36,636 bases of DNA from Candidatus Krumholzibacteriia bacterium (GTDB lineage Bacteria > Krumholzibacteriota > Krumholzibacteriia > Krumholzibacteriales > Krumholzibacteriaceae). The notes beneath the pieces are model-generated. The model made no database searches. It had not been told where the DNA came from and saw nothing but the letters and a program-made list of their open reading frames with translations. The position numbers and the translations under genes were made by a program. The stretch spans positions 1 through 36,636 of the forward strand of contig JBAZPL010000002.1 of assembly GCA_041648155.1 (NCBI GenBank). The letters are read 5' to 3'. Positions within the stretch are counted from its first letter, which is position 1, and every line of letters starts with the position of its first letter. Shown piece after piece: positions 1 to 36,636 of this stretch.

Positions 1-621
1 CACGCTTTCGAAAAGGTCCCCGTCTATGTTCAGCAATTCCCTGAATATCCCGTTCGCGCTTACGATCCTGCCATCCGGAGAGAAGAGCGCCGCTCCCGAG
101 GGAAGCGCGTCGAGGAACCGTTCAAGTATCTCTTTCTCGCCGCCGACCTGGAAGATGATGGGAGTCTTTTCGTCCCTCTCATCCGCGAGGCTGTGAAAGA
201 GCGCTATATCCCTTCGTCCGAAGGCTTCCTTCCTGACGCTCCCGATGAAGAGCACCCCCCTGACCTGAGAGCCGTAGGCGACCGGAACGAGAAAGTAGCT
301 CTCGATTCTCGAGCCGCTCTGCCGGCCGGATCCATTGATCCCGTTTCCCCGGAAAAAGATCTTCTCGATCGCCGCCGGCGTAGATGAACTTCTCGCGTTC
401 GTGAACATGCGGTAGGTATTCTTGAGCTTGTCCCTGATCTCGGGCACGTGCGGCGATAGGTCCCTCGATTCGGCCATAATGTAAACGAGCTCCGTCTCGC
501 GCATCGTGATAAAAGCGCAGAACTCCGCTTTCGTGCGCTCCATCAGGCTCGATAGAATCGCCGGCATGACGGAATCGTTACCGATCGCTTTAAGAATCCG
601 AATCTTGAGTGATTTATCCAT
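1..621 (-). CDS. Sensor protein, N-terminal fragment (GAF-like domain followed by the start of a PAS domain); the gene runs off the left edge of the window
   Basis: The minus-strand frame is open from the ATG at 621..619 to base 1 (207 codons). It is absent from the supplied track because no stop lies in the window. My translation is MDKSLKIRILKAIGNDSVMPAILSSLMERTKAEFCAFITMRETELVYIM...YFLVPVAYGSQVRGVLFIGSVRKEAFGRRDIALFHSLAD (GAF-like), then ILERFLDALPSGAALFSPDGRIVSANGIFRELLNI (PAS N-terminal pattern). Confidence 0.65.
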   Translation of the reverse strand, partial: MDKSLKIRILKAIGNDSVMPAILSSLMERTKAEFCAFITMRETELVYIMAESRDLSPHVPEIRDKLKNTYRMFTNARSSSTPAAIEKIFFRGNGINGSGRQSGSRIESYFLVPVAYGSQVRGVLFIGSVRKEAFGRRDIALFHSLADERDEKTPIIFQVGGEKEILERFLDALPSGAALFSPDGRIVSANGIFRELLNIDGDLFESV

Positions 622-878
622 GCACTTGTCAAAACGCATTTTACATGCCATGGATGCGCTTTCTCGATACATCCCCCCCGGGAGACCCGAGTCGCCGGTA
701 TTTCCCTTTTATCTTGTTTATTATCAATAGGTTGAATTTACCGGCGATGGCCGGCGAGGGGACGGATGGCGGGAGGAACCTGGAAACGCATGCTCACGAG
801 CGGCGGTCTTCTGGCAAGAAAATTTCCATCTCCAAAACGATCGGGCTAGCCAAGAATCTGGAACAGGAGACTCCCCCC

Positions 879-1853
879 TCACGCCGGGTAACCGTCGGGA
901 CGGGCCTGCTTCCACGTGTAGGCGTCTCTCAGTATCTCTTCGATGCCGGGATAGAATCTCTTCCACCCCAGATCCTTCTCGGCCTTATCCGACGATGCGA
1001 CGAGCACCGCCGGGTCTCCCTGCCGCCGCTCGCCGAAACGATACGGGATCTCGAGGCCGGTCACCTTCTCCGCGGCGCGAATGACCTCGAGAACGGTGAA
1101 GCCGCGGCCGTTGCCGAGGTTCAGGACGCCCCCGTATCCGTCGATGAGCTTCTCGAGCCCGAGCAGGTGCGCCGATGCGAGATCCTTCACGTGAATATAA
1201 TCGCGGACGCACGTTCCGTCGCGCGTCGGATAGTCATTGCCGTAGACCACGAGCTCGTCCCTGCGCGCGAGAGCGACGTCGAGAACGAGGGGAATGAGAT
1301 GCGTTTCGGGACGGTGATCCTCGCCGTGGCTCTCCCCGGCGCCCGCGGCGTTGAAGTAGCGAAGCGAAAGAGCCTTCAGTCCCCACGCGGCCGAGCAGTC
1401 GGCGAGAAGCCGCTCGATCGCGAGCTTCGTGTTGCCGTACGCGTTGAGCGGGCGCAAGGGAGCGTCCTCCCTGATGGGCGTCTCGTCGGGCTCCCCATAG
1501 ACCGCGGCGGAGGAGGAGAAGAGAAAGAACTTCACACCGGTCTTTCTCATCGCGGCCAGCAGCGAAACGGCGCCGCCGATATTGTTTCGATAATAGGCGA
1601 TCGGATCGGCGACCGATTCGGCCACTTGCGAGAATGCGGCGAAATGACACACGGCATCGATCCCGTCGAGAGCCGGCAGCAGAAAACGTTCGTCGAGGAG
1701 GGTCCCCTCGCGAAAGCTCACGCCCTTCCCGATCGCGCCGCGATGTCCCGTCGACAGGTCGTCGACGACGACGACATCGTGAGCGCCCGCCATCAGGAAC
1801 TCCGTGACGACGCTTCCGATGTACCCCGCTCCGCCCGTTACCAGGATTCTCAT
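879..1853 (-). CDS. galE: UDP-glucose 4-epimerase
   Basis: The C-terminal 324 aa of track ORF 879..2402 begin [14 protein letters not shown] (Rossmann GxxGxxG). They contain the SDR catalytic YGNTK (YxxxK) and DYIHVKDLA motifs. The ATG at 1853..1851 overlaps the uvrA TGA stop (ATGA). The longer 507-aa N-terminal extension is Arg-rich and lies inside uvrA. Confidence 0.93.
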   Translation of the reverse strand: MRILVTGGAGYIGSVVTEFLMAGAHDVVVVDDLSTGHRGAIGKGVSFREGTLLDERFLLPALDGIDAVCHFAAFSQVAESVADPIAYYRNNIGGAVSLLAAMRKTGVKFFLFSSSAAVYGEPDETPIREDAPLRPLNAYGNTKLAIERLLADCSAAWGLKALSLRYFNAAGAGESHGEDHRPETHLIPLVLDVALARRDELVVYGNDYPTRDGTCVRDYIHVKDLASAHLLGLEKLIDGYGGVLNLGNGRGFTVLEVIRAAEKVTGLEIPYRFGERRQGDPAVLVASSDKAEKDLGWKRFYPGIEEILRDAYTWKQARPDGYPA

Positions 1854-4624
1854 TGCGTGCGACCTCCGTATCTGGCGAGATAGGCGCCAAGATATTTTCC
1901 CGTGAGCGACGCATCCGATTGTACGATGCTCTCCGGCGAGCCACAAGCGATAACCGTGCCACCCTCGTCCCCCCCACCCGGCCCGAGGTCGATCACGCGA
2001 TCCGACCAGGCGATCACCTCCATGTTGTGCTCGATGACCACGACCGTATGCCCGGCCGTCACGAGTTCCTCGAAAACGGCGAGGAGCCTGTCGACGTCGC
2101 TCATGTGGAGGCCGGTCGTCGGCTCGTCCATGATGTAGAGATTCCGCTGGCCGGCCGATTCGGCAAGCTCCCGGGCGATCTTGATCCGCTGCGCTTCCCC
2201 CCCCGAGAGGGTGTTCGACGGCTGGCCGAGCGTGAGATAACCGAGCCCCACTTTCGAGAGAATCCAGAGCTTTTCCCCCAGCTGCGGCGCCGCGTCGAAG
2301 AAGCGGATCGCGTCGTCGACCGTCATGGCGAGGACCTCGCTGATGTCCTTTCCCTTGCATCGCACCTCGAGCGTTTCCGCGTTGTAGCGCCTTCCCTCGC
2401 ATTCCTCGCAGGGGACGAAAACATCGGCCATGAAATGCATCTCAACCCTGCGAAATCCCATTCCCTGGCAGCGGGAGCAGCGGCCGCCCGATTTGTTGAA
2501 GCTGAACCGCCCGGGGTCGTATCCGCGCATGCGGGCGGCCTGCTGGGAGGCGAATATCTCGCGAATGAAGGAAAAACCCTTGATGTACGTGATCGGGTTC
2601 GAGCGCGGAGAGGAGCCGATCGGGCTCTGGTCGACGAGAAGCACGCGATCGAGCTTCCCCCGGACATCGCATCCCCTGAGTCTGAGACGGCTCGCCGAGA
2701 GCGGGTCCCTCGATACGACCGGATACAGGACGTCAACGACGAGGCTGCTCTTGCCGGAGCCGGAGACCCCCGTCACGCACGTAACAAGACCGAGAGGAAA
2801 GCTCGCATCGACGTTCTTGAGGTTATGCTCCGCGACTCCCTTGAGCTCGATCGAGCCGTATTGCCTGCGCTGCTTTTTCAACACGGTCGCGCCCGAGCGC
2901 CCGCGAAAGAGCCATTCGAGCGTTTTCGATTCCGGAGCGATCGCTGTGCGCGCCTGCTCGATCGTGCCGCTGAAGAGGACCTCTCCCCCGAGGCTCCCCG
3001 GACCCGGTCCGAGGTCAACGAGGTAATCGCACGAGCGGATGATATCGGGATCGTGCTCGACGACGAGAACGGTATTGCCGAGATCCCTGAGCCGTCCGAG
3101 CACCGAGACGAGCCGCTCGTTGTCGGCGGCGTGGAGTCCGATCGACGGCTCGTCGAGAATGTAGAGCGCGTCGACGAGATTCGCGCCGAGGGAGTTCGCG
3201 AGATTGATGCGCTGCGCCTCCCCCCCCGAGAGCGTGCGGGTCAGTCTGTCGAGCGTAATATACCCGAGGCCGACATCGATCATGAACCGAAGACGGGACG
3301 CGATCTCCGAAAGGATATCCCTGGCGATGCGCCGCTCCTGCTCGGTTAAGCGTATCCCCTCGATCGCCTCGAGAACCCGCGCAGGGATCATCCGGACAAG
3401 GTCGCGGATCGTGAAGTCCCCGATTCTCACGTTATACGCTCCACGCTTGAGTCTTCCCCCCTCGCACGTGCGGCACGTCGTGAAGGCCATGTATTTCCGC
3501 GTGAAGAAACGGTGCCCCTTCTTGTAGCTCTTTTCCCGCAGCTTCTCGAGGAAGGGAATCACGCCGAGGTATTTTCCTTCCCCTTCGAAGATGAGCTTCC
3601 TCGATTCCCCGGGAAGATCCATCCAGGGAACGCTTAGGGGAATGTGTTTCACGCGGCAGAATTCGATCAGCCGGTGTTGAAAATACGCAAAACGCTCGCG
3701 CGACCACGGATCGATCGCGAGTTTTTCTATCGATAGTCTTCTGTCCGGGATGATGAGATCCTCCGAGAACTCCATCCGGTCGCCGAATCCATGGCAATCG
3801 GGGCACGCGCCGTAGGGGCTGTTGAACGAGAAGAGGAGCGGGTTCGGCGCCTCAAAGGACGTTCCGCACGCGGAACAGAGCGGTGCCTGGGTGAAACGAT
3901 GCGCCGCGCCGCCGCCGGCTTCCGCTATCTCGATGCTTCCCGACGATTCGCGGTATGCGAGCTCCACGACCTCGGCGATGCGGGACCTGTTCGCCTCGAC
4001 CGCCTCGATGCGGTCGAGAAGCACCGCAATCTCCGCGCGCACGCCCTTTTCGATCGCGAACTCCTCGACGCGAACGGCTTCCCCCCCGGCAAAAAGCCTC
4101 GAATATCCCCTCGAGAGAAGATACCCGCGCCTCGTTTTCCATTCCGCGGAGTCGAAGGCGCCGAGCGACATGAGGAGGTTGATCCGTTTTCCGTCAAAGA
4201 GACGGATGATCTCCTGCGCCGCGTCGCTCGGGCTGTGCGCGCGCACCTCGATGCCGCAGCGCGGACAGACGGTTCGGCCGACGCGGGCGAAAAGCAGTCG
4301 AATATAGTCGTAGATCTCCGTCGCCGTTCCGACGGTCGAGCGCGCGCTCGTCACCGTGTTCTTCTGCCTGATTGCGATTGTGGGGCTCAGGCCGGATATA
4401 TCGTCGACATCGGGGCGTTCGAGCTTCTCGATGAACTGCCGGGCGTAGGTGGAGAGCGATTCGATGTAGCGCCGCTGGCCTTCGGCGAAGATCGTGTCGA
4501 AGGCGAGCGAGGACTTGCCGGAACCGGAAACACCCGTAATAACGATGAGGGTGCGCCTCGGGAGCTCGAGATCGACGTTCTTGAGATTATGCTGGCGCGC
4601 GCCGCGGATGATAATCGTGTCCAT
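1850..4624 (-). CDS. uvrA: Excinuclease ABC subunit A (UvrA)
   Basis: [64 protein letters not shown] matches the UvrA N-terminus. Two ABC modules are present (GVSGSGKSS twice, LSGGEAQR twice). The Cys4 zinc modules are CPRCG, CSACG..CPDCHG and CSRCQG..CEECEG. The track ORF starts 6 codons earlier (4642), but MDTIII fits the family N-terminus better. Confidence 0.9.
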
Positions 4625-4788
4625 ACCCCACGCTCTTTTCATGCAAAGGGCAATTGTTCATTGTATCAGGAGAAACGCAACCGCGCAACAGCGGTTTTGA
4701 GATGGTTTTGAGGTGGTCGCATACTTGTGTTCGCACGGGTTTTCGGTTACGATTCCGCGGACGCATCATGCGGGAAGGCGGGTAAACG

Positions 4789-5613
4789 ATGGAACCATCC
4801 GATCGCGCGATCGGCGCGGAGATAGCGGCGCTCCGGAAGACGCTTCGGATTCTCCGCGGTCCGGGCGGCTGCCCGTGGGATCGCGAGCGGGATATCGACG
4901 ACATGATCTCCTACCTCATCGAGGAATCGTACGAGCTTCTCCAGGCCGAAAAGGGAAAGAACTGGCGTCACGTCGAAGAGGAGCTCGGCGATGTGTTCTT
5001 CATCCTCATCTTCATTCATGAGCTCCTCCTCGAGAAGAGGGAGACGCCGCTCGCGGCGATCGTCGCGCGTGTTCATGAAAAGCTCGTCACCCGGCATCCG
5101 CACGTATTCGGAAATACCAGAGCGGCGAACAGCTCGGAAAGCCTCGCCGAGTGGGAACGCATGAAGCGCTCGGAAAGGCGCAAACGGCCCGCTTCGGGCG
5201 CCCTCTCGAACATTCCCGCGAAGCTCCCGCCGCTTCGCCGCGCCGCCGCCGTCCAGATAAGGGCAGCCGGGGTCGGCTTCGACTGGCCTGACTGCACGGG
5301 CATCCTCGACAAGCTCCGCGAGGAGATCGACGAGCTCACGACGGAGCTGCGGCGCGGCTCGCGCGCGGGGGTCAAGGACGAAGTCGGCGACATCCTGTTC
5401 ACCGTCGTGAACCTCGCCCGCTACCTCAAGGTCGATCCGGAAAGCGTCCTCGAGGGCGCGACGGAGAAGTTCGTCGGGCGTTTCGGCGAGGTCGAACGGC
5501 GGGCGAAGAGAAGCGGAAAGAAGCTGTCCTCCATGAGCCTCGACGAGATGGAACGCCTCTGGCAGAAAAGCAAGGCACGGAGGCCGAGGCGCGCCGCGCG
5601 AAAGCGGTCCTAG
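4789..5613 (+). CDS. mazG: Nucleoside triphosphate pyrophosphohydrolase MazG
   Basis: LRKTLRILRGPGGCPWDRERDIDDMISYLIEESYELLQA...EEELGDVFFILIF...VHEKLVTRHPHVFG is the MazG tandem-domain signature. The second domain carries EEIDELTTEL...DEVGDILFTVVNLARYL. Confidence 0.9.
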   Translation: MEPSDRAIGAEIAALRKTLRILRGPGGCPWDRERDIDDMISYLIEESYELLQAEKGKNWRHVEEELGDVFFILIFIHELLLEKRETPLAAIVARVHEKLVTRHPHVFGNTRAANSSESLAEWERMKRSERRKRPASGALSNIPAKLPPLRRAAAVQIRAAGVGFDWPDCTGILDKLREEIDELTTELRRGSRAGVKDEVGDILFTVVNLARYLKVDPESVLEGATEKFVGRFGEVERRAKRSGKKLSSMSLDEMERLWQKSKARRPRRAARKRS

Positions 5614-5656
5614 GGATCGAACAAGCGGCCCCTCATCGAGAGCCCGGAGATTCGAA

Positions 5657-5685
5657 CAAAAAAAAGGGGGCGACGAATCGCCCCC
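5657..5685 (-). terminator. Rho-independent terminator after the OmpA-family gene; may also act for convergent mazG
   Basis: Perfect 8-bp GC-rich stem GGGGGCGA/TCGCCCCC (5666-5673 / 5678-5685) with a CGAA loop. On the minus strand it is followed by a 9-T run (complement of A9 at 5657-5665). It sits between the convergent stops at 5613 and 5717. Confidence 0.75.
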
Positions 5686-5716
5686 TTCGCGTGTCTGCCA
5701 TACGGCCCGAGAGTAT

Positions 5717-7612
<1,896 letters not shown>

Positions 7613-7655
7613 ACTGTTCCCTCCCGGGTGAGATCCGTGATCGAATCGATCCTAC

Positions 7656-7988
7656 CTAGGTGTTCTTTTCGGTACCATCTTCTTCGGCGATATCCCCCGC
7701 TCCGCCCTCTTTCCCCCTCTTTGACTCGTCGAGATAGTTCATCTGGAGCTCCGTGAGCACGGCGTTGATGATTCTCTGCTCTTCCGGCTCAAGATTACCC
7801 GCCGTTTTCTCGCGGATCATGACGAGCATATCGATTGTAATGCGCGCCTGATGCAAATCTCGTTCCACTTTTCCGGTGATCGGACTGACAAGCTTTCCCA
7901 GCTGCTGCAGCGCGAGCGTCTCGAACATCGCGACGAGGTGCGTGAAAAGAAACGCGTTCCGTTCTTCATCGTTGGAATTGTATGCCAT
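7656..7988 (-). CDS. DUF1844 domain protein
   Basis: FLFTHLVAMFETLALQQLGKLVSPITGKVERDLHQARITIDMLVMIREKTAGNLEPEEQRIINAVLTELQMNYL matches my recollection of the DUF1844 pattern (ID.L..L..KT.GNL..EE). It has an acidic C-terminal tail. Confidence 0.7.
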   Translation of the reverse strand: MAYNSNDEERNAFLFTHLVAMFETLALQQLGKLVSPITGKVERDLHQARITIDMLVMIREKTAGNLEPEEQRIINAVLTELQMNYLDESKRGKEGGAGDIAEEDGTEKNT

Positions 7989-8058
7989 TGCCCATCCCTC
8001 CCTTATGATCGAGTCCGACTATAGGGAGAGCGGCGATAGGCCGTCAACGAAAAAGGAG

Positions 8059-8097
8059 CCATGGAAAGAGCCGCGGACCCCGCACGGCCCGCGGCTC
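8059..8097 (-). terminator. Possible terminator hairpin downstream of the XRE-cupin gene
   Basis: Perfect 9-bp stem GAGCCGCGG/CCGCGGCTC (8068-8076 / 8089-8097) with a 12-nt loop. Only TTT immediately follows on the minus strand, and a T5 run lies 13 nt further on, so this is not a canonical intrinsic terminator. Confidence 0.35.
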
Positions 8098-8148
8098 TCG
8101 ATCCGGGTCGGACTTGGGCGGCGCCGGGACCGCGACGCGCAACCGCCG

Positions 8149-8712
8149 TCAATCCACCTTTCGTTCCGAAGCGAACCAGATCATCTTCGCCTGATCGGTT
8201 CCCGAGGCGTTCACGTAGCCGTGATCCTGGTTCGCGAGAAAATAGACACTGTCGCCTTCTCCGAGATCGTACGTTTTGTCCGCGATCTTGAACTGCACTT
8301 TACCCTGAAGAACGAGCGCCGCCTCGTCCCCCTCGTGGGCGTGGACGGAAATCTCCTGCGGGGGGACCGGCGACATCGTGATGAGCCGTGCGTTGATCTT
8401 GCCGCTCGGGATCGATTTCGTGAGCATTTCGGCCGTCCCCGGACAGCGCCCGAGCGTGCACTGCTTGCGGTCCTCGTACGCGACGAAGGAAACATCGCGC
8501 AACTCTTCATCCTCGATGAAATACGCGGGCTCTCTCTCGAGCGCATCCGCGATCCTGATGAGCGCGCCTATCGTCGGGGAGGTTTTTCCGCGCTCGATCT
8601 CGGAGATATGGGTCGCGGAGATGCCGGCCTTCGCCTCGACGTTCTTGAGCGTGAGATGCTGCTCCTCTCGAATCTTCTTGATCCGTCTCCCGATTTCGTC
8701 CTTCGATATCAT
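8149..8712 (-). CDS. XRE-family HTH transcriptional regulator with C-terminal cupin domain
   Basis: IGRRIKKIREEQHLTLKNVEAKAGISATHISEIERGKTSPTIGALIRIADAL is an HTH_3/XRE motif. The C-terminus HAHEGDEAALVLQGKVQFKIADKTYDLGEGDSVYF..NQDHGYVN is a cupin. Confidence 0.88.
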   Translation of the reverse strand: MISKDEIGRRIKKIREEQHLTLKNVEAKAGISATHISEIERGKTSPTIGALIRIADALEREPAYFIEDEELRDVSFVAYEDRKQCTLGRCPGTAEMLTKSIPSGKINARLITMSPVPPQEISVHAHEGDEAALVLQGKVQFKIADKTYDLGEGDSVYFLANQDHGYVNASGTDQAKMIWFASERKVD

Positions 8713-8746
8713 TGCTCCACGATCCTCCTCACCGGCGCGGCGGCTC

Positions 8747-9307
8747 TTACAAACTGTACGGCGGGAGCGTCACCCAGATCGCGCGACACTTCGCGTCGCC
8801 GATATTCCGCATTGCGTGAGGCTTCGCCGCCTTGTAATGGATGCTGTCCCCCTCTTTGAGAATGAACTTCTGATCCCCGATGATGATCTCCATGACGCCC
8901 TTCGTGACCATCGCAAACTCCTCGCCGTCATGCGTGCTCGTCTCCTCGGGACGTTTGATGCCGGGCTCGAGCTCAACCTCGAGGAACGAAATCCTCGGCA
9001 TAGGAACATCCTTGGCGAGGGAGCAATAGGTGGCGCCCCAATCCTTGAACTGCATTCTCTTGCGCCTGGCCTTATTGACGACGGAGACTTTCGAAGCGTT
9101 CTGCTTCTCCACGAAATATGCCACGTCGGTACCCATCGCCTCGGCTATCTTCGCCAGGGCCCCCACGGTAGGAGAGGTCATTCCGCGTTCGATCTCCGAG
9201 ACATGAGTCGCAGAAACCTTGGCCTTAACCTCGATATCCTTGAGCGTAAGTCCCTTGGAGAGACGGAATCGCTTTATTCGTGCGCCGATTTCATCCTTGC
9301 CGTTCAT
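8747..9307 (-). CDS. XRE-family HTH transcriptional regulator with C-terminal cupin domain (tandem paralog)
   Basis: IGARIKRFRLSKGLTLKDIEVKAKVSATHVSEIERGMTSPTVGALAKIAEAM (HTH) plus THDGEEFAMVTKGVMEIIIGDQKFILKEGDSIHYKAAKPHAMRN (cupin). It is collinear with the neighbouring 187-aa protein. Confidence 0.88.
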   Translation of the reverse strand: MNGKDEIGARIKRFRLSKGLTLKDIEVKAKVSATHVSEIERGMTSPTVGALAKIAEAMGTDVAYFVEKQNASKVSVVNKARRKRMQFKDWGATYCSLAKDVPMPRISFLEVELEPGIKRPEETSTHDGEEFAMVTKGVMEIIIGDQKFILKEGDSIHYKAAKPHAMRNIGDAKCRAIWVTLPPYSL

Positions 9308-9577
9308 TGCCTTCTCCCCTCATTGCCCTATGGATTGAAAAAAGCAAGAAAACGATGATCGACCTCTATAGTAAGAGAAAAACTATCCATTTTCAACAAT
9401 TAATTTTCCCATTTATGATTAATTCCACATTAATGCAATTTGCTGCAAATAAATAAACTATCCATGCCGGCGACCAAGCCCCCTGCGCCACGGTGAGGCG
9501 CATATATCTCTTTCAAAATTCTAGACTTGATTCCCCCCTTCCCGTATATTCGACCTGAAAAGATGGAGATTATCGCG
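9308..9577. promoter_or_regulatory. Divergent intergenic control region (XRE-cupin genes leftward, LPS-core operon rightward) with an AT-rich core and operator-like repeats
   Basis: A sharp AT-rich island at about 9340-9470 sits in an otherwise GC-rich window. It holds an 11-bp direct repeat AAACTATCCAT at 9380-9390 and 9455-9465, and a perfect 6-1-6 palindrome ATTTGC-T-GCAAAT at 9438-9450. Confidence 0.5.
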
Positions 9578-10618
9578 ATGCCGCAGGCTTCAGACAGAAT
9601 TTGCATAATCCGCTTGGGCTCTCTCGGGGATCTCGTTCTCATGACGCCTATGCTGAGGGCGCTGCGCACGAGTTTCCCGTCGAAGGAGATACATCTCGTC
9701 TGCAAGGAGAAGTATGCGGGGCTCTTCGATGGAGGCGGCCTCGTCGACTCCCTCATCCCGATGAGACGGGGCGATTTCCGCGAGATCGTCGATCTGCGCT
9801 CGGCGCTGAGCCGCACCGGATATGAAACGATCATCGACGCCCACGGAGTCATCCGGAGCAATCTTCTCTACCATATGCTGCGCGCGCCGAGAAAGCTCCA
9901 GATTCACAAGGACGAGCTCAAAAAGGCCGCGCTGATCGTCGGCAAAGCGAATCTATACAAACGCGTTACATCGCAGGTCGAACGCTACGCGGAGCTTGCG
10001 CGGAGGATCGGCGCTGAAATGCGCGAGCCCTACGCGGAACTGCCCGTGCCCCCAAGCGCGATGAAAAGCGCGGAAGCGGCTCTTGAGCGTGCCGGGCGCG
10101 GTTGCAGACCGCTCGTCGCGTTCGCCCCGGGCGCGCGATGGCCGACCAAGCGGTGGCCCGCGGAGCGCTTCGCCCGATTGATCTTCGAGGCATCGGCCCG
10201 CGGCTGCGAGTCTCTGCTCATCGGAGGAGCCGAGGATTCCGCGACGAACGCCGAAGTGGCGGAGCTCTCCCGAAGCGCCCCCCTCGATCTCACCGGCGCT
10301 CTCTCGATCATCGAGTCCGCCGCGGTTCTGAAGCGGTGCAGGGCGCTCGTGGCCAACGACTCCGCGCCGCTTCACCTCGCCGAGGCGGTGGGCACGCCGG
10401 TGATCGCCCTCTTCGGACCCACGGTGCGCGAGTTCGGCTATTTCCCGCGTCTCCCCGCGAGCAGGGCGCTCGAAACGACGCTCCCCTGCCGTCCCTGCTC
10501 GAGAAACGGCAAACGCACCTGCCCCTACGGAACGAAGGAATGCCTCACGTCGATCGAACCGTCCACGGCTCTCGAAGCGCTCCTCCAGGCGCTCGGAGAA
10601 ACGCGGGATCTCCCATGA
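9578..10618 (+). CDS. Glycosyltransferase family 9 (LPS heptosyltransferase-like)
   Basis: ICIIRLGSLGDLVLMTPMLRALR...IHLVCKEKY, then VAFAPGARWPTKRWPAERFARL...LIGGAEDS...LTGALSIIESAAVLKRCRALVANDSAPLHLAEAVGTPVIALFGPT is the GT9 pattern. The start is uncertain: ATGs lie at 9527, 9563 and 9578, and GGAG sits 9 nt before 9578. The stop overlaps the waaA start (ATGA). Confidence 0.85.
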   Translation: MPQASDRICIIRLGSLGDLVLMTPMLRALRTSFPSKEIHLVCKEKYAGLFDGGGLVDSLIPMRRGDFREIVDLRSALSRTGYETIIDAHGVIRSNLLYHMLRAPRKLQIHKDELKKAALIVGKANLYKRVTSQVERYAELARRIGAEMREPYAELPVPPSAMKSAEAALERAGRGCRPLVAFAPGARWPTKRWPAERFARLIFEASARGCESLLIGGAEDSATNAEVAELSRSAPLDLTGALSIIESAAVLKRCRALVANDSAPLHLAEAVGTPVIALFGPTVREFGYFPRLPASRALETTLPCRPCSRNGKRTCPYGTKECLTSIEPSTALEALLQALGETRDLP

Positions 10619-11934
10619 AATTCAGGCTCGCCCTATACAACACGCTTCTTCCCGTTGCGGCTCTCGCGGCGCGCGCCGCGGCGCCGTTCAAAGCAAAGAT
10701 CGCCGAGGGGCTCAAGGGACGCGAAGGGTTCAGGAAACGCTGGAAGGAAAAGGCTGCCGCGCTCGATCGGCAAGGAAGCCTGATCTGGTTCCACGTCTCG
10801 TCGGTCGGAGAGTTCGAGCAGGCGAAGCCCGTCATGGATCTTCTCGCGCGAAACAAGGGGCCATCGCTCGATCTGGCGCTCACGTTTTTCTCGCCGTCCG
10901 GCATGAACTATTACGAGCGGTTCGATCGATCGAGGAGAATCGGCGCGATACGTTTCATCGAGTACCTCCCCGTCGACACGGCGCGCAACATGCGATTCTG
11001 CCTCGACACGCTCAGGCCCGACATGATCGTTTACGTGAAGTTCGACATCTGGCCGAATCTCGTCATCGAGGCCGCGCGGAGGGGCATTCCCCAGGTTCTC
11101 GTCTCGGGGACCTTATCCCCCGGCTCGCGCCGGCTTTCTTCGGTCGCCAGGAGTTTCTACGGCGAACTCTACTCGACGCTCGACGCCATCGCCGCAATCT
11201 CCGGGGAAGACGCGGGGCGCTTCAGAGCGCTCAGCCGCGGCGCGGTCGAGATCGTCGAGGCGGGGGACACGAGATTCGACCAGGTCTGCCGGAGAATCGA
11301 CGCATCCGACGTGAAGCTCCCCGGGGGGATCGCCGCGGCCGGAAGGACGTGGATCGTCGCGGGAAGCACGTGGCCGCGTGACGAAGAGATCGTGATCCCG
11401 GGATTCGCGGCGCTGATGCGCGCGCATCCCGACGCCGGGCTGATCATCGTTCCGCACGAACCGACGCAGGAGCGGCTGGAGGCGGTCCACGATACGCTCG
11501 AAAAGGCGCGCCTCCCCTTCCGGCTGCTCTCGAGCTTGAAGGACGAGGCCGGGCTCGCGGAACCGGTCGTCGTCGCCGACGGCGTCGGCTATCTCGCCGA
11601 GCTCTACCGGGCCGGCGCGATAGCGTACGTCGGCGGCAGCTTCACGACCGGGGTGCACAACGTGATGGAGCCCGCGGTCCTCAAGCTTCCCGTCTTTTTT
11701 GGGCCGCGAATCGACAACTCCTTCGAAGCACGGGAGCTCGTCCGGCTCGAGGCTGCCGCGATTCTGAGCACGGCGGATGATTTCGCGCGGGAGTGCAGTG
11801 CCCTTCTTTCCGACCGGAGCGAGCTCGAGGGAAAAGGCGCCTCGGCGGCGCAATTCATACGAAATCATTGCGGAGCCGCTCTTCGTTGCGTAGATTTGAT
11901 TGAAAAATATCTCGAGAGAAAAGGTAAGCGTTGA
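10615..11934 (+). CDS. waaA: 3-deoxy-D-manno-octulosonic acid (Kdo) transferase
   Basis: MKFRLALYNTLLPVAAL...LIWFHVSSVGEFEQAKPVMDLL...FFSPSG matches the WaaA/KdtA N-terminal domain, with a C-terminal GT-B half (VGGSFT..GVHNVMEPA). The track ORF 10102..11934 carries a 171-aa Arg-rich extension that overlaps the GT9 gene and is rejected. Confidence 0.88.
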   Translation: MKFRLALYNTLLPVAALAARAAAPFKAKIAEGLKGREGFRKRWKEKAAALDRQGSLIWFHVSSVGEFEQAKPVMDLLARNKGPSLDLALTFFSPSGMNYYERFDRSRRIGAIRFIEYLPVDTARNMRFCLDTLRPDMIVYVKFDIWPNLVIEAARRGIPQVLVSGTLSPGSRRLSSVARSFYGELYSTLDAIAAISGEDAGRFRALSRGAVEIVEAGDTRFDQVCRRIDASDVKLPGGIAAAGRTWIVAGSTWPRDEEIVIPGFAALMRAHPDAGLIIVPHEPTQERLEAVHDTLEKARLPFRLLSSLKDEAGLAEPVVVADGVGYLAELYRAGAIAYVGGSFTTGVHNVMEPAVLKLPVFFGPRIDNSFEARELVRLEAAAILSTADDFARECSALLSDRSELEGKGASAAQFIRNHCGAALRCVDLIEKYLERKGKR

Positions 11935-12791
11935 ACAAGCACCTGAAATTGCCCGCGCAGCCGCGGTATATCCAGATCGAGACGATTCTCGGCTGCGATG
12001 CCGAATGCCCGTTCTGCCCGCAGAAACAGATCGATCGCAAGCCGGTCGTGATGGGCGAAGCGACCTGGAAGAAGATCATCGACGACACGCGGGGGCTCGG
12101 AATCACGTATCGCCCGTTTCTCCAGAACGAGGCGCTCATCGATAAGCGGCTTCCGAAGATCATCAAGTACATCAAGGAGGATTCGACCGCGCGCGCCGAG
12201 ATCAACACGAACGGGAACCTTCTCGACGCGAAGCGGGGCGCTGCTCTCATCGAAGCGGGGATAGATCTCGTCCGATTCAGCATCGACGCGTTCTCTCTCG
12301 AAACCTTCGCGGCGTGCCGCGTCGGGCTCGATTACCGCAAGGTCGTCGACAACGTCAACCGGTTCATCGAGGCCGCCGCGCAGACCCGCGGGAGCGTTGT
12401 GACCGAAGTACGCATGATCGACATGGAATCCAGCCGGCACGAGCAGCGGGATTTCATCGACTACTGGAGCTCGCGGGCCGATCGGGCGCTCATCGTGCCG
12501 CTCTACCACTGGCCATGGGACGACGGCGTCGAGATGGTCCGCAAACCGTGCATCAAGATGCGCGAGGAGATGTTCTTCTATACCGACGGGCGCGCGGTTC
12601 TCTGCTGCTGGGACATCGCGGCCCGCGCGGTGATCGGAGACGTAACGAACGAAACCGTTCTCGAGATATGGAACGGCGCGGCGCGGCGTGAGTACGCGGG
12701 ATTCCTTTCCCGGGGAGAGCGCGACAAGATACTTCTCTGCTCGCGCTGCGACGCATACCGCGACCGGCACTTCGACGGCTTCGACGACTGA
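11931..12791 (+). CDS. Radical SAM protein with a Cys-rich SPASM/twitch-like C-terminus
   Basis: IETILGCDAECPFCPQ contains the CX3CX2C 4Fe-4S/SAM motif. C-terminal cysteines sit at KPC, VLCCWD and LLCSRCDAY. The start is TTG at 11931, overlapping the waaA stop as TTGA, and no in-frame ATG precedes the Cys motif. Confidence 0.82.
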   Translation: MNKHLKLPAQPRYIQIETILGCDAECPFCPQKQIDRKPVVMGEATWKKIIDDTRGLGITYRPFLQNEALIDKRLPKIIKYIKEDSTARAEINTNGNLLDAKRGAALIEAGIDLVRFSIDAFSLETFAACRVGLDYRKVVDNVNRFIEAAAQTRGSVVTEVRMIDMESSRHEQRDFIDYWSSRADRALIVPLYHWPWDDGVEMVRKPCIKMREEMFFYTDGRAVLCCWDIAARAVIGDVTNETVLEIWNGAARREYAGFLSRGERDKILLCSRCDAYRDRHFDGFDD

Positions 12792-12798
12792 TCCCCGT

Positions 12799-13437
12799 TC
12801 ATCCGGGAGCCGGCCAGGGATAGCTGCCGGCGCGGACGAGGAGCGGCGCGTCGACGGTGAAATCGACGATCGTCGACGGCAGCGCCGACGATCTTCCCCG
12901 TTGCGACAGGTAGCCGCCGAGACCGGGAAACGCCCTTCGGATGTCGGCGATTCTGGTCATCGGCTCGCGTCCCGAAAGATTGACGCTCGTCGAGACGATG
13001 GGCTCGCCGACTCTTTCGATAAGAGCCCGCAGATCCGCGCGGGCGGGGACCCTGACGGCGACTTTCCCGCCCGGCGAGATGAGCGGAGAGAGCGCGCTTC
13101 GCGCCGGAAGAATGGCGGTCAGCGGCGCGGGCCAGATTCGAATGAGCGTTTTCCGCGACGTGCCGGGCCAGCGCTCGACGAGCGTGCCCGCCATCGTCGC
13201 GTCCGCGGCGAGCAGGATGAATCCCCCGCTTGCGCGCCTTCTCTTCAGTTTCAGGATTATCTCGATCGCCCGGCAATTCGAGACGGCGCAATGGAAGCCG
13301 TAGATCGTATCCGTGGGAAGCACCGCGACGCCGCCCGACGCGAGCACGGCGGCGGCGCTTCGAATGGAGGATCGCCCGAAAGAGCCGGATACGGGCGGCG
13401 TCTCCCCGCGGCGCGGCCCCCTCACTTCCGGCGCCAT
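12799..13437 (-). CDS. tsaC: L-threonylcarbamoyladenylate synthase (TsaC/YrdC family)
   Basis: AAVLASGGVAVLPTDTIYGFHC...GGFILLAAD...WPAPLTAILPA...VAVRVPA...LIERVGEPIVSTSVNLSGREP is the YrdC fold signature. The ATG at 13437 overlaps the purE 3' end by 16 nt. The 341-aa track ORF is an Arg-rich extension through purE. Confidence 0.82.
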   Translation of the reverse strand: MAPEVRGPRRGETPPVSGSFGRSSIRSAAAVLASGGVAVLPTDTIYGFHCAVSNCRAIEIILKLKRRRASGGFILLAADATMAGTLVERWPGTSRKTLIRIWPAPLTAILPARSALSPLISPGGKVAVRVPARADLRALIERVGEPIVSTSVNLSGREPMTRIADIRRAFPGLGGYLSQRGRSSALPSTIVDFTVDAPLLVRAGSYPWPAPG

Positions 13438-13889
13438 TCCGCGCGCATCTCCTCGAGGCGCTTCGCGATCGTCTCGTCGGACAGGGCGAGAATTTCCGCA
13501 GCGAGAATCGCGGCGTTTCGGGCTCCCGCCTTCCCGACGGCGACGGCGGCGACCGGCACTCCCGGAGGCATCTGGGCGATCGAATAGAGCGCGTCTATGC
13601 CGCCGGGAAGCCCGCTCGCCAGCGGAACGCCTATCACGGGCTTCGTCGTGAGGGATGCCACGAAACCGGGCAGGGCCGCGGACATTCCCGCTCCCGCAAT
13701 GAAAACCTTCGCTCCCCGCTGGAGCGCTCCCTCGACGTATTCGACCGTGCGCTTCGGCTGCCGGTGAGCCGAATGGACCTCGAGCTCCGCGACGATGCCG
13801 AGCTTCTCGAGCTCCTGGAGACACGCTTCCATCGTCTCCCGATCGGATTCGCTCCCCATGAGAACGGCGACCTGCAATTCGTGTTTCAT
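13422..13889 (-). CDS. purE: 5-(carboxyamino)imidazole ribonucleotide mutase
   Basis: VAVLMGSESDRETM...LEVHSAHRQPKRTVEY......VFIAGAGMSAALPGFVASLTTKPVIGVP...LPGGIDALYSIAQMPPGVPVAAVAVGKAGARNAA is the canonical PurE sequence. Confidence 0.93.
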   Translation of the reverse strand: MKHELQVAVLMGSESDRETMEACLQELEKLGIVAELEVHSAHRQPKRTVEYVEGALQRGAKVFIAGAGMSAALPGFVASLTTKPVIGVPLASGLPGGIDALYSIAQMPPGVPVAAVAVGKAGARNAAILAAEILALSDETIAKRLEEMRAEWRRK

Positions 13890-13893
13890 GCGC

Positions 13894-15159
13894 TTATCTC
13901 AATCCTTTCTTCCCGATGTCGCTGCGGAAGAAGCAGCCGGAAAAGGAGATCGCGGCGACCCCCCGGTAGGCTTTGTCGATGGCATCCCGAAGCGCAGGCC
14001 CCGTCGCGGCCACCCCGAGCACCCTCCCGCCGCTCGTCGCGATCGCGCCGTCATTCGCCTCGGTGCCCGCGTGGAACACGATGCATCCCTCCTCGCGGGC
14101 CCGCTCGAGGCCGTCGATCGGATAGCCTTTGCCGTACGAACCGGGATAACCCTTCGATGCGATGACCACGCACGCAGCCGCCTCCGCGCTGTTCTCGAAA
14201 GGCACCTTTGCGAGCCCTCCATCCGCGGCTTCGAACATCACCTGGGCGAGATCGCCCGCGAAGAGCGGGAGAATCACCTGCGTTTCGGGATCCCCGAACC
14301 TGCAGTTGTATTCGAGGACCTTCGGACCCTCGCTCGTGATCATAATCCCGAAGTACAGAACGCCGGCGCCCGTGATCCCCTCGCTCCGCATTCCCTCGAA
14401 GGTAGGCTCTATGATCTCTTTCTTCACCCGCGCGGCAAACCGCTCGTCGTACACCGGAACGGGCGCGTACGCGCCCATGCCGCCGGTGTTCGGCCCTTCG
14501 TCGTTGTCGAACGCCCGCTTGTGATCTTGCGAGGGCACAAGCAGCCGATAGCTCTTTCCGTCGTACAGGGCAAGAATCGAGAGCTCCTCGCCGCTCAGAA
14601 ACTCCTCGAGAACGATCCGCTCGCCGGCCGCCCCGAACGCGCGGCTCTTCATGATGAGCTCGATGGCGCCGCGCGCTTCCCGGGCCGTCTTCGCGATGAT
14701 GACGCCCTTGCCCGCGGCGAGTCCGTCCGCCTTGACGACATACGGCGCCTGCATCGAATCGATCGCCTTGAGCGCCGAGCCCGCGTTGCCGAACGCGCGG
14801 AACTCCCCCGTCGGAATGCCGTACCGAATCATGAACTCCTTCGCCCAGACCTTGCTCCCCTCGAGGCGCGCCCCCTTCCTGTCGAATCCGAATATTCGCA
14901 AAGCCTTCGAAGTGAAGAGATCGACGATACCGGCGACGAGCGGGGCCTCCGGGCCGACGACGGTGAGATCGATTTTCTTTTCGAGCGCGAGCTTCAGGAG
15001 TCCGTCGAGATCGTCCGCGTCGACGCCGACGCATTCGGCATGAGCGGCTATGCCTGCGTTCCCCGGCGCCGCGTAGATCTTCTTCACCGCCGATGATTGG
15101 GCAAATTTCCAGGCGAGCGCGTGCTCGCGGCCGCCGCTGCCGATAACGAGAATATTCAT
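13894..15159 (-). CDS. purD: Phosphoribosylamine-glycine ligase
   Basis: MNILVIGSGGREHALAWKFAQS...IYAAPGNAGI...VVKADGLAAGKGV...EEFLSGEELS...DHKR..D.D.GPNTGGMGAY is the PurD ATP-grasp signature. Confidence 0.94.
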   Translation of the reverse strand: MNILVIGSGGREHALAWKFAQSSAVKKIYAAPGNAGIAAHAECVGVDADDLDGLLKLALEKKIDLTVVGPEAPLVAGIVDLFTSKALRIFGFDRKGARLEGSKVWAKEFMIRYGIPTGEFRAFGNAGSALKAIDSMQAPYVVKADGLAAGKGVIIAKTAREARGAIELIMKSRAFGAAGERIVLEEFLSGEELSILALYDGKSYRLLVPSQDHKRAFDNDEGPNTGGMGAYAPVPVYDERFAARVKKEIIEPTFEGMRSEGITGAGVLYFGIMITSEGPKVLEYNCRFGDPETQVILPLFAGDLAQVMFEAADGGLAKVPFENSAEAAACVVIASKGYPGSYGKGYPIDGLERAREEGCIVFHAGTEANDGAIATSGGRVLGVAATGPALRDAIDKAYRGVAAISFSGCFFRSDIGKKGLR

Positions 15160-15273
15160 ATGAATCCGATTTCCTCCATCCCGCCCGGGCGACCGATGCG
15201 ATCGGGCGAGCTGCCTTGAACCTGATTATACTCGCGCATGACACCACATAAAAAGAGAATTTACGCGCAACCG

Positions 15274-16542
15274 CTATCGTTTCACGGGAAGAAACCGGGA
15301 TGCATCCGCAATGACGAGTATATCTTCGCCCGCGATTCCTTCCAGGAGATACTCCTCGTAGCCGGGCTTCCACGGACAGAGGCCGAAACGCGCGACGAGA
15401 TCGTCCGCAAGCATCGATCTGAGATAGATCGAAAAACGCTCCGTAAGCTCGCACGTCGATATCGCCGTTTGCGAATTGAGCGTATAGCTTTTCCTCACCG
15501 TGTCGGGCACCGCGTGTCTTCCGCTCTCGAAAGCGGCGAAATACGAATCGGAACCGATTCCCTCCGGACAGGCCGTCGCGGCGAGCAGGAGCTCTCCCTC
15601 TTCGAGCGCGTTCGAGGCATGCCTCAGCGACTTGTGGCTCTGGAGGAGATTGATGTCCCTCGGAAAGCCGCCCGCCGAGACGATCACGGCGCGATAGAGC
15701 CGGTCTACGGGAAAGCGGAAATGCGCCGATACAAAATCGCATGCCGCGCGGTGGGAGGCGTCGAGCTCCCCCGCGTTGACGAACAGCACGCTCCCCGAGG
15801 CGCCGCTCACCGAGTTGACGGCGAACGTCCGTGCACCGAGAAGACGGGCTCCTGCGAGCATGTCTTCATGCACCGGATTGCCCTCGAGCTCGCCGGAGCG
15901 GCAGCCGCGCGCAAGCCCCGCGCCGGGATCCCTCCCGAGCGAGAGTCGATGGTTTGCGACAATCGTCTTCTCCCCCGCGATACCGGGAAGGATGAGCTTG
16001 CGAGCGCCCCCGTACCCGGCAAAGTAGTGGAACGAAACCGCTCCGAAGACTATGACGAGGGAGGATTCCGCGACGGCCCTGTTGAACAGGCACGGCGTTC
16101 CCGCGGGAGTCGTTCCGACGTCGAGAAGCGAGGCGGCGTCGCGCGCGTCGTGCTCGAGCACCTTCCAGCGCCGGACGATATCGGCGCCGACGTGCGCTTC
16201 GAGCTCTCCCTGGCGGAACCCGCGGTGCATTCCGAGGGCCGCGACGACGGAGACACGCTCGGGCCCTGCCCCGTGCGCCTCGAGGAAACCGAGGAGCCCG
16301 GCGAGCATCCGCCCCGTGCTGCCTCCCCGGGTGAGGTCCGAGATCAAAACCGATATGCTCCCAGACCGCGGGATGATCTTCCGGAGCGCCGGAGCGCCGA
16401 CCGGCTTCTCGAAAGCCTCGATACAGGATCGTTCGGGATCGGAGAGCGGCGCGGGATAGACGTTTCCCGCTACCACGACGCCGCGTCGTTCTCCCAGATC
16501 GATGTCAAGGGCGCCGTCGTGATAGAGAAGGGCGCACTGCAC
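15274..16542 (-). CDS. LarA-family nickel-pincer-dependent 2-hydroxyacid racemase/epimerase homolog (DUF2088)
   Basis: VVAALGMHRG, then SFHYFAGYGGARKLILPGIAGEKTIVANH, then GNPVHEDM. The His-10-Lys-16-His spacing equals that of His174/Lys184/His200 in L. plantarum LarA. GTG start at 16542 with GGAGG 5 nt upstream. Confidence 0.8.
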   Translation of the reverse strand: MQCALLYHDGALDIDLGERRGVVVAGNVYPAPLSDPERSCIEAFEKPVGAPALRKIIPRSGSISVLISDLTRGGSTGRMLAGLLGFLEAHGAGPERVSVVAALGMHRGFRQGELEAHVGADIVRRWKVLEHDARDAASLLDVGTTPAGTPCLFNRAVAESSLVIVFGAVSFHYFAGYGGARKLILPGIAGEKTIVANHRLSLGRDPGAGLARGCRSGELEGNPVHEDMLAGARLLGARTFAVNSVSGASGSVLFVNAGELDASHRAACDFVSAHFRFPVDRLYRAVIVSAGGFPRDINLLQSHKSLRHASNALEEGELLLAATACPEGIGSDSYFAAFESGRHAVPDTVRKSYTLNSQTAISTCELTERFSIYLRSMLADDLVARFGLCPWKPGYEEYLLEGIAGEDILVIADASRFLPVKR

Positions 16543-16618
16543 GCGAACCTCCGGCGCGGGCGCGGGAAAGCGCTCCGCCTGCGAATACGAACATCGTCAA
16601 GGAACTGCGCTCGGCGAA

Positions 16619-17560
16619 TCAGTCGGGAAGAATGTGCGTGCCCACGTTCCCCTTGCAGGCGTCGAGCAGCATCGTGGCATCGGAGATGATGACCCGTTTT
16701 CCGCCCAATTCAAGAAAATCGATCGCGGCTTCAATCTTGGGACCCATGCTTCCCGGCGGAAACTCCCCCGCCTCATGGAGTTTTTTTATCTCGGCGAGCT
16801 TTATCCTGCGCAGCGCTTTCTGATTCGGCGTGCCGAAATGAACGTACACCTCGGAAACGCTCGTGAGAATCACGAGGCGCTCCGCCTGAGTCATCTCACC
16901 CAGAACCGCGGCCGCACGGTCCTTGTCGATAACCGCCTCGATACCGACGAGCTCGTTGCCGCTTCGCACGACCGGGATGCCGCCGCCGCCGACCGCGATG
17001 ACCACGACGCCGAGCTTGAAAAGCTTCACGATGATATCCGCCTCGACGATCTCGAGAGGCCGTGGGGAGGGTACGACTCGACGGTATCCGCGATTGGCGT
17101 CCATGACCATCCGGTACCCCTTTTCCCTGGCCAGGATCTCGGCCTCTTCCTTGCCATAGAAAAGGCCGATGGGCTTCGTCGGGTGCTCGAACGCTTCGTC
17201 CTCTTCCGAAACGACGACCTGCGACACGATCGTGACGACCTCGCGGTAGACTCCCCGAACACTCAGCTCGTTCCTGAGCGATTGCTGGATCATGTAGCCG
17301 ATCCCGCCCTGCGAATCGGCGCCGCACACATCGAGAGGCATCGGCGCTATGCGGCCCTTCACCGCCTCGTTCCGCTCGACGATGTTTCCCACGATGGGAC
17401 CGTTCCCGTGCGTGATGATCACCTTCCGGCCGGAGATGATGAGCTCGGCGACCTGTCGCATCGAGATCGACGTGAGCTCGCGCTGGGCCCCTATTGTCCC
17501 GCTTCCCTTTGTCGGAATGATCGCGTTTCCGCCGAGAGCGATGACGTCCATTCCACGCAC
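16619..17560 (-). CDS. arcC: Carbamate kinase
   Basis: DVIALGGNAI...VIITHGNGPIVGN...MPLDVCGADSQGGIGYMIQQ...VVPSPRP..IVE...VIAVGGGGIPV is the carbamate kinase signature. GTG start at 17560 with GGGAGG 9 nt upstream; an alternative ATG lies at 17551. Confidence 0.9.
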   Translation of the reverse strand: MRGMDVIALGGNAIIPTKGSGTIGAQRELTSISMRQVAELIISGRKVIITHGNGPIVGNIVERNEAVKGRIAPMPLDVCGADSQGGIGYMIQQSLRNELSVRGVYREVVTIVSQVVVSEEDEAFEHPTKPIGLFYGKEEAEILAREKGYRMVMDANRGYRRVVPSPRPLEIVEADIIVKLFKLGVVVIAVGGGGIPVVRSGNELVGIEAVIDKDRAAAVLGEMTQAERLVILTSVSEVYVHFGTPNQKALRRIKLAEIKKLHEAGEFPPGSMGPKIEAAIDFLELGGKRVIISDATMLLDACKGNVGTHILPD

Positions 17561-17576
17561 AAAAAATGACCTCCCT

Positions 17577-17618
17577 AAAAAACAGTCCCCTGTTGAAGGC
17601 TCCGGCCCTCAACAGGGG
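17577..17618 (-). terminator. Rho-independent terminator after the aminotransferase gene
   Basis: 10-bp stem CCCCTGTTGA/TCAACAGGGG (17587-17596 / 17609-17618). On the minus strand it is followed by ACTG then T6 (complement of 17577-17582). It lies 24 nt downstream of the stop at 17642. Confidence 0.7.
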
Positions 17619-17641
17619 GTATTCGGTCTATGCCGCGTTTC

Positions 17642-18793
17642 TTACAGAACGCTCCTGATCTTTTCGAGCGCTTTCTTGATATTCTCCTGAGAGTTCGCGT
17701 AGGAGAACCGCAGGTATCCTTCGCCGTATTTCCCGAAGCTCGTGCCGCTGAGCCCCGCCACACCCGCTTTCTCGAGGAGGTGCACTTCGAGCTCCTTCGA
17801 TTTCATGCCCGTTCCCGTGATGTTCGGGAATACGTAGAAGGCGCCCTTCGGCTTGAGACACGTGAAGCCCGGGATCGCGTTGAGGCCGTCGACGATAAGA
17901 TCGCGGCGCGCCTTGAATTCCTTGACCATCTTGCGCGATCTGGATTGGGAACCCGTCAACGCCTCCATGCCGGCGATCTGCGTGAAGCTCGCCGTGCAGG
18001 AGTTCGAGTTCGTCTGGAGCCTCGCGACGGCGTCGGCGAGCTTCGGCGGCATGATGCCGTATCCGAGTCTCCATCCGGTCATCGCATAGGTTTTCGAATG
18101 GCCCTCGAGGAGAACCGTGCGGTCCTTGACTTCGGGGAAATCGTAGATGCTTGCGTGTTTCCCCTCGTAGATGATCTTGCTGTAAACCTCGTCGCTCAAT
18201 ATCCACGCGTCGTACTTGTCGGCGAGCTCGGCGACGACCTTCATGTCTTTTTTCGTGAGAATGCCGCCCGTCGGGTTCTGCGGCGAGTTGATGATGATGA
18301 GCTTCGTCTTGTCGTTCACGAGCGTCCGAAGCTCGTCGACGTCGAAGGAGAACCCCTTTTCCTCCCGCAGAGGGATCGGAACGGGCTTCGCGCCGACGAA
18401 GTTGATGACCGACTCGTAGATCGGGAATCCCGGATTCGGATAGATGACCTCGTCCCCCTCGTCGACGAGCGCGAGAATGGTGAAGAAGAGGATCGGCTTG
18501 GCGCCCGGAGTGATGACGATATTTTCCGGCCTTACCTCCACCCCGCGGTCCTTCGTGATGTGCGCCGCGAATACCTTCCGCGCATCGAGAAGACCTGCCG
18601 AGGGCCCGTAATGCGTGAAACCCGACTTGAGCGCGTTGATCGCGGCCCTTACGATATTCGGCGGCGTATCGAAATCGGGCTCGCCGATCTCGAGATGAAT
18701 CATTTCCCTGCCCTCCGCCTCCATGGCCTTCGCGCGGGCCAGGACTTCGAAAGCGGTCTCGGTGCCGAGTCTGCTCATCCGTTCAGCAAACAT
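17642..18793 (-). CDS. Pyridoxal-phosphate-dependent aminotransferase, class I (aspartate/aromatic aminotransferase-like)
   Basis: IHLEIGEPDFDTP...ITPGAKP...NPGFPIY...INSPQNPTG...LSDEVYS...HSKTYAMTGWRLGY (PLP lysine in SKT) ...LRFSYA. The ATG at 18793 is preceded by GAGGAGGAGAG. The track start at 18844 adds 17 unlikely residues. Confidence 0.9.
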   Translation of the reverse strand: MFAERMSRLGTETAFEVLARAKAMEAEGREMIHLEIGEPDFDTPPNIVRAAINALKSGFTHYGPSAGLLDARKVFAAHITKDRGVEVRPENIVITPGAKPILFFTILALVDEGDEVIYPNPGFPIYESVINFVGAKPVPIPLREEKGFSFDVDELRTLVNDKTKLIIINSPQNPTGGILTKKDMKVVAELADKYDAWILSDEVYSKIIYEGKHASIYDFPEVKDRTVLLEGHSKTYAMTGWRLGYGIMPPKLADAVARLQTNSNSCTASFTQIAGMEALTGSQSRSRKMVKEFKARRDLIVDGLNAIPGFTCLKPKGAFYVFPNITGTGMKSKELEVHLLEKAGVAGLSGTSFGKYGEGYLRFSYANSQENIKKALEKIRSVL

Positions 18794-18960
18794 CTCTCCT
18801 CCTCGAGCTCCAGATGGATGGCCAATCTCCCAATAATTGAACAATATCTATATTAGGAGGGGGAATCCCCTTTGTCAATGAAATATGGGGGGCAAATGGA
18901 CAAGAGCGGTTCGTGCGCAACAAGTTACGGCACCGGAGCGGCAGGATGATCCGTACCCGC

Positions 18961-20508
18961 TCAACTGAGGCTGCCGAGGTAGTGCTGTATCTCGCGGCGC
19001 ACCTCGTCGCGGAGCGAGCTCCCCTTCCCCGCGAGCCGCGTGAGCGTCGTTTTGTCGATGAATCGCACGTGAATAAACTTGCGGAGAGCCGAGACCGGCA
19101 CTTTTCCGGGATTCTGAAGAAGGTTCAGCGGCACATCCTTGTTGGCGAAGCCCGTATAGAGATCCCGTCTGCTCGCGATGATGGAGAGAATCCGCATCGA
19201 GCGGGATCTCAGCGAGATGAGCGCGATGATGCCGGGCTGCGCGAGGATGCGGGGATTGTTCAGGAGCTCGAAGATGAAGTTGTCGTTGTCGAGATAGGTC
19301 ATCACGAGGGTCCGGTAGCTTACGAACCGTTCCTTGTGAATATTCGTCCATTCCACATCCCGGGGCAACTGATCGATGTCGATAAAATGCGCGGGCGGAA
19401 CCCGCTTGACGTCGATGGTGAGGACCTTCTGGTTGAGATCGAAACCGGGCAGATCGAGAAGCATCTTGAGAACGTTCGCCGCCACGAGCTTCTGCATGAG
19501 TATCTCGAGGATGCCCTGCCCCGCATGATTGATGAAAATCGCGAGGCAGCTCAGGTAATCAGGCTTCCTCTGCACTCGAAGAAGAAGCGGGTGCATGAGC
19601 AGGGCCCGGACGACCGCGGTGCCTATCTTTAGATGGGGATACGGATGCACCTTGACGAACTGCATATCGAAGAGATCGGCGATCGCGGATCCCGCCGGGG
19701 TTGTGCGAAGCTCGGCGACGGCTGAATCCCACTTCTGCCCGAGCTTTTGCCGAATGAGGAGCGTAGCCTCGCCGTAGCGCTGGTAGGCGCCCTCGAGCGC
19801 CTGCATCCGCCACTTCGTCTCTTCCGCTCTCGCGATCAGGTATATGGTCGAACGTTCCTTGTTCGTGAAATTGATCGCGGCGAGCGTACCCTTGATGCGC
19901 AGGTCGAGCGCTTCAAGCTCGGCTTTTGCGCGTTCCATGATCGCCTTGTCCCAGCGCCTGTCGGGATCCGCGATCGCCCGTCTCACCCCGTCGCTCCAGC
20001 CGAGCCAGGGTTCGTTATCCGGAGCCCTCGAGGAGCCGGGCAGAGGGTGCGAGATCGAAAGAAGAAGAATCTTCTTCTTGAACCAATCCTCGCTTTCCTT
20101 GAGCGCCGCCCCCTTTCTTTCCTTCAGAGCGATCCGCGCCATGACACGCTTCACGTTTCTGAATTCGACGAGCTCCGTCACCATCATTTCGGCGGGCGGG
20201 AGCGCGAGGAGCGCGGCATAGAGCAGTTTGAGACCCGCGCCTTCACCCTCGGCGGCGAGAGCGGCTATTCTCAGGATCTCTTTATGAGGTTCGCCGGATG
20301 TGCCGATATATTCGCCGAACGCATCGGCCTGCTGAAAGGTATTCTCTATGGCCGCGATCCTGAGGAGGCCGTCTCTGTTTTCTCCGGTCGGCGTCGAATA
20401 GAGCAGCTCGTTGAGATGATCGATAAAAGGCATCTCCGGCGGAAAGGTGACCACCTTTCGGCCATAGGTCTTATCGTCATATACGATTGTGCGGACGGAA
20501 TCCACCAT
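18961..20508 (-). CDS. Hypothetical protein, 515 aa, predicted all-alpha, no signal peptide, no family recognised
   Basis: Long ORF with balanced, non-low-complexity composition and GC3-rich codon usage like the neighbouring genes. The opposite-strand ORFs here are Arg-rich shadows. The C-terminal third (LLNNPRILAQPGIIALISL...LLQNPGKVPVSALRKFI) looks like short alpha-helical repeats. Confidence 0.7.
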   Translation of the reverse strand: MVDSVRTIVYDDKTYGRKVVTFPPEMPFIDHLNELLYSTPTGENRDGLLRIAAIENTFQQADAFGEYIGTSGEPHKEILRIAALAAEGEGAGLKLLYAALLALPPAEMMVTELVEFRNVKRVMARIALKERKGAALKESEDWFKKKILLLSISHPLPGSSRAPDNEPWLGWSDGVRRAIADPDRRWDKAIMERAKAELEALDLRIKGTLAAINFTNKERSTIYLIARAEETKWRMQALEGAYQRYGEATLLIRQKLGQKWDSAVAELRTTPAGSAIADLFDMQFVKVHPYPHLKIGTAVVRALLMHPLLLRVQRKPDYLSCLAIFINHAGQGILEILMQKLVAANVLKMLLDLPGFDLNQKVLTIDVKRVPPAHFIDIDQLPRDVEWTNIHKERFVSYRTLVMTYLDNDNFIFELLNNPRILAQPGIIALISLRSRSMRILSIIASRRDLYTGFANKDVPLNLLQNPGKVPVSALRKFIHVRFIDKTTLTRLAGKGSSLRDEVRREIQHYLGSLS

Positions 20509-20567
20509 GACATCTCTCTTGCATGAATGATTCCAATTTGCCGCGAGGCCGGCTCACGAAGGGAGGG

Positions 20568-22295
20568 TCAGAGACCGGCTGATGCCTGCAAGGAGATTTC
20601 CGGCGCCCGCCCACCTTCCAGCGCCGCATGAATAAAAAATCTTAACTGCTTGATAAATAAACCGATTAAGAGCGCGCCCCTTTCGGTGTCGCGCGAAACC
20701 AGGCGCATGGGGAAACTTCCCCCAAGAGAGGGCTCATAAAAGTAACAAACCGGATGCCCGAACGCAGTTCTGTAGGCGGCGAATGATGCCGTTACCCGCA
20801 GGCGGGCCGAGAGGAGGTTTGCGCGAAGAACCGGCGCGACGAGCCATCCCAGGCCGTCCGCCTCCTCGATCCTTTTCAGAGCGACGCCGATGCTCGTTTT
20901 CCGGTCGATGCGACATTCGGAAAGGAAACCGAGAGAATGCGATCTTTCAAGCCCGCTCTCTCCCGCGGGGGGGTACGGCACGACGTCCCGCCGCTCGCTG
21001 CCCGCGATAATCCAGGTGAGCCTCAGAAGGCTTCTTCTCCCCCGGCGCTCGCACTCGAGCCTCGTCGTCTGTCGGACCGTTTCATGGAATCCGTCACCGC
21101 GCTCGTAGCGGTCGATCGACGCTCTTGCGCGAACGCGCTGAAAAACCTCGCGTTCGGCGACGGCGGCGGCGCCGCCGATCGATGAGGCTCGCCCCGGCGT
21201 TCTGCCGTTCACCGAGCCGAAGACTCCGGCGGCGGTCGGCGGGACGGCATAGAGAAAGAGCGCCGCTCGCGTTCCCGGGACTCTGTATGAGAACCCCGAA
21301 AGCAGACCCGGCTCCCCCGAACGGCCGAAACCTATCTCGAGGCCGGCATTCATCCGATCCGATTTCCATCGCCCGTCGATCGCGCAGATGTATCTTCCGG
21401 ATTCGGATGCCCCGCTCGAACCCGAGAAGCCGATCTCGGCGCCTGCCCGCCGCGCTTCGATCCGCGCGCCGGAAACCCTTCTCGCTCCGGTTTCCGGACC
21501 GTTCGGACCGTACGTCACCGGCAGGCCTTCGAAGATTGCCGCGTAAACGTTTCGGTAGTGAATCTCCGCGGCGGCGCCATGAAGCGTCTGCAAGAAAAAT
21601 GAAGTCGTGCCGGCGATCCGGCGCGGGCTGCGAAACGGAAACGCGCTCGAGGAAAGGGGCGATCCCCCCGATCCGCCGAAAACGAGCCCGAGTGCGAAGT
21701 CGGGCACGAAACTGCCCGCGTGAAGCCGTACGGCGCCGGAAAACGCGTTTCCGGACAGATACCAGGAAATCACGCCGCCGGCGTCATCCGTTCGCTTTCC
21801 ACGGCAGAGCGCTTTCCAGCGTTCGGCGCTCAGAGCCAGATATCCATCCGATCTCTCTTTGCCCGGGAGAGAGATCATCGCTTCCGTGAATCTGCAGGTC
21901 ACGCGAACGGGGCGACCTTCATCCGATTTGAGATAATCGCGGTAGCGGGTGAGTTCCTGTCTCTCCCCCGGCGTCAATCGCTCGATCCATCCTTTCGCCG
22001 GGCGCCGCCCATCGGCGGCTGCGACGATGCTTCGGGCGAGCTCTTCGGGGAGTCCGGGTATGGAGAGAAGCGTCTCGATCCCGGCACCGGAGGGATCGAC
22101 CGGATTCTCCGTGAGGCATTCAGCGATCTCGAAATCTTTTTGCACAAGATCGGGCTCTTCGCTTCCCCTCTGAACCATCTCGTCGCCGGCGCCTTCCCGC
22201 GGACCTGGAATCTCAAGACCGTCCGCCGGACGCCGCGCGGCCCCGCACGACACGATTGAAAGAGCCACCCACAGGCGAATCAGAAACTTCACCAT
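20568..22295 (-). CDS. Predicted lipoprotein with an N-terminal helix-hairpin-helix (ComEA-like) motif and a large beta-rich C-terminal region
   Basis: MVKFLIRLWVALSIVSC carries an IVSC lipobox. GIETLLSIPGLPEELARSIVAAADGR resembles an HhH DNA-binding motif. The remaining ~450 aa have alternating beta-strand-like patterns. The ATG at 22295 overlaps the upstream stop (ATGGTGA). The 749-aa track ORF is an Arg-rich extension. Confidence 0.65.
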   Translation of the reverse strand: MVKFLIRLWVALSIVSCGAARRPADGLEIPGPREGAGDEMVQRGSEEPDLVQKDFEIAECLTENPVDPSGAGIETLLSIPGLPEELARSIVAAADGRRPAKGWIERLTPGERQELTRYRDYLKSDEGRPVRVTCRFTEAMISLPGKERSDGYLALSAERWKALCRGKRTDDAGGVISWYLSGNAFSGAVRLHAGSFVPDFALGLVFGGSGGSPLSSSAFPFRSPRRIAGTTSFFLQTLHGAAAEIHYRNVYAAIFEGLPVTYGPNGPETGARRVSGARIEARRAGAEIGFSGSSGASESGRYICAIDGRWKSDRMNAGLEIGFGRSGEPGLLSGFSYRVPGTRAALFLYAVPPTAAGVFGSVNGRTPGRASSIGGAAAVAEREVFQRVRARASIDRYERGDGFHETVRQTTRLECERRGRRSLLRLTWIIAGSERRDVVPYPPAGESGLERSHSLGFLSECRIDRKTSIGVALKRIEEADGLGWLVAPVLRANLLSARLRVTASFAAYRTAFGHPVCYFYEPSLGGSFPMRLVSRDTERGALLIGLFIKQLRFFIHAALEGGRAPEISLQASAGL

Positions 22296-23146
22296 TCCCA
22301 CAACCTCCCGACTCCGGCCGTTAGCGTGTTTCCCAACGCCGGATTCCGGCTCCACGAGAAATCCAGAATCGCCCGCGAGACCCTGACGACTATCCCGTTC
22401 GAAATTTCGCCGGTTTTCCACCGGTAGCCGGATACGAATGCGCATGTATCTCCGAACCAAGCTTCGAGCGCGCACTGCGCGTCCGTTCCGCGCGCACCGG
22501 AAATCGCTCGATCGATAGCGAGCACAAGCGAGCCGGCGCGCACAACCAGAAAGGCCCGGGCATTCCGCGGCCCGGGTTCCGCGCTCGTGGACGCGCGGCT
22601 CACGTATCCGACGCACACGCTCCCGCGGTATTCGTACGAGAAAGCGAGCGACAACGTGCGGGATCCCTCGGCGCTGAACCCGCGCGCCGCGCGTCTTTCG
22701 ATCGCGGGAATCGCATACAGCCGAAACCCCGCGCTGAAAGGACAGGAAAACCCCATCGCCGCAGCGAGACGGTCCTCCCGGTAAAGCGCGTGCCCGAGAT
22801 GGCGCCAATCGAGCCATGCCGAAAACGATCCTCCGTCGATTCCGGAGAGGAGATCAGAGGAGACGATGCCGTCGAGCATGTATGGATTCGCGGCGGTCGC
22901 ATGGAATCCCGCTCGCTTCTTTCCACTCGTGCCGCTTCCGAAAAAGAAGTTCCCGGACGCGACTCCCTGCGGGCAGCCGGCGAGCAGACGGGCAGGGCAT
23001 TCCGACGCGTTCGAATCCGCGGCCGGCGCATTCGCGGTGGCCGCATTCGAGGCGGCCGCAAGCCACAGGGCGCATATCAGCACGACGGAGCCGAGCGCTT
23101 TGCCTAATTTCCCGCCACCACGATGCATGTCTTTTCCTTTCTGCAT
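22289..23146 (-). CDS. Predicted outer-membrane beta-barrel protein (285 aa), family not identified
   Basis: MQKGKDMHRGGGKLGKALGSVVLICALWLAAASNAATA is a signal peptide. The body is beta-rich and ends in ...GVGRLWEW, an aromatic C-terminal residue typical of the OMP beta-signal. The ATG at 23146 is preceded by GGGAGGAGGGG. It overlaps the upstream gene by 43 nt. Confidence 0.6.
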   Translation of the reverse strand: MQKGKDMHRGGGKLGKALGSVVLICALWLAAASNAATANAPAADSNASECPARLLAGCPQGVASGNFFFGSGTSGKKRAGFHATAANPYMLDGIVSSDLLSGIDGGSFSAWLDWRHLGHALYREDRLAAAMGFSCPFSAGFRLYAIPAIERRAARGFSAEGSRTLSLAFSYEYRGSVCVGYVSRASTSAEPGPRNARAFLVVRAGSLVLAIDRAISGARGTDAQCALEAWFGDTCAFVSGYRWKTGEISNGIVVRVSRAILDFSWSRNPALGNTLTAGVGRLWEW

Positions 23147-24834
23147 ACCCCTCCTCCCGGCCGGATATACTCGACGAGACAGATATAAAGTCCGGTTCGC
23201 ACAAGGGCACCGCCGTTTGATCGGCCGTCCCACCGGCATGAAAAGACGTCCGCTCCTCCGCTCTCGCCGTAAATACGTCGAATCTCGTACCCTTCGCGGT
23301 CGAATATCCTTACGAGAAAACCCGCTTCTCCTTCGGCGCGTCTTCCCGTCACCGAGACTTCGCCGTCGCGCCGCGCACAGAACGGGTTGGGTGAAACGGA
23401 GAGCCCCCCGAAACCCGGAGGCCGCTCGATCAGCATGGAATTCTCCCGTCCCGGAGTCGCGCGGAGCTCGGCGACAGAGCGGTGCCAGATCCCTCCGGCG
23501 CGATCGCTGCAGAATTCGGTCGAAACGCGCTCGATGCTTCTCCCGCGTTCGGCTCCGAGCAGATCGCGATACGAGACCCTCTCTACGAGAACACTCGACT
23601 CATCGAAGAGCGCGATAGCGTCCGCGCGATCCCCCTTGTCCGTGTCGTTCAAGGCAGGCCAGCCTCCCTCGATGCCGCTCACCGGCGCTTCGCACGCCGG
23701 AAACTGGCGAGCGAATGATGCCGAATCCTTCGCCAATATCGAGAATCCTCCCGGCGGAAGAATCATATCCGTCGAGGAAACGAGCCGCCTCGAACCGGTC
23801 GCGTCGCAGAGCGCCCATCCCTTGAGATTGCAATCGGCGATGGAAACGTTCACGATTTCTATCCACTCGCTCATCTCCCGGTCGGGGCGATACATGATTT
23901 CGTTTATGACGATCGCTCCGGGGGACGCGCCGAGAAATACGGAGGTCGTGTCGTTTACGGGGTTTTCGTCGGGGGCGCCGTCGAGATACGCTCGGACTTC
24001 GAAGCGGGGCGATTGCGGGGCCGCCAGGGTGAGCTCGATCGAATCCGCGGCCGAGGCCGCGATATCGAGAGCGCGCTCCAGCTCGCCGGACGATGCAACA
24101 GAACCAAGCTCTCTCACTTCGGTCAGAATCGAAACATGGCTGTTGATCGGTTCGAGGCCGCAGTTCGCGATTCTCAGCTTCAGGGAAAAGAACGTTCCGC
24201 GGCACGGAAGGACGTCCTCCCCGACGAGGCGAATGCCGGCATCGAACCGGAAGAAATTCCTTCGCCCGGGTGTCGGCGGCGCGGGAACGAAGTCCGCGTC
24301 GTTCCTGTCGCTGTCGAAGCCGTCCGGTTTTCGCGCGAGGCTCGTTCCCGCGGAGACGTCCGGGGCGGGGGCAGTTTCATAGAGATCGCTCGATGCGCAG
24401 GAGCCGTATCCGACGAGATCGATGATGCCCGAAGGTGAAACAAGCCGCACCGCGTCGGGACCATTCCCGAGAGTTCCCTTGAGCAGAAATCCCGGGGAAG
24501 ATACGCGCTCGATTCCGGCGATGCACAGAAAATCACCCGGCCCGATGACAGCATCGGCCGAGGCCGCCCACACAACTTTCACGTTTCCGGTCGTTCCGTC
24601 GAGAGCTTCCAGGAACCAGCCCGAAAGCGCGTGAGGGAAGGCATCCGGATTGTAAATCTCGATGAACTCCCATCCGTCGTCCCTGCCCGAATGATCGTAA
24701 TAAACTTCGTTGATGACGACGCCGGCCGCGCATGGGTCTGCGAAAACGATTTCGATGAAAACGCCCGCAACGAGAGCGAAGAAGAAATGAAAATAAAAAA
24801 GGCTCCACCGCCGCATCATCCACCACCACATCAT
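23104..24834 (-). CDS. Secreted/surface protein with two lamin-tail domains (LTD), a central CARDB-like Ig module and a C-terminal FlgD-Ig-like domain
   Basis: VVINEVYYDHSGRDDGWEFIEIYNP....LSGWFL and IVINEIMYRPDREMSEWIEIVNVS...NLKGWAL are LTD signatures. The C-terminus LVRIFDREGYEIRRIYGE......FSCRWDGRSNGGALVRTGLYICLVEY resembles FlgD-Ig / sorting-type Ig domains. Hydrophobic N-terminus MMWWWMMRRWSLFYFHFFFALVAGVFI. Confidence 0.75.
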   Translation of the reverse strand: MMWWWMMRRWSLFYFHFFFALVAGVFIEIVFADPCAAGVVINEVYYDHSGRDDGWEFIEIYNPDAFPHALSGWFLEALDGTTGNVKVVWAASADAVIGPGDFLCIAGIERVSSPGFLLKGTLGNGPDAVRLVSPSGIIDLVGYGSCASSDLYETAPAPDVSAGTSLARKPDGFDSDRNDADFVPAPPTPGRRNFFRFDAGIRLVGEDVLPCRGTFFSLKLRIANCGLEPINSHVSILTEVRELGSVASSGELERALDIAASAADSIELTLAAPQSPRFEVRAYLDGAPDENPVNDTTSVFLGASPGAIVINEIMYRPDREMSEWIEIVNVSIADCNLKGWALCDATGSRRLVSSTDMILPPGGFSILAKDSASFARQFPACEAPVSGIEGGWPALNDTDKGDRADAIALFDESSVLVERVSYRDLLGAERGRSIERVSTEFCSDRAGGIWHRSVAELRATPGRENSMLIERPPGFGGLSVSPNPFCARRDGEVSVTGRRAEGEAGFLVRIFDREGYEIRRIYGESGGADVFSCRWDGRSNGGALVRTGLYICLVEYIRPGGGVCRKEKTCIVVAGN

Positions 24835-24904
24835 GAGCCGGGGGCATTGTATCGCAAACGCGCGGATTATTTCAACAGAAAAATTCCGCCTCGAAAAACT
24901 CTAA

Positions 24905-26188
24905 TCATCTGGCCGTTCCCAGACTGCGAAGTATCCTTTCACCCCGGTCGCTCCCCTTCTCGTAGCCATACCATCCTCCGGCGATCCTGCCGCGGATATC
25001 TATGATGTAATTGAGCGGCAGGGCGCTCTGCCCCTTCGCCGTTTGATATTGTTCATGGAATACTTCCCGCGCGACGGCCGTCGTATCGACGACGTTCCGG
25101 AACCGTATCATCTTCTCGCGAAGGAATTCCTCCGCCGGCTCCCTGCCGTCCGCGCAGTTGAAACCGAGCACGAGGAGCCCTTCTCCCGCGTATCTGTCTT
25201 GAAGGTTCTGAAGATGGGGGAGTTCCTTGCGGCACGGTACACAGCTCAGCCGCCAGAATGAGAGCCAGACGACCTTGCCGCGATGCTCCGACAGTCGGAA
25301 TCGCGTGCCGTCGAGAAGCACAAGATCGAAATCGGGCGCTTCGCTCCCCGGTCTCAGGAGACCGTCATCGAGCGATTGCAGCCGGTACTCCTCCCATCGG
25401 GCGGGCGGCTTCCACCTGAATTGATCTTTCGAAACCGCGCCGTTGACGACGACGTCGCGCCAACGCTCTCGCACGACGATATCGCGCTTCCCTCTCATCG
25501 TCTCTTCGAGCCTCCGGGGCAGGCGGTCGCGTCTCGAGATCCAGAACACCCTCGTCCGCCGGCCTTTCAGGTAGCTCGCCTCGATGATGTCGCACACCTC
25601 TCCGTCGACGTTGACCGAACCTGCGCTCTTCACGCTTTCGAGGAGCGCGTCCATGAGATCGGGACTTCCGTGGAAAATGCTCGGATCGATAATCGTCATC
25701 GACATCCCCGTGCCGAGAACGCTCGTTTCGCGCGCGATCGAATGACCGCCTTTCCCCGCGTCCTTCCGGAGATACGACCTCCGGACGTCGCGCGTGTTCG
25801 CCGCGGAATCGCTTTCATGGATGTAGGGTCTCCCGTCCGGCCAGTAAATCCACATCCGGCGGCCGTCGAGGATAAGGACGCCGGTCCTTGTCCCGTCCTC
25901 GCTTCTCGATTCGAGCCGCGCGAAGTTCGGCTTCTTGAGCAACAGCCGATAGCTCGAACGGCCGATCTCTTTCCCGCCGGTTTCCCGAACGTACTCGCTC
26001 TCATAGGAGAGAGCGCGCGCCTCACGCATCGCCGCGTGCATGGCCCGGTAGATCGCGAGCGCCGCGATGTCCCCTTTCACAACGGCGCCGGACTCTCGCC
26101 CGGGCGGAGCCGCGCCGGATACGGAGAATGTCGCGAGCGCCGAAAGTACGCCCGCAATGAGCATCGAAACGTTCCTGAGCGTCTTCAT
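24905..26188 (-). CDS. Fusion protein: LolA-like (DUF2092-type) domain plus TlpA/ResA-like thioredoxin-fold thiol:disulfide oxidoreductase
   Basis: Signal peptide MKTLRNVSMLIAGVLSALATFSVSGA. LSYESEYVRE...YRLLLKKPNFARLES...ILDGRRMWIYWP is lipoprotein-sorting-like. APDFDLVLLDGTRFRLSEHRGKVVWLSFWRLSCVPCRKELPHL carries a CxxC redox motif. The ATG at 26188 overlaps the upstream TGA (ATGA). Confidence 0.8.
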   Translation of the reverse strand: MKTLRNVSMLIAGVLSALATFSVSGAAPPGRESGAVVKGDIAALAIYRAMHAAMREARALSYESEYVRETGGKEIGRSSYRLLLKKPNFARLESRSEDGTRTGVLILDGRRMWIYWPDGRPYIHESDSAANTRDVRRSYLRKDAGKGGHSIARETSVLGTGMSMTIIDPSIFHGSPDLMDALLESVKSAGSVNVDGEVCDIIEASYLKGRRTRVFWISRRDRLPRRLEETMRGKRDIVVRERWRDVVVNGAVSKDQFRWKPPARWEEYRLQSLDDGLLRPGSEAPDFDLVLLDGTRFRLSEHRGKVVWLSFWRLSCVPCRKELPHLQNLQDRYAGEGLLVLGFNCADGREPAEEFLREKMIRFRNVVDTTAVAREVFHEQYQTAKGQSALPLNYIIDIRGRIAGGWYGYEKGSDRGERILRSLGTAR

Positions 26189-28332
26189 ACGAGTCCCCAC
26201 GCCTTCCTCAGTATCCACTCAACGCCGAGGAACAGGATGATGCCCATGAGAATCAGGACGTTTCCACGAACCTCGCGGATGTCGCTGCGTTCGACGCGCT
26301 GTTCGTCGAGACTCAGGTGCCGGGCGAGAGAGTCGAGCTCGGCGCCCTCGAGATATGAGCCTCCCGTGTCCTTCGCAATCCGTGCGAGGAGAGCCGCGTC
26401 CCGCGACGGATCGAGCAGCTCGACCGATACGCTCGCGACGGAGAAGGACGCCACCGCGGTCATTCCGCTCCCGGAGCCGGTCACTTCGGAGACGACCACG
26501 ACGTAATCGCCGGGGGGAAGCGGATCGAGCGTCGCGCGGTAATAACCACGCCGCTTCGGATCCGGCTCGAATGCGACGGTGCTCACGGCAATGTCGCGAC
26601 TCTCCCCTCTTTTTCGCACCTCTCCCCGTATTCCTTCCGGCGGGCGTCTGCTCCCGATATATGCGGCGAGCTTCACAGGGTCTCCGGCGCGATAGACGGT
26701 CCGGTCGGCGTCGATAGCGAGCGCGGGCGCGCCCGCGCCCTCGGCCATGCTCTGCACGAGCCCGCCGAAGAACGATTCGTAGATCCTCCGCCCCTCCTCG
26801 CCGGCAAGCTTCCACCTCCAGAGAGGAAACCCGAGAATCGCGCCCGAGAGCCCCTCGCCACACCGCCCAATAACAAGAAAGGGCGTCCGTGTCCCGCGAT
26901 CCTCGAGAACAAGCGGTATCCGCGATCCCGAAGCCGCCGCGAGTCCCGCGATTCTCGCCGGGAGCGGCGGCATGGCGTCGAGACCTCCATCCTCGGCGAG
27001 GCTTGAAGCGATCGCGTCGCCGACACCCTCCGCCGAAACCCGGGCGAAGCCCTCCGCGTATTCGATCCGCGGATTGGACACGCGCCGGAGGCCCAACAGC
27101 GGCTGAAGGAGATCGAACGATCCGGCTCTCGCCAGCGGAGAATTTTCGTCCGCGATGAAAAGAACGCTTCCTCCCGTCCGGACGTAGGCGTCGAGAGTTT
27201 CCACGTTCGGCCGCTCGTTGAAGAGCTTCGCGTCGTCCGAAACGATCACAAGGTCGTATCGCGCGATCCCGGCCGCGCCCGTGGGGAATGTCCACGGCCT
27301 TTTCCCGGGATCGATCACGAAACCCCTGTCCGCTACCCAGGAAACCGCTTCCACCTCGAGTCGTTCCGAGCCCTTGACGAGATCGCGCACGAAGGTCATG
27401 TTCCAGTCCGGATACTGATCGATATAGAGAATCCGCACCTTGTCCTTGAGAACGTCGAGGCGAAACGATTCGGCATTGTTTTCCCGGTGCTCCTCCCCCG
27501 CGACGGGCATCACCTTTACCGAGAGCCGGCGCTCTCCTTCCGCGTCAGCCGCATAGCTGAGCGAAGCGCTGATGAGCTCTTCATCCCTTTTCACGGAAAT
27601 GGTCGCGCTGTCCCTGATCTTTTCCCCTTCGAGGAGGCGCACGGCGATCGTTTTGCCCTTGAAGCCCGAGGCGCGGATAACCGCCTCGATGGGAACCTTC
27701 GTTCCCCGGTACGCTACGCGATCGGCGACGACTTCGTCGAGAGAGACGTCGGCCGTGCCGAGCGTATCACCGAAACCGATCGCATAAACCGGCGACGCGA
27801 CGATTTCACCCGACGAGACCATCCCGCGCGTGACACGTCCGTCCGTGAGGAGAATCAGTGCCGCGAGATTCCGGGCGCGGTACCTTTTCTGCGCGGCTCC
27901 GAGGGCGCCCCACAGGTCCGTGCCCTCCCCGTCGGCCCTGATCGCGCTGTCGGGCCGGAGCGGAAAGCTCGATAGCGCGTCCGCGAAGGGTATGACCTCG
28001 ACGTCCGTTTTCACACCGTCAAGCGCGGCGCGAAAACGCTCGAGACGATCGAGCGCGTCCTCGAGCCTCATTTTTCCCGACGAATCACGAATTTCCATGC
28101 TGCGTGAGCGATCGAGAAGGACGAGAACGAGCGGCTTCCTGATTTCGACCCTTTTCGAGATGAACACGGGATTGATGAGGAGAAGAGCGAGGAGAACGAA
28201 CGCCCCGATCCGCATCGCGACGAGGATCGCGCGCCGCGGGGCCGGAATGGGCGGAAACGTCCTTCGGTACAGGACGAACGATACTACCACGAGCGCGGCG
28301 GCGACGGATATTTTCCAGAGCTCGAGATGCAT
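26185..28332 (-). CDS. vWA-domain membrane protein (BatA-like N-terminal double-TM, vWA, GATase1-like middle region, C-terminal TM anchor)
   Basis: N-terminal TMs WKISVAAALVVVSFVLY and AILVAMRIGAFVLLALLLINPVF. The vWA MIDAS start is LVLVLLDRSRSM, with ...ILLTDG further on. RILYIDQYPDWNMTF is like the class-I amidotransferase-like fold seen in such proteins. C-terminal TM LILMGIILFLGVEWILRKAWGL. Confidence 0.8.
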   Translation of the reverse strand: MHLELWKISVAAALVVVSFVLYRRTFPPIPAPRRAILVAMRIGAFVLLALLLINPVFISKRVEIRKPLVLVLLDRSRSMEIRDSSGKMRLEDALDRLERFRAALDGVKTDVEVIPFADALSSFPLRPDSAIRADGEGTDLWGALGAAQKRYRARNLAALILLTDGRVTRGMVSSGEIVASPVYAIGFGDTLGTADVSLDEVVADRVAYRGTKVPIEAVIRASGFKGKTIAVRLLEGEKIRDSATISVKRDEELISASLSYAADAEGERRLSVKVMPVAGEEHRENNAESFRLDVLKDKVRILYIDQYPDWNMTFVRDLVKGSERLEVEAVSWVADRGFVIDPGKRPWTFPTGAAGIARYDLVIVSDDAKLFNERPNVETLDAYVRTGGSVLFIADENSPLARAGSFDLLQPLLGLRRVSNPRIEYAEGFARVSAEGVGDAIASSLAEDGGLDAMPPLPARIAGLAAASGSRIPLVLEDRGTRTPFLVIGRCGEGLSGAILGFPLWRWKLAGEEGRRIYESFFGGLVQSMAEGAGAPALAIDADRTVYRAGDPVKLAAYIGSRRPPEGIRGEVRKRGESRDIAVSTVAFEPDPKRRGYYRATLDPLPPGDYVVVVSEVTGSGSGMTAVASFSVASVSVELLDPSRDAALLARIAKDTGGSYLEGAELDSLARHLSLDEQRVERSDIREVRGNVLILMGIILFLGVEWILRKAWGLV

Positions 28333-28390
28333 CAGCTTCTTCCTTGGGCATTACGGTTGATGCATCCTAGCAGAGAGAAAAGCCGGCGTC

Positions 28391-28422
28391 AAAATCGAAA
28401 ACCGGTCGGGAAACCCGACCGG
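28391..28422 (-). terminator. Rho-independent terminator closing the STAS/partner-switching operon
   Basis: Perfect 9-bp stem CCGGTCGGG/CCCGACCGG (28402-28410 / 28414-28422) with an AAA loop. On the minus strand it is followed by TTTTCGATTTT (complement of 28391-28401). It lies 50 nt after the stop at 28472. Confidence 0.72.
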
Positions 28423-28471
28423 ACGCAGCGGTAGATCCGGGGATTCACGGCGCGTCAAAACCGAGAGAGCG

Positions 28472-28930
28472 CTAATCGGTCTTGTGCCCCGGCGAGCTCG
28501 CGACCCGTGCGCCGTTGCCGCCTGACGCCGAATTCTCGCCGGAATCGACGGACTTCGCTCCGGCGTCGCCCGACGTCTTCTTGTAGCTCTTCACGGCCTC
28601 GTCGACCGTATCGAAGCTCTGGAGAATAGTTTGAAACTCGAGCAGCTCGAAAACCTCGAAGACGTCCCCGATCATCGCCGCGAGCCTCAGATCGCCGCCG
28701 TTCTCGCGAATCGATTTGATCTCGCCGATGAAGATGCCCCAGCCCGCCGAACTGATGTAGTTCACGCCGCCGAGGTCTACGACGATATTGTAACGACCCT
28801 TTTTGAGAAGTCTCTTCAGGCTCTCCTCGAGCTCGGCCGATGTGGTAGTATCCACGTACCCCTGAACGGACAGCACCGATACTTCCGCATTCTCCTCAGG
28901 TCTCGAAAATGATACGTTGATCCCTTCCAT
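28472..28930 (-). CDS. STAS-domain protein (anti-sigma-factor-antagonist family) with a low-complexity C-terminal tail
   Basis: VLSVQGYVDTTTSAELEESLKRLL.....NIVVDLGGVNYISSAGWGIFIGEIKSIRENGGDLRLAAMIGDVFEVFELLEF is the SpoIIAA/RsbV-like fold. The Ser pair lies in YISSAGWG (nt 28736-28759). Confidence 0.88.
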   Translation of the reverse strand: MEGINVSFSRPEENAEVSVLSVQGYVDTTTSAELEESLKRLLKKGRYNIVVDLGGVNYISSAGWGIFIGEIKSIRENGGDLRLAAMIGDVFEVFELLEFQTILQSFDTVDEAVKSYKKTSGDAGAKSVDSGENSASGGNGARVASSPGHKTD

Positions 28931-28954
28931 ATCAACCTCGTTTCTAAAGCCCTT

Positions 28955-29329
28955 TCACGAATCCTGAATCTTTGTATTCTGATGCATCGCGAAGGCGGCG
29001 AGCGCCTCCTCCTTCGTGTTGTACGGCTTCAGGAGCGTATTGAACTCAAGAAGATCGAATACTTCCCGCACGTCGACGTGCATCGACGCAAGCTTGATGT
29101 CCCCGTTCCGCTGCCTGATTCCCTTGATCTCCCCGACGAAGATACCCCACCCTGCGGAGCTGATGTAGTTCACGTCGCCGAGATCGGCGACGATCCGAAC
29201 GCTGTTCGACGAGACGAGATCGTTGAACTTGTCCTCGAGGAACTGTGCCGTGCCCGAATCGATGATCCCGCGCAGTTTCAGAACGACGACATTATCCACG
29301 AATTCTTCATCAATAACAAGCTTGTCCAT
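28955..29329 (-). CDS. STAS-domain protein (anti-sigma-factor-antagonist family)
   Basis: VVVLKLRGIIDSGTAQFLEDKFNDLV...VRIVADLGDVNYISSAGWGIFVGEIKGIRQRNGDIKLASMHVDVREVFDLLEF, with the motif at nt 29144-29167. I prefer the ATG at 29329 (AGGAGAGG upstream). The track start at 29371 would sit 3 nt after the TPR gene stop. Confidence 0.88.
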   Translation of the reverse strand: MDKLVIDEEFVDNVVVLKLRGIIDSGTAQFLEDKFNDLVSSNSVRIVADLGDVNYISSAGWGIFVGEIKGIRQRNGDIKLASMHVDVREVFDLLEFNTLLKPYNTKEEALAAFAMHQNTKIQDS

Positions 29330-29374
29330 AAATCTGCCGGTCCTCTCCTGTGCCCGTCCCCATACTAGCAAACT

Positions 29375-30493
29375 TCAGTCCAATAATGCCTTAAGAAGGA
29401 TAAATATGCCTTGCCGGTCGTTCTCGGATAACCGCAGGTTTTTCTGGGCCTTTTGATAGTTGGTGTTTATCTCGAGAGCCTTGCGGAAGGCCTTGCTCGC
29501 CCTGTCCATATATATCTTGCATTTTGCAGTATATAGAATGCCAAGGCTGTTGTAACCATCCGCAAAGGTCGGGTTCTGGTCGACAATTTCCCGCACCCGG
29601 TCGAGATATCTCTCGATCTCTCCCTCCTGGAACTCCTCCCCGTCGTAGAGCAGCATCATATAGAGATCGAGAATGATATCGTCGATGCCGCCGCGGGCCG
29701 ACAGCTGCTTCGCCGACTCGAGAATCCCGTATGCGCCGTCGTAGTCCTTCTCCCTGAAAAGTGAGCGCGCCTCCTCGAGGCGGTCGTGCATGAGGTACGG
29801 ATCGAGCTGCTCCGCGCGCTCGAGGTTGCTCAGAAAAGTCGATTCGAGTTCGCGCGAGAGCTCGTAATCCTCCTTCACGATGGTGTTGAGGAGATAGGCG
29901 CGCGCGAGGTTGAGGTAAGACTCGCCATAGTAGAGGTTGAGCTCGATGGCCCGCTTGAAGCACTCGATCGCCGGCTTGCATTTCTGCTGCTTGAGATAGA
30001 CCTTGCCGAGAAGGTTGTGCATGTCGGGGTAATCCGGCGTGACCTCGATGCCGGCCCGTGTCGCCTCGAAAGCCCTCTCGAAATCTCCCATCTCGTAGTA
30101 CGACTCCCCGACGATCATGCTGGAAAGGGAATCCTTGTTCCCTTTCTTGATGGCTTTTTGCGCCTCCTGGATCGCTTCCTGATAGAGATGCCGCTTGAAG
30201 AGCGCTTGGGCGATTTTGAGATGCGGCTTCGGATCCTCCGAGGAACGGATGCGTTCGCTCACGCCGAGGATGAGCATGAATTTCTGTTTGTTCTCGAGAT
30301 GCGCTTCCTTCGTCGCGCGACGCACGTCGTCGGGCGCTCCCTTGCCGTCGATCGCCGTCTGAACCGTATCGAAGAGAACACCGTCTTTGAAAAACGAGCT
30401 CTGGATGACGCCCTTTTTCTGTAGAAGACTCGTCTGGAGGAAATACTTCTTCCCCCCGTGATCGATCTCTTCTCTCAATTCAAAACTGGTCAC
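29375..30493 (-). CDS. TPR-repeat protein with a non-TPR N-terminal ~90 aa
   Basis: Repeated 34-aa A/Y/G patterns: IAQALFKRHLYQEAIQEAQKAIK, GESYYEMGDFERAFEATRAGIEVTPDYPDMHNLLGKVYLKQQKCKPAIECFKRAIELN, NSLGILYTAKCKIYMDRASKAFRKALEINTNY. Confidence 0.85.
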   Translation of the reverse strand: MTSFELREEIDHGGKKYFLQTSLLQKKGVIQSSFFKDGVLFDTVQTAIDGKGAPDDVRRATKEAHLENKQKFMLILGVSERIRSSEDPKPHLKIAQALFKRHLYQEAIQEAQKAIKKGNKDSLSSMIVGESYYEMGDFERAFEATRAGIEVTPDYPDMHNLLGKVYLKQQKCKPAIECFKRAIELNLYYGESYLNLARAYLLNTIVKEDYELSRELESTFLSNLERAEQLDPYLMHDRLEEARSLFREKDYDGAYGILESAKQLSARGGIDDIILDLYMMLLYDGEEFQEGEIERYLDRVREIVDQNPTFADGYNSLGILYTAKCKIYMDRASKAFRKALEINTNYQKAQKNLRLSENDRQGIFILLKALLD

Positions 30494-30544
30494 TGTGCCT
30501 TCCTTCGTGCAGGGCGCCGCGCCGCGCGCCGGCGGGATCGGACG

Positions 30545-31321
30545 CTAGAGAACCGGCGCCGCCTCCGCGCTATCCGCGCGCGAACGTTCGAGCCCGAGGA
30601 TCTCCTCGGTGAGATGATAATAATCGAACGCGCCCCGCGAAAGCGGCGCGTGCTCGAATACCGTCTTGTTCTGTCCGGGAGCCTCCCGTATCGCCGCGTT
30701 CATCCGTATGATCGTCGTGAATATCCGCTCTCCGAAGCGCTCGCGGAGATCGCCGAGCATCAGGTGCGACAGCCGGATCCGGGAATCGTAAAACGTGGGC
30801 AGCAGCCGAAACGATATGGGCTTCCGGCTGTTGAGCGTTTGAATCTCCTCGATGATGCTTGCCGTTTGCTCGGCGCCCGCCCGCGAAAGGTAATCCATGG
30901 AGACGGGAATGATGACCTCGTCGCAATAGGCCAGCGCGTTGATATTGATGAGATTGAGGGACGGCGAGCAGTCGCATATCACGTAATCGCATCCCTTGAG
31001 GTGCTTGAGAGAATCCGCCAGCCTCCGCTCGCGGTGCTCCCTCGCTCCGAGTTTGAGCTCGACCTCGGCGAGCTTGCGCCCTCCCGAGTCGATGAAAAAC
31101 AGATTGTCGCGCACCTGGAGGATGTCGACGTCTCCCGAGGTAAGAAGATCCGCGAGCCCTTTCGGACTCTCGACTCCGAAGGTTACCGCGACACTCCTCT
31201 GCGGATCGCAATCGATGAGAAGAACGCGGCGGCCGGACAGGGAGAGGCCGTGGGCGAGGCTGACCGCGGTAGTGGTCTTCCCCGTCCCCCCCTTCATCGT
31301 CATGATCGCGTATCGTTTCAT
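30545..31321 (-). CDS. ParA/MinD-superfamily ATPase (orphan ParA-like; no ParB nearby)
   Basis: MKRYAIMTMKGGTGKTTTAVSLAHGLSLSGRRVLLIDCDPQ carries the deviant Walker A KGGxxGKT. Also DYVICDCSPSL (Walker B region) and ...YDSR. The start lies 3 nt after the stop of the 1420-aa gene. Confidence 0.9.
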   Translation of the reverse strand: MKRYAIMTMKGGTGKTTTAVSLAHGLSLSGRRVLLIDCDPQRSVAVTFGVESPKGLADLLTSGDVDILQVRDNLFFIDSGGRKLAEVELKLGAREHRERRLADSLKHLKGCDYVICDCSPSLNLININALAYCDEVIIPVSMDYLSRAGAEQTASIIEEIQTLNSRKPISFRLLPTFYDSRIRLSHLMLGDLRERFGERIFTTIIRMNAAIREAPGQNKTVFEHAPLSRGAFDYYHLTEEILGLERSRADSAEAAPVL

Positions 31322-31324
31322 AAG

Positions 31325-34300
31325 CTATCTCTTCCGGCGCTTCGGGTTCTTTTCCGACTCCGAAAGCTTCTTCCCGTATTCTTCCCACCCCAGTTTCTTG
31401 ATGCGGTGGTCCTTGTCCTCGCGCACATCCGTGCGCTGTTTGAAGTCGATAAAGATGACTTTTTCCTCTTCCTTCACGGTCTTCAGCGGCTCGAGAGGAA
31501 TGATGTCCGCCTTGCCGAGGAGCGCGGAAGCGAGATCCTGCCCCGCATCAGCCTGTTCGACCGGCGCGTCGGGAACGGGAGCATCCTTTCTCGGGCGGCT
31601 CTCCGCCCCTGCCGGCACGATCTTCCCCTTTCGTACGGCTTCCCCGAGGTTCTTCGGAAGCCGGAGCTCCTCGAGCGCGCGCTCGAGCGTCCCGAAATGC
31701 GGGATGAGCGGCTCGAACCCGAGGTCTCTGAATATCTTCAGGATCGTCGAATTCATCCCCGCGAGAGCGAGCGCGCCCCCCGAAGCCCCCAGCTTCTGCA
31801 TATACTTGACGACGATGCCCCACCCGCTGCTGCTTATATATACCATATCGGAAAGATCGAGCACAAGGTGCGCGGGATTCTCGGCGAGACACTGTTCCAG
31901 CCTGCTTTCGAGCTCGTCGGACGTCGAAGAGTCGACGGCACCGCCGATCGAGAGCACGATGATTCCCTTCGGACCGTCCGTCGCCTTTGCGACGCCGATC
32001 GCGAGTCCCGGTTCGACACGTTTCGCGCCGGCCATTCCTTCGGGAATCGGCTGAACGGATTCCCCAAGCGCCTCCGCTTCGATTGCGTCCTCGTATCCGT
32101 CCCCCGCCGGCGACGGAACCTTGAAATTCTCGATGGCCTCGCTGAGGACGCCGAAGGAGCGCATGATGGAATCGAATCCGAGCATGTGGAAAATGCTGTG
32201 AACCTCTTCATCCATGCCGAATATCTTGAAATCTCCTTCGCGCGCGCGGATATCCTTTATCCGCGACGCGAAGACGCCCCACCCGCTCGAGCTCACATAT
32301 TCCACTCGCGACATATCGACAACGAGCTTCACGATGCCCCGATCGACGAAGCTGTCCAGGACCGAGCGGAGCTTGACGCAGCTCACCGTATCGATAACGC
32401 CGTCGAGATAGAGGATCGTGATTTCGCCGCGCTCGCCGACGGTTCCCGCCTCGATTTTGAGCGCTGTCCACGGAGTCTCGTCGCCCGGAACGTCGAGAAT
32501 CTCGGGAGCGCCGGGCGATTCGGAAGCCTGTCTCACCTCGAGAGGCTTGAGCGCCGCGCGTCGCCGCGACACTTCTTCGAGCCGCTTCTCGCGCTCGACA
32601 AGCGACAAGGTTACGTATCCGACAGCCGCCTCGACGTCCGGGAACTGCATGATGATCTCCTGAAAACCGAGGAGCTCGTAGATATCATACACTTCGCTCG
32701 ACATACCGGCGAGGACGACATCCCCCTCTCCCTCCCTGAGCAATTTCACTCTGCCCGTGAATATTCCCCAACCGCCGCTCGAAATATAGGTCACGTCCTT
32801 GAGATCGACGATGATCTTTCGATAGCCGTACTCGTAGACGCTTTCGAGGATTCCCTCGAGCTCTCCCACCGAAGATGAATCGAGATGCCCCTTGACCCGA
32901 AGAACGACAATCCCTCCCTCGAGCTCCTCCGACGTGACCTCGACAGCCCGCCCCTCACCCACCGCGTATTCCGTTTTATGCGCGACATTCCGGTCGCGGG
33001 CCCCCGTGGGCACGAGCTTCGCCTGGCGGGCCGCGCGGGCGGGGCGGGGAGCGGGCGCTTCGGCGATCTCCGGTTCATCGGAAATAGAAGCGATCCCGTC
33101 TCCAGCGGCGAGTTTGAAAGCATCCGGCTCCGCGCGCACCTGCGCGGCCAGCAGCGCCTTGAACTGCTCGTCGGTGATGATCTTGTTGCGGCGCAGGTAT
33201 TCGAGTCTCAGATCGTACGTATTGAGGCGGATGCGTTTCAGCTCGTCGTAGACGATCGCTTGGGTAAGACGCTCCTTTTCCTCTTTCTCTTCGTTGAACA
33301 GGTCCGCGATCTTCTTCGCGCCGTATTTCGGATTCTTCTTGATGATCTCGAGTATGCCCTTGCGCTGCTCGAGACTCACCCGTTTGATGTCGTCCTCTAT
33401 TCGAAGCGTCTTGTCCTGAAGCCCCCGGTCACCCATCTCGACGACGCGTTTCTTGTATCGATAATAGGTCGACGGCGAAACCTTCATCATCCGACACGCT
33501 TCGGCGACGGGCATTCCCTGGATCTCGACGAGATCGAGGAGCTTCTTGCGGATGCCGTAGAGCACCTCGTCCGCCATGAGTTTTTCCTTGATCGCGACGA
33601 CGGTGATATCGTCGTTCTGCGGCATGTCGCCGGTGAACTCCTTGATCGCTTCGCTCAAACGGTCGATAAACTCCTGCGGGGAGAGCTTCCCGCTCGCCTT
33701 GATGAGCTGAATGAGACGCTCTTCGCCGTACTGATCGCGGTTGACGTTCATCGCTTCCGTCACGCCGTCGGTGTAGATGACGAGCATGTCGTCTTTCTTG
33801 AGCTTGATCTTCTCGACGTCGATCGAGCGGCGAAACAGCGTATCGTCGGGAAGACTGATCCCGACGGGAAATCCGCGGGGATTGAGGAAATACGTTTCGT
33901 CCGTCTCCGCGCGGTAGAGAATCATCGGATTGTGCCCCGCGCTCGCGTAGCTGATGATTCGGTTTTTCGAATCGAGGATCGAATAGAAGATCGTGACGAA
34001 CATTCCCTTTTTCATATCTTCCGTCACGAAGTCGTTCATTCGGGACATGACCTCGGCGGCGGAGTAATTGCCGCGCGCTTCCATCCTGAGCGCGGTCCGT
34101 ATCATCGTCATGACGAGCGATCCGGGCACGCCCTTGCCCGAGACGTCCGCCACGACGACCCCGAGCGTATCCTCGTCGACCTTCACGAAGTCGTAATAAT
34201 CCCCGCCGACCTCTTTTGCGGCTTTGTAGTAGCTCGCGATATCGTAGCCGCCGATTTCGGGAACGCGCTTCGGAAGGAGGGTGTGCTGGATCTCCTGGGC

Positions 34301-35587
34301 GACCTGCATCTCTTTCTGCAGGCGTTCTTGCTCGACGACATTCTTCTGCGCTGCGCGGAACTTCGAGGTGATTTCGTTGAACGCCCGCGCGATCTCGCCG
34401 ATCTCCTTGGGACCTTCGATCTTGATCTCGTCGTTGAGCGAGCCTTCCCCGATAGCGCGCACGCCTTCCGTGAGCGCCTGAATCGGCCGCACGAAAACCG
34501 CGATAAGGAGATAGATGAGCGCCACGCCCGCGGCGAACACGCCGACGAGGAGCAGCGTCATCATCGGCCTCGGATCGACCAGGTCTTCGACGACCATGGC
34601 TATCGAGACGCCCGTGACGATCCTGCCGATCGGTTCGGCGTTCGCCCGTTCCGTCCCCGCCCGGTACACGGGCTGATGGAACTCCCTGACCGCGCCGACT
34701 CCCGGCATTTGAACGGTGCGCGACGCGCCTTCCTTCGTGAGCGATCCCGCCTCGGCCGGAATGTCGTACGCCGAGAGAAGTTCGTCGACGTCGCTCGAGG
34801 CGATGACGATTCCGTCCCTGTCGACGAGCCTGATATATCTCGTCTCGGGATATTTCTTGATCTGCTTGATGAAGGTGTCGCTCAAGCGCGTGCGCTCGAC
34901 CGAATACTGATCCTCGCCGAGAGCGTTTTCGCTCGCCGTGGCGATATTCTCGGCGACGGCTTTTCGCTGGAGCCACGCCTGCGCGTACCTCCCGCGAACC
35001 TCCTGCGTCTGTCGATAGAACAGTATCGACCAGAGAAACACGATGAGCCCGAAAAGACCGAGCGTCGCGCGCAGCGCGAATTTGAAGCGGAGCGTCGAAG
35101 TCCACCGGGGCCTCATGAGCGAAGCGAAGAGCGGTCTCTGGGCGCCCGATGCGGTCGAGCTCTTCGCCATGTAGAGCCGGTTGCCCCCCGGCGCGGCCGA
35201 ATAGCTGAGGGTGTCCATGAGCCGGTTCATGAGGTAAATGCCGAGTCCGCCCTTTTTCCCCATCTCGACGTAGAGATCGAGGTCGGGCTCCTTCACTTTC
35301 GACCAGTCGAACGGCTCCCCCCGGTCGAAGATGTTGATCTCGACCTTCCCCGGCTCGGCCTGGACGTCGATCCTGACGTCCCCCACTTTATCCCGGTATG
35401 CGTGCTTGATGATGTTCGTGCAGGCTTCGTCCACGGCGAGCTTCGTATTGGCCGTCTCGCTCTTCGAGAAACCCGCGCGATCGCAGATAGCGGCGATGAA
35501 GTCCCTGACCTCGCTCAGGTTGTTCTCGTCGGCGGGTACCTCGAGATGAAACGTTTCACGATCGGTGAGGAAATCCTTCTTCTTCAC
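31325..35587 (-). CDS. 1420-aa multidomain signalling protein: RsbW/SpoIIAB-like Ser kinase, TM, extracytoplasmic sensor, TM, HAMP, PP2C/SpoIIE phosphatase, transposase-like double HTH, STAS x3, basic C-terminal tail
   Basis: Uninterrupted 4263-nt ORF. The GTG start at 35587 overlaps the upstream TGA (GTGA). Domain motifs are listed in the sub-features below. Codon usage is like the neighbours, and all alternative-frame ORFs here are Arg/Pro-rich shadows. Confidence 0.88.
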   Translation of the reverse strand: MKKKDFLTDRETFHLEVPADENNLSEVRDFIAAICDRAGFSKSETANTKLAVDEACTNIIKHAYRDKVGDVRIDVQAEPGKVEINIFDRGEPFDWSKVKEPDLDLYVEMGKKGGLGIYLMNRLMDTLSYSAAPGGNRLYMAKSSTASGAQRPLFASLMRPRWTSTLRFKFALRATLGLFGLIVFLWSILFYRQTQEVRGRYAQAWLQRKAVAENIATASENALGEDQYSVERTRLSDTFIKQIKKYPETRYIRLVDRDGIVIASSDVDELLSAYDIPAEAGSLTKEGASRTVQMPGVGAVREFHQPVYRAGTERANAEPIGRIVTGVSIAMVVEDLVDPRPMMTLLLVGVFAAGVALIYLLIAVFVRPIQALTEGVRAIGEGSLNDEIKIEGPKEIGEIARAFNEITSKFRAAQKNVVEQERLQKEMQVAQEIQHTLLPKRVPEIGGYDIASYYKAAKEVGGDYYDFVKVDEDTLGVVVADVSGKGVPGSLVMTMIRTALRMEARGNYSAAEVMSRMNDFVTEDMKKGMFVTIFYSILDSKNRIISYASAGHNPMILYRAETDETYFLNPRGFPVGISLPDDTLFRRSIDVEKIKLKKDDMLVIYTDGVTEAMNVNRDQYGEERLIQLIKASGKLSPQEFIDRLSEAIKEFTGDMPQNDDITVVAIKEKLMADEVLYGIRKKLLDLVEIQGMPVAEACRMMKVSPSTYYRYKKRVVEMGDRGLQDKTLRIEDDIKRVSLEQRKGILEIIKKNPKYGAKKIADLFNEEKEEKERLTQAIVYDELKRIRLNTYDLRLEYLRRNKIITDEQFKALLAAQVRAEPDAFKLAAGDGIASISDEPEIAEAPAPRPARAARQAKLVPTGARDRNVAHKTEYAVGEGRAVEVTSEELEGGIVVLRVKGHLDSSSVGELEGILESVYEYGYRKIIVDLKDVTYISSGGWGIFTGRVKLLREGEGDVVLAGMSSEVYDIYELLGFQEIIMQFPDVEAAVGYVTLSLVEREKRLEEVSRRRAALKPLEVRQASESPGAPEILDVPGDETPWTALKIEAGTVGERGEITILYLDGVIDTVSCVKLRSVLDSFVDRGIVKLVVDMSRVEYVSSSGWGVFASRIKDIRAREGDFKIFGMDEEVHSIFHMLGFDSIMRSFGVLSEAIENFKVPSPAGDGYEDAIEAEALGESVQPIPEGMAGAKRVEPGLAIGVAKATDGPKGIIVLSIGGAVDSSTSDELESRLEQCLAENPAHLVLDLSDMVYISSSGWGIVVKYMQKLGASGGALALAGMNSTILKIFRDLGFEPLIPHFGTLERALEELRLPKNLGEAVRKGKIVPAGAESRPRKDAPVPDAPVEQADAGQDLASALLGKADIIPLEPLKTVKEEEKVIFIDFKQRTDVREDKDHRIKKLGWEEYGKKLSESEKNPKRRKR
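31664..31981 (-). other. Domain: STAS 3, aa ~1203-1308
   Basis: IIVLSIGGAVDSSTSDELESRLEQCL...HLVLDLSDMVYISSSGWGIVVKYMQKLGASGGALALAGMNSTILKIFRDLGF. YISSSGWG is at nt 31817-31840. Confidence 0.85.
32120..32455 (-). other. Domain: STAS 2, aa ~1045-1156
   Basis: ITILYLDGVIDTVSCVKLRSVLDSF...KLVVDMSRVEYVSSSGWGVFASRIKDIRAREGDFKIFGMDEEVHSIFHMLGF. YVSSSGWG is at nt 32276-32299. Confidence 0.85.
32612..32935 (-). other. Domain: STAS 1, aa ~885-992
   Basis: VVLRVKGHLDSSSVGELEGILESV...KIIVDLKDVTYISSGGWGIFTGRVKLLREGEGDVVLAGMSSEVYDIYELLGF. YISSGGWG is encoded at nt 32765-32788 (verified by hand translation). Confidence 0.85.
33188..33574 (-). other. Domain: double helix-turn-helix resembling transposase N-terminal DNA-binding modules, aa ~672-800
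   Basis: GMPVAEACRMMKVSPSTYYRYKKRVVEMGDRGLQDKTLR...SLEQRKGILEIIKKNPKYGAKKIADLFNEE...LTQAIVYDELKRIRL has the pattern of IS630/IS481/IS3-type HTH pairs. No DDE catalytic domain follows. Confidence 0.6.
33587..34255 (-). other. Domain: PP2C-type (SpoIIE/RsbU family) Ser phosphatase, aa ~445-667
   Basis: AQEIQHTLLP...GGDYYDF...GVVVADVSGKGVPGSLVM...FVTIFY..LD.....ISYASAGHNPMILY...GDMLVIYTDGVTEA...NDDITVVAIK contains the metal-binding Asp motifs. Confidence 0.88.
34328..34489 (-). other. Domain: HAMP linker, aa ~367-420
   Basis: RPIQALTEGVRAIGEGSLNDEIKIEGPKEIGEIARAFNEITSKF follows TM2 directly (classic P-x-x-x-L ... E-I-G-x-L-A-x-A-F-N pattern). Confidence 0.8.
34490..35074 (-). other. Domain: TM1, ~150-aa extracytoplasmic (Cache-like?) sensor, TM2, aa ~172-366
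   Basis: Hydrophobic LRATLGLFGLIVFLWSILFY and MMTLLLVGVFAAGVALIYLLIAVF flank a soluble segment containing YIRLVDRDGIVIASSD. The Cache-like assignment is a guess from this pattern only. Confidence 0.6.
35162..35560 (-). other. Domain: anti-sigma-factor-type serine kinase (HATPase_c_2-like), aa ~10-142
   Basis: LEVPADENNLSEVRDFIAAICDRAGFS...TKLAVDEACTNIIKHAY (N-box), INIFDRGEPFD (G1), KKGGLGIYLMNRLMD (G2). Confidence 0.8.
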
Positions 35588-36636
35588 CGTTTTCCCTCCG
35601 GGACGCCTGTATTCTCAAGCCGCTTCCGGGCTTCCTCGATATTTTTCGAGACGCTTTCGTTATCGGGATCGATGTCGAGAATCTTCTTCCACTGCTCGAT
35701 GGCGCTCGTATACTTGCTCTGGGTAAAGAACTTCAGCCCTTCGATGTAGAGCGCGCGAACCTGCGCTTTCTCCTTGTCGGTGAGCGGCGTCATGCGGCGC
35801 TGGGCGCGGAGCAGGAGCTTCCGCCCCTCCTCGTGGGTCGGCTCCAGTCTGAGGAGCTCGCCGAGCTCGGCGGACGCGTCGGCATATCTTCCGTCCCCGA
35901 ACGCCTTCACGGCTCCGTCGAAGAGCTCCATGACCCTCAGCCTCTTGCTCGTTTGCGTATAATCCCTGCTCATCTCGTCGAGACGCCGGTTGATCCGGTC
36001 CGCGGCTTGCTTCGCCTCGGCCGATTCGGGATCGAGCGTCCGCACGACGTTCCATTCGCCGAGGGCGGCCGCGAGCTGCCCTCGCCGCTCAAGATCGATC
36101 GCCTGGACCCGGTGCTGCTCGGCGAGGCTTCCGAGCTTCTCCTCCGTTTTCCCGAGATACTCGCGCGCATTTACGTTCGACGAATCGAGCTCGAGGACGT
36201 TGCGCCACTCCGCACGGGACAAAACGTAATCGTCCTTGCTGTAATAATCGAGGCCGAGCCTGAAATGCCGGCTGATGAGGGCGGCCTTTTCGGCATCCTG
36301 CGTGCGCGCCTCCTCCTTCGCAAGAATGGTGCGCTCCACGACGGCGAGCGTTTCGGAGACGGCGACGTCCGTGGGATCGTACTCGAGGGCGATCTTGAGC
36401 TCGTCGAGCGCTTTGCCGAGCGCGCCTTCCTTCCGGTAGCGCTCCGCCTCGCCCACGTGGCCGGAAATCCGCTTCGCAAGGATCTGCTGGATGCGTCTCT
36501 CCTCTTCGGCGAGGAGGCGCTGCTCGCGGGTAGCGATCTTCTCCTCGATCGAAGCGCCGATGCGGTACGATAGCGTCAGAGGATGCGAGCTCCCTGCGTC
36601 GCCGCGGCTGAAGTAGCCGTAGTCGAACGAGAAGCC
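35584..36636 (-). CDS. TPR/coiled-coil protein, C-terminal part; the gene continues past the right edge of the window
   Basis: The track shows 35584..36456 from a GTG, but the same frame stays open to base 36636 (upstream residues GFSFDYGYFSRGDAGSSHPLTLSYRIGASIEEKIATREQRLLAEEERRIQQILAKRISGH). TPR-like units include GALGKALDELKIALEYDP, YVLSRAEWRNVLELDSSN, LAAALGEWNVVRTLDPES, YADASAELGELLRLEPTH and YTSAIEQWKKILDIDPDN. Confidence 0.75.
   Translation of the reverse strand, partial: GFSFDYGYFSRGDAGSSHPLTLSYRIGASIEEKIATREQRLLAEEERRIQQILAKRISGHVGEAERYRKEGALGKALDELKIALEYDPTDVAVSETLAVVERTILAKEEARTQDAEKAALISRHFRLGLDYYSKDDYVLSRAEWRNVLELDSSNVNAREYLGKTEEKLGSLAEQHRVQAIDLERRGQLAAALGEWNVVRTLDPESAEAKQAADRINRRLDEMSRDYTQTSKRLRVMELFDGAVKAFGDGRYADASAELGELLRLEPTHEEGRKLLLRAQRRMTPLTDKEKAQVRALYIEGLKFFTQSKYTSAIEQWKKILDIDPDNESVSKNIEEARKRLENTGVPEGKR

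Follow-up and report, generated by a model that had tools for sequence, protein, structure and literature searches.

What does a protein that joins all the parts of a partner switch in one chain control? This question is raised by a gene at 31325..35587 on the minus strand of a 36,636-nucleotide stretch of DNA from a Candidatus Krumholzibacteriia bacterium (GCA_041648155.1 JBAZPL010000002.1:1-36636; hereafter the window). All the features described below lie on this same strand. The classical partner switches are the RsbU-V-W-sigmaB and SpoIIE-AA-AB-sigmaF systems. A preliminary description, made from the sequence alone, had read the gene as a complete module of this kind, with kinase, phosphatase and three STAS domains fused into a single membrane protein.

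The reading frame proved intact. It encodes 1420 amino acids without interruption from a GTG start, and there is a 4-nt overlap with the stop of the gene upstream. Its codon-position GC of 0.62/0.39/0.79 matches the coding pattern of the genome, and the long opposite-strand ORFs are its shadows. Pfam and NCBIfam matches backed the kinase, HAMP, SpoIIE, HTH and STAS assignments alike, and the order from the N-terminus is RsbW-type kinase, TM1, single Cache, TM2, HAMP, coiled coil, PP2C/SpoIIE, bipartite HTH, three STAS domains and, at the C-terminus, a basic tail. We found 114 full-length homologues with the same architecture (45–93% identity) in Krumholzibacteriota and Latescibacterota assemblies. 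The catalytic residues and the three acceptor serines are unvarying across all of them, and so are the motifs quoted in the preliminary description (DEACTNIIKHAY, GGDYYD, ADVSGKG, YTDGVTEA and NDDITV). An assembly chimera or frameshift artefact can be ruled out because the architecture recurs in independent assemblies, Mb-scale contigs among them: none of the 113 full-length cluster representatives lacks a domain. A pseudo-enzyme, with a degenerate kinase or phosphatase, can be discarded at the level of sequence, as the catalytic motifs are all invariant. Judged by its sequence and its homologues, the fusion is a genuine, conserved, membrane-embedded single-chain partner-switching module.

The N-terminal domain (aa 17–142; 35162..35539) is a predicted serine kinase of the RsbW/SpoIIAB type. 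It matches Pfam HATPase_c_2 (PF13581; aa 17–142, E 8e-31) and NCBIfam RsbW (E 8.6e-24), and its sequence matches the RsbW structure 6M36 (E 1e-15). The N-box and G-boxes on which this assignment was first made are invariant in the 114 homologues, namely D53, E54, N58 and H62 in the N-box, D88 and G90 in G1 and G113–G116 in G2. The opposing enzyme, a PP2C/SpoIIE serine phosphatase (aa 445–668; 33584..34255), was also recognised correctly from its motifs. It matches Pfam SpoIIE (PF07228; aa 472–667, E 3e-51), its best PDB sequence match is Rv1364c (3KE6, E 6e-17), and the metal-binding aspartates D463, D466, D481, D607, D659 and D660 are invariant in the same homologues. With a mean identity of 86%, the phosphatase is the most conserved part of the protein.

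Between the two enzymes lies a membrane sensor. Hydropathy gives exactly two hydrophobic segments, TM1 (aa about 170–191; 35015..35080) and TM2 (aa about 341–366; 34490..34567), both also seen in the AF2 model, TM1 as a helix, and the roughly 149 residues between them agree with the extracytoplasmic segment of about 150 aa first proposed. This segment (aa about 192–340; 34568..35014) scored 25.7 bits against Pfam sCache_3_2 (PF17203; aa 206–328), just below the 28.4-bit cut-off, and the corresponding regions of homologues scored 43–45 bits, above it. An AF2 model of aa 160–420 (pLDDT 82) consists of a long helix and a five-stranded sheet, and a Foldseek search with this model recovered the entire WalK sensor module (E 2e-10, 266 columns); further matches were to DctB, CitA and DcuS (with WalK, E 2e-10 to 1e-3) and to chlamydial RsbU (E 2e-3). 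The NCBIfam model HK_WalK also matches, at aa 187–424. By its modelled fold and the scores of its homologues, the extracytoplasmic domain falls in the single Cache (PDC) class. It is the least conserved folded part of the protein, with a mean identity of 39%. TM2 is followed by the HAMP domain (aa 361–412; Pfam HAMP at aa 361–405, E 7e-10), identified as such from the start, and a helical linker (aa 413–444), which together span 34256..34507, are supported by Pfam, AF2 and the alignment, and keep a constant length across the 114 homologues. HAMP and other input domains are known to control PPM dimers through coiled coils (PMC12143880).

Arginines flank TM1 on both sides, and the positive-inside rule is not decisive for the topology. 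An N-in/C-in arrangement follows from the requirement that kinase, HAMP and PP2C be cytoplasmic, and with two TM segments it supports the original proposal that kinase and phosphatase both lie in the cytoplasm, flanking one periplasmic sensor.

The C-terminal part contains the expected substrates. STAS1 (aa 885–990; 32618..32935), STAS2 (aa 1048–1150; 32138..32446) and STAS3 (aa 1198–1308; 31664..31996) were found as three stretches in Pfam (E 4.5e-57) and as three NCBIfam anti-anti-sigma matches (E 7.5e-50). The predicted acceptor is the second serine of each Y[IV]SSxGWG motif (S937, S1100 and S1253), invariant in all 114 homologues. Ser937 aligns with SpoIIAA Ser58 (1AUZ/1TH8) and with the Ser-to-Ala site that separates 1TID from 1TH8; Ser1100 and Ser1253 occupy the same position in the motif. 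The serine pair noted in each domain at the SpoIIAA/RsbV acceptor site is thus borne out by alignment for STAS1 and by motif for STAS2 and STAS3. The protein ends in a conserved GW-x2-YG-x-KL motif and a polybasic tail (aa 1391–1420; 31328..31417). By sequence criteria, then, the parts of a partner switch are present: a GHKL kinase, a PP2C with its metal aspartates and STAS domains with a serine at the SpoIIAA Ser58 position. It is plausible that the enzymes of the fusion act in cis on their own STAS array.

The gene sits in a compact operon, and this changes how the module should be described. Directly downstream, starting 3 nt past the fusion gene, is a Soj/ParA-type deviant Walker A ATPase of 258 aa (30545..31321; E 1e-37 to Thermus thermophilus Soj, 1WCV), followed by a TPR protein of 372 aa (29375..30493) and two free STAS proteins, A (28955..29371, with its likely true start at the ATG at 29329) and B (28472..28930). 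The spacings from the upstream gene onwards are −4, 3, 51, 45 and 24 nt, after which a terminator-like hairpin (28402..28422; 9-bp stem with eight GC pairs, T-rich tail) probably marks the end of the operon. The module is therefore not complete in one protein, as had been supposed: the operon adds two free STAS proteins, each with the motif YISSAGWG, as well as the Soj-like ATPase and the TPR protein.

The neighbours on either side point to the cell envelope. The upstream gene, whose 3' part is in the window and runs off its end (35584..36636), encodes the last barrel strands and TPR domain of a PorV/PorQ-family outer-membrane protein. Its final 350 aa in the window match a PorV-TPR family HMM (E 2e-141), and its orthologue in one of three divergent genomes (47–59% identity; L001–L003) scores 101.7 bits against NF033709 PorV_fam (cut-off 90). 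Of 29 loci with the fused core, about 26 have such a PorV/PorQ-TPR gene immediately upstream. Further upstream, giant adhesins were found that score 25–29 bits against the sorting-domain model TIGR04183 in four of five tested loci and 16 bits in the fifth (cut-off 23); these scores come from related loci, as the giant adhesin of the source locus falls beyond the end of the window. A conserved neighbour with lamin-tail domains (23104..24834) shows a weak likeness at its C-terminus to the sorting domain of the adhesin. Its last 80 aa are connected with the end of the adhesin by a local HMM, and one orthologue reached 14.6 bits against TIGR04183 (cut-off 23), the neighbour from the window itself not being among the matches listed. 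With a PorV/PorQ-family neighbour and cargo bearing a predicted type IX secretion system (T9SS) sorting domain, the locus fits a type IX secretion-associated cassette. The same placement is seen in Krumholzibacteriota, Latescibacterota, Eisenbacteria, Calditrichota, KSB1, Zixibacteria and Ignavibacteria. This shared gene order ties the fusion to the adhesin cassette by association and does not imply the direction or nature of any control. Another conserved neighbour, of 715 aa (26185..28332), has a pair of TM helices at its N-terminus, a VWA-like domain containing a DxSxS motif and a TM anchor at its C-terminus; the VWA-like motif and these three TM segments are the sole features that we found in it.

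How unusual is the fusion? At least 113 database clusters share the full architecture, automatically named only 'anti-sigma factor antagonist'. The core that they have in common, kinase-TM-Cache-TM-HAMP-PP2C, defines a large multi-phylum family whose C-termini carry nothing, an HTH, an HTH with TPR, an HTH with two STAS domains or an HTH with three; the present protein is the most fused member of this broad family. Some relatives have a single free STAS and none in cis, and in split relatives from Planctomycetota, Firmicutes and Chloroflexi the HAMP-PP2C, kinase and STAS are separate adjoining genes. We also considered a Rosetta-stone link for the 372-aa TPR protein and rejected it: the fused TPR block found in Calditrichota and KSB1 matches both TPR families equally weakly, at about 25 bits. 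A full-text literature search, which was not exhaustive, found no paper on this architecture, on STAS or partner switching together with type IX secretion, or on how these uncultured lineages regulate secretion or adhesion. The suggestion that the architecture had not been described thus holds for the combination as a whole, for which we found no precedent, but not for its elements, as the kinase-input-PP2C order is known from SypE and STAS in cis is known from Rv1364c. Nor is the protein an isolated case, given the database clusters above.

SypE of Vibrio fischeri is the closest guide to domain order, with an N-terminal RsbW-like kinase, a REC domain in the centre and a PP2C at the C-terminus (PMC10120452). 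Both of its activities target a serine in the STAS protein SypA, which when unphosphorylated acts itself and controls a surface/biofilm trait, with no sigma factor sequestered by the kinase (PMC10120452, PMC8256260). As in SypE, the kinase (aa 17–142) and PP2C (aa 445–668) of the fusion flank one input (aa 170–412). However, the input of SypE is a cytoplasmic REC domain, for which Pfam gave no match in the fusion protein; here it is TM-sCache-TM-HAMP instead. SypE and SypA also belong to another phylum, have one STAS substrate rather than five, lack the bipartite HTH and three STAS domains fused in cis, and are tied to the syp polysaccharide locus rather than to type IX secretion cargo.

Other systems resemble different parts of the protein. 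Rv1364c of Mycobacterium tuberculosis, arranged PAS-PP2C-kinase-STAS (PMC7693655, PMC12143880), likewise holds sensor, PP2C, GHKL kinase and STAS in one polypeptide, and it both phosphorylates and dephosphorylates the STAS domain that it carries and binds SigF in vitro (PMC7693655). In contrast to the fusion, with its two TM helices and three STAS domains, it is cytoplasmic, has one STAS and no HTH, and is SigF-linked; the order also differs, as the preliminary description had pointed out, running here from kinase through TM-Cache-TM-HAMP and PP2C to HTH and three STAS. Chlamydial RsbU and Pseudomonas SiaA share the arrangement of TM, periplasmic sensor, TM, HAMP and PP2C and work with a STAS or STAS-like partner, but their kinase and substrate are separate proteins. 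The periplasmic domain of chlamydial RsbU is a weak fold match (Foldseek, E 2e-3), and the SiaA model (NF038263) matches aa 329–666 with an E value of 1e-22 and only 80.5 bits against an equivalog cut-off of 700, so that the protein is not a SiaA orthologue and the resemblance is architectural only. WalK has the same TM1, single Cache/PDC, TM2 and HAMP, whereas its output is a HisKA/HATPase_c histidine kinase and not a PP2C with an upstream serine kinase.

Together these results suggest a model that we consider probable: the protein would be a phospho-switch that senses the periplasm, is linked to the adhesin cassette and has an output other than a sigma factor. A WalK-like unit of TM1, single Cache, TM2 and HAMP would read a periplasmic signal and pass it through the rigid helical linker to a dimeric PP2C, with the RsbW-type kinase tethered to the same unit by a linker of about 25 residues. 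Because both enzymes attach to one input unit, the signal could set the balance of kinase and phosphatase, by analogy with the role of REC in SypE. The substrates would be five STAS domains with one acceptor motif, three on flexible C-terminal tethers and two as free proteins encoded downstream. A sigma factor is probably not the output; the STAS domains, when unphosphorylated, would most likely engage partners fused to them or encoded nearby, namely the HTH of paired type, the Soj-like ATPase and the TPR proteins, and through these might control the expression, placement or deployment of the giant T9SS adhesin. The domain identities, the intactness of active-site and acceptor residues, the topology, the conservation, the make-up of the operon and the synteny are what the sequences show; in this scheme we infer the phosphorylation of the STAS domains, its cis nature, the direction of the signal and the identity of the output.

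A rival reading places the output in the HTH region. The preliminary description had noted a double HTH, and the region (aa 672–800; 33188..33574) is indeed a bipartite domain of the transposase/paired type (HTH1 about aa 680–725, HTH2 about aa 735–802): it matches the DNA-binding families Pfam HTH_23, HTH_28 and HTH_32 (aa 680–776, E 1e-6 to 6e-5; HTH_23 at 28.5 bits, cut-off 24.6) and, in NCBIfam, the IS481 N-terminus (E 6e-14), and an AF2 model (pLDDT 81) shows two helical subdomains, predicted with confidence, and a low-confidence linker between them. It has 40 invariant columns among 29 diverse sequences, and a copy of HTH2 recurs at the C-terminus of a free STAS protein in other phyla, Eisenbacteria and Calditrichota (hhalign probability 96.8%, E 2e-10). 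This family and fold resemblance predicts a DNA-binding domain, and the protein might then be a membrane-tethered one-component transcription factor with ToxR/CadC-like logic, in which the HTH alone would provide the output by binding the adhesin operon's promoter, and the kinase, the phosphatase and the STAS array would do no more than gate that binding. Neither the ParA-like nor the TPR proteins would then be targets. However, core members of 650–690 aa without any HTH keep the same synteny and a free STAS, so the HTH cannot be the universal output. Foldseek of the HTH model against the PDB gave no significant match to a DNA-bound HTH or any other structure, the best being TnsB, Pax5/6 and SETMAR/Mos1 (E ≥0.08, TM-scores ~0.3), a search that backs a bipartite HTH only loosely, and the Soj-like ATPase gene 3 nt after the fusion gene, with the conserved basic C-terminal tail, also speaks against an HTH acting by itself. 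We regard the one-component reading as unlikely.

A classical, membrane-tethered anti-sigma switch would account for the family matches of the kinase and the STAS domains. Here the kinase would sequester an alternative sigma factor encoded at a distance, and dephosphorylated cis or free STAS would displace it. By family the kinase is matched best by RsbW and SpoIIAB, the anti-anti-sigma models TIGR00377 and TIGR02886 recognise the STAS domains, and the nearest fused precedent is Rv1364c, with its in vitro binding to SigF. Against this, one hallmark of partner switching, a cognate sigma factor that is usually encoded in the same operon, is absent near the gene: we found no sigma-70 family gene in the 36.6-kb window, nor at a distance of up to 8 kb from the gene in the three divergent genomes. 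The partners conserved over about 30 loci are instead envelope and secretion proteins, RsbW-like kinases with non-sigma roles are known, such as SypE, and non-sigma STAS outputs are exemplified by SypA and the Anabaena STAS-glycosyltransferase system. An anti-sigma function is in our judgement quite unlikely, and the Rsb/SpoIIA-like framing of the preliminary description gives way to one in which the conserved neighbours are a PorV/PorQ-like protein and a giant T9SS adhesin.

Finally, the cis STAS domains could be no outputs but pseudo-substrates that compete within the protein or soak up phosphate, and in this way buffer or sharpen how the two free STAS, the real messengers in this reading, respond. 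It would fit this that some relatives have one free STAS and none in cis, that all five STAS share one acceptor motif and should therefore compete for the same active sites, and that the tethers are flexible and vary in length (32 to 138 aa between STAS domains among homologues), but there is little chance of it, as orthologue identities of 61, 64 and 42% for STAS1, STAS2 and STAS3 (the least conserved) exceed the 26–36% between positions, which makes each an old, individually conserved paralogue with conservation well beyond the acceptor motif and speaks for partner surfaces that differ between them, not for decoys that could replace one another.

If the periplasm-sensing switch with a non-sigma output is correct, it could be extended further. 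Tentatively, the fusion may be the hub of an unrecognised T9SS-adhesin control cassette across many FCB-related candidate phyla, in which a periplasmic signal would set the phosphorylation state of the five-STAS set, and its unphosphorylated members would act directly on the paired-type HTH and on the Soj-like positioning ATPase, targets repeatedly fused to STAS or placed next to it in evolution, to switch on, position or release the adhesin; we think this possible, though doubtful. Partner-switching modules are among the most widespread signalling devices of bacteria, and where the output is not a sigma factor, few direct targets of STAS proteins have been identified, SypA being a case in point. 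In the present family, candidate targets can be read from the architecture itself, with an HTH subdomain fused to STAS in two arrangements in different phyla and the genes for a Soj-like ATPase and TPR proteins in the same tightly packed operon, so that architecture and operon yield concrete, testable partner hypotheses. Three tethered and two free substrates served by one kinase/phosphatase pair would also be a natural multi-site system for thresholds and ordering in serine phosphorylation. As nearly all loci place the gene beside those for a PorV/PorQ-like protein and a giant T9SS adhesin, it seems that adhesin deployment receives a sensory input. Should the hub hypothesis hold, this would be the first partner switch for which a non-sigma target can be read off the fusion, and no dedicated signalling input to a T9SS cargo/PorV-like pair would have been described before it.

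The preliminary description had proposed that one uninterrupted ORF encodes an entire partner-switching module. Indeed, 31325..35587 (-) is a single open ORF of 1420 codons with a GTG start, and its codon-position GC of 0.62/0.39/0.79 is the coding signature of the host genome (~60% GC); two ORFs of 806 and 954 codons on the opposite strand were rejected as shadow ORFs. All the motifs quoted in that description were found in the protein, and its domain assignments were recovered by Pfam, which matched HATPase_c_2 (aa 17–142, E 8e-31), HAMP (aa 361–405), SpoIIE (aa 472–667, E 3e-51), HTH_23/28/32 (aa 680–776) and three stretches of STAS (E 4.5e-57), together with a near-threshold sCache_3_2 (aa 206–328). 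NCBIfam similarly returned RsbW (8.6e-24) and three anti-anti-sigma matches, and the sequence matches in the PDB were the Rv1364c PP2C, RsbW, SpoIIAB, SpoIIAA and RsbV. Hydropathy gave exactly two membrane segments (~170–191 and ~341–366) with ~149 residues between them, in agreement with the proposed pair of TM helices around an extracytoplasmic segment of ~150 aa.

Among 120 relatives listed by a protein search, 113 were full-length homologues (1350–1600 aa), 45–93% identical to the window protein and with the same Pfam matches. JGI, ENA, NCBI and Logan assemblies all contribute, some with contigs of 1.2–4.1 Mb, and full-length relatives in assemblies from several sources rule out an assembly artefact. 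The only names they carry are automatic ones, 'anti-sigma factor antagonist' (Candidatus Krumholzibacteriota, Krumholzibacteriaceae, Latescibacterota). Kinases of the RsbW/SpoIIAB type phosphorylate a conserved serine of STAS, and PP2C/SpoIIE phosphatases reverse this. In an alignment of the window protein with the 113 relatives (n = 114), the kinase N-box (D53, E54, N58, H62), G1 D88, G90 and G2 G113–G116 are invariant, as are the PP2C aspartates D463, D466, D481, D607, D659 and D660 and the second serine of each Y[IV]SSxGWG motif (S937, S1100 and S1253). By HMMER, both Ser58 of B. subtilis SpoIIAA and the Ala position of the 1TID variant align with S937, and S1100 and S1253 lie at the same place within the shared motif, so that the serine pair placed earlier at the SpoIIAA/RsbV acceptor position of each STAS domain is upheld. 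Because these catalytic residues and acceptor serines are invariant, both enzymes and all three acceptors look functional.

In an AlphaFold2 model of aa 160–420 (pLDDT 82), a long TM1 helix extends into the periplasm and is followed by an alpha/beta domain built on a five-stranded sheet, then by TM2 and a HAMP-like helix-connector-helix. Foldseek aligned WalK with this whole input module (E 2e-10); for the periplasmic part it gave DctB, CitA, DcuS and KinD, and chlamydial RsbU as a weak match. Given these fold matches and an sCache_3_2 that exceeds the Pfam cut-off in homologues, the modelled input is a WalK-type TM-sCache-TM-HAMP unit. Across the 114 sequences, the HAMP (52 aa) and the helical linker after it (32 aa) are of constant length; mean identity is highest in PP2C (86%) and lowest in the periplasmic domain (39%). 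Poor conservation, a richness in Pro/Ala/Glu/Gly and lengths of anything from 32 to 224 aa mark the stretches that connect the HTH, STAS1, STAS2, STAS3 and the tail as flexible tethers. Identity between orthologues is 61, 64 and 42% in STAS1, 2 and 3, respectively, against only 26–36% between different positions, identifying the three domains, at the sequence level, as old paralogues. The HTH region was modelled with confidence (pLDDT 81) as two helical subdomains with a low-confidence loop between them; its fold matches are weak (E ≥ 0.08), the best being the bipartite DNA-binding domains of TnsB, Pax5/6 and mariner transposases, and are consistent with the Pfam and IS481-N-terminus matches. 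A conserved GW-x2-YG-x-KL motif lies within the final 30 residues, which end in a polybasic stretch.

An exhaustive HMMER search with aa 1–700 against 1.84 billion representatives, followed by local domain HMMs and Pfam, showed that the kinase-TM-(Cache)-TM-HAMP-PP2C core defines a large family with interchangeable C-termini. The core can be followed by nothing (~650–690 aa), by an HTH (~800–900 aa), by an HTH and TPR repeats (1200–2250 aa), by an HTH and two STAS (1100–1270 aa) or, as in the window protein, by an HTH and three STAS. A scan of one genome per GTDB species found the fused core in MAGs labelled Krumholzibacteriota, Latescibacterota, Eisenbacteria, Calditrichota, KSB1, Zixibacteria and Ignavibacteria, and in a few labelled Cytophagia, Spirochaetia or Omnitrophota. 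The nearest relatives in Planctomycetota, Firmicutes and Chloroflexi are split in the classical way into neighbouring genes for HAMP-PP2C, kinase and STAS, and the three-STAS form was seen only in Krumholzibacteriota/Latescibacterota loci (L001–L007 and L029). Given these split relatives and variable C-termini, comparison of the sequences places the window protein at the end point of a fusion series.

In the window, the fusion is the second gene of a tightly spaced same-strand run. The first, 35584-36636 (-), overlaps it by 4 nt, has its 5' end beyond the window and encodes a PorV/PorQ-family barrel fused to TPR repeats. A Soj/ParA-type ATPase gene follows the fusion after a 3-nt gap (30545-31321 (-); closest PDB match T. 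thermophilus Soj, E 1e-37), and after it come genes for a 372-aa TPR protein and two free STAS proteins, both with YISSAGWG. The Soj-like gene lies directly downstream in 8/8 three-STAS loci; the GW-x2-YG-x-KL motif and polybasic tail (31328-31417 (-)) were detected in every three-STAS protein, and the motif also in one STAS-less relative, P0127. By analogy with the basic peptides of ParB- or McdB-type partners, this C-terminus may be an ATPase-docking peptide. Directly 3' of the second free STAS gene is a strong terminator-like hairpin (28402-28422 (-); 9-bp stem, 8 GC pairs, T-rich tail), and past it a promoter-like site (28364-28392 (-)), which suggests that the operon ends at the hairpin and that the next gene opens a new transcript. 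That gene encodes a 715-aa membrane protein (26185-28332 (-)) with two TM helices at the N-terminus, a VWA-like domain bearing a DxSxS motif and, at the C-terminus, a TM anchor that ends in EWILRK; it has no curated family match, its layout presumably recalls BatA, and it is kept beside the module in Krumholzibacteriota, Latescibacterota and Eisenbacteria. The next gene (24905-26218 (-)), which overlaps it by 34 nt, encodes 437 aa with an AhpC/TSA (redoxin) domain at the C-terminus and is absent from the corresponding position in L001–L003; after it comes a protein with two lamin-tail domains (23104-24834 (-)). In genomes 47–59% identical the order is that of the window: PorV-TPR, fusion, ParA, TPR, STAS, STAS, a 725-aa protein and the lamin-tail-domain protein.

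The adhesin lies beyond the window; its presence was inferred from orthologous loci, one of them L005, whose protein shares 95% identity with the window protein over aa 1–700. In the divergent orthologous loci, a 3400–4500-aa Big_1/invasin-repeat protein precedes the PorV-TPR gene (L001:6097-7998; L003:1-6101), and the orthologous gene upstream of the fusion scores 101.7 bits on the NCBIfam PorV/PorQ family (cut-off 90). The C-terminus of the giant protein scores 25–29 bits on the T9SS type A sorting domain (cut-off 23) in 4/5 loci and 16 bits in the fifth. The last ~80 residues of the lamin-tail-domain protein resemble this sorting domain (local HMM E down to 1e-9) and the protein may, on this similarity, be a second T9SS cargo; curated sorting models are sub-threshold for it, TIGR04183 giving 14.6 bits in one orthologue (cut-off 23) and no listed hit for the window protein. 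Of the fused-core loci with sufficient sequence upstream (29, from several candidate phyla), ~26 have the PorV-TPR gene as the immediate upstream neighbour: 24 were scored automatically, and in L009 and L010 the gene had been hidden by stop-to-stop ORF limits. Most loci also have a free STAS gene after the core. In L005 (MAG MFD04716.bin.2.236) the PorV-TPR gene is split over three overlapping frames (L005:8022-10001), probably through assembly indels and not real pseudogenisation; the window copy stays open through all 350 codons that it contains.

Elsewhere in the window are two tandem paralogues with an XRE-type HTH_3 and a cupin domain each (8149-8712 (-) and 8747-9307 (-)), candidates by domain content for small-molecule-sensing repressors, and a 631-aa protein with thrombospondin type 3 repeats and a C-terminal OmpA domain (5717-7612 (-)). 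Directly downstream of the cassette, on the same strand, are large ORFs of 515 aa (18961-20508 (-)) and 749 aa (20568-22817 (-)); neither matched Pfam, the latter had no NCBIfam match, and the coding GC3 pattern filter passed the former and failed the latter. A GT9 heptosyltransferase ORF (9527-10618 (+)) and a Kdo-transferase ORF (10102-11934 (+)) are listed with ~500 nt of overlap, probably an ORF-calling effect: since the Kdo-transferase Pfam match starts at residue 213, its real start is probably near 10.6–10.7 kb. The other genes are housekeeping (UvrA, MazG, a radical SAM/SPASM protein, PurE, PurD, a LarA-like protein, an amino-acid kinase and an aminotransferase), with which we group a GAF fragment at 1-708.

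PPM phosphatase dimers are controlled, by way of crossing helical linkers, by dimeric input domains, HAMP among them (PMC12143880), and in SypE a central domain switches between an N-terminal kinase and a C-terminal phosphatase, the active output of the system being unphosphorylated SypA (PMC10120452, PMC8256260). We propose that ligand binding to the periplasmic Cache domain would shift the kinase/phosphatase balance and with it the phospho-state of the three tethered and two free STAS, and that unphosphorylated STAS would bind non-sigma partners controlling the adjacent T9SS adhesin cassette. We hold this general picture, drawn from sequence and models, to be reasonably probable, and have far less confidence in any single partner among the candidates, namely the HTH, the Soj-like ATPase (perhaps via the basic C-terminal tail) and the TPR proteins.

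In Eisenbacteria and Calditrichota, STAS is missing from the core and occurs as a free protein extended at its C-terminus (L008:12430-13098, L016:12784-13566, L021:11403-12131 and others like them). By hhalign profile-profile comparison this extension is a homologue of the fusion's second HTH subdomain, aa 735–802 (probability 96.8%, E 2e-10). This HTH2 is thus joined to STAS in two arrangements in different phyla, a recurrence of the kind expected of direct functional partners.

Instead of one of several partners, the HTH could be the only output, and the protein a tethered transcription factor in the manner of ToxR. The STAS-HTH2 fusions favour this reading, but core members that lack the HTH keep the synteny, which argues against it as a universal mechanism, and we consider it unlikely. 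We are slightly more doubtful of a classical, membrane-tethered anti-sigma switch: the family matches favour it, but no conserved neighbourhood contains a sigma gene, with none in the window and none within 8 kb in L001–L003, so that the enzymes and substrates of partner-switching are present locally and its sigma factor is not. Equally doubtful is a model in which the free STAS proteins have the cis array as their decoy or phosphate sink, as each cis STAS is conserved in a position-specific manner that points to distinct roles. Not all of these alternatives exclude the Cache-set, non-sigma control that we prefer.

The claim of a complete, novel architecture stands in part. The domain order does differ from that of Rv1364c, which shares the all-in-one principle but is soluble and has a single STAS; however, the kinase-input-phosphatase order already occurs in SypE, whose REC input the window protein lacks. 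SiaA and chlamydial RsbU share the membrane-HAMP-PP2C layout, though the window protein falls far below the SiaA equivalog cut-off. A full-text literature search found no description of this architecture and no report tying STAS or partner-switching to type IX secretion. The fusion is real, widespread in uncultured lineages under a generic name only, and its genomic association is both new and consistent. Specialists already know of fused partner-switchers and of outputs other than sigma factors; the novelty for them would lie in the domain combination and the link to T9SS.

Follow-up and report, generated by a model that had tools for sequence, protein, structure and literature searches.

Gene content and organization of the locus

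The window analysed here is a stretch of 36,636 nucleotides from a Candidatus Krumholzibacteriia bacterium (contig JBAZPL010000002.1), and the locus within it belongs to a conserved envelope/adhesin gene cluster with a giant adhesin gene. On the minus strand, the open reading frame 31325..35587 encodes a protein of 1420 aa (hereafter the megaprotein). Pfam and NCBIfam models give it the domain order RsbW-like kinase–TM–sCache–TM–HAMP–PP2C–HTH1-HTH2–three STAS (Table 1). Its sensor part consists of TM1 (aa 170-191), a periplasmic sCache domain (aa 206-328), TM2 (aa 342-366) and HAMP (aa 361-405); TM1 and TM2 are the only hydrophobic segments in a Kyte-Doolittle scan.

The neighbouring genes are closely packed. 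The stop codon of the conserved upstream TPR/PorP-SprF-like gene (~630 aa) overlaps the megaprotein start, and the full gene, with a weak PorP_SprF match, is seen in the related loci L001 and L003. Downstream, a ParA-like gene that the sequence-only reading had missed begins 4 nt past the megaprotein stop codon. The BcsQ and ParA_partition models both score under their cut-offs on its product, whose best full-length similarity is to BcsQ. The gene is present in 64 of 86 related loci, and in most of the complete ones it follows the HTH-bearing gene at a distance of 0-4 nt; this also holds for the short forms without STAS in Zixibacteria and Gemmatimonadota. An obligatory link between the ATPase and the HTH was rejected, because loci L078 and L085, the P0154 locus and the HTH-GT2 locus contain no ParA-like gene. 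The conserved 372-aa TPR protein between the ParA-like and STAS genes is syntenic in four genomes.

We also searched for a sigma factor. As the sequence-only reading had stated, Pfam reveals no sigma-70 family gene among the ORFs of the window. Probing with RpoE and SigF, both verified to be real sigma factors, gave no match among stop-to-stop ORFs of at least 70 aa in the 86 related loci, where no sigma gene occurs within 6-10 kb; in four genomes the ±10 kb beyond the window are likewise free of sigma genes, and so is the P0154 locus. The same reading had found no anti-sigma gene. This holds for separate genes, but not for the megaprotein, in which aa 17-142 are themselves an RsbW/SpoIIAB-type HATPase_c_2 domain.

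Table 1. Coordinates of the megaprotein domains and of the adjacent genes in the window
Feature	Position	Strand	Evidence
Upstream TPR/PorP-SprF-like gene, 3' part, cut by window end	35584..36636	-	Pfam TPR
RsbW/SpoIIAB-type GHKL serine kinase domain, aa 17-142	35162..35539	-	HATPase_c_2 E 8e-31; NCBIfam RsbW E 9e-24
Membrane/sensor part (TM1 through HAMP)	34373..35080	-	Pfam sCache_3_2, HAMP; Kyte-Doolittle scan
PP2C/SpoIIE serine phosphatase domain, aa 472-667	33587..34174	-	SpoIIE E 2.6e-51
Whole transposase-derived bipartite HTH module, aa 667-815	33143..33589	-	Pfam/NCBIfam matches, AF2, conservation, charge
HTH1, aa 667-726	33410..33589	-	HTH_23 above gathering score, plus HTH_28/29; AF2 helices
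Flexible inter-subdomain linker, aa 727-735	33383..33409	-	AF2 pLDDT <50 at aa 728-733
HTH2, aa 736-800	33188..33382	-	IS481 model coverage, HTH_32 sub-threshold, AF2, Foldseek
Three STAS domains, aa 890-988, 1058-1141, 1203-1304	31676..32920	-	STAS E 4.5e-57 over 3 stretches
C-terminal motif RI[KR]KLGWxxYGxxL and basic tail, aa 1395-1420	31328..31405	-	114 aligned C-termini
ParA/BcsQ/MinD-superfamily ATPase gene	30545..31321	-	AAA_31 E 2e-34, CbiA
372-aa TPR protein gene	29375..30493	-	Pfam TPR families; synteny
Two stand-alone STAS (anti-sigma-antagonist-type) genes, same operon	28955-29371, 28472-28930	-	Pfam STAS E 7e-17, 2e-19; TIGR00377

Partner-switching domains of the megaprotein

Judged by their motifs, the kinase, PP2C and STAS components all look catalytically intact. 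In the kinase, the N box and the core Asp and Gly residues of boxes G1 and G2 are kept in 113-114 of 114 sequences, and the metal-binding aspartates of the phosphatase (D463, D481, D607, D659 and D660) are invariant in the megaprotein alignment, in which PP2C has a column entropy of 0.49. Among the STAS phospho-acceptor serines, S936 and S1099 are invariant and S1252 is kept in 106 of 114 sequences. The three fused STAS domains are separated by variable linkers, and their closest solved relatives in a PDB sequence search are SpoIIAA and RsbV. We also considered the conserved C-terminal tail as a third HTH and rejected it, as the HTH HMM gave only E>0.2 on all 114 tails.

A transposase-type bipartite HTH module

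Positions 33188-33574 of the minus strand encode aa 672-800, translating to ADEVLYGIRKKLLDLVEIQGMPVAEACRMMKVSPSTYYRYKKRVVEMGDRGLQDK...IVYDELKRIRL...EYLRR; a plus-strand reading of the same positions was rejected because its translation is meaningless. The sequence-only reading had placed here, between the phosphatase and the STAS array, a double HTH with the layout of IS630, IS481 and IS3 transposase N-termini. Both the position and the layout are borne out, the latter by all three NCBIfam models. HTH_23 (PF13384) matches aa 680-723 and exceeds its gathering threshold of 24.6 bits both in the whole protein (28.5 bits) and in the isolated segment (33.0 bits), at E 5e-8, and HTH_28, HTH_29, HTH_32 and HTH_Tnp_1 match the segment at E 1e-5 to 1e-6. 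Aa 680-799 align to positions 2-113/114 of the 284 in the IS481 transposase model (NCBIfam NF033577), with E 1.8e-15 when the segment is searched alone and 6e-14 when the whole protein is; the latter scores 52-57 bits, far under the 224-bit family cut-off. The IS3 and IS630 transposase models match the segment at 3e-8 and 6e-7. Over the second HTH, HTH_32 (PF13565) scores 24-26 bits, under its gathering threshold of 33.7 bits; we call HTH2 an HTH because the IS481 model alignment, the AF2 fold and the Foldseek neighbours, all of them (w)HTH DNA binders, agree. Two weaker similarities were also seen: Sigma70_r4_2 in Pfam (E 0.003-0.03, far under threshold) and, in a profile search of PDB sequences with the module, a single TetR-like HTH (3o60, E 0.008).

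The catalytic half of a transposase is absent. No DDE/rve family matches the megaprotein at E<=1 in Pfam, and the only inverted repeats around the segment are short ones of 70-90% complementarity, consistent with chance, in agreement with the sequence-only reading on both points. After aa 815 the protein continues with a variable linker and then STAS.

The AF2 model of aa 666-815 (pLDDT 86.3) has nine helices in two bundles, i.e. two three-helix bundles with a disordered or flexible linker between them. In HTH1, a long conserved helix (aa 667-688) bridges straight from PP2C, and further helices span aa 694-701 and 705-718; those of HTH2, which reaches a pLDDT of 89.9 when modelled by itself, span aa 739-751, 757-765, 776-785 and 791-800. 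Foldseek returns as best topologies for the two-subdomain model the Pax5/Pax6 paired domains on DNA, the TnsB/MuA N-termini and SETMAR/Mos1 on TIR DNA. HTH2 alone retrieves only (w)HTH DNA binders, Pax6 being the best (TMq 0.65, rmsd 1.4 A). Sigma region-4/anti-sigma complexes (3hug, prob 0.69) are also among the matches. All Foldseek E-values are at least 0.1 and thus non-significant, so that this structural likeness is qualitative only.

Conservation and taxonomic distribution

We then compared the module among homologues. A word-index homology search with the isolated 144-aa segment returned two fragments only and was superseded by an exhaustive profile search. The module is retained without gaps in 113 full-length homologues whose identity reaches down to ~45%, and its column entropy is 0.98, compared with 2.3-2.8 in the linkers. 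Conservation of 95% or more is seen at fifty module positions, among them 13 invariant K/R and the entire recognition helix. The recognition helix of HTH1 (S704-PSTYYRYKKR-714) is near-invariant, the linker edges L728, R729 and R736 are invariant, and so are G756, K758, Y780, E782, L783, R785, N789, R794 and R800 of HTH2. The module is also the only basic domain of the megaprotein (net charge +9, pI 9.7; family mean +11.4, pI 10), every other domain being acidic (e.g. STAS1 -11 and kinase -5).

These data show that the module is under strong purifying constraint, and that the segment is a genuine, anciently domesticated bipartite HTH module of the IS481/IS3 type, integral to a membrane-anchored megaprotein. 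The domestication proposed in the sequence-only reading is thereby supported. An active or decaying insertion sequence was rejected, given the missing DDE core and terminal inverted repeats and the gapless, fixed position in the homologues. Similarity to IS481, IS3 and IS630 transposase N-termini could still suggest a functionless segment, either a transposase insertion that is recent or decaying or an artefact of annotation or assembly. However, the reading frame is continuous, the module recurs in ~96 species genomes of several phyla, and in profile searches with the module real transposases score E ~6e-13 against 1e-60 for family members; the conservation refutes this explanation, whose probability we regard as negligible.

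A scan of genome contigs reveals the PP2C-HTH fusion in these ~96 species genomes across the Krumholzibacteriota, Latescibacterota, Zixibacteria and Gemmatimonadota. The HTH is co-inherited with PP2C in every architecture, and PP2C-HTH is the ancestral core, to which the STAS array was added later; the term 'insert', used for the module in the sequence-only reading, is therefore misleading. Where the sensor protein stops behind the HTH, a basic HTH2-like extension is found on the STAS protein next to it. Such STAS-HTH2-like proteins, which are free and soluble and have basic tails, occur in lineages of the Zixibacteria, Gemmatimonadota and FCPU426. Their extension matches HTH2 in direct HMM comparisons (E 3e-10 and 3e-7; hhalign 96.5%) and is present in all 120 database relatives. 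Sensor relatives carry TPR or BTAD-like tails behind the HTH, and the same HTH module is also fused to GT2 glycosyltransferases.

Comparison with known regulatory systems

Literature searches on Krumholzibacteriota anti-sigma factors and on domesticated bacterial transposase HTHs yielded no description of the megaprotein architecture. The megaprotein contains the same three domain families as the RsbU-RsbV-RsbW and SpoIIE-SpoIIAA-SpoIIAB systems, with intact catalytic and phospho-acceptor motifs, but it fuses all components, has several STAS domains and has no cognate sigma factor in the operon. Moreover, its HTH module sits where no canonical system of this kind has one. Like the transposases of the IS481, IS3 and IS630 families, Tc1/mariner and Pax proteins, the module combines two three-helix HTH sub-domains with a flexible basic linker. 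It differs from IS481 transposases in that it has neither a DDE/rve domain nor TIRs, is non-mobile and is embedded between PP2C and STAS.

ToxR, CadC and TcpP are membrane-anchored one-component regulators that have one TM and an OmpR-type winged helix at the N-terminus and lack a kinase, phosphatase or STAS layer. The megaprotein resembles them in joining a periplasmic sensor and a predicted cytoplasmic DNA-binding domain on one membrane-spanning polypeptide.

Fusion of a whole partner-switching set (sensor, PP2C, anti-sigma-type kinase and STAS) in one polypeptide is shared with Rv1364c of Mycobacterium tuberculosis, a sensor-PP2C-GHKL kinase-STAS multidomain regulator that phosphorylates and dephosphorylates its own STAS domain (PMC7693655). 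However, Rv1364c is cytoplasmic, has another domain order, contains a single STAS without any HTH, and acts on SigF. By contrast, the megaprotein has an N-terminal kinase, spans the membrane, and contains three STAS domains and a DNA-binding-type module, with no sigma factor nearby.

The closest parallel in logic is the CapK/CapS pair, in which STAS and HTH also occur on one polypeptide together with a SpoIIAB/RsbW-like GHKL kinase and no sigma factor. CapS (STAS-wHTH) is a repressor and CapK has the order HTH-STAS-GHKL (Chambers et al., EMBO J 2026, PMC13373217); phosphorylation of the CapS STAS serine by the SpoIIAB-like CapK abolishes DNA binding (PMC13373217). The STAS-HTH2-like proteins beside the short-form sensors share the domain order of CapS. 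Searched against PDB sequences, a STAS-HTH2 protein and aa 666-1000 gave no chains other than those of SpoIIAA, RsbV and the TM1442 type, CapS chains being possibly absent from the searched set. The two systems differ in several respects: (i) the CapS HTH is a MarR-like wHTH, whereas that of the megaprotein is bipartite and transposase-type; (ii) the megaprotein is membrane-anchored and has in addition a PP2C phosphatase, a periplasmic Cache sensor and an array of three STAS domains; (iii) CapK/CapS lie beside phage-defence operons and the megaprotein in an adhesin/envelope cluster; and (iv) DNA binding is shown by experiment for CapS and predicted for the megaprotein. CapS, and the well-known partner switches with non-sigma outputs (PMC13555669), weaken the view of the sequence-only reading that DNA binding would be an unusual output for STAS/RsbW signalling.

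Possible outputs of the module

DNA binding is a plausible output of the module because of its basic charge with conserved K/R, its paired-domain/transposase-like predicted fold, the STAS-HTH2 fusions and the CapK/CapS precedent. The megaprotein may thus be an all-in-one partner switch whose transposase-derived HTH binds DNA, gated by STAS phosphorylation and without a sigma factor, a reading to which we give an even chance. The periplasmic sCache/HAMP sensor would set PP2C activity, and the in-cis kinase and phosphatase would together set the phospho-state of the serines in the three fused STAS domains and the two free downstream STAS proteins. This state may gate whether the neighbouring HTH module is available, or how it oligomerizes; the module would bind DNA at the membrane, in the manner of ToxR and CadC, and regulate transcription; the most likely target would be the megaprotein's own envelope/adhesin cluster. 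Such a switch would follow the CapK/CapS logic, with no sigma factor involved. Since the two TM helices tether the megaprotein to the membrane, its access to DNA would be limited. Release of a DNA-binding fragment, which the sequence-only reading had offered as a second route, finds no support.

Several observations count against a DNA-binding output. A role as transcription factor is less obvious for the HTH-GT2 fusions, and the acidic STAS or kinase domains could just as well be partners of the basic HTH. In addition, no operator-like motif was found in the ParA-TPR, TPR-STAS and STASb-P715 intergenic regions of four syntenic loci, and an 8-mer recurrence search over the internal intergenic regions of 48 syntenic loci returned GC-rich low-complexity words only and no site; these regions do not include the main promoter of the operon, which lies upstream of the giant adhesin gene. 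In the window, the ParA-TPR spacer is 51 nt long and the STASb-P715 spacer 139 nt (28333-28471). The word 'TTTTGACG' occurs in 6 of the 48 loci, which may be closer relatives. Against the sigma-less part of the reading, a sigma factor may be encoded elsewhere in the genome.

Alternatively, the module might serve protein-protein contacts as a 'sigma surrogate', which we consider unlikely: an HTH without DNA binding that is the in-cis client of the RsbW-like or STAS domains, or a rigid spacer or dimerization element coupling PP2C to STAS, with the output elsewhere (ParA-like ATPase, TPR proteins or adhesin machinery). PP2C indeed passes into HTH1 without a variable linker, through the long conserved helix, and the charges of the HTH and of STAS1 and the kinase are complementary. 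The negative operator search, the weak Sigma70_r4_2 similarity, the presence of 3hug among the Foldseek matches and the known non-transcriptional outputs of partner switches (PMC13555669) are also consistent with such a role. However, the canonical recognition-helix signature of transposases is kept near-invariant, the bipartite layout of a DNA binder, with two sub-domains and a flexible linker, is intact, the basic HTH2-like extensions on free soluble STAS proteins resemble the DNA-binding CapS, and the Sigma70_r4 matches are far under threshold. A classical partner switch, in which the RsbW-like domain would sequester a distal sigma factor and the HTH would be accessory (e.g. for autoregulation), seems to us very unlikely. 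GHKL kinase, PP2C and STAS are all present and intact-looking, and the all-in-one relative Rv1364c interacts with SigF, which is encoded elsewhere (PMC7693655), but this explanation lacks a sigma gene in 86 loci and within ±10 kb in complete genomes, and leaves both the co-inheritance of the HTH with PP2C and its conservation, equal to that of the catalytic domains, unexplained.

The ParA-like gene suggests another possible role, that of a ParB- or McdB-like adaptor. Through its HTH, and perhaps its basic C-terminal motif, the megaprotein would contact DNA and/or the ParA/BcsQ-like ATPase and place a membrane signalling/adhesin complex rather than regulate transcription. The tight spacing of the two genes in most complete loci, their co-occurrence in 64 of 86 loci, the similarity to BcsQ (a localization factor of a membrane synthase) and the conserved C-terminal motif all fit this role. 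Nevertheless, it appears quite unlikely in view of the HTH-keeping L078, L085 and P0154 loci and the HTH-GT2 loci, which are without a ParA-like gene. Pfam and NCBIfam detect no ParB family match in the megaprotein, i.e. no ParB-type domain or CTPase fold, and a recognition helix so nearly invariant suggests that the ligand is specific, not non-specific.

The sigma-less switch with a DNA-binding output is our preferred reading. In a more far-reaching scheme, the HTH may have replaced the sigma factor as client, being masked in cis by the RsbW-like domain or by the phospho-STAS array and unmasked when the sensor drives STAS dephosphorylation; the ParA/BcsQ-like ATPase would couple DNA contact to the placement of the giant-adhesin secretion complex. 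We assign a low probability to this extended scheme; if it is true, a single polypeptide spans the path from periplasmic ligand to promoter binding.

Implications for uncultured lineages

Few bacterial signalling devices are as widespread as partner-switching modules (GHKL kinase, PP2C and STAS), and many genomes contain them without an obvious sigma-factor target. For uncultured lineages of the FCB superphylum (Krumholzibacteriota, Latescibacterota, Zixibacteria and Gemmatimonadota), our results suggest that the output may be an HTH captured from an IS481-type transposase and fused either to the sensor phosphatase or to a STAS protein. Hundreds of database entries named merely 'anti-sigma factor antagonist' hold such an unannotated HTH. 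If DNA binding proves true, phospho-gated STAS-HTH logic would reach from phage-defence operons to envelope/adhesin regulation, and the megaprotein family would offer a clear example from bacteria of a transposase domesticated into a signalling protein.

Domain organization and identity of the HTH module

The peptide that the sequence-only reading quoted from window positions 33188-33574 is recovered by translating the minus strand, and corresponds exactly to residues 672-800 of the megaprotein; the plus strand gives a meaningless translation. Pfam and NCBIfam matches define the domain order (Table), with TM1 and TM2 as the only hydrophobic stretches. Among homologues, the N/G1/G2 boxes of the kinase, the aspartates that bind metal in PP2C and the STAS phospho-acceptor serines (S936, S1099 and S1252) are invariant or nearly so, so the enzymatic layer looks functional. 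The tail is highly variable outside a conserved motif (RI[KR]KLGWxxYGxxL) and a Lys/Arg-rich end. This motif has no HTH likeness by HMM and could be a candidate contact peptide for ParA, membrane or DNA. Two long antisense ORFs are probably shadow ORFs of 60% GC DNA, not genes. In two MAGs (L019, protein P0121, and L021) the megaprotein gene is broken into several ORFs (e.g. PP2C fragment-HTH, then STAS, then STAS-STAS) by either frameshifts or long-read assembly errors.

Coordinates of the megaprotein domains, syntenic genes and STAS-HTH2-like proteins
Feature	Location	Remark
Giant Big_1/Invasin_D3 adhesin, 3400-4500+ aa	beyond window, upstream of megaprotein gene	syntenic
TPR/PorP-SprF-like protein	window 35584-36636 (-), 3' part only	syntenic; PorP/SprF similarity weak
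Megaprotein, 1420 aa	window 31325..35587 (-)	third in syntenic order
HATPase_c_2, RsbW/SpoIIAB-type serine kinase	aa 17-142	Pfam/NCBIfam
TM1	aa 170-191	
sCache_3_2	aa 206-328	Pfam
TM2	aa 342-366	
HAMP	aa 361-405	Pfam
SpoIIE/PP2C	aa 472-667	Pfam
HTH region	aa 667-815	
Three STAS domains	aa 890-988, 1058-1141, 1203-1304	Pfam
C-terminal tail	after third STAS	
Tail motif and Lys/Arg-rich end	aa 1395-1420; window 31328-31405 (-)	
Antisense ORF, 806 aa	window 30458-32878 (+)	
Antisense ORF, 954 aa	window 32885-35749 (+)	
ParA/BcsQ/MinD-superfamily ATPase	window 30545-31321 (-)	after megaprotein
372-aa TPR protein		after ParA/BcsQ-like gene
Two STAS proteins		after 372-aa TPR gene
~715-aa protein (P715)	window 26185-28332 (-)	conserved; sub-threshold VWA_2 match, no other family
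LTD protein and further genes		end of syntenic order given
437-aa protein	window 24905-26218 (-)	AhpC/TSA peroxiredoxin domain in C-terminal third only
STAS-HTH2-like proteins	L079 8054-8749; L081 4971-5657; L082 7924-8610; L083 10013-10696; L085 6440-7282	

The segment had been described as a transposase-like double HTH without a catalytic DDE region or terminal inverted repeats, and our searches bear this out. HTH_23 matches with 28.5 bits in the whole megaprotein and 33.0 bits in the isolated segment (Pfam gathering threshold 24.6), HTH_28, HTH_29, HTH_32 and HTH_Tnp_1 match at E 1e-5 to 1e-6, and NCBIfam's model of IS481 transposases (284 positions) covers aa 680-799 with its positions 2-114 (E 1.8e-15); those of IS3 and IS630 likewise match. 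No rve/DDE family is found in the megaprotein even at E<=1, the whole protein scores 52-57 bits against the IS481 model, far under its 224-bit cut-off, and inverted repeats in the surrounding DNA occur at chance level only.

Modelled with AlphaFold2 from 30 family sequences, aa 666-815 reach a mean pLDDT of 86.3. A long helix (667-688) runs on from the last PP2C strand, helices 694-701 and 705-718 complete HTH1, and a disordered linker (728-733) leads to HTH2 (helices 739-751, 757-765, 776-785 and 791-800), which reaches a pLDDT of 89.9 when predicted on its own. The best Foldseek neighbours of the whole module are Pax5/Pax6 paired domains on DNA, TnsB/MuA N-termini and SETMAR/Mos1 on TIR DNA; those of HTH2 alone are without exception nucleic-acid binders of the (winged) HTH type, Pax6 being the closest (TMq 0.65, rmsd 1.4 A). 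Because all E-values are >=0.1, this support for the HTH fold is qualitative, and statistical support for the HTH identity comes from the sequence profiles.

Full-length homologues (1380-1560 aa) number more than 100 in a database search and reach down to ~45% identity; where named, they are labelled Krumholzibacteriota or Latescibacterota, and nearly all have HTH Pfam matches. All 113 that we aligned keep the HTH region gap-free, with a mean column entropy of 0.98 (kinase 0.91, STAS1/2 1.1-1.2, true linkers 2.3-2.8). PP2C joins HTH1 without a variable linker, the recognition helix (V703-SPSTYYRYKKR-714) is near-invariant, and 50 positions between aa 668 and 805 are >=95% conserved, 13 of them Lys/Arg. 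Alone among the domains, the module is basic (net charge +9, averaging +11.4 over the family, pI ~10), in a protein that is acidic as a whole (pI 5.1-5.4).

Architectures and taxonomic spread

Searched exhaustively with a profile of the HTH module, a set of 1.84 billion representative proteins yielded 952 matches at E<=1e-3, of which 194 reach E<=1e-10; local HMMs and Pfam resolve them into three architecture groups: (a) proteins with a common kinase-Cache-HAMP-PP2C-HTH core that stop right after the HTH (~800-930 aa), carry a TPR or BTAD-like tail or continue into 1-3 STAS domains; (b) proteins of up to 2949 aa (P0183, P0191, P0200, P0207, P0222 and P0263) in which two tandem N-terminal copies of the module precede a GT2 processive glycosyltransferase, with one example inside an exopolysaccharide gene cluster (L005 8001-11423 (+)); and (c) true IS481-like transposases (HTH_32 + rve), which appear only from E ~6e-13. 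PP2C-HTH is thus the ancestral core, to which the STAS array was fused later. With each species represented by a single genome, relatives turn up in 96 genomes, all MAGs, mostly of the Krumholzibacteriota, the rest being Latescibacterota, Zixibacteria, Gemmatimonadota, FCPU426 and UBP1.

Where the sensor has no fused STAS, a neighbouring stand-alone STAS protein (~220-280 aa) bears an HTH2-homologous C-terminal extension and a basic tail. An HMM of the megaprotein HTH matches the extensions in L083 (E 3e-10) and L085 (E 2.7e-7), profile-profile comparison aligns extension and HTH2 in register (96.5% probability, E 8e-10), and Pfam gives weak HTH_21 and HTH_Tnp_Tc3_2 matches. The extension (net charge ~+9) is present in all 120 best database relatives (P0275-P0394, mostly Zixibacteria), which are labelled only as anti-sigma antagonists, the extension being unannotated; the STAS serine motif is kept in 120/120, and a profile from L083 and L085 alone matches 106 of them. 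STAS and this HTH type are thus fused in both orders (HTH-STAS in the megaprotein, STAS-HTH2 in the free proteins), a Rosetta-stone argument that they act together.

Gene neighbourhood

Comparison of the window with four related genomes (47-100% identity) places the signalling genes in a conserved ~30 kb cluster, with the giant adhesin first and then the TPR protein (L001-L004). A giant adhesin paired with a PorP/SprF-like protein recalls the SprB/SprF pairs known from gliding and type IX secretion. Of the four syntenic loci whose genes were called, only the window/L001 version of the cluster has the 437-aa protein; the remaining window genes include UvrA, an epimerase, OmpA, LPS-core transferases, a radical-SAM protein and Sua5. 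The ParA/BcsQ-like gene starts 4 nt past the megaprotein stop in the window, and 4 nt past it or overlapping across the syntenic loci. Of 86 related loci, 64 have it, among them loci with the short, STAS-less form (L079, L081 and L082); three loci that keep the HTH (L078, L085 and the P0154 locus) lack it. It is a frequent, non-obligatory partner of the HTH-bearing gene.

The reported lack of a sigma-70 family gene in the window extends to +-10 kb in the four related genomes, and to the 86 related loci, where RpoE and SigF probes (verified by Pfam as bona fide sigma factors) found no match. Nor does a sigma/anti-sigma pair, which would have refuted the sequence-only reading, lie immediately outside the window within +-10 kb. 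The accompanying claim of no anti-sigma gene holds for separate genes within the same distance, but the megaprotein itself contains an anti-sigma-type kinase domain. Operator motif hunts, which covered internal intergenic regions of the cluster in 4 or 48 syntenic loci, were negative. The STASb-P715 spacer of L003 (~17280-17420) contains a perfect 21-nt inverted repeat (GGCTGATTGATATTTTCAAAA ... TTTTGAAAATATCAATCAGCC) around ~110 nt, with a third half-site (TGATTGATATTT) downstream; other loci do not share this repeat.

Possible mechanism and comparison with known systems

The best-supported reading, to which we give about even credence, is that the HTH module provides DNA binding as the output of a partner switch that works without a sigma factor. 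We infer the predicted DNA binding, its gating and its target genes alike: Cache/HAMP would set PP2C activity, kinase and phosphatase would set the STAS phospho-state, this state would gate the HTH, and the membrane-tethered megaprotein would regulate transcription, probably of its own gene cluster.

Among the alternatives, a protein-protein or sigma-surrogate element that does not bind DNA is unlikely. Slightly less probable is ParA-coupled nucleoid tethering or positioning through the module: the adjoining ATPase gene is common, and HTH-bearing loci also occur without it. Less probable again is that the true client would be a sigma factor encoded elsewhere in the genome. A non-functional transposase relic is effectively refuted in a family that retains the module ungapped.

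The closest mechanistic precedent for the proposed DNA-binding output of the HTH-STAS megaprotein is CapK/CapS, in which a SpoIIAB-like kinase (CapK, HTH-STAS-GHKL) phosphorylates the conserved STAS serine of the STAS-wHTH repressor CapS, so that the dimer breaks and DNA is released, with no sigma factor involved (PMC13373217). The logic is alike on paper, and the STAS-HTH2-like proteins have the domain order of CapS. By contrast, the megaprotein HTH is of the bipartite transposase type whereas that of CapS is MarR-like, and the megaprotein, encoded in an adhesin/envelope cluster, additionally has a PP2C phosphatase, a periplasmic Cache sensor, membrane anchoring and three STAS domains. Sequence searches of the PDB revealed no relationship to CapS and placed the STAS domains nearest SpoIIAA and RsbV. 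The closest all-in-one partner-switch protein, Rv1364c of M. tuberculosis, acts on SigF and has no HTH (PMC7693655). It is established that partner-switch-like modules can have outputs other than sigma factors, e.g. the STAS-glycosyltransferase All4160 of Anabaena (PMC13555669).

The literature searched yielded no description of a PP2C-HTH fusion or of this megaprotein family; within it, the domain architecture, transposase origin, lineage-wide conservation and reciprocal STAS-HTH fusions are apparently new, while a phospho-gated STAS-linked DNA binder is, as a concept, no longer unprecedented. In brief, the original observation is confirmed and its interpretation partly supported. The feature is a partner-switching module to which an output of DNA-binding type is fused.
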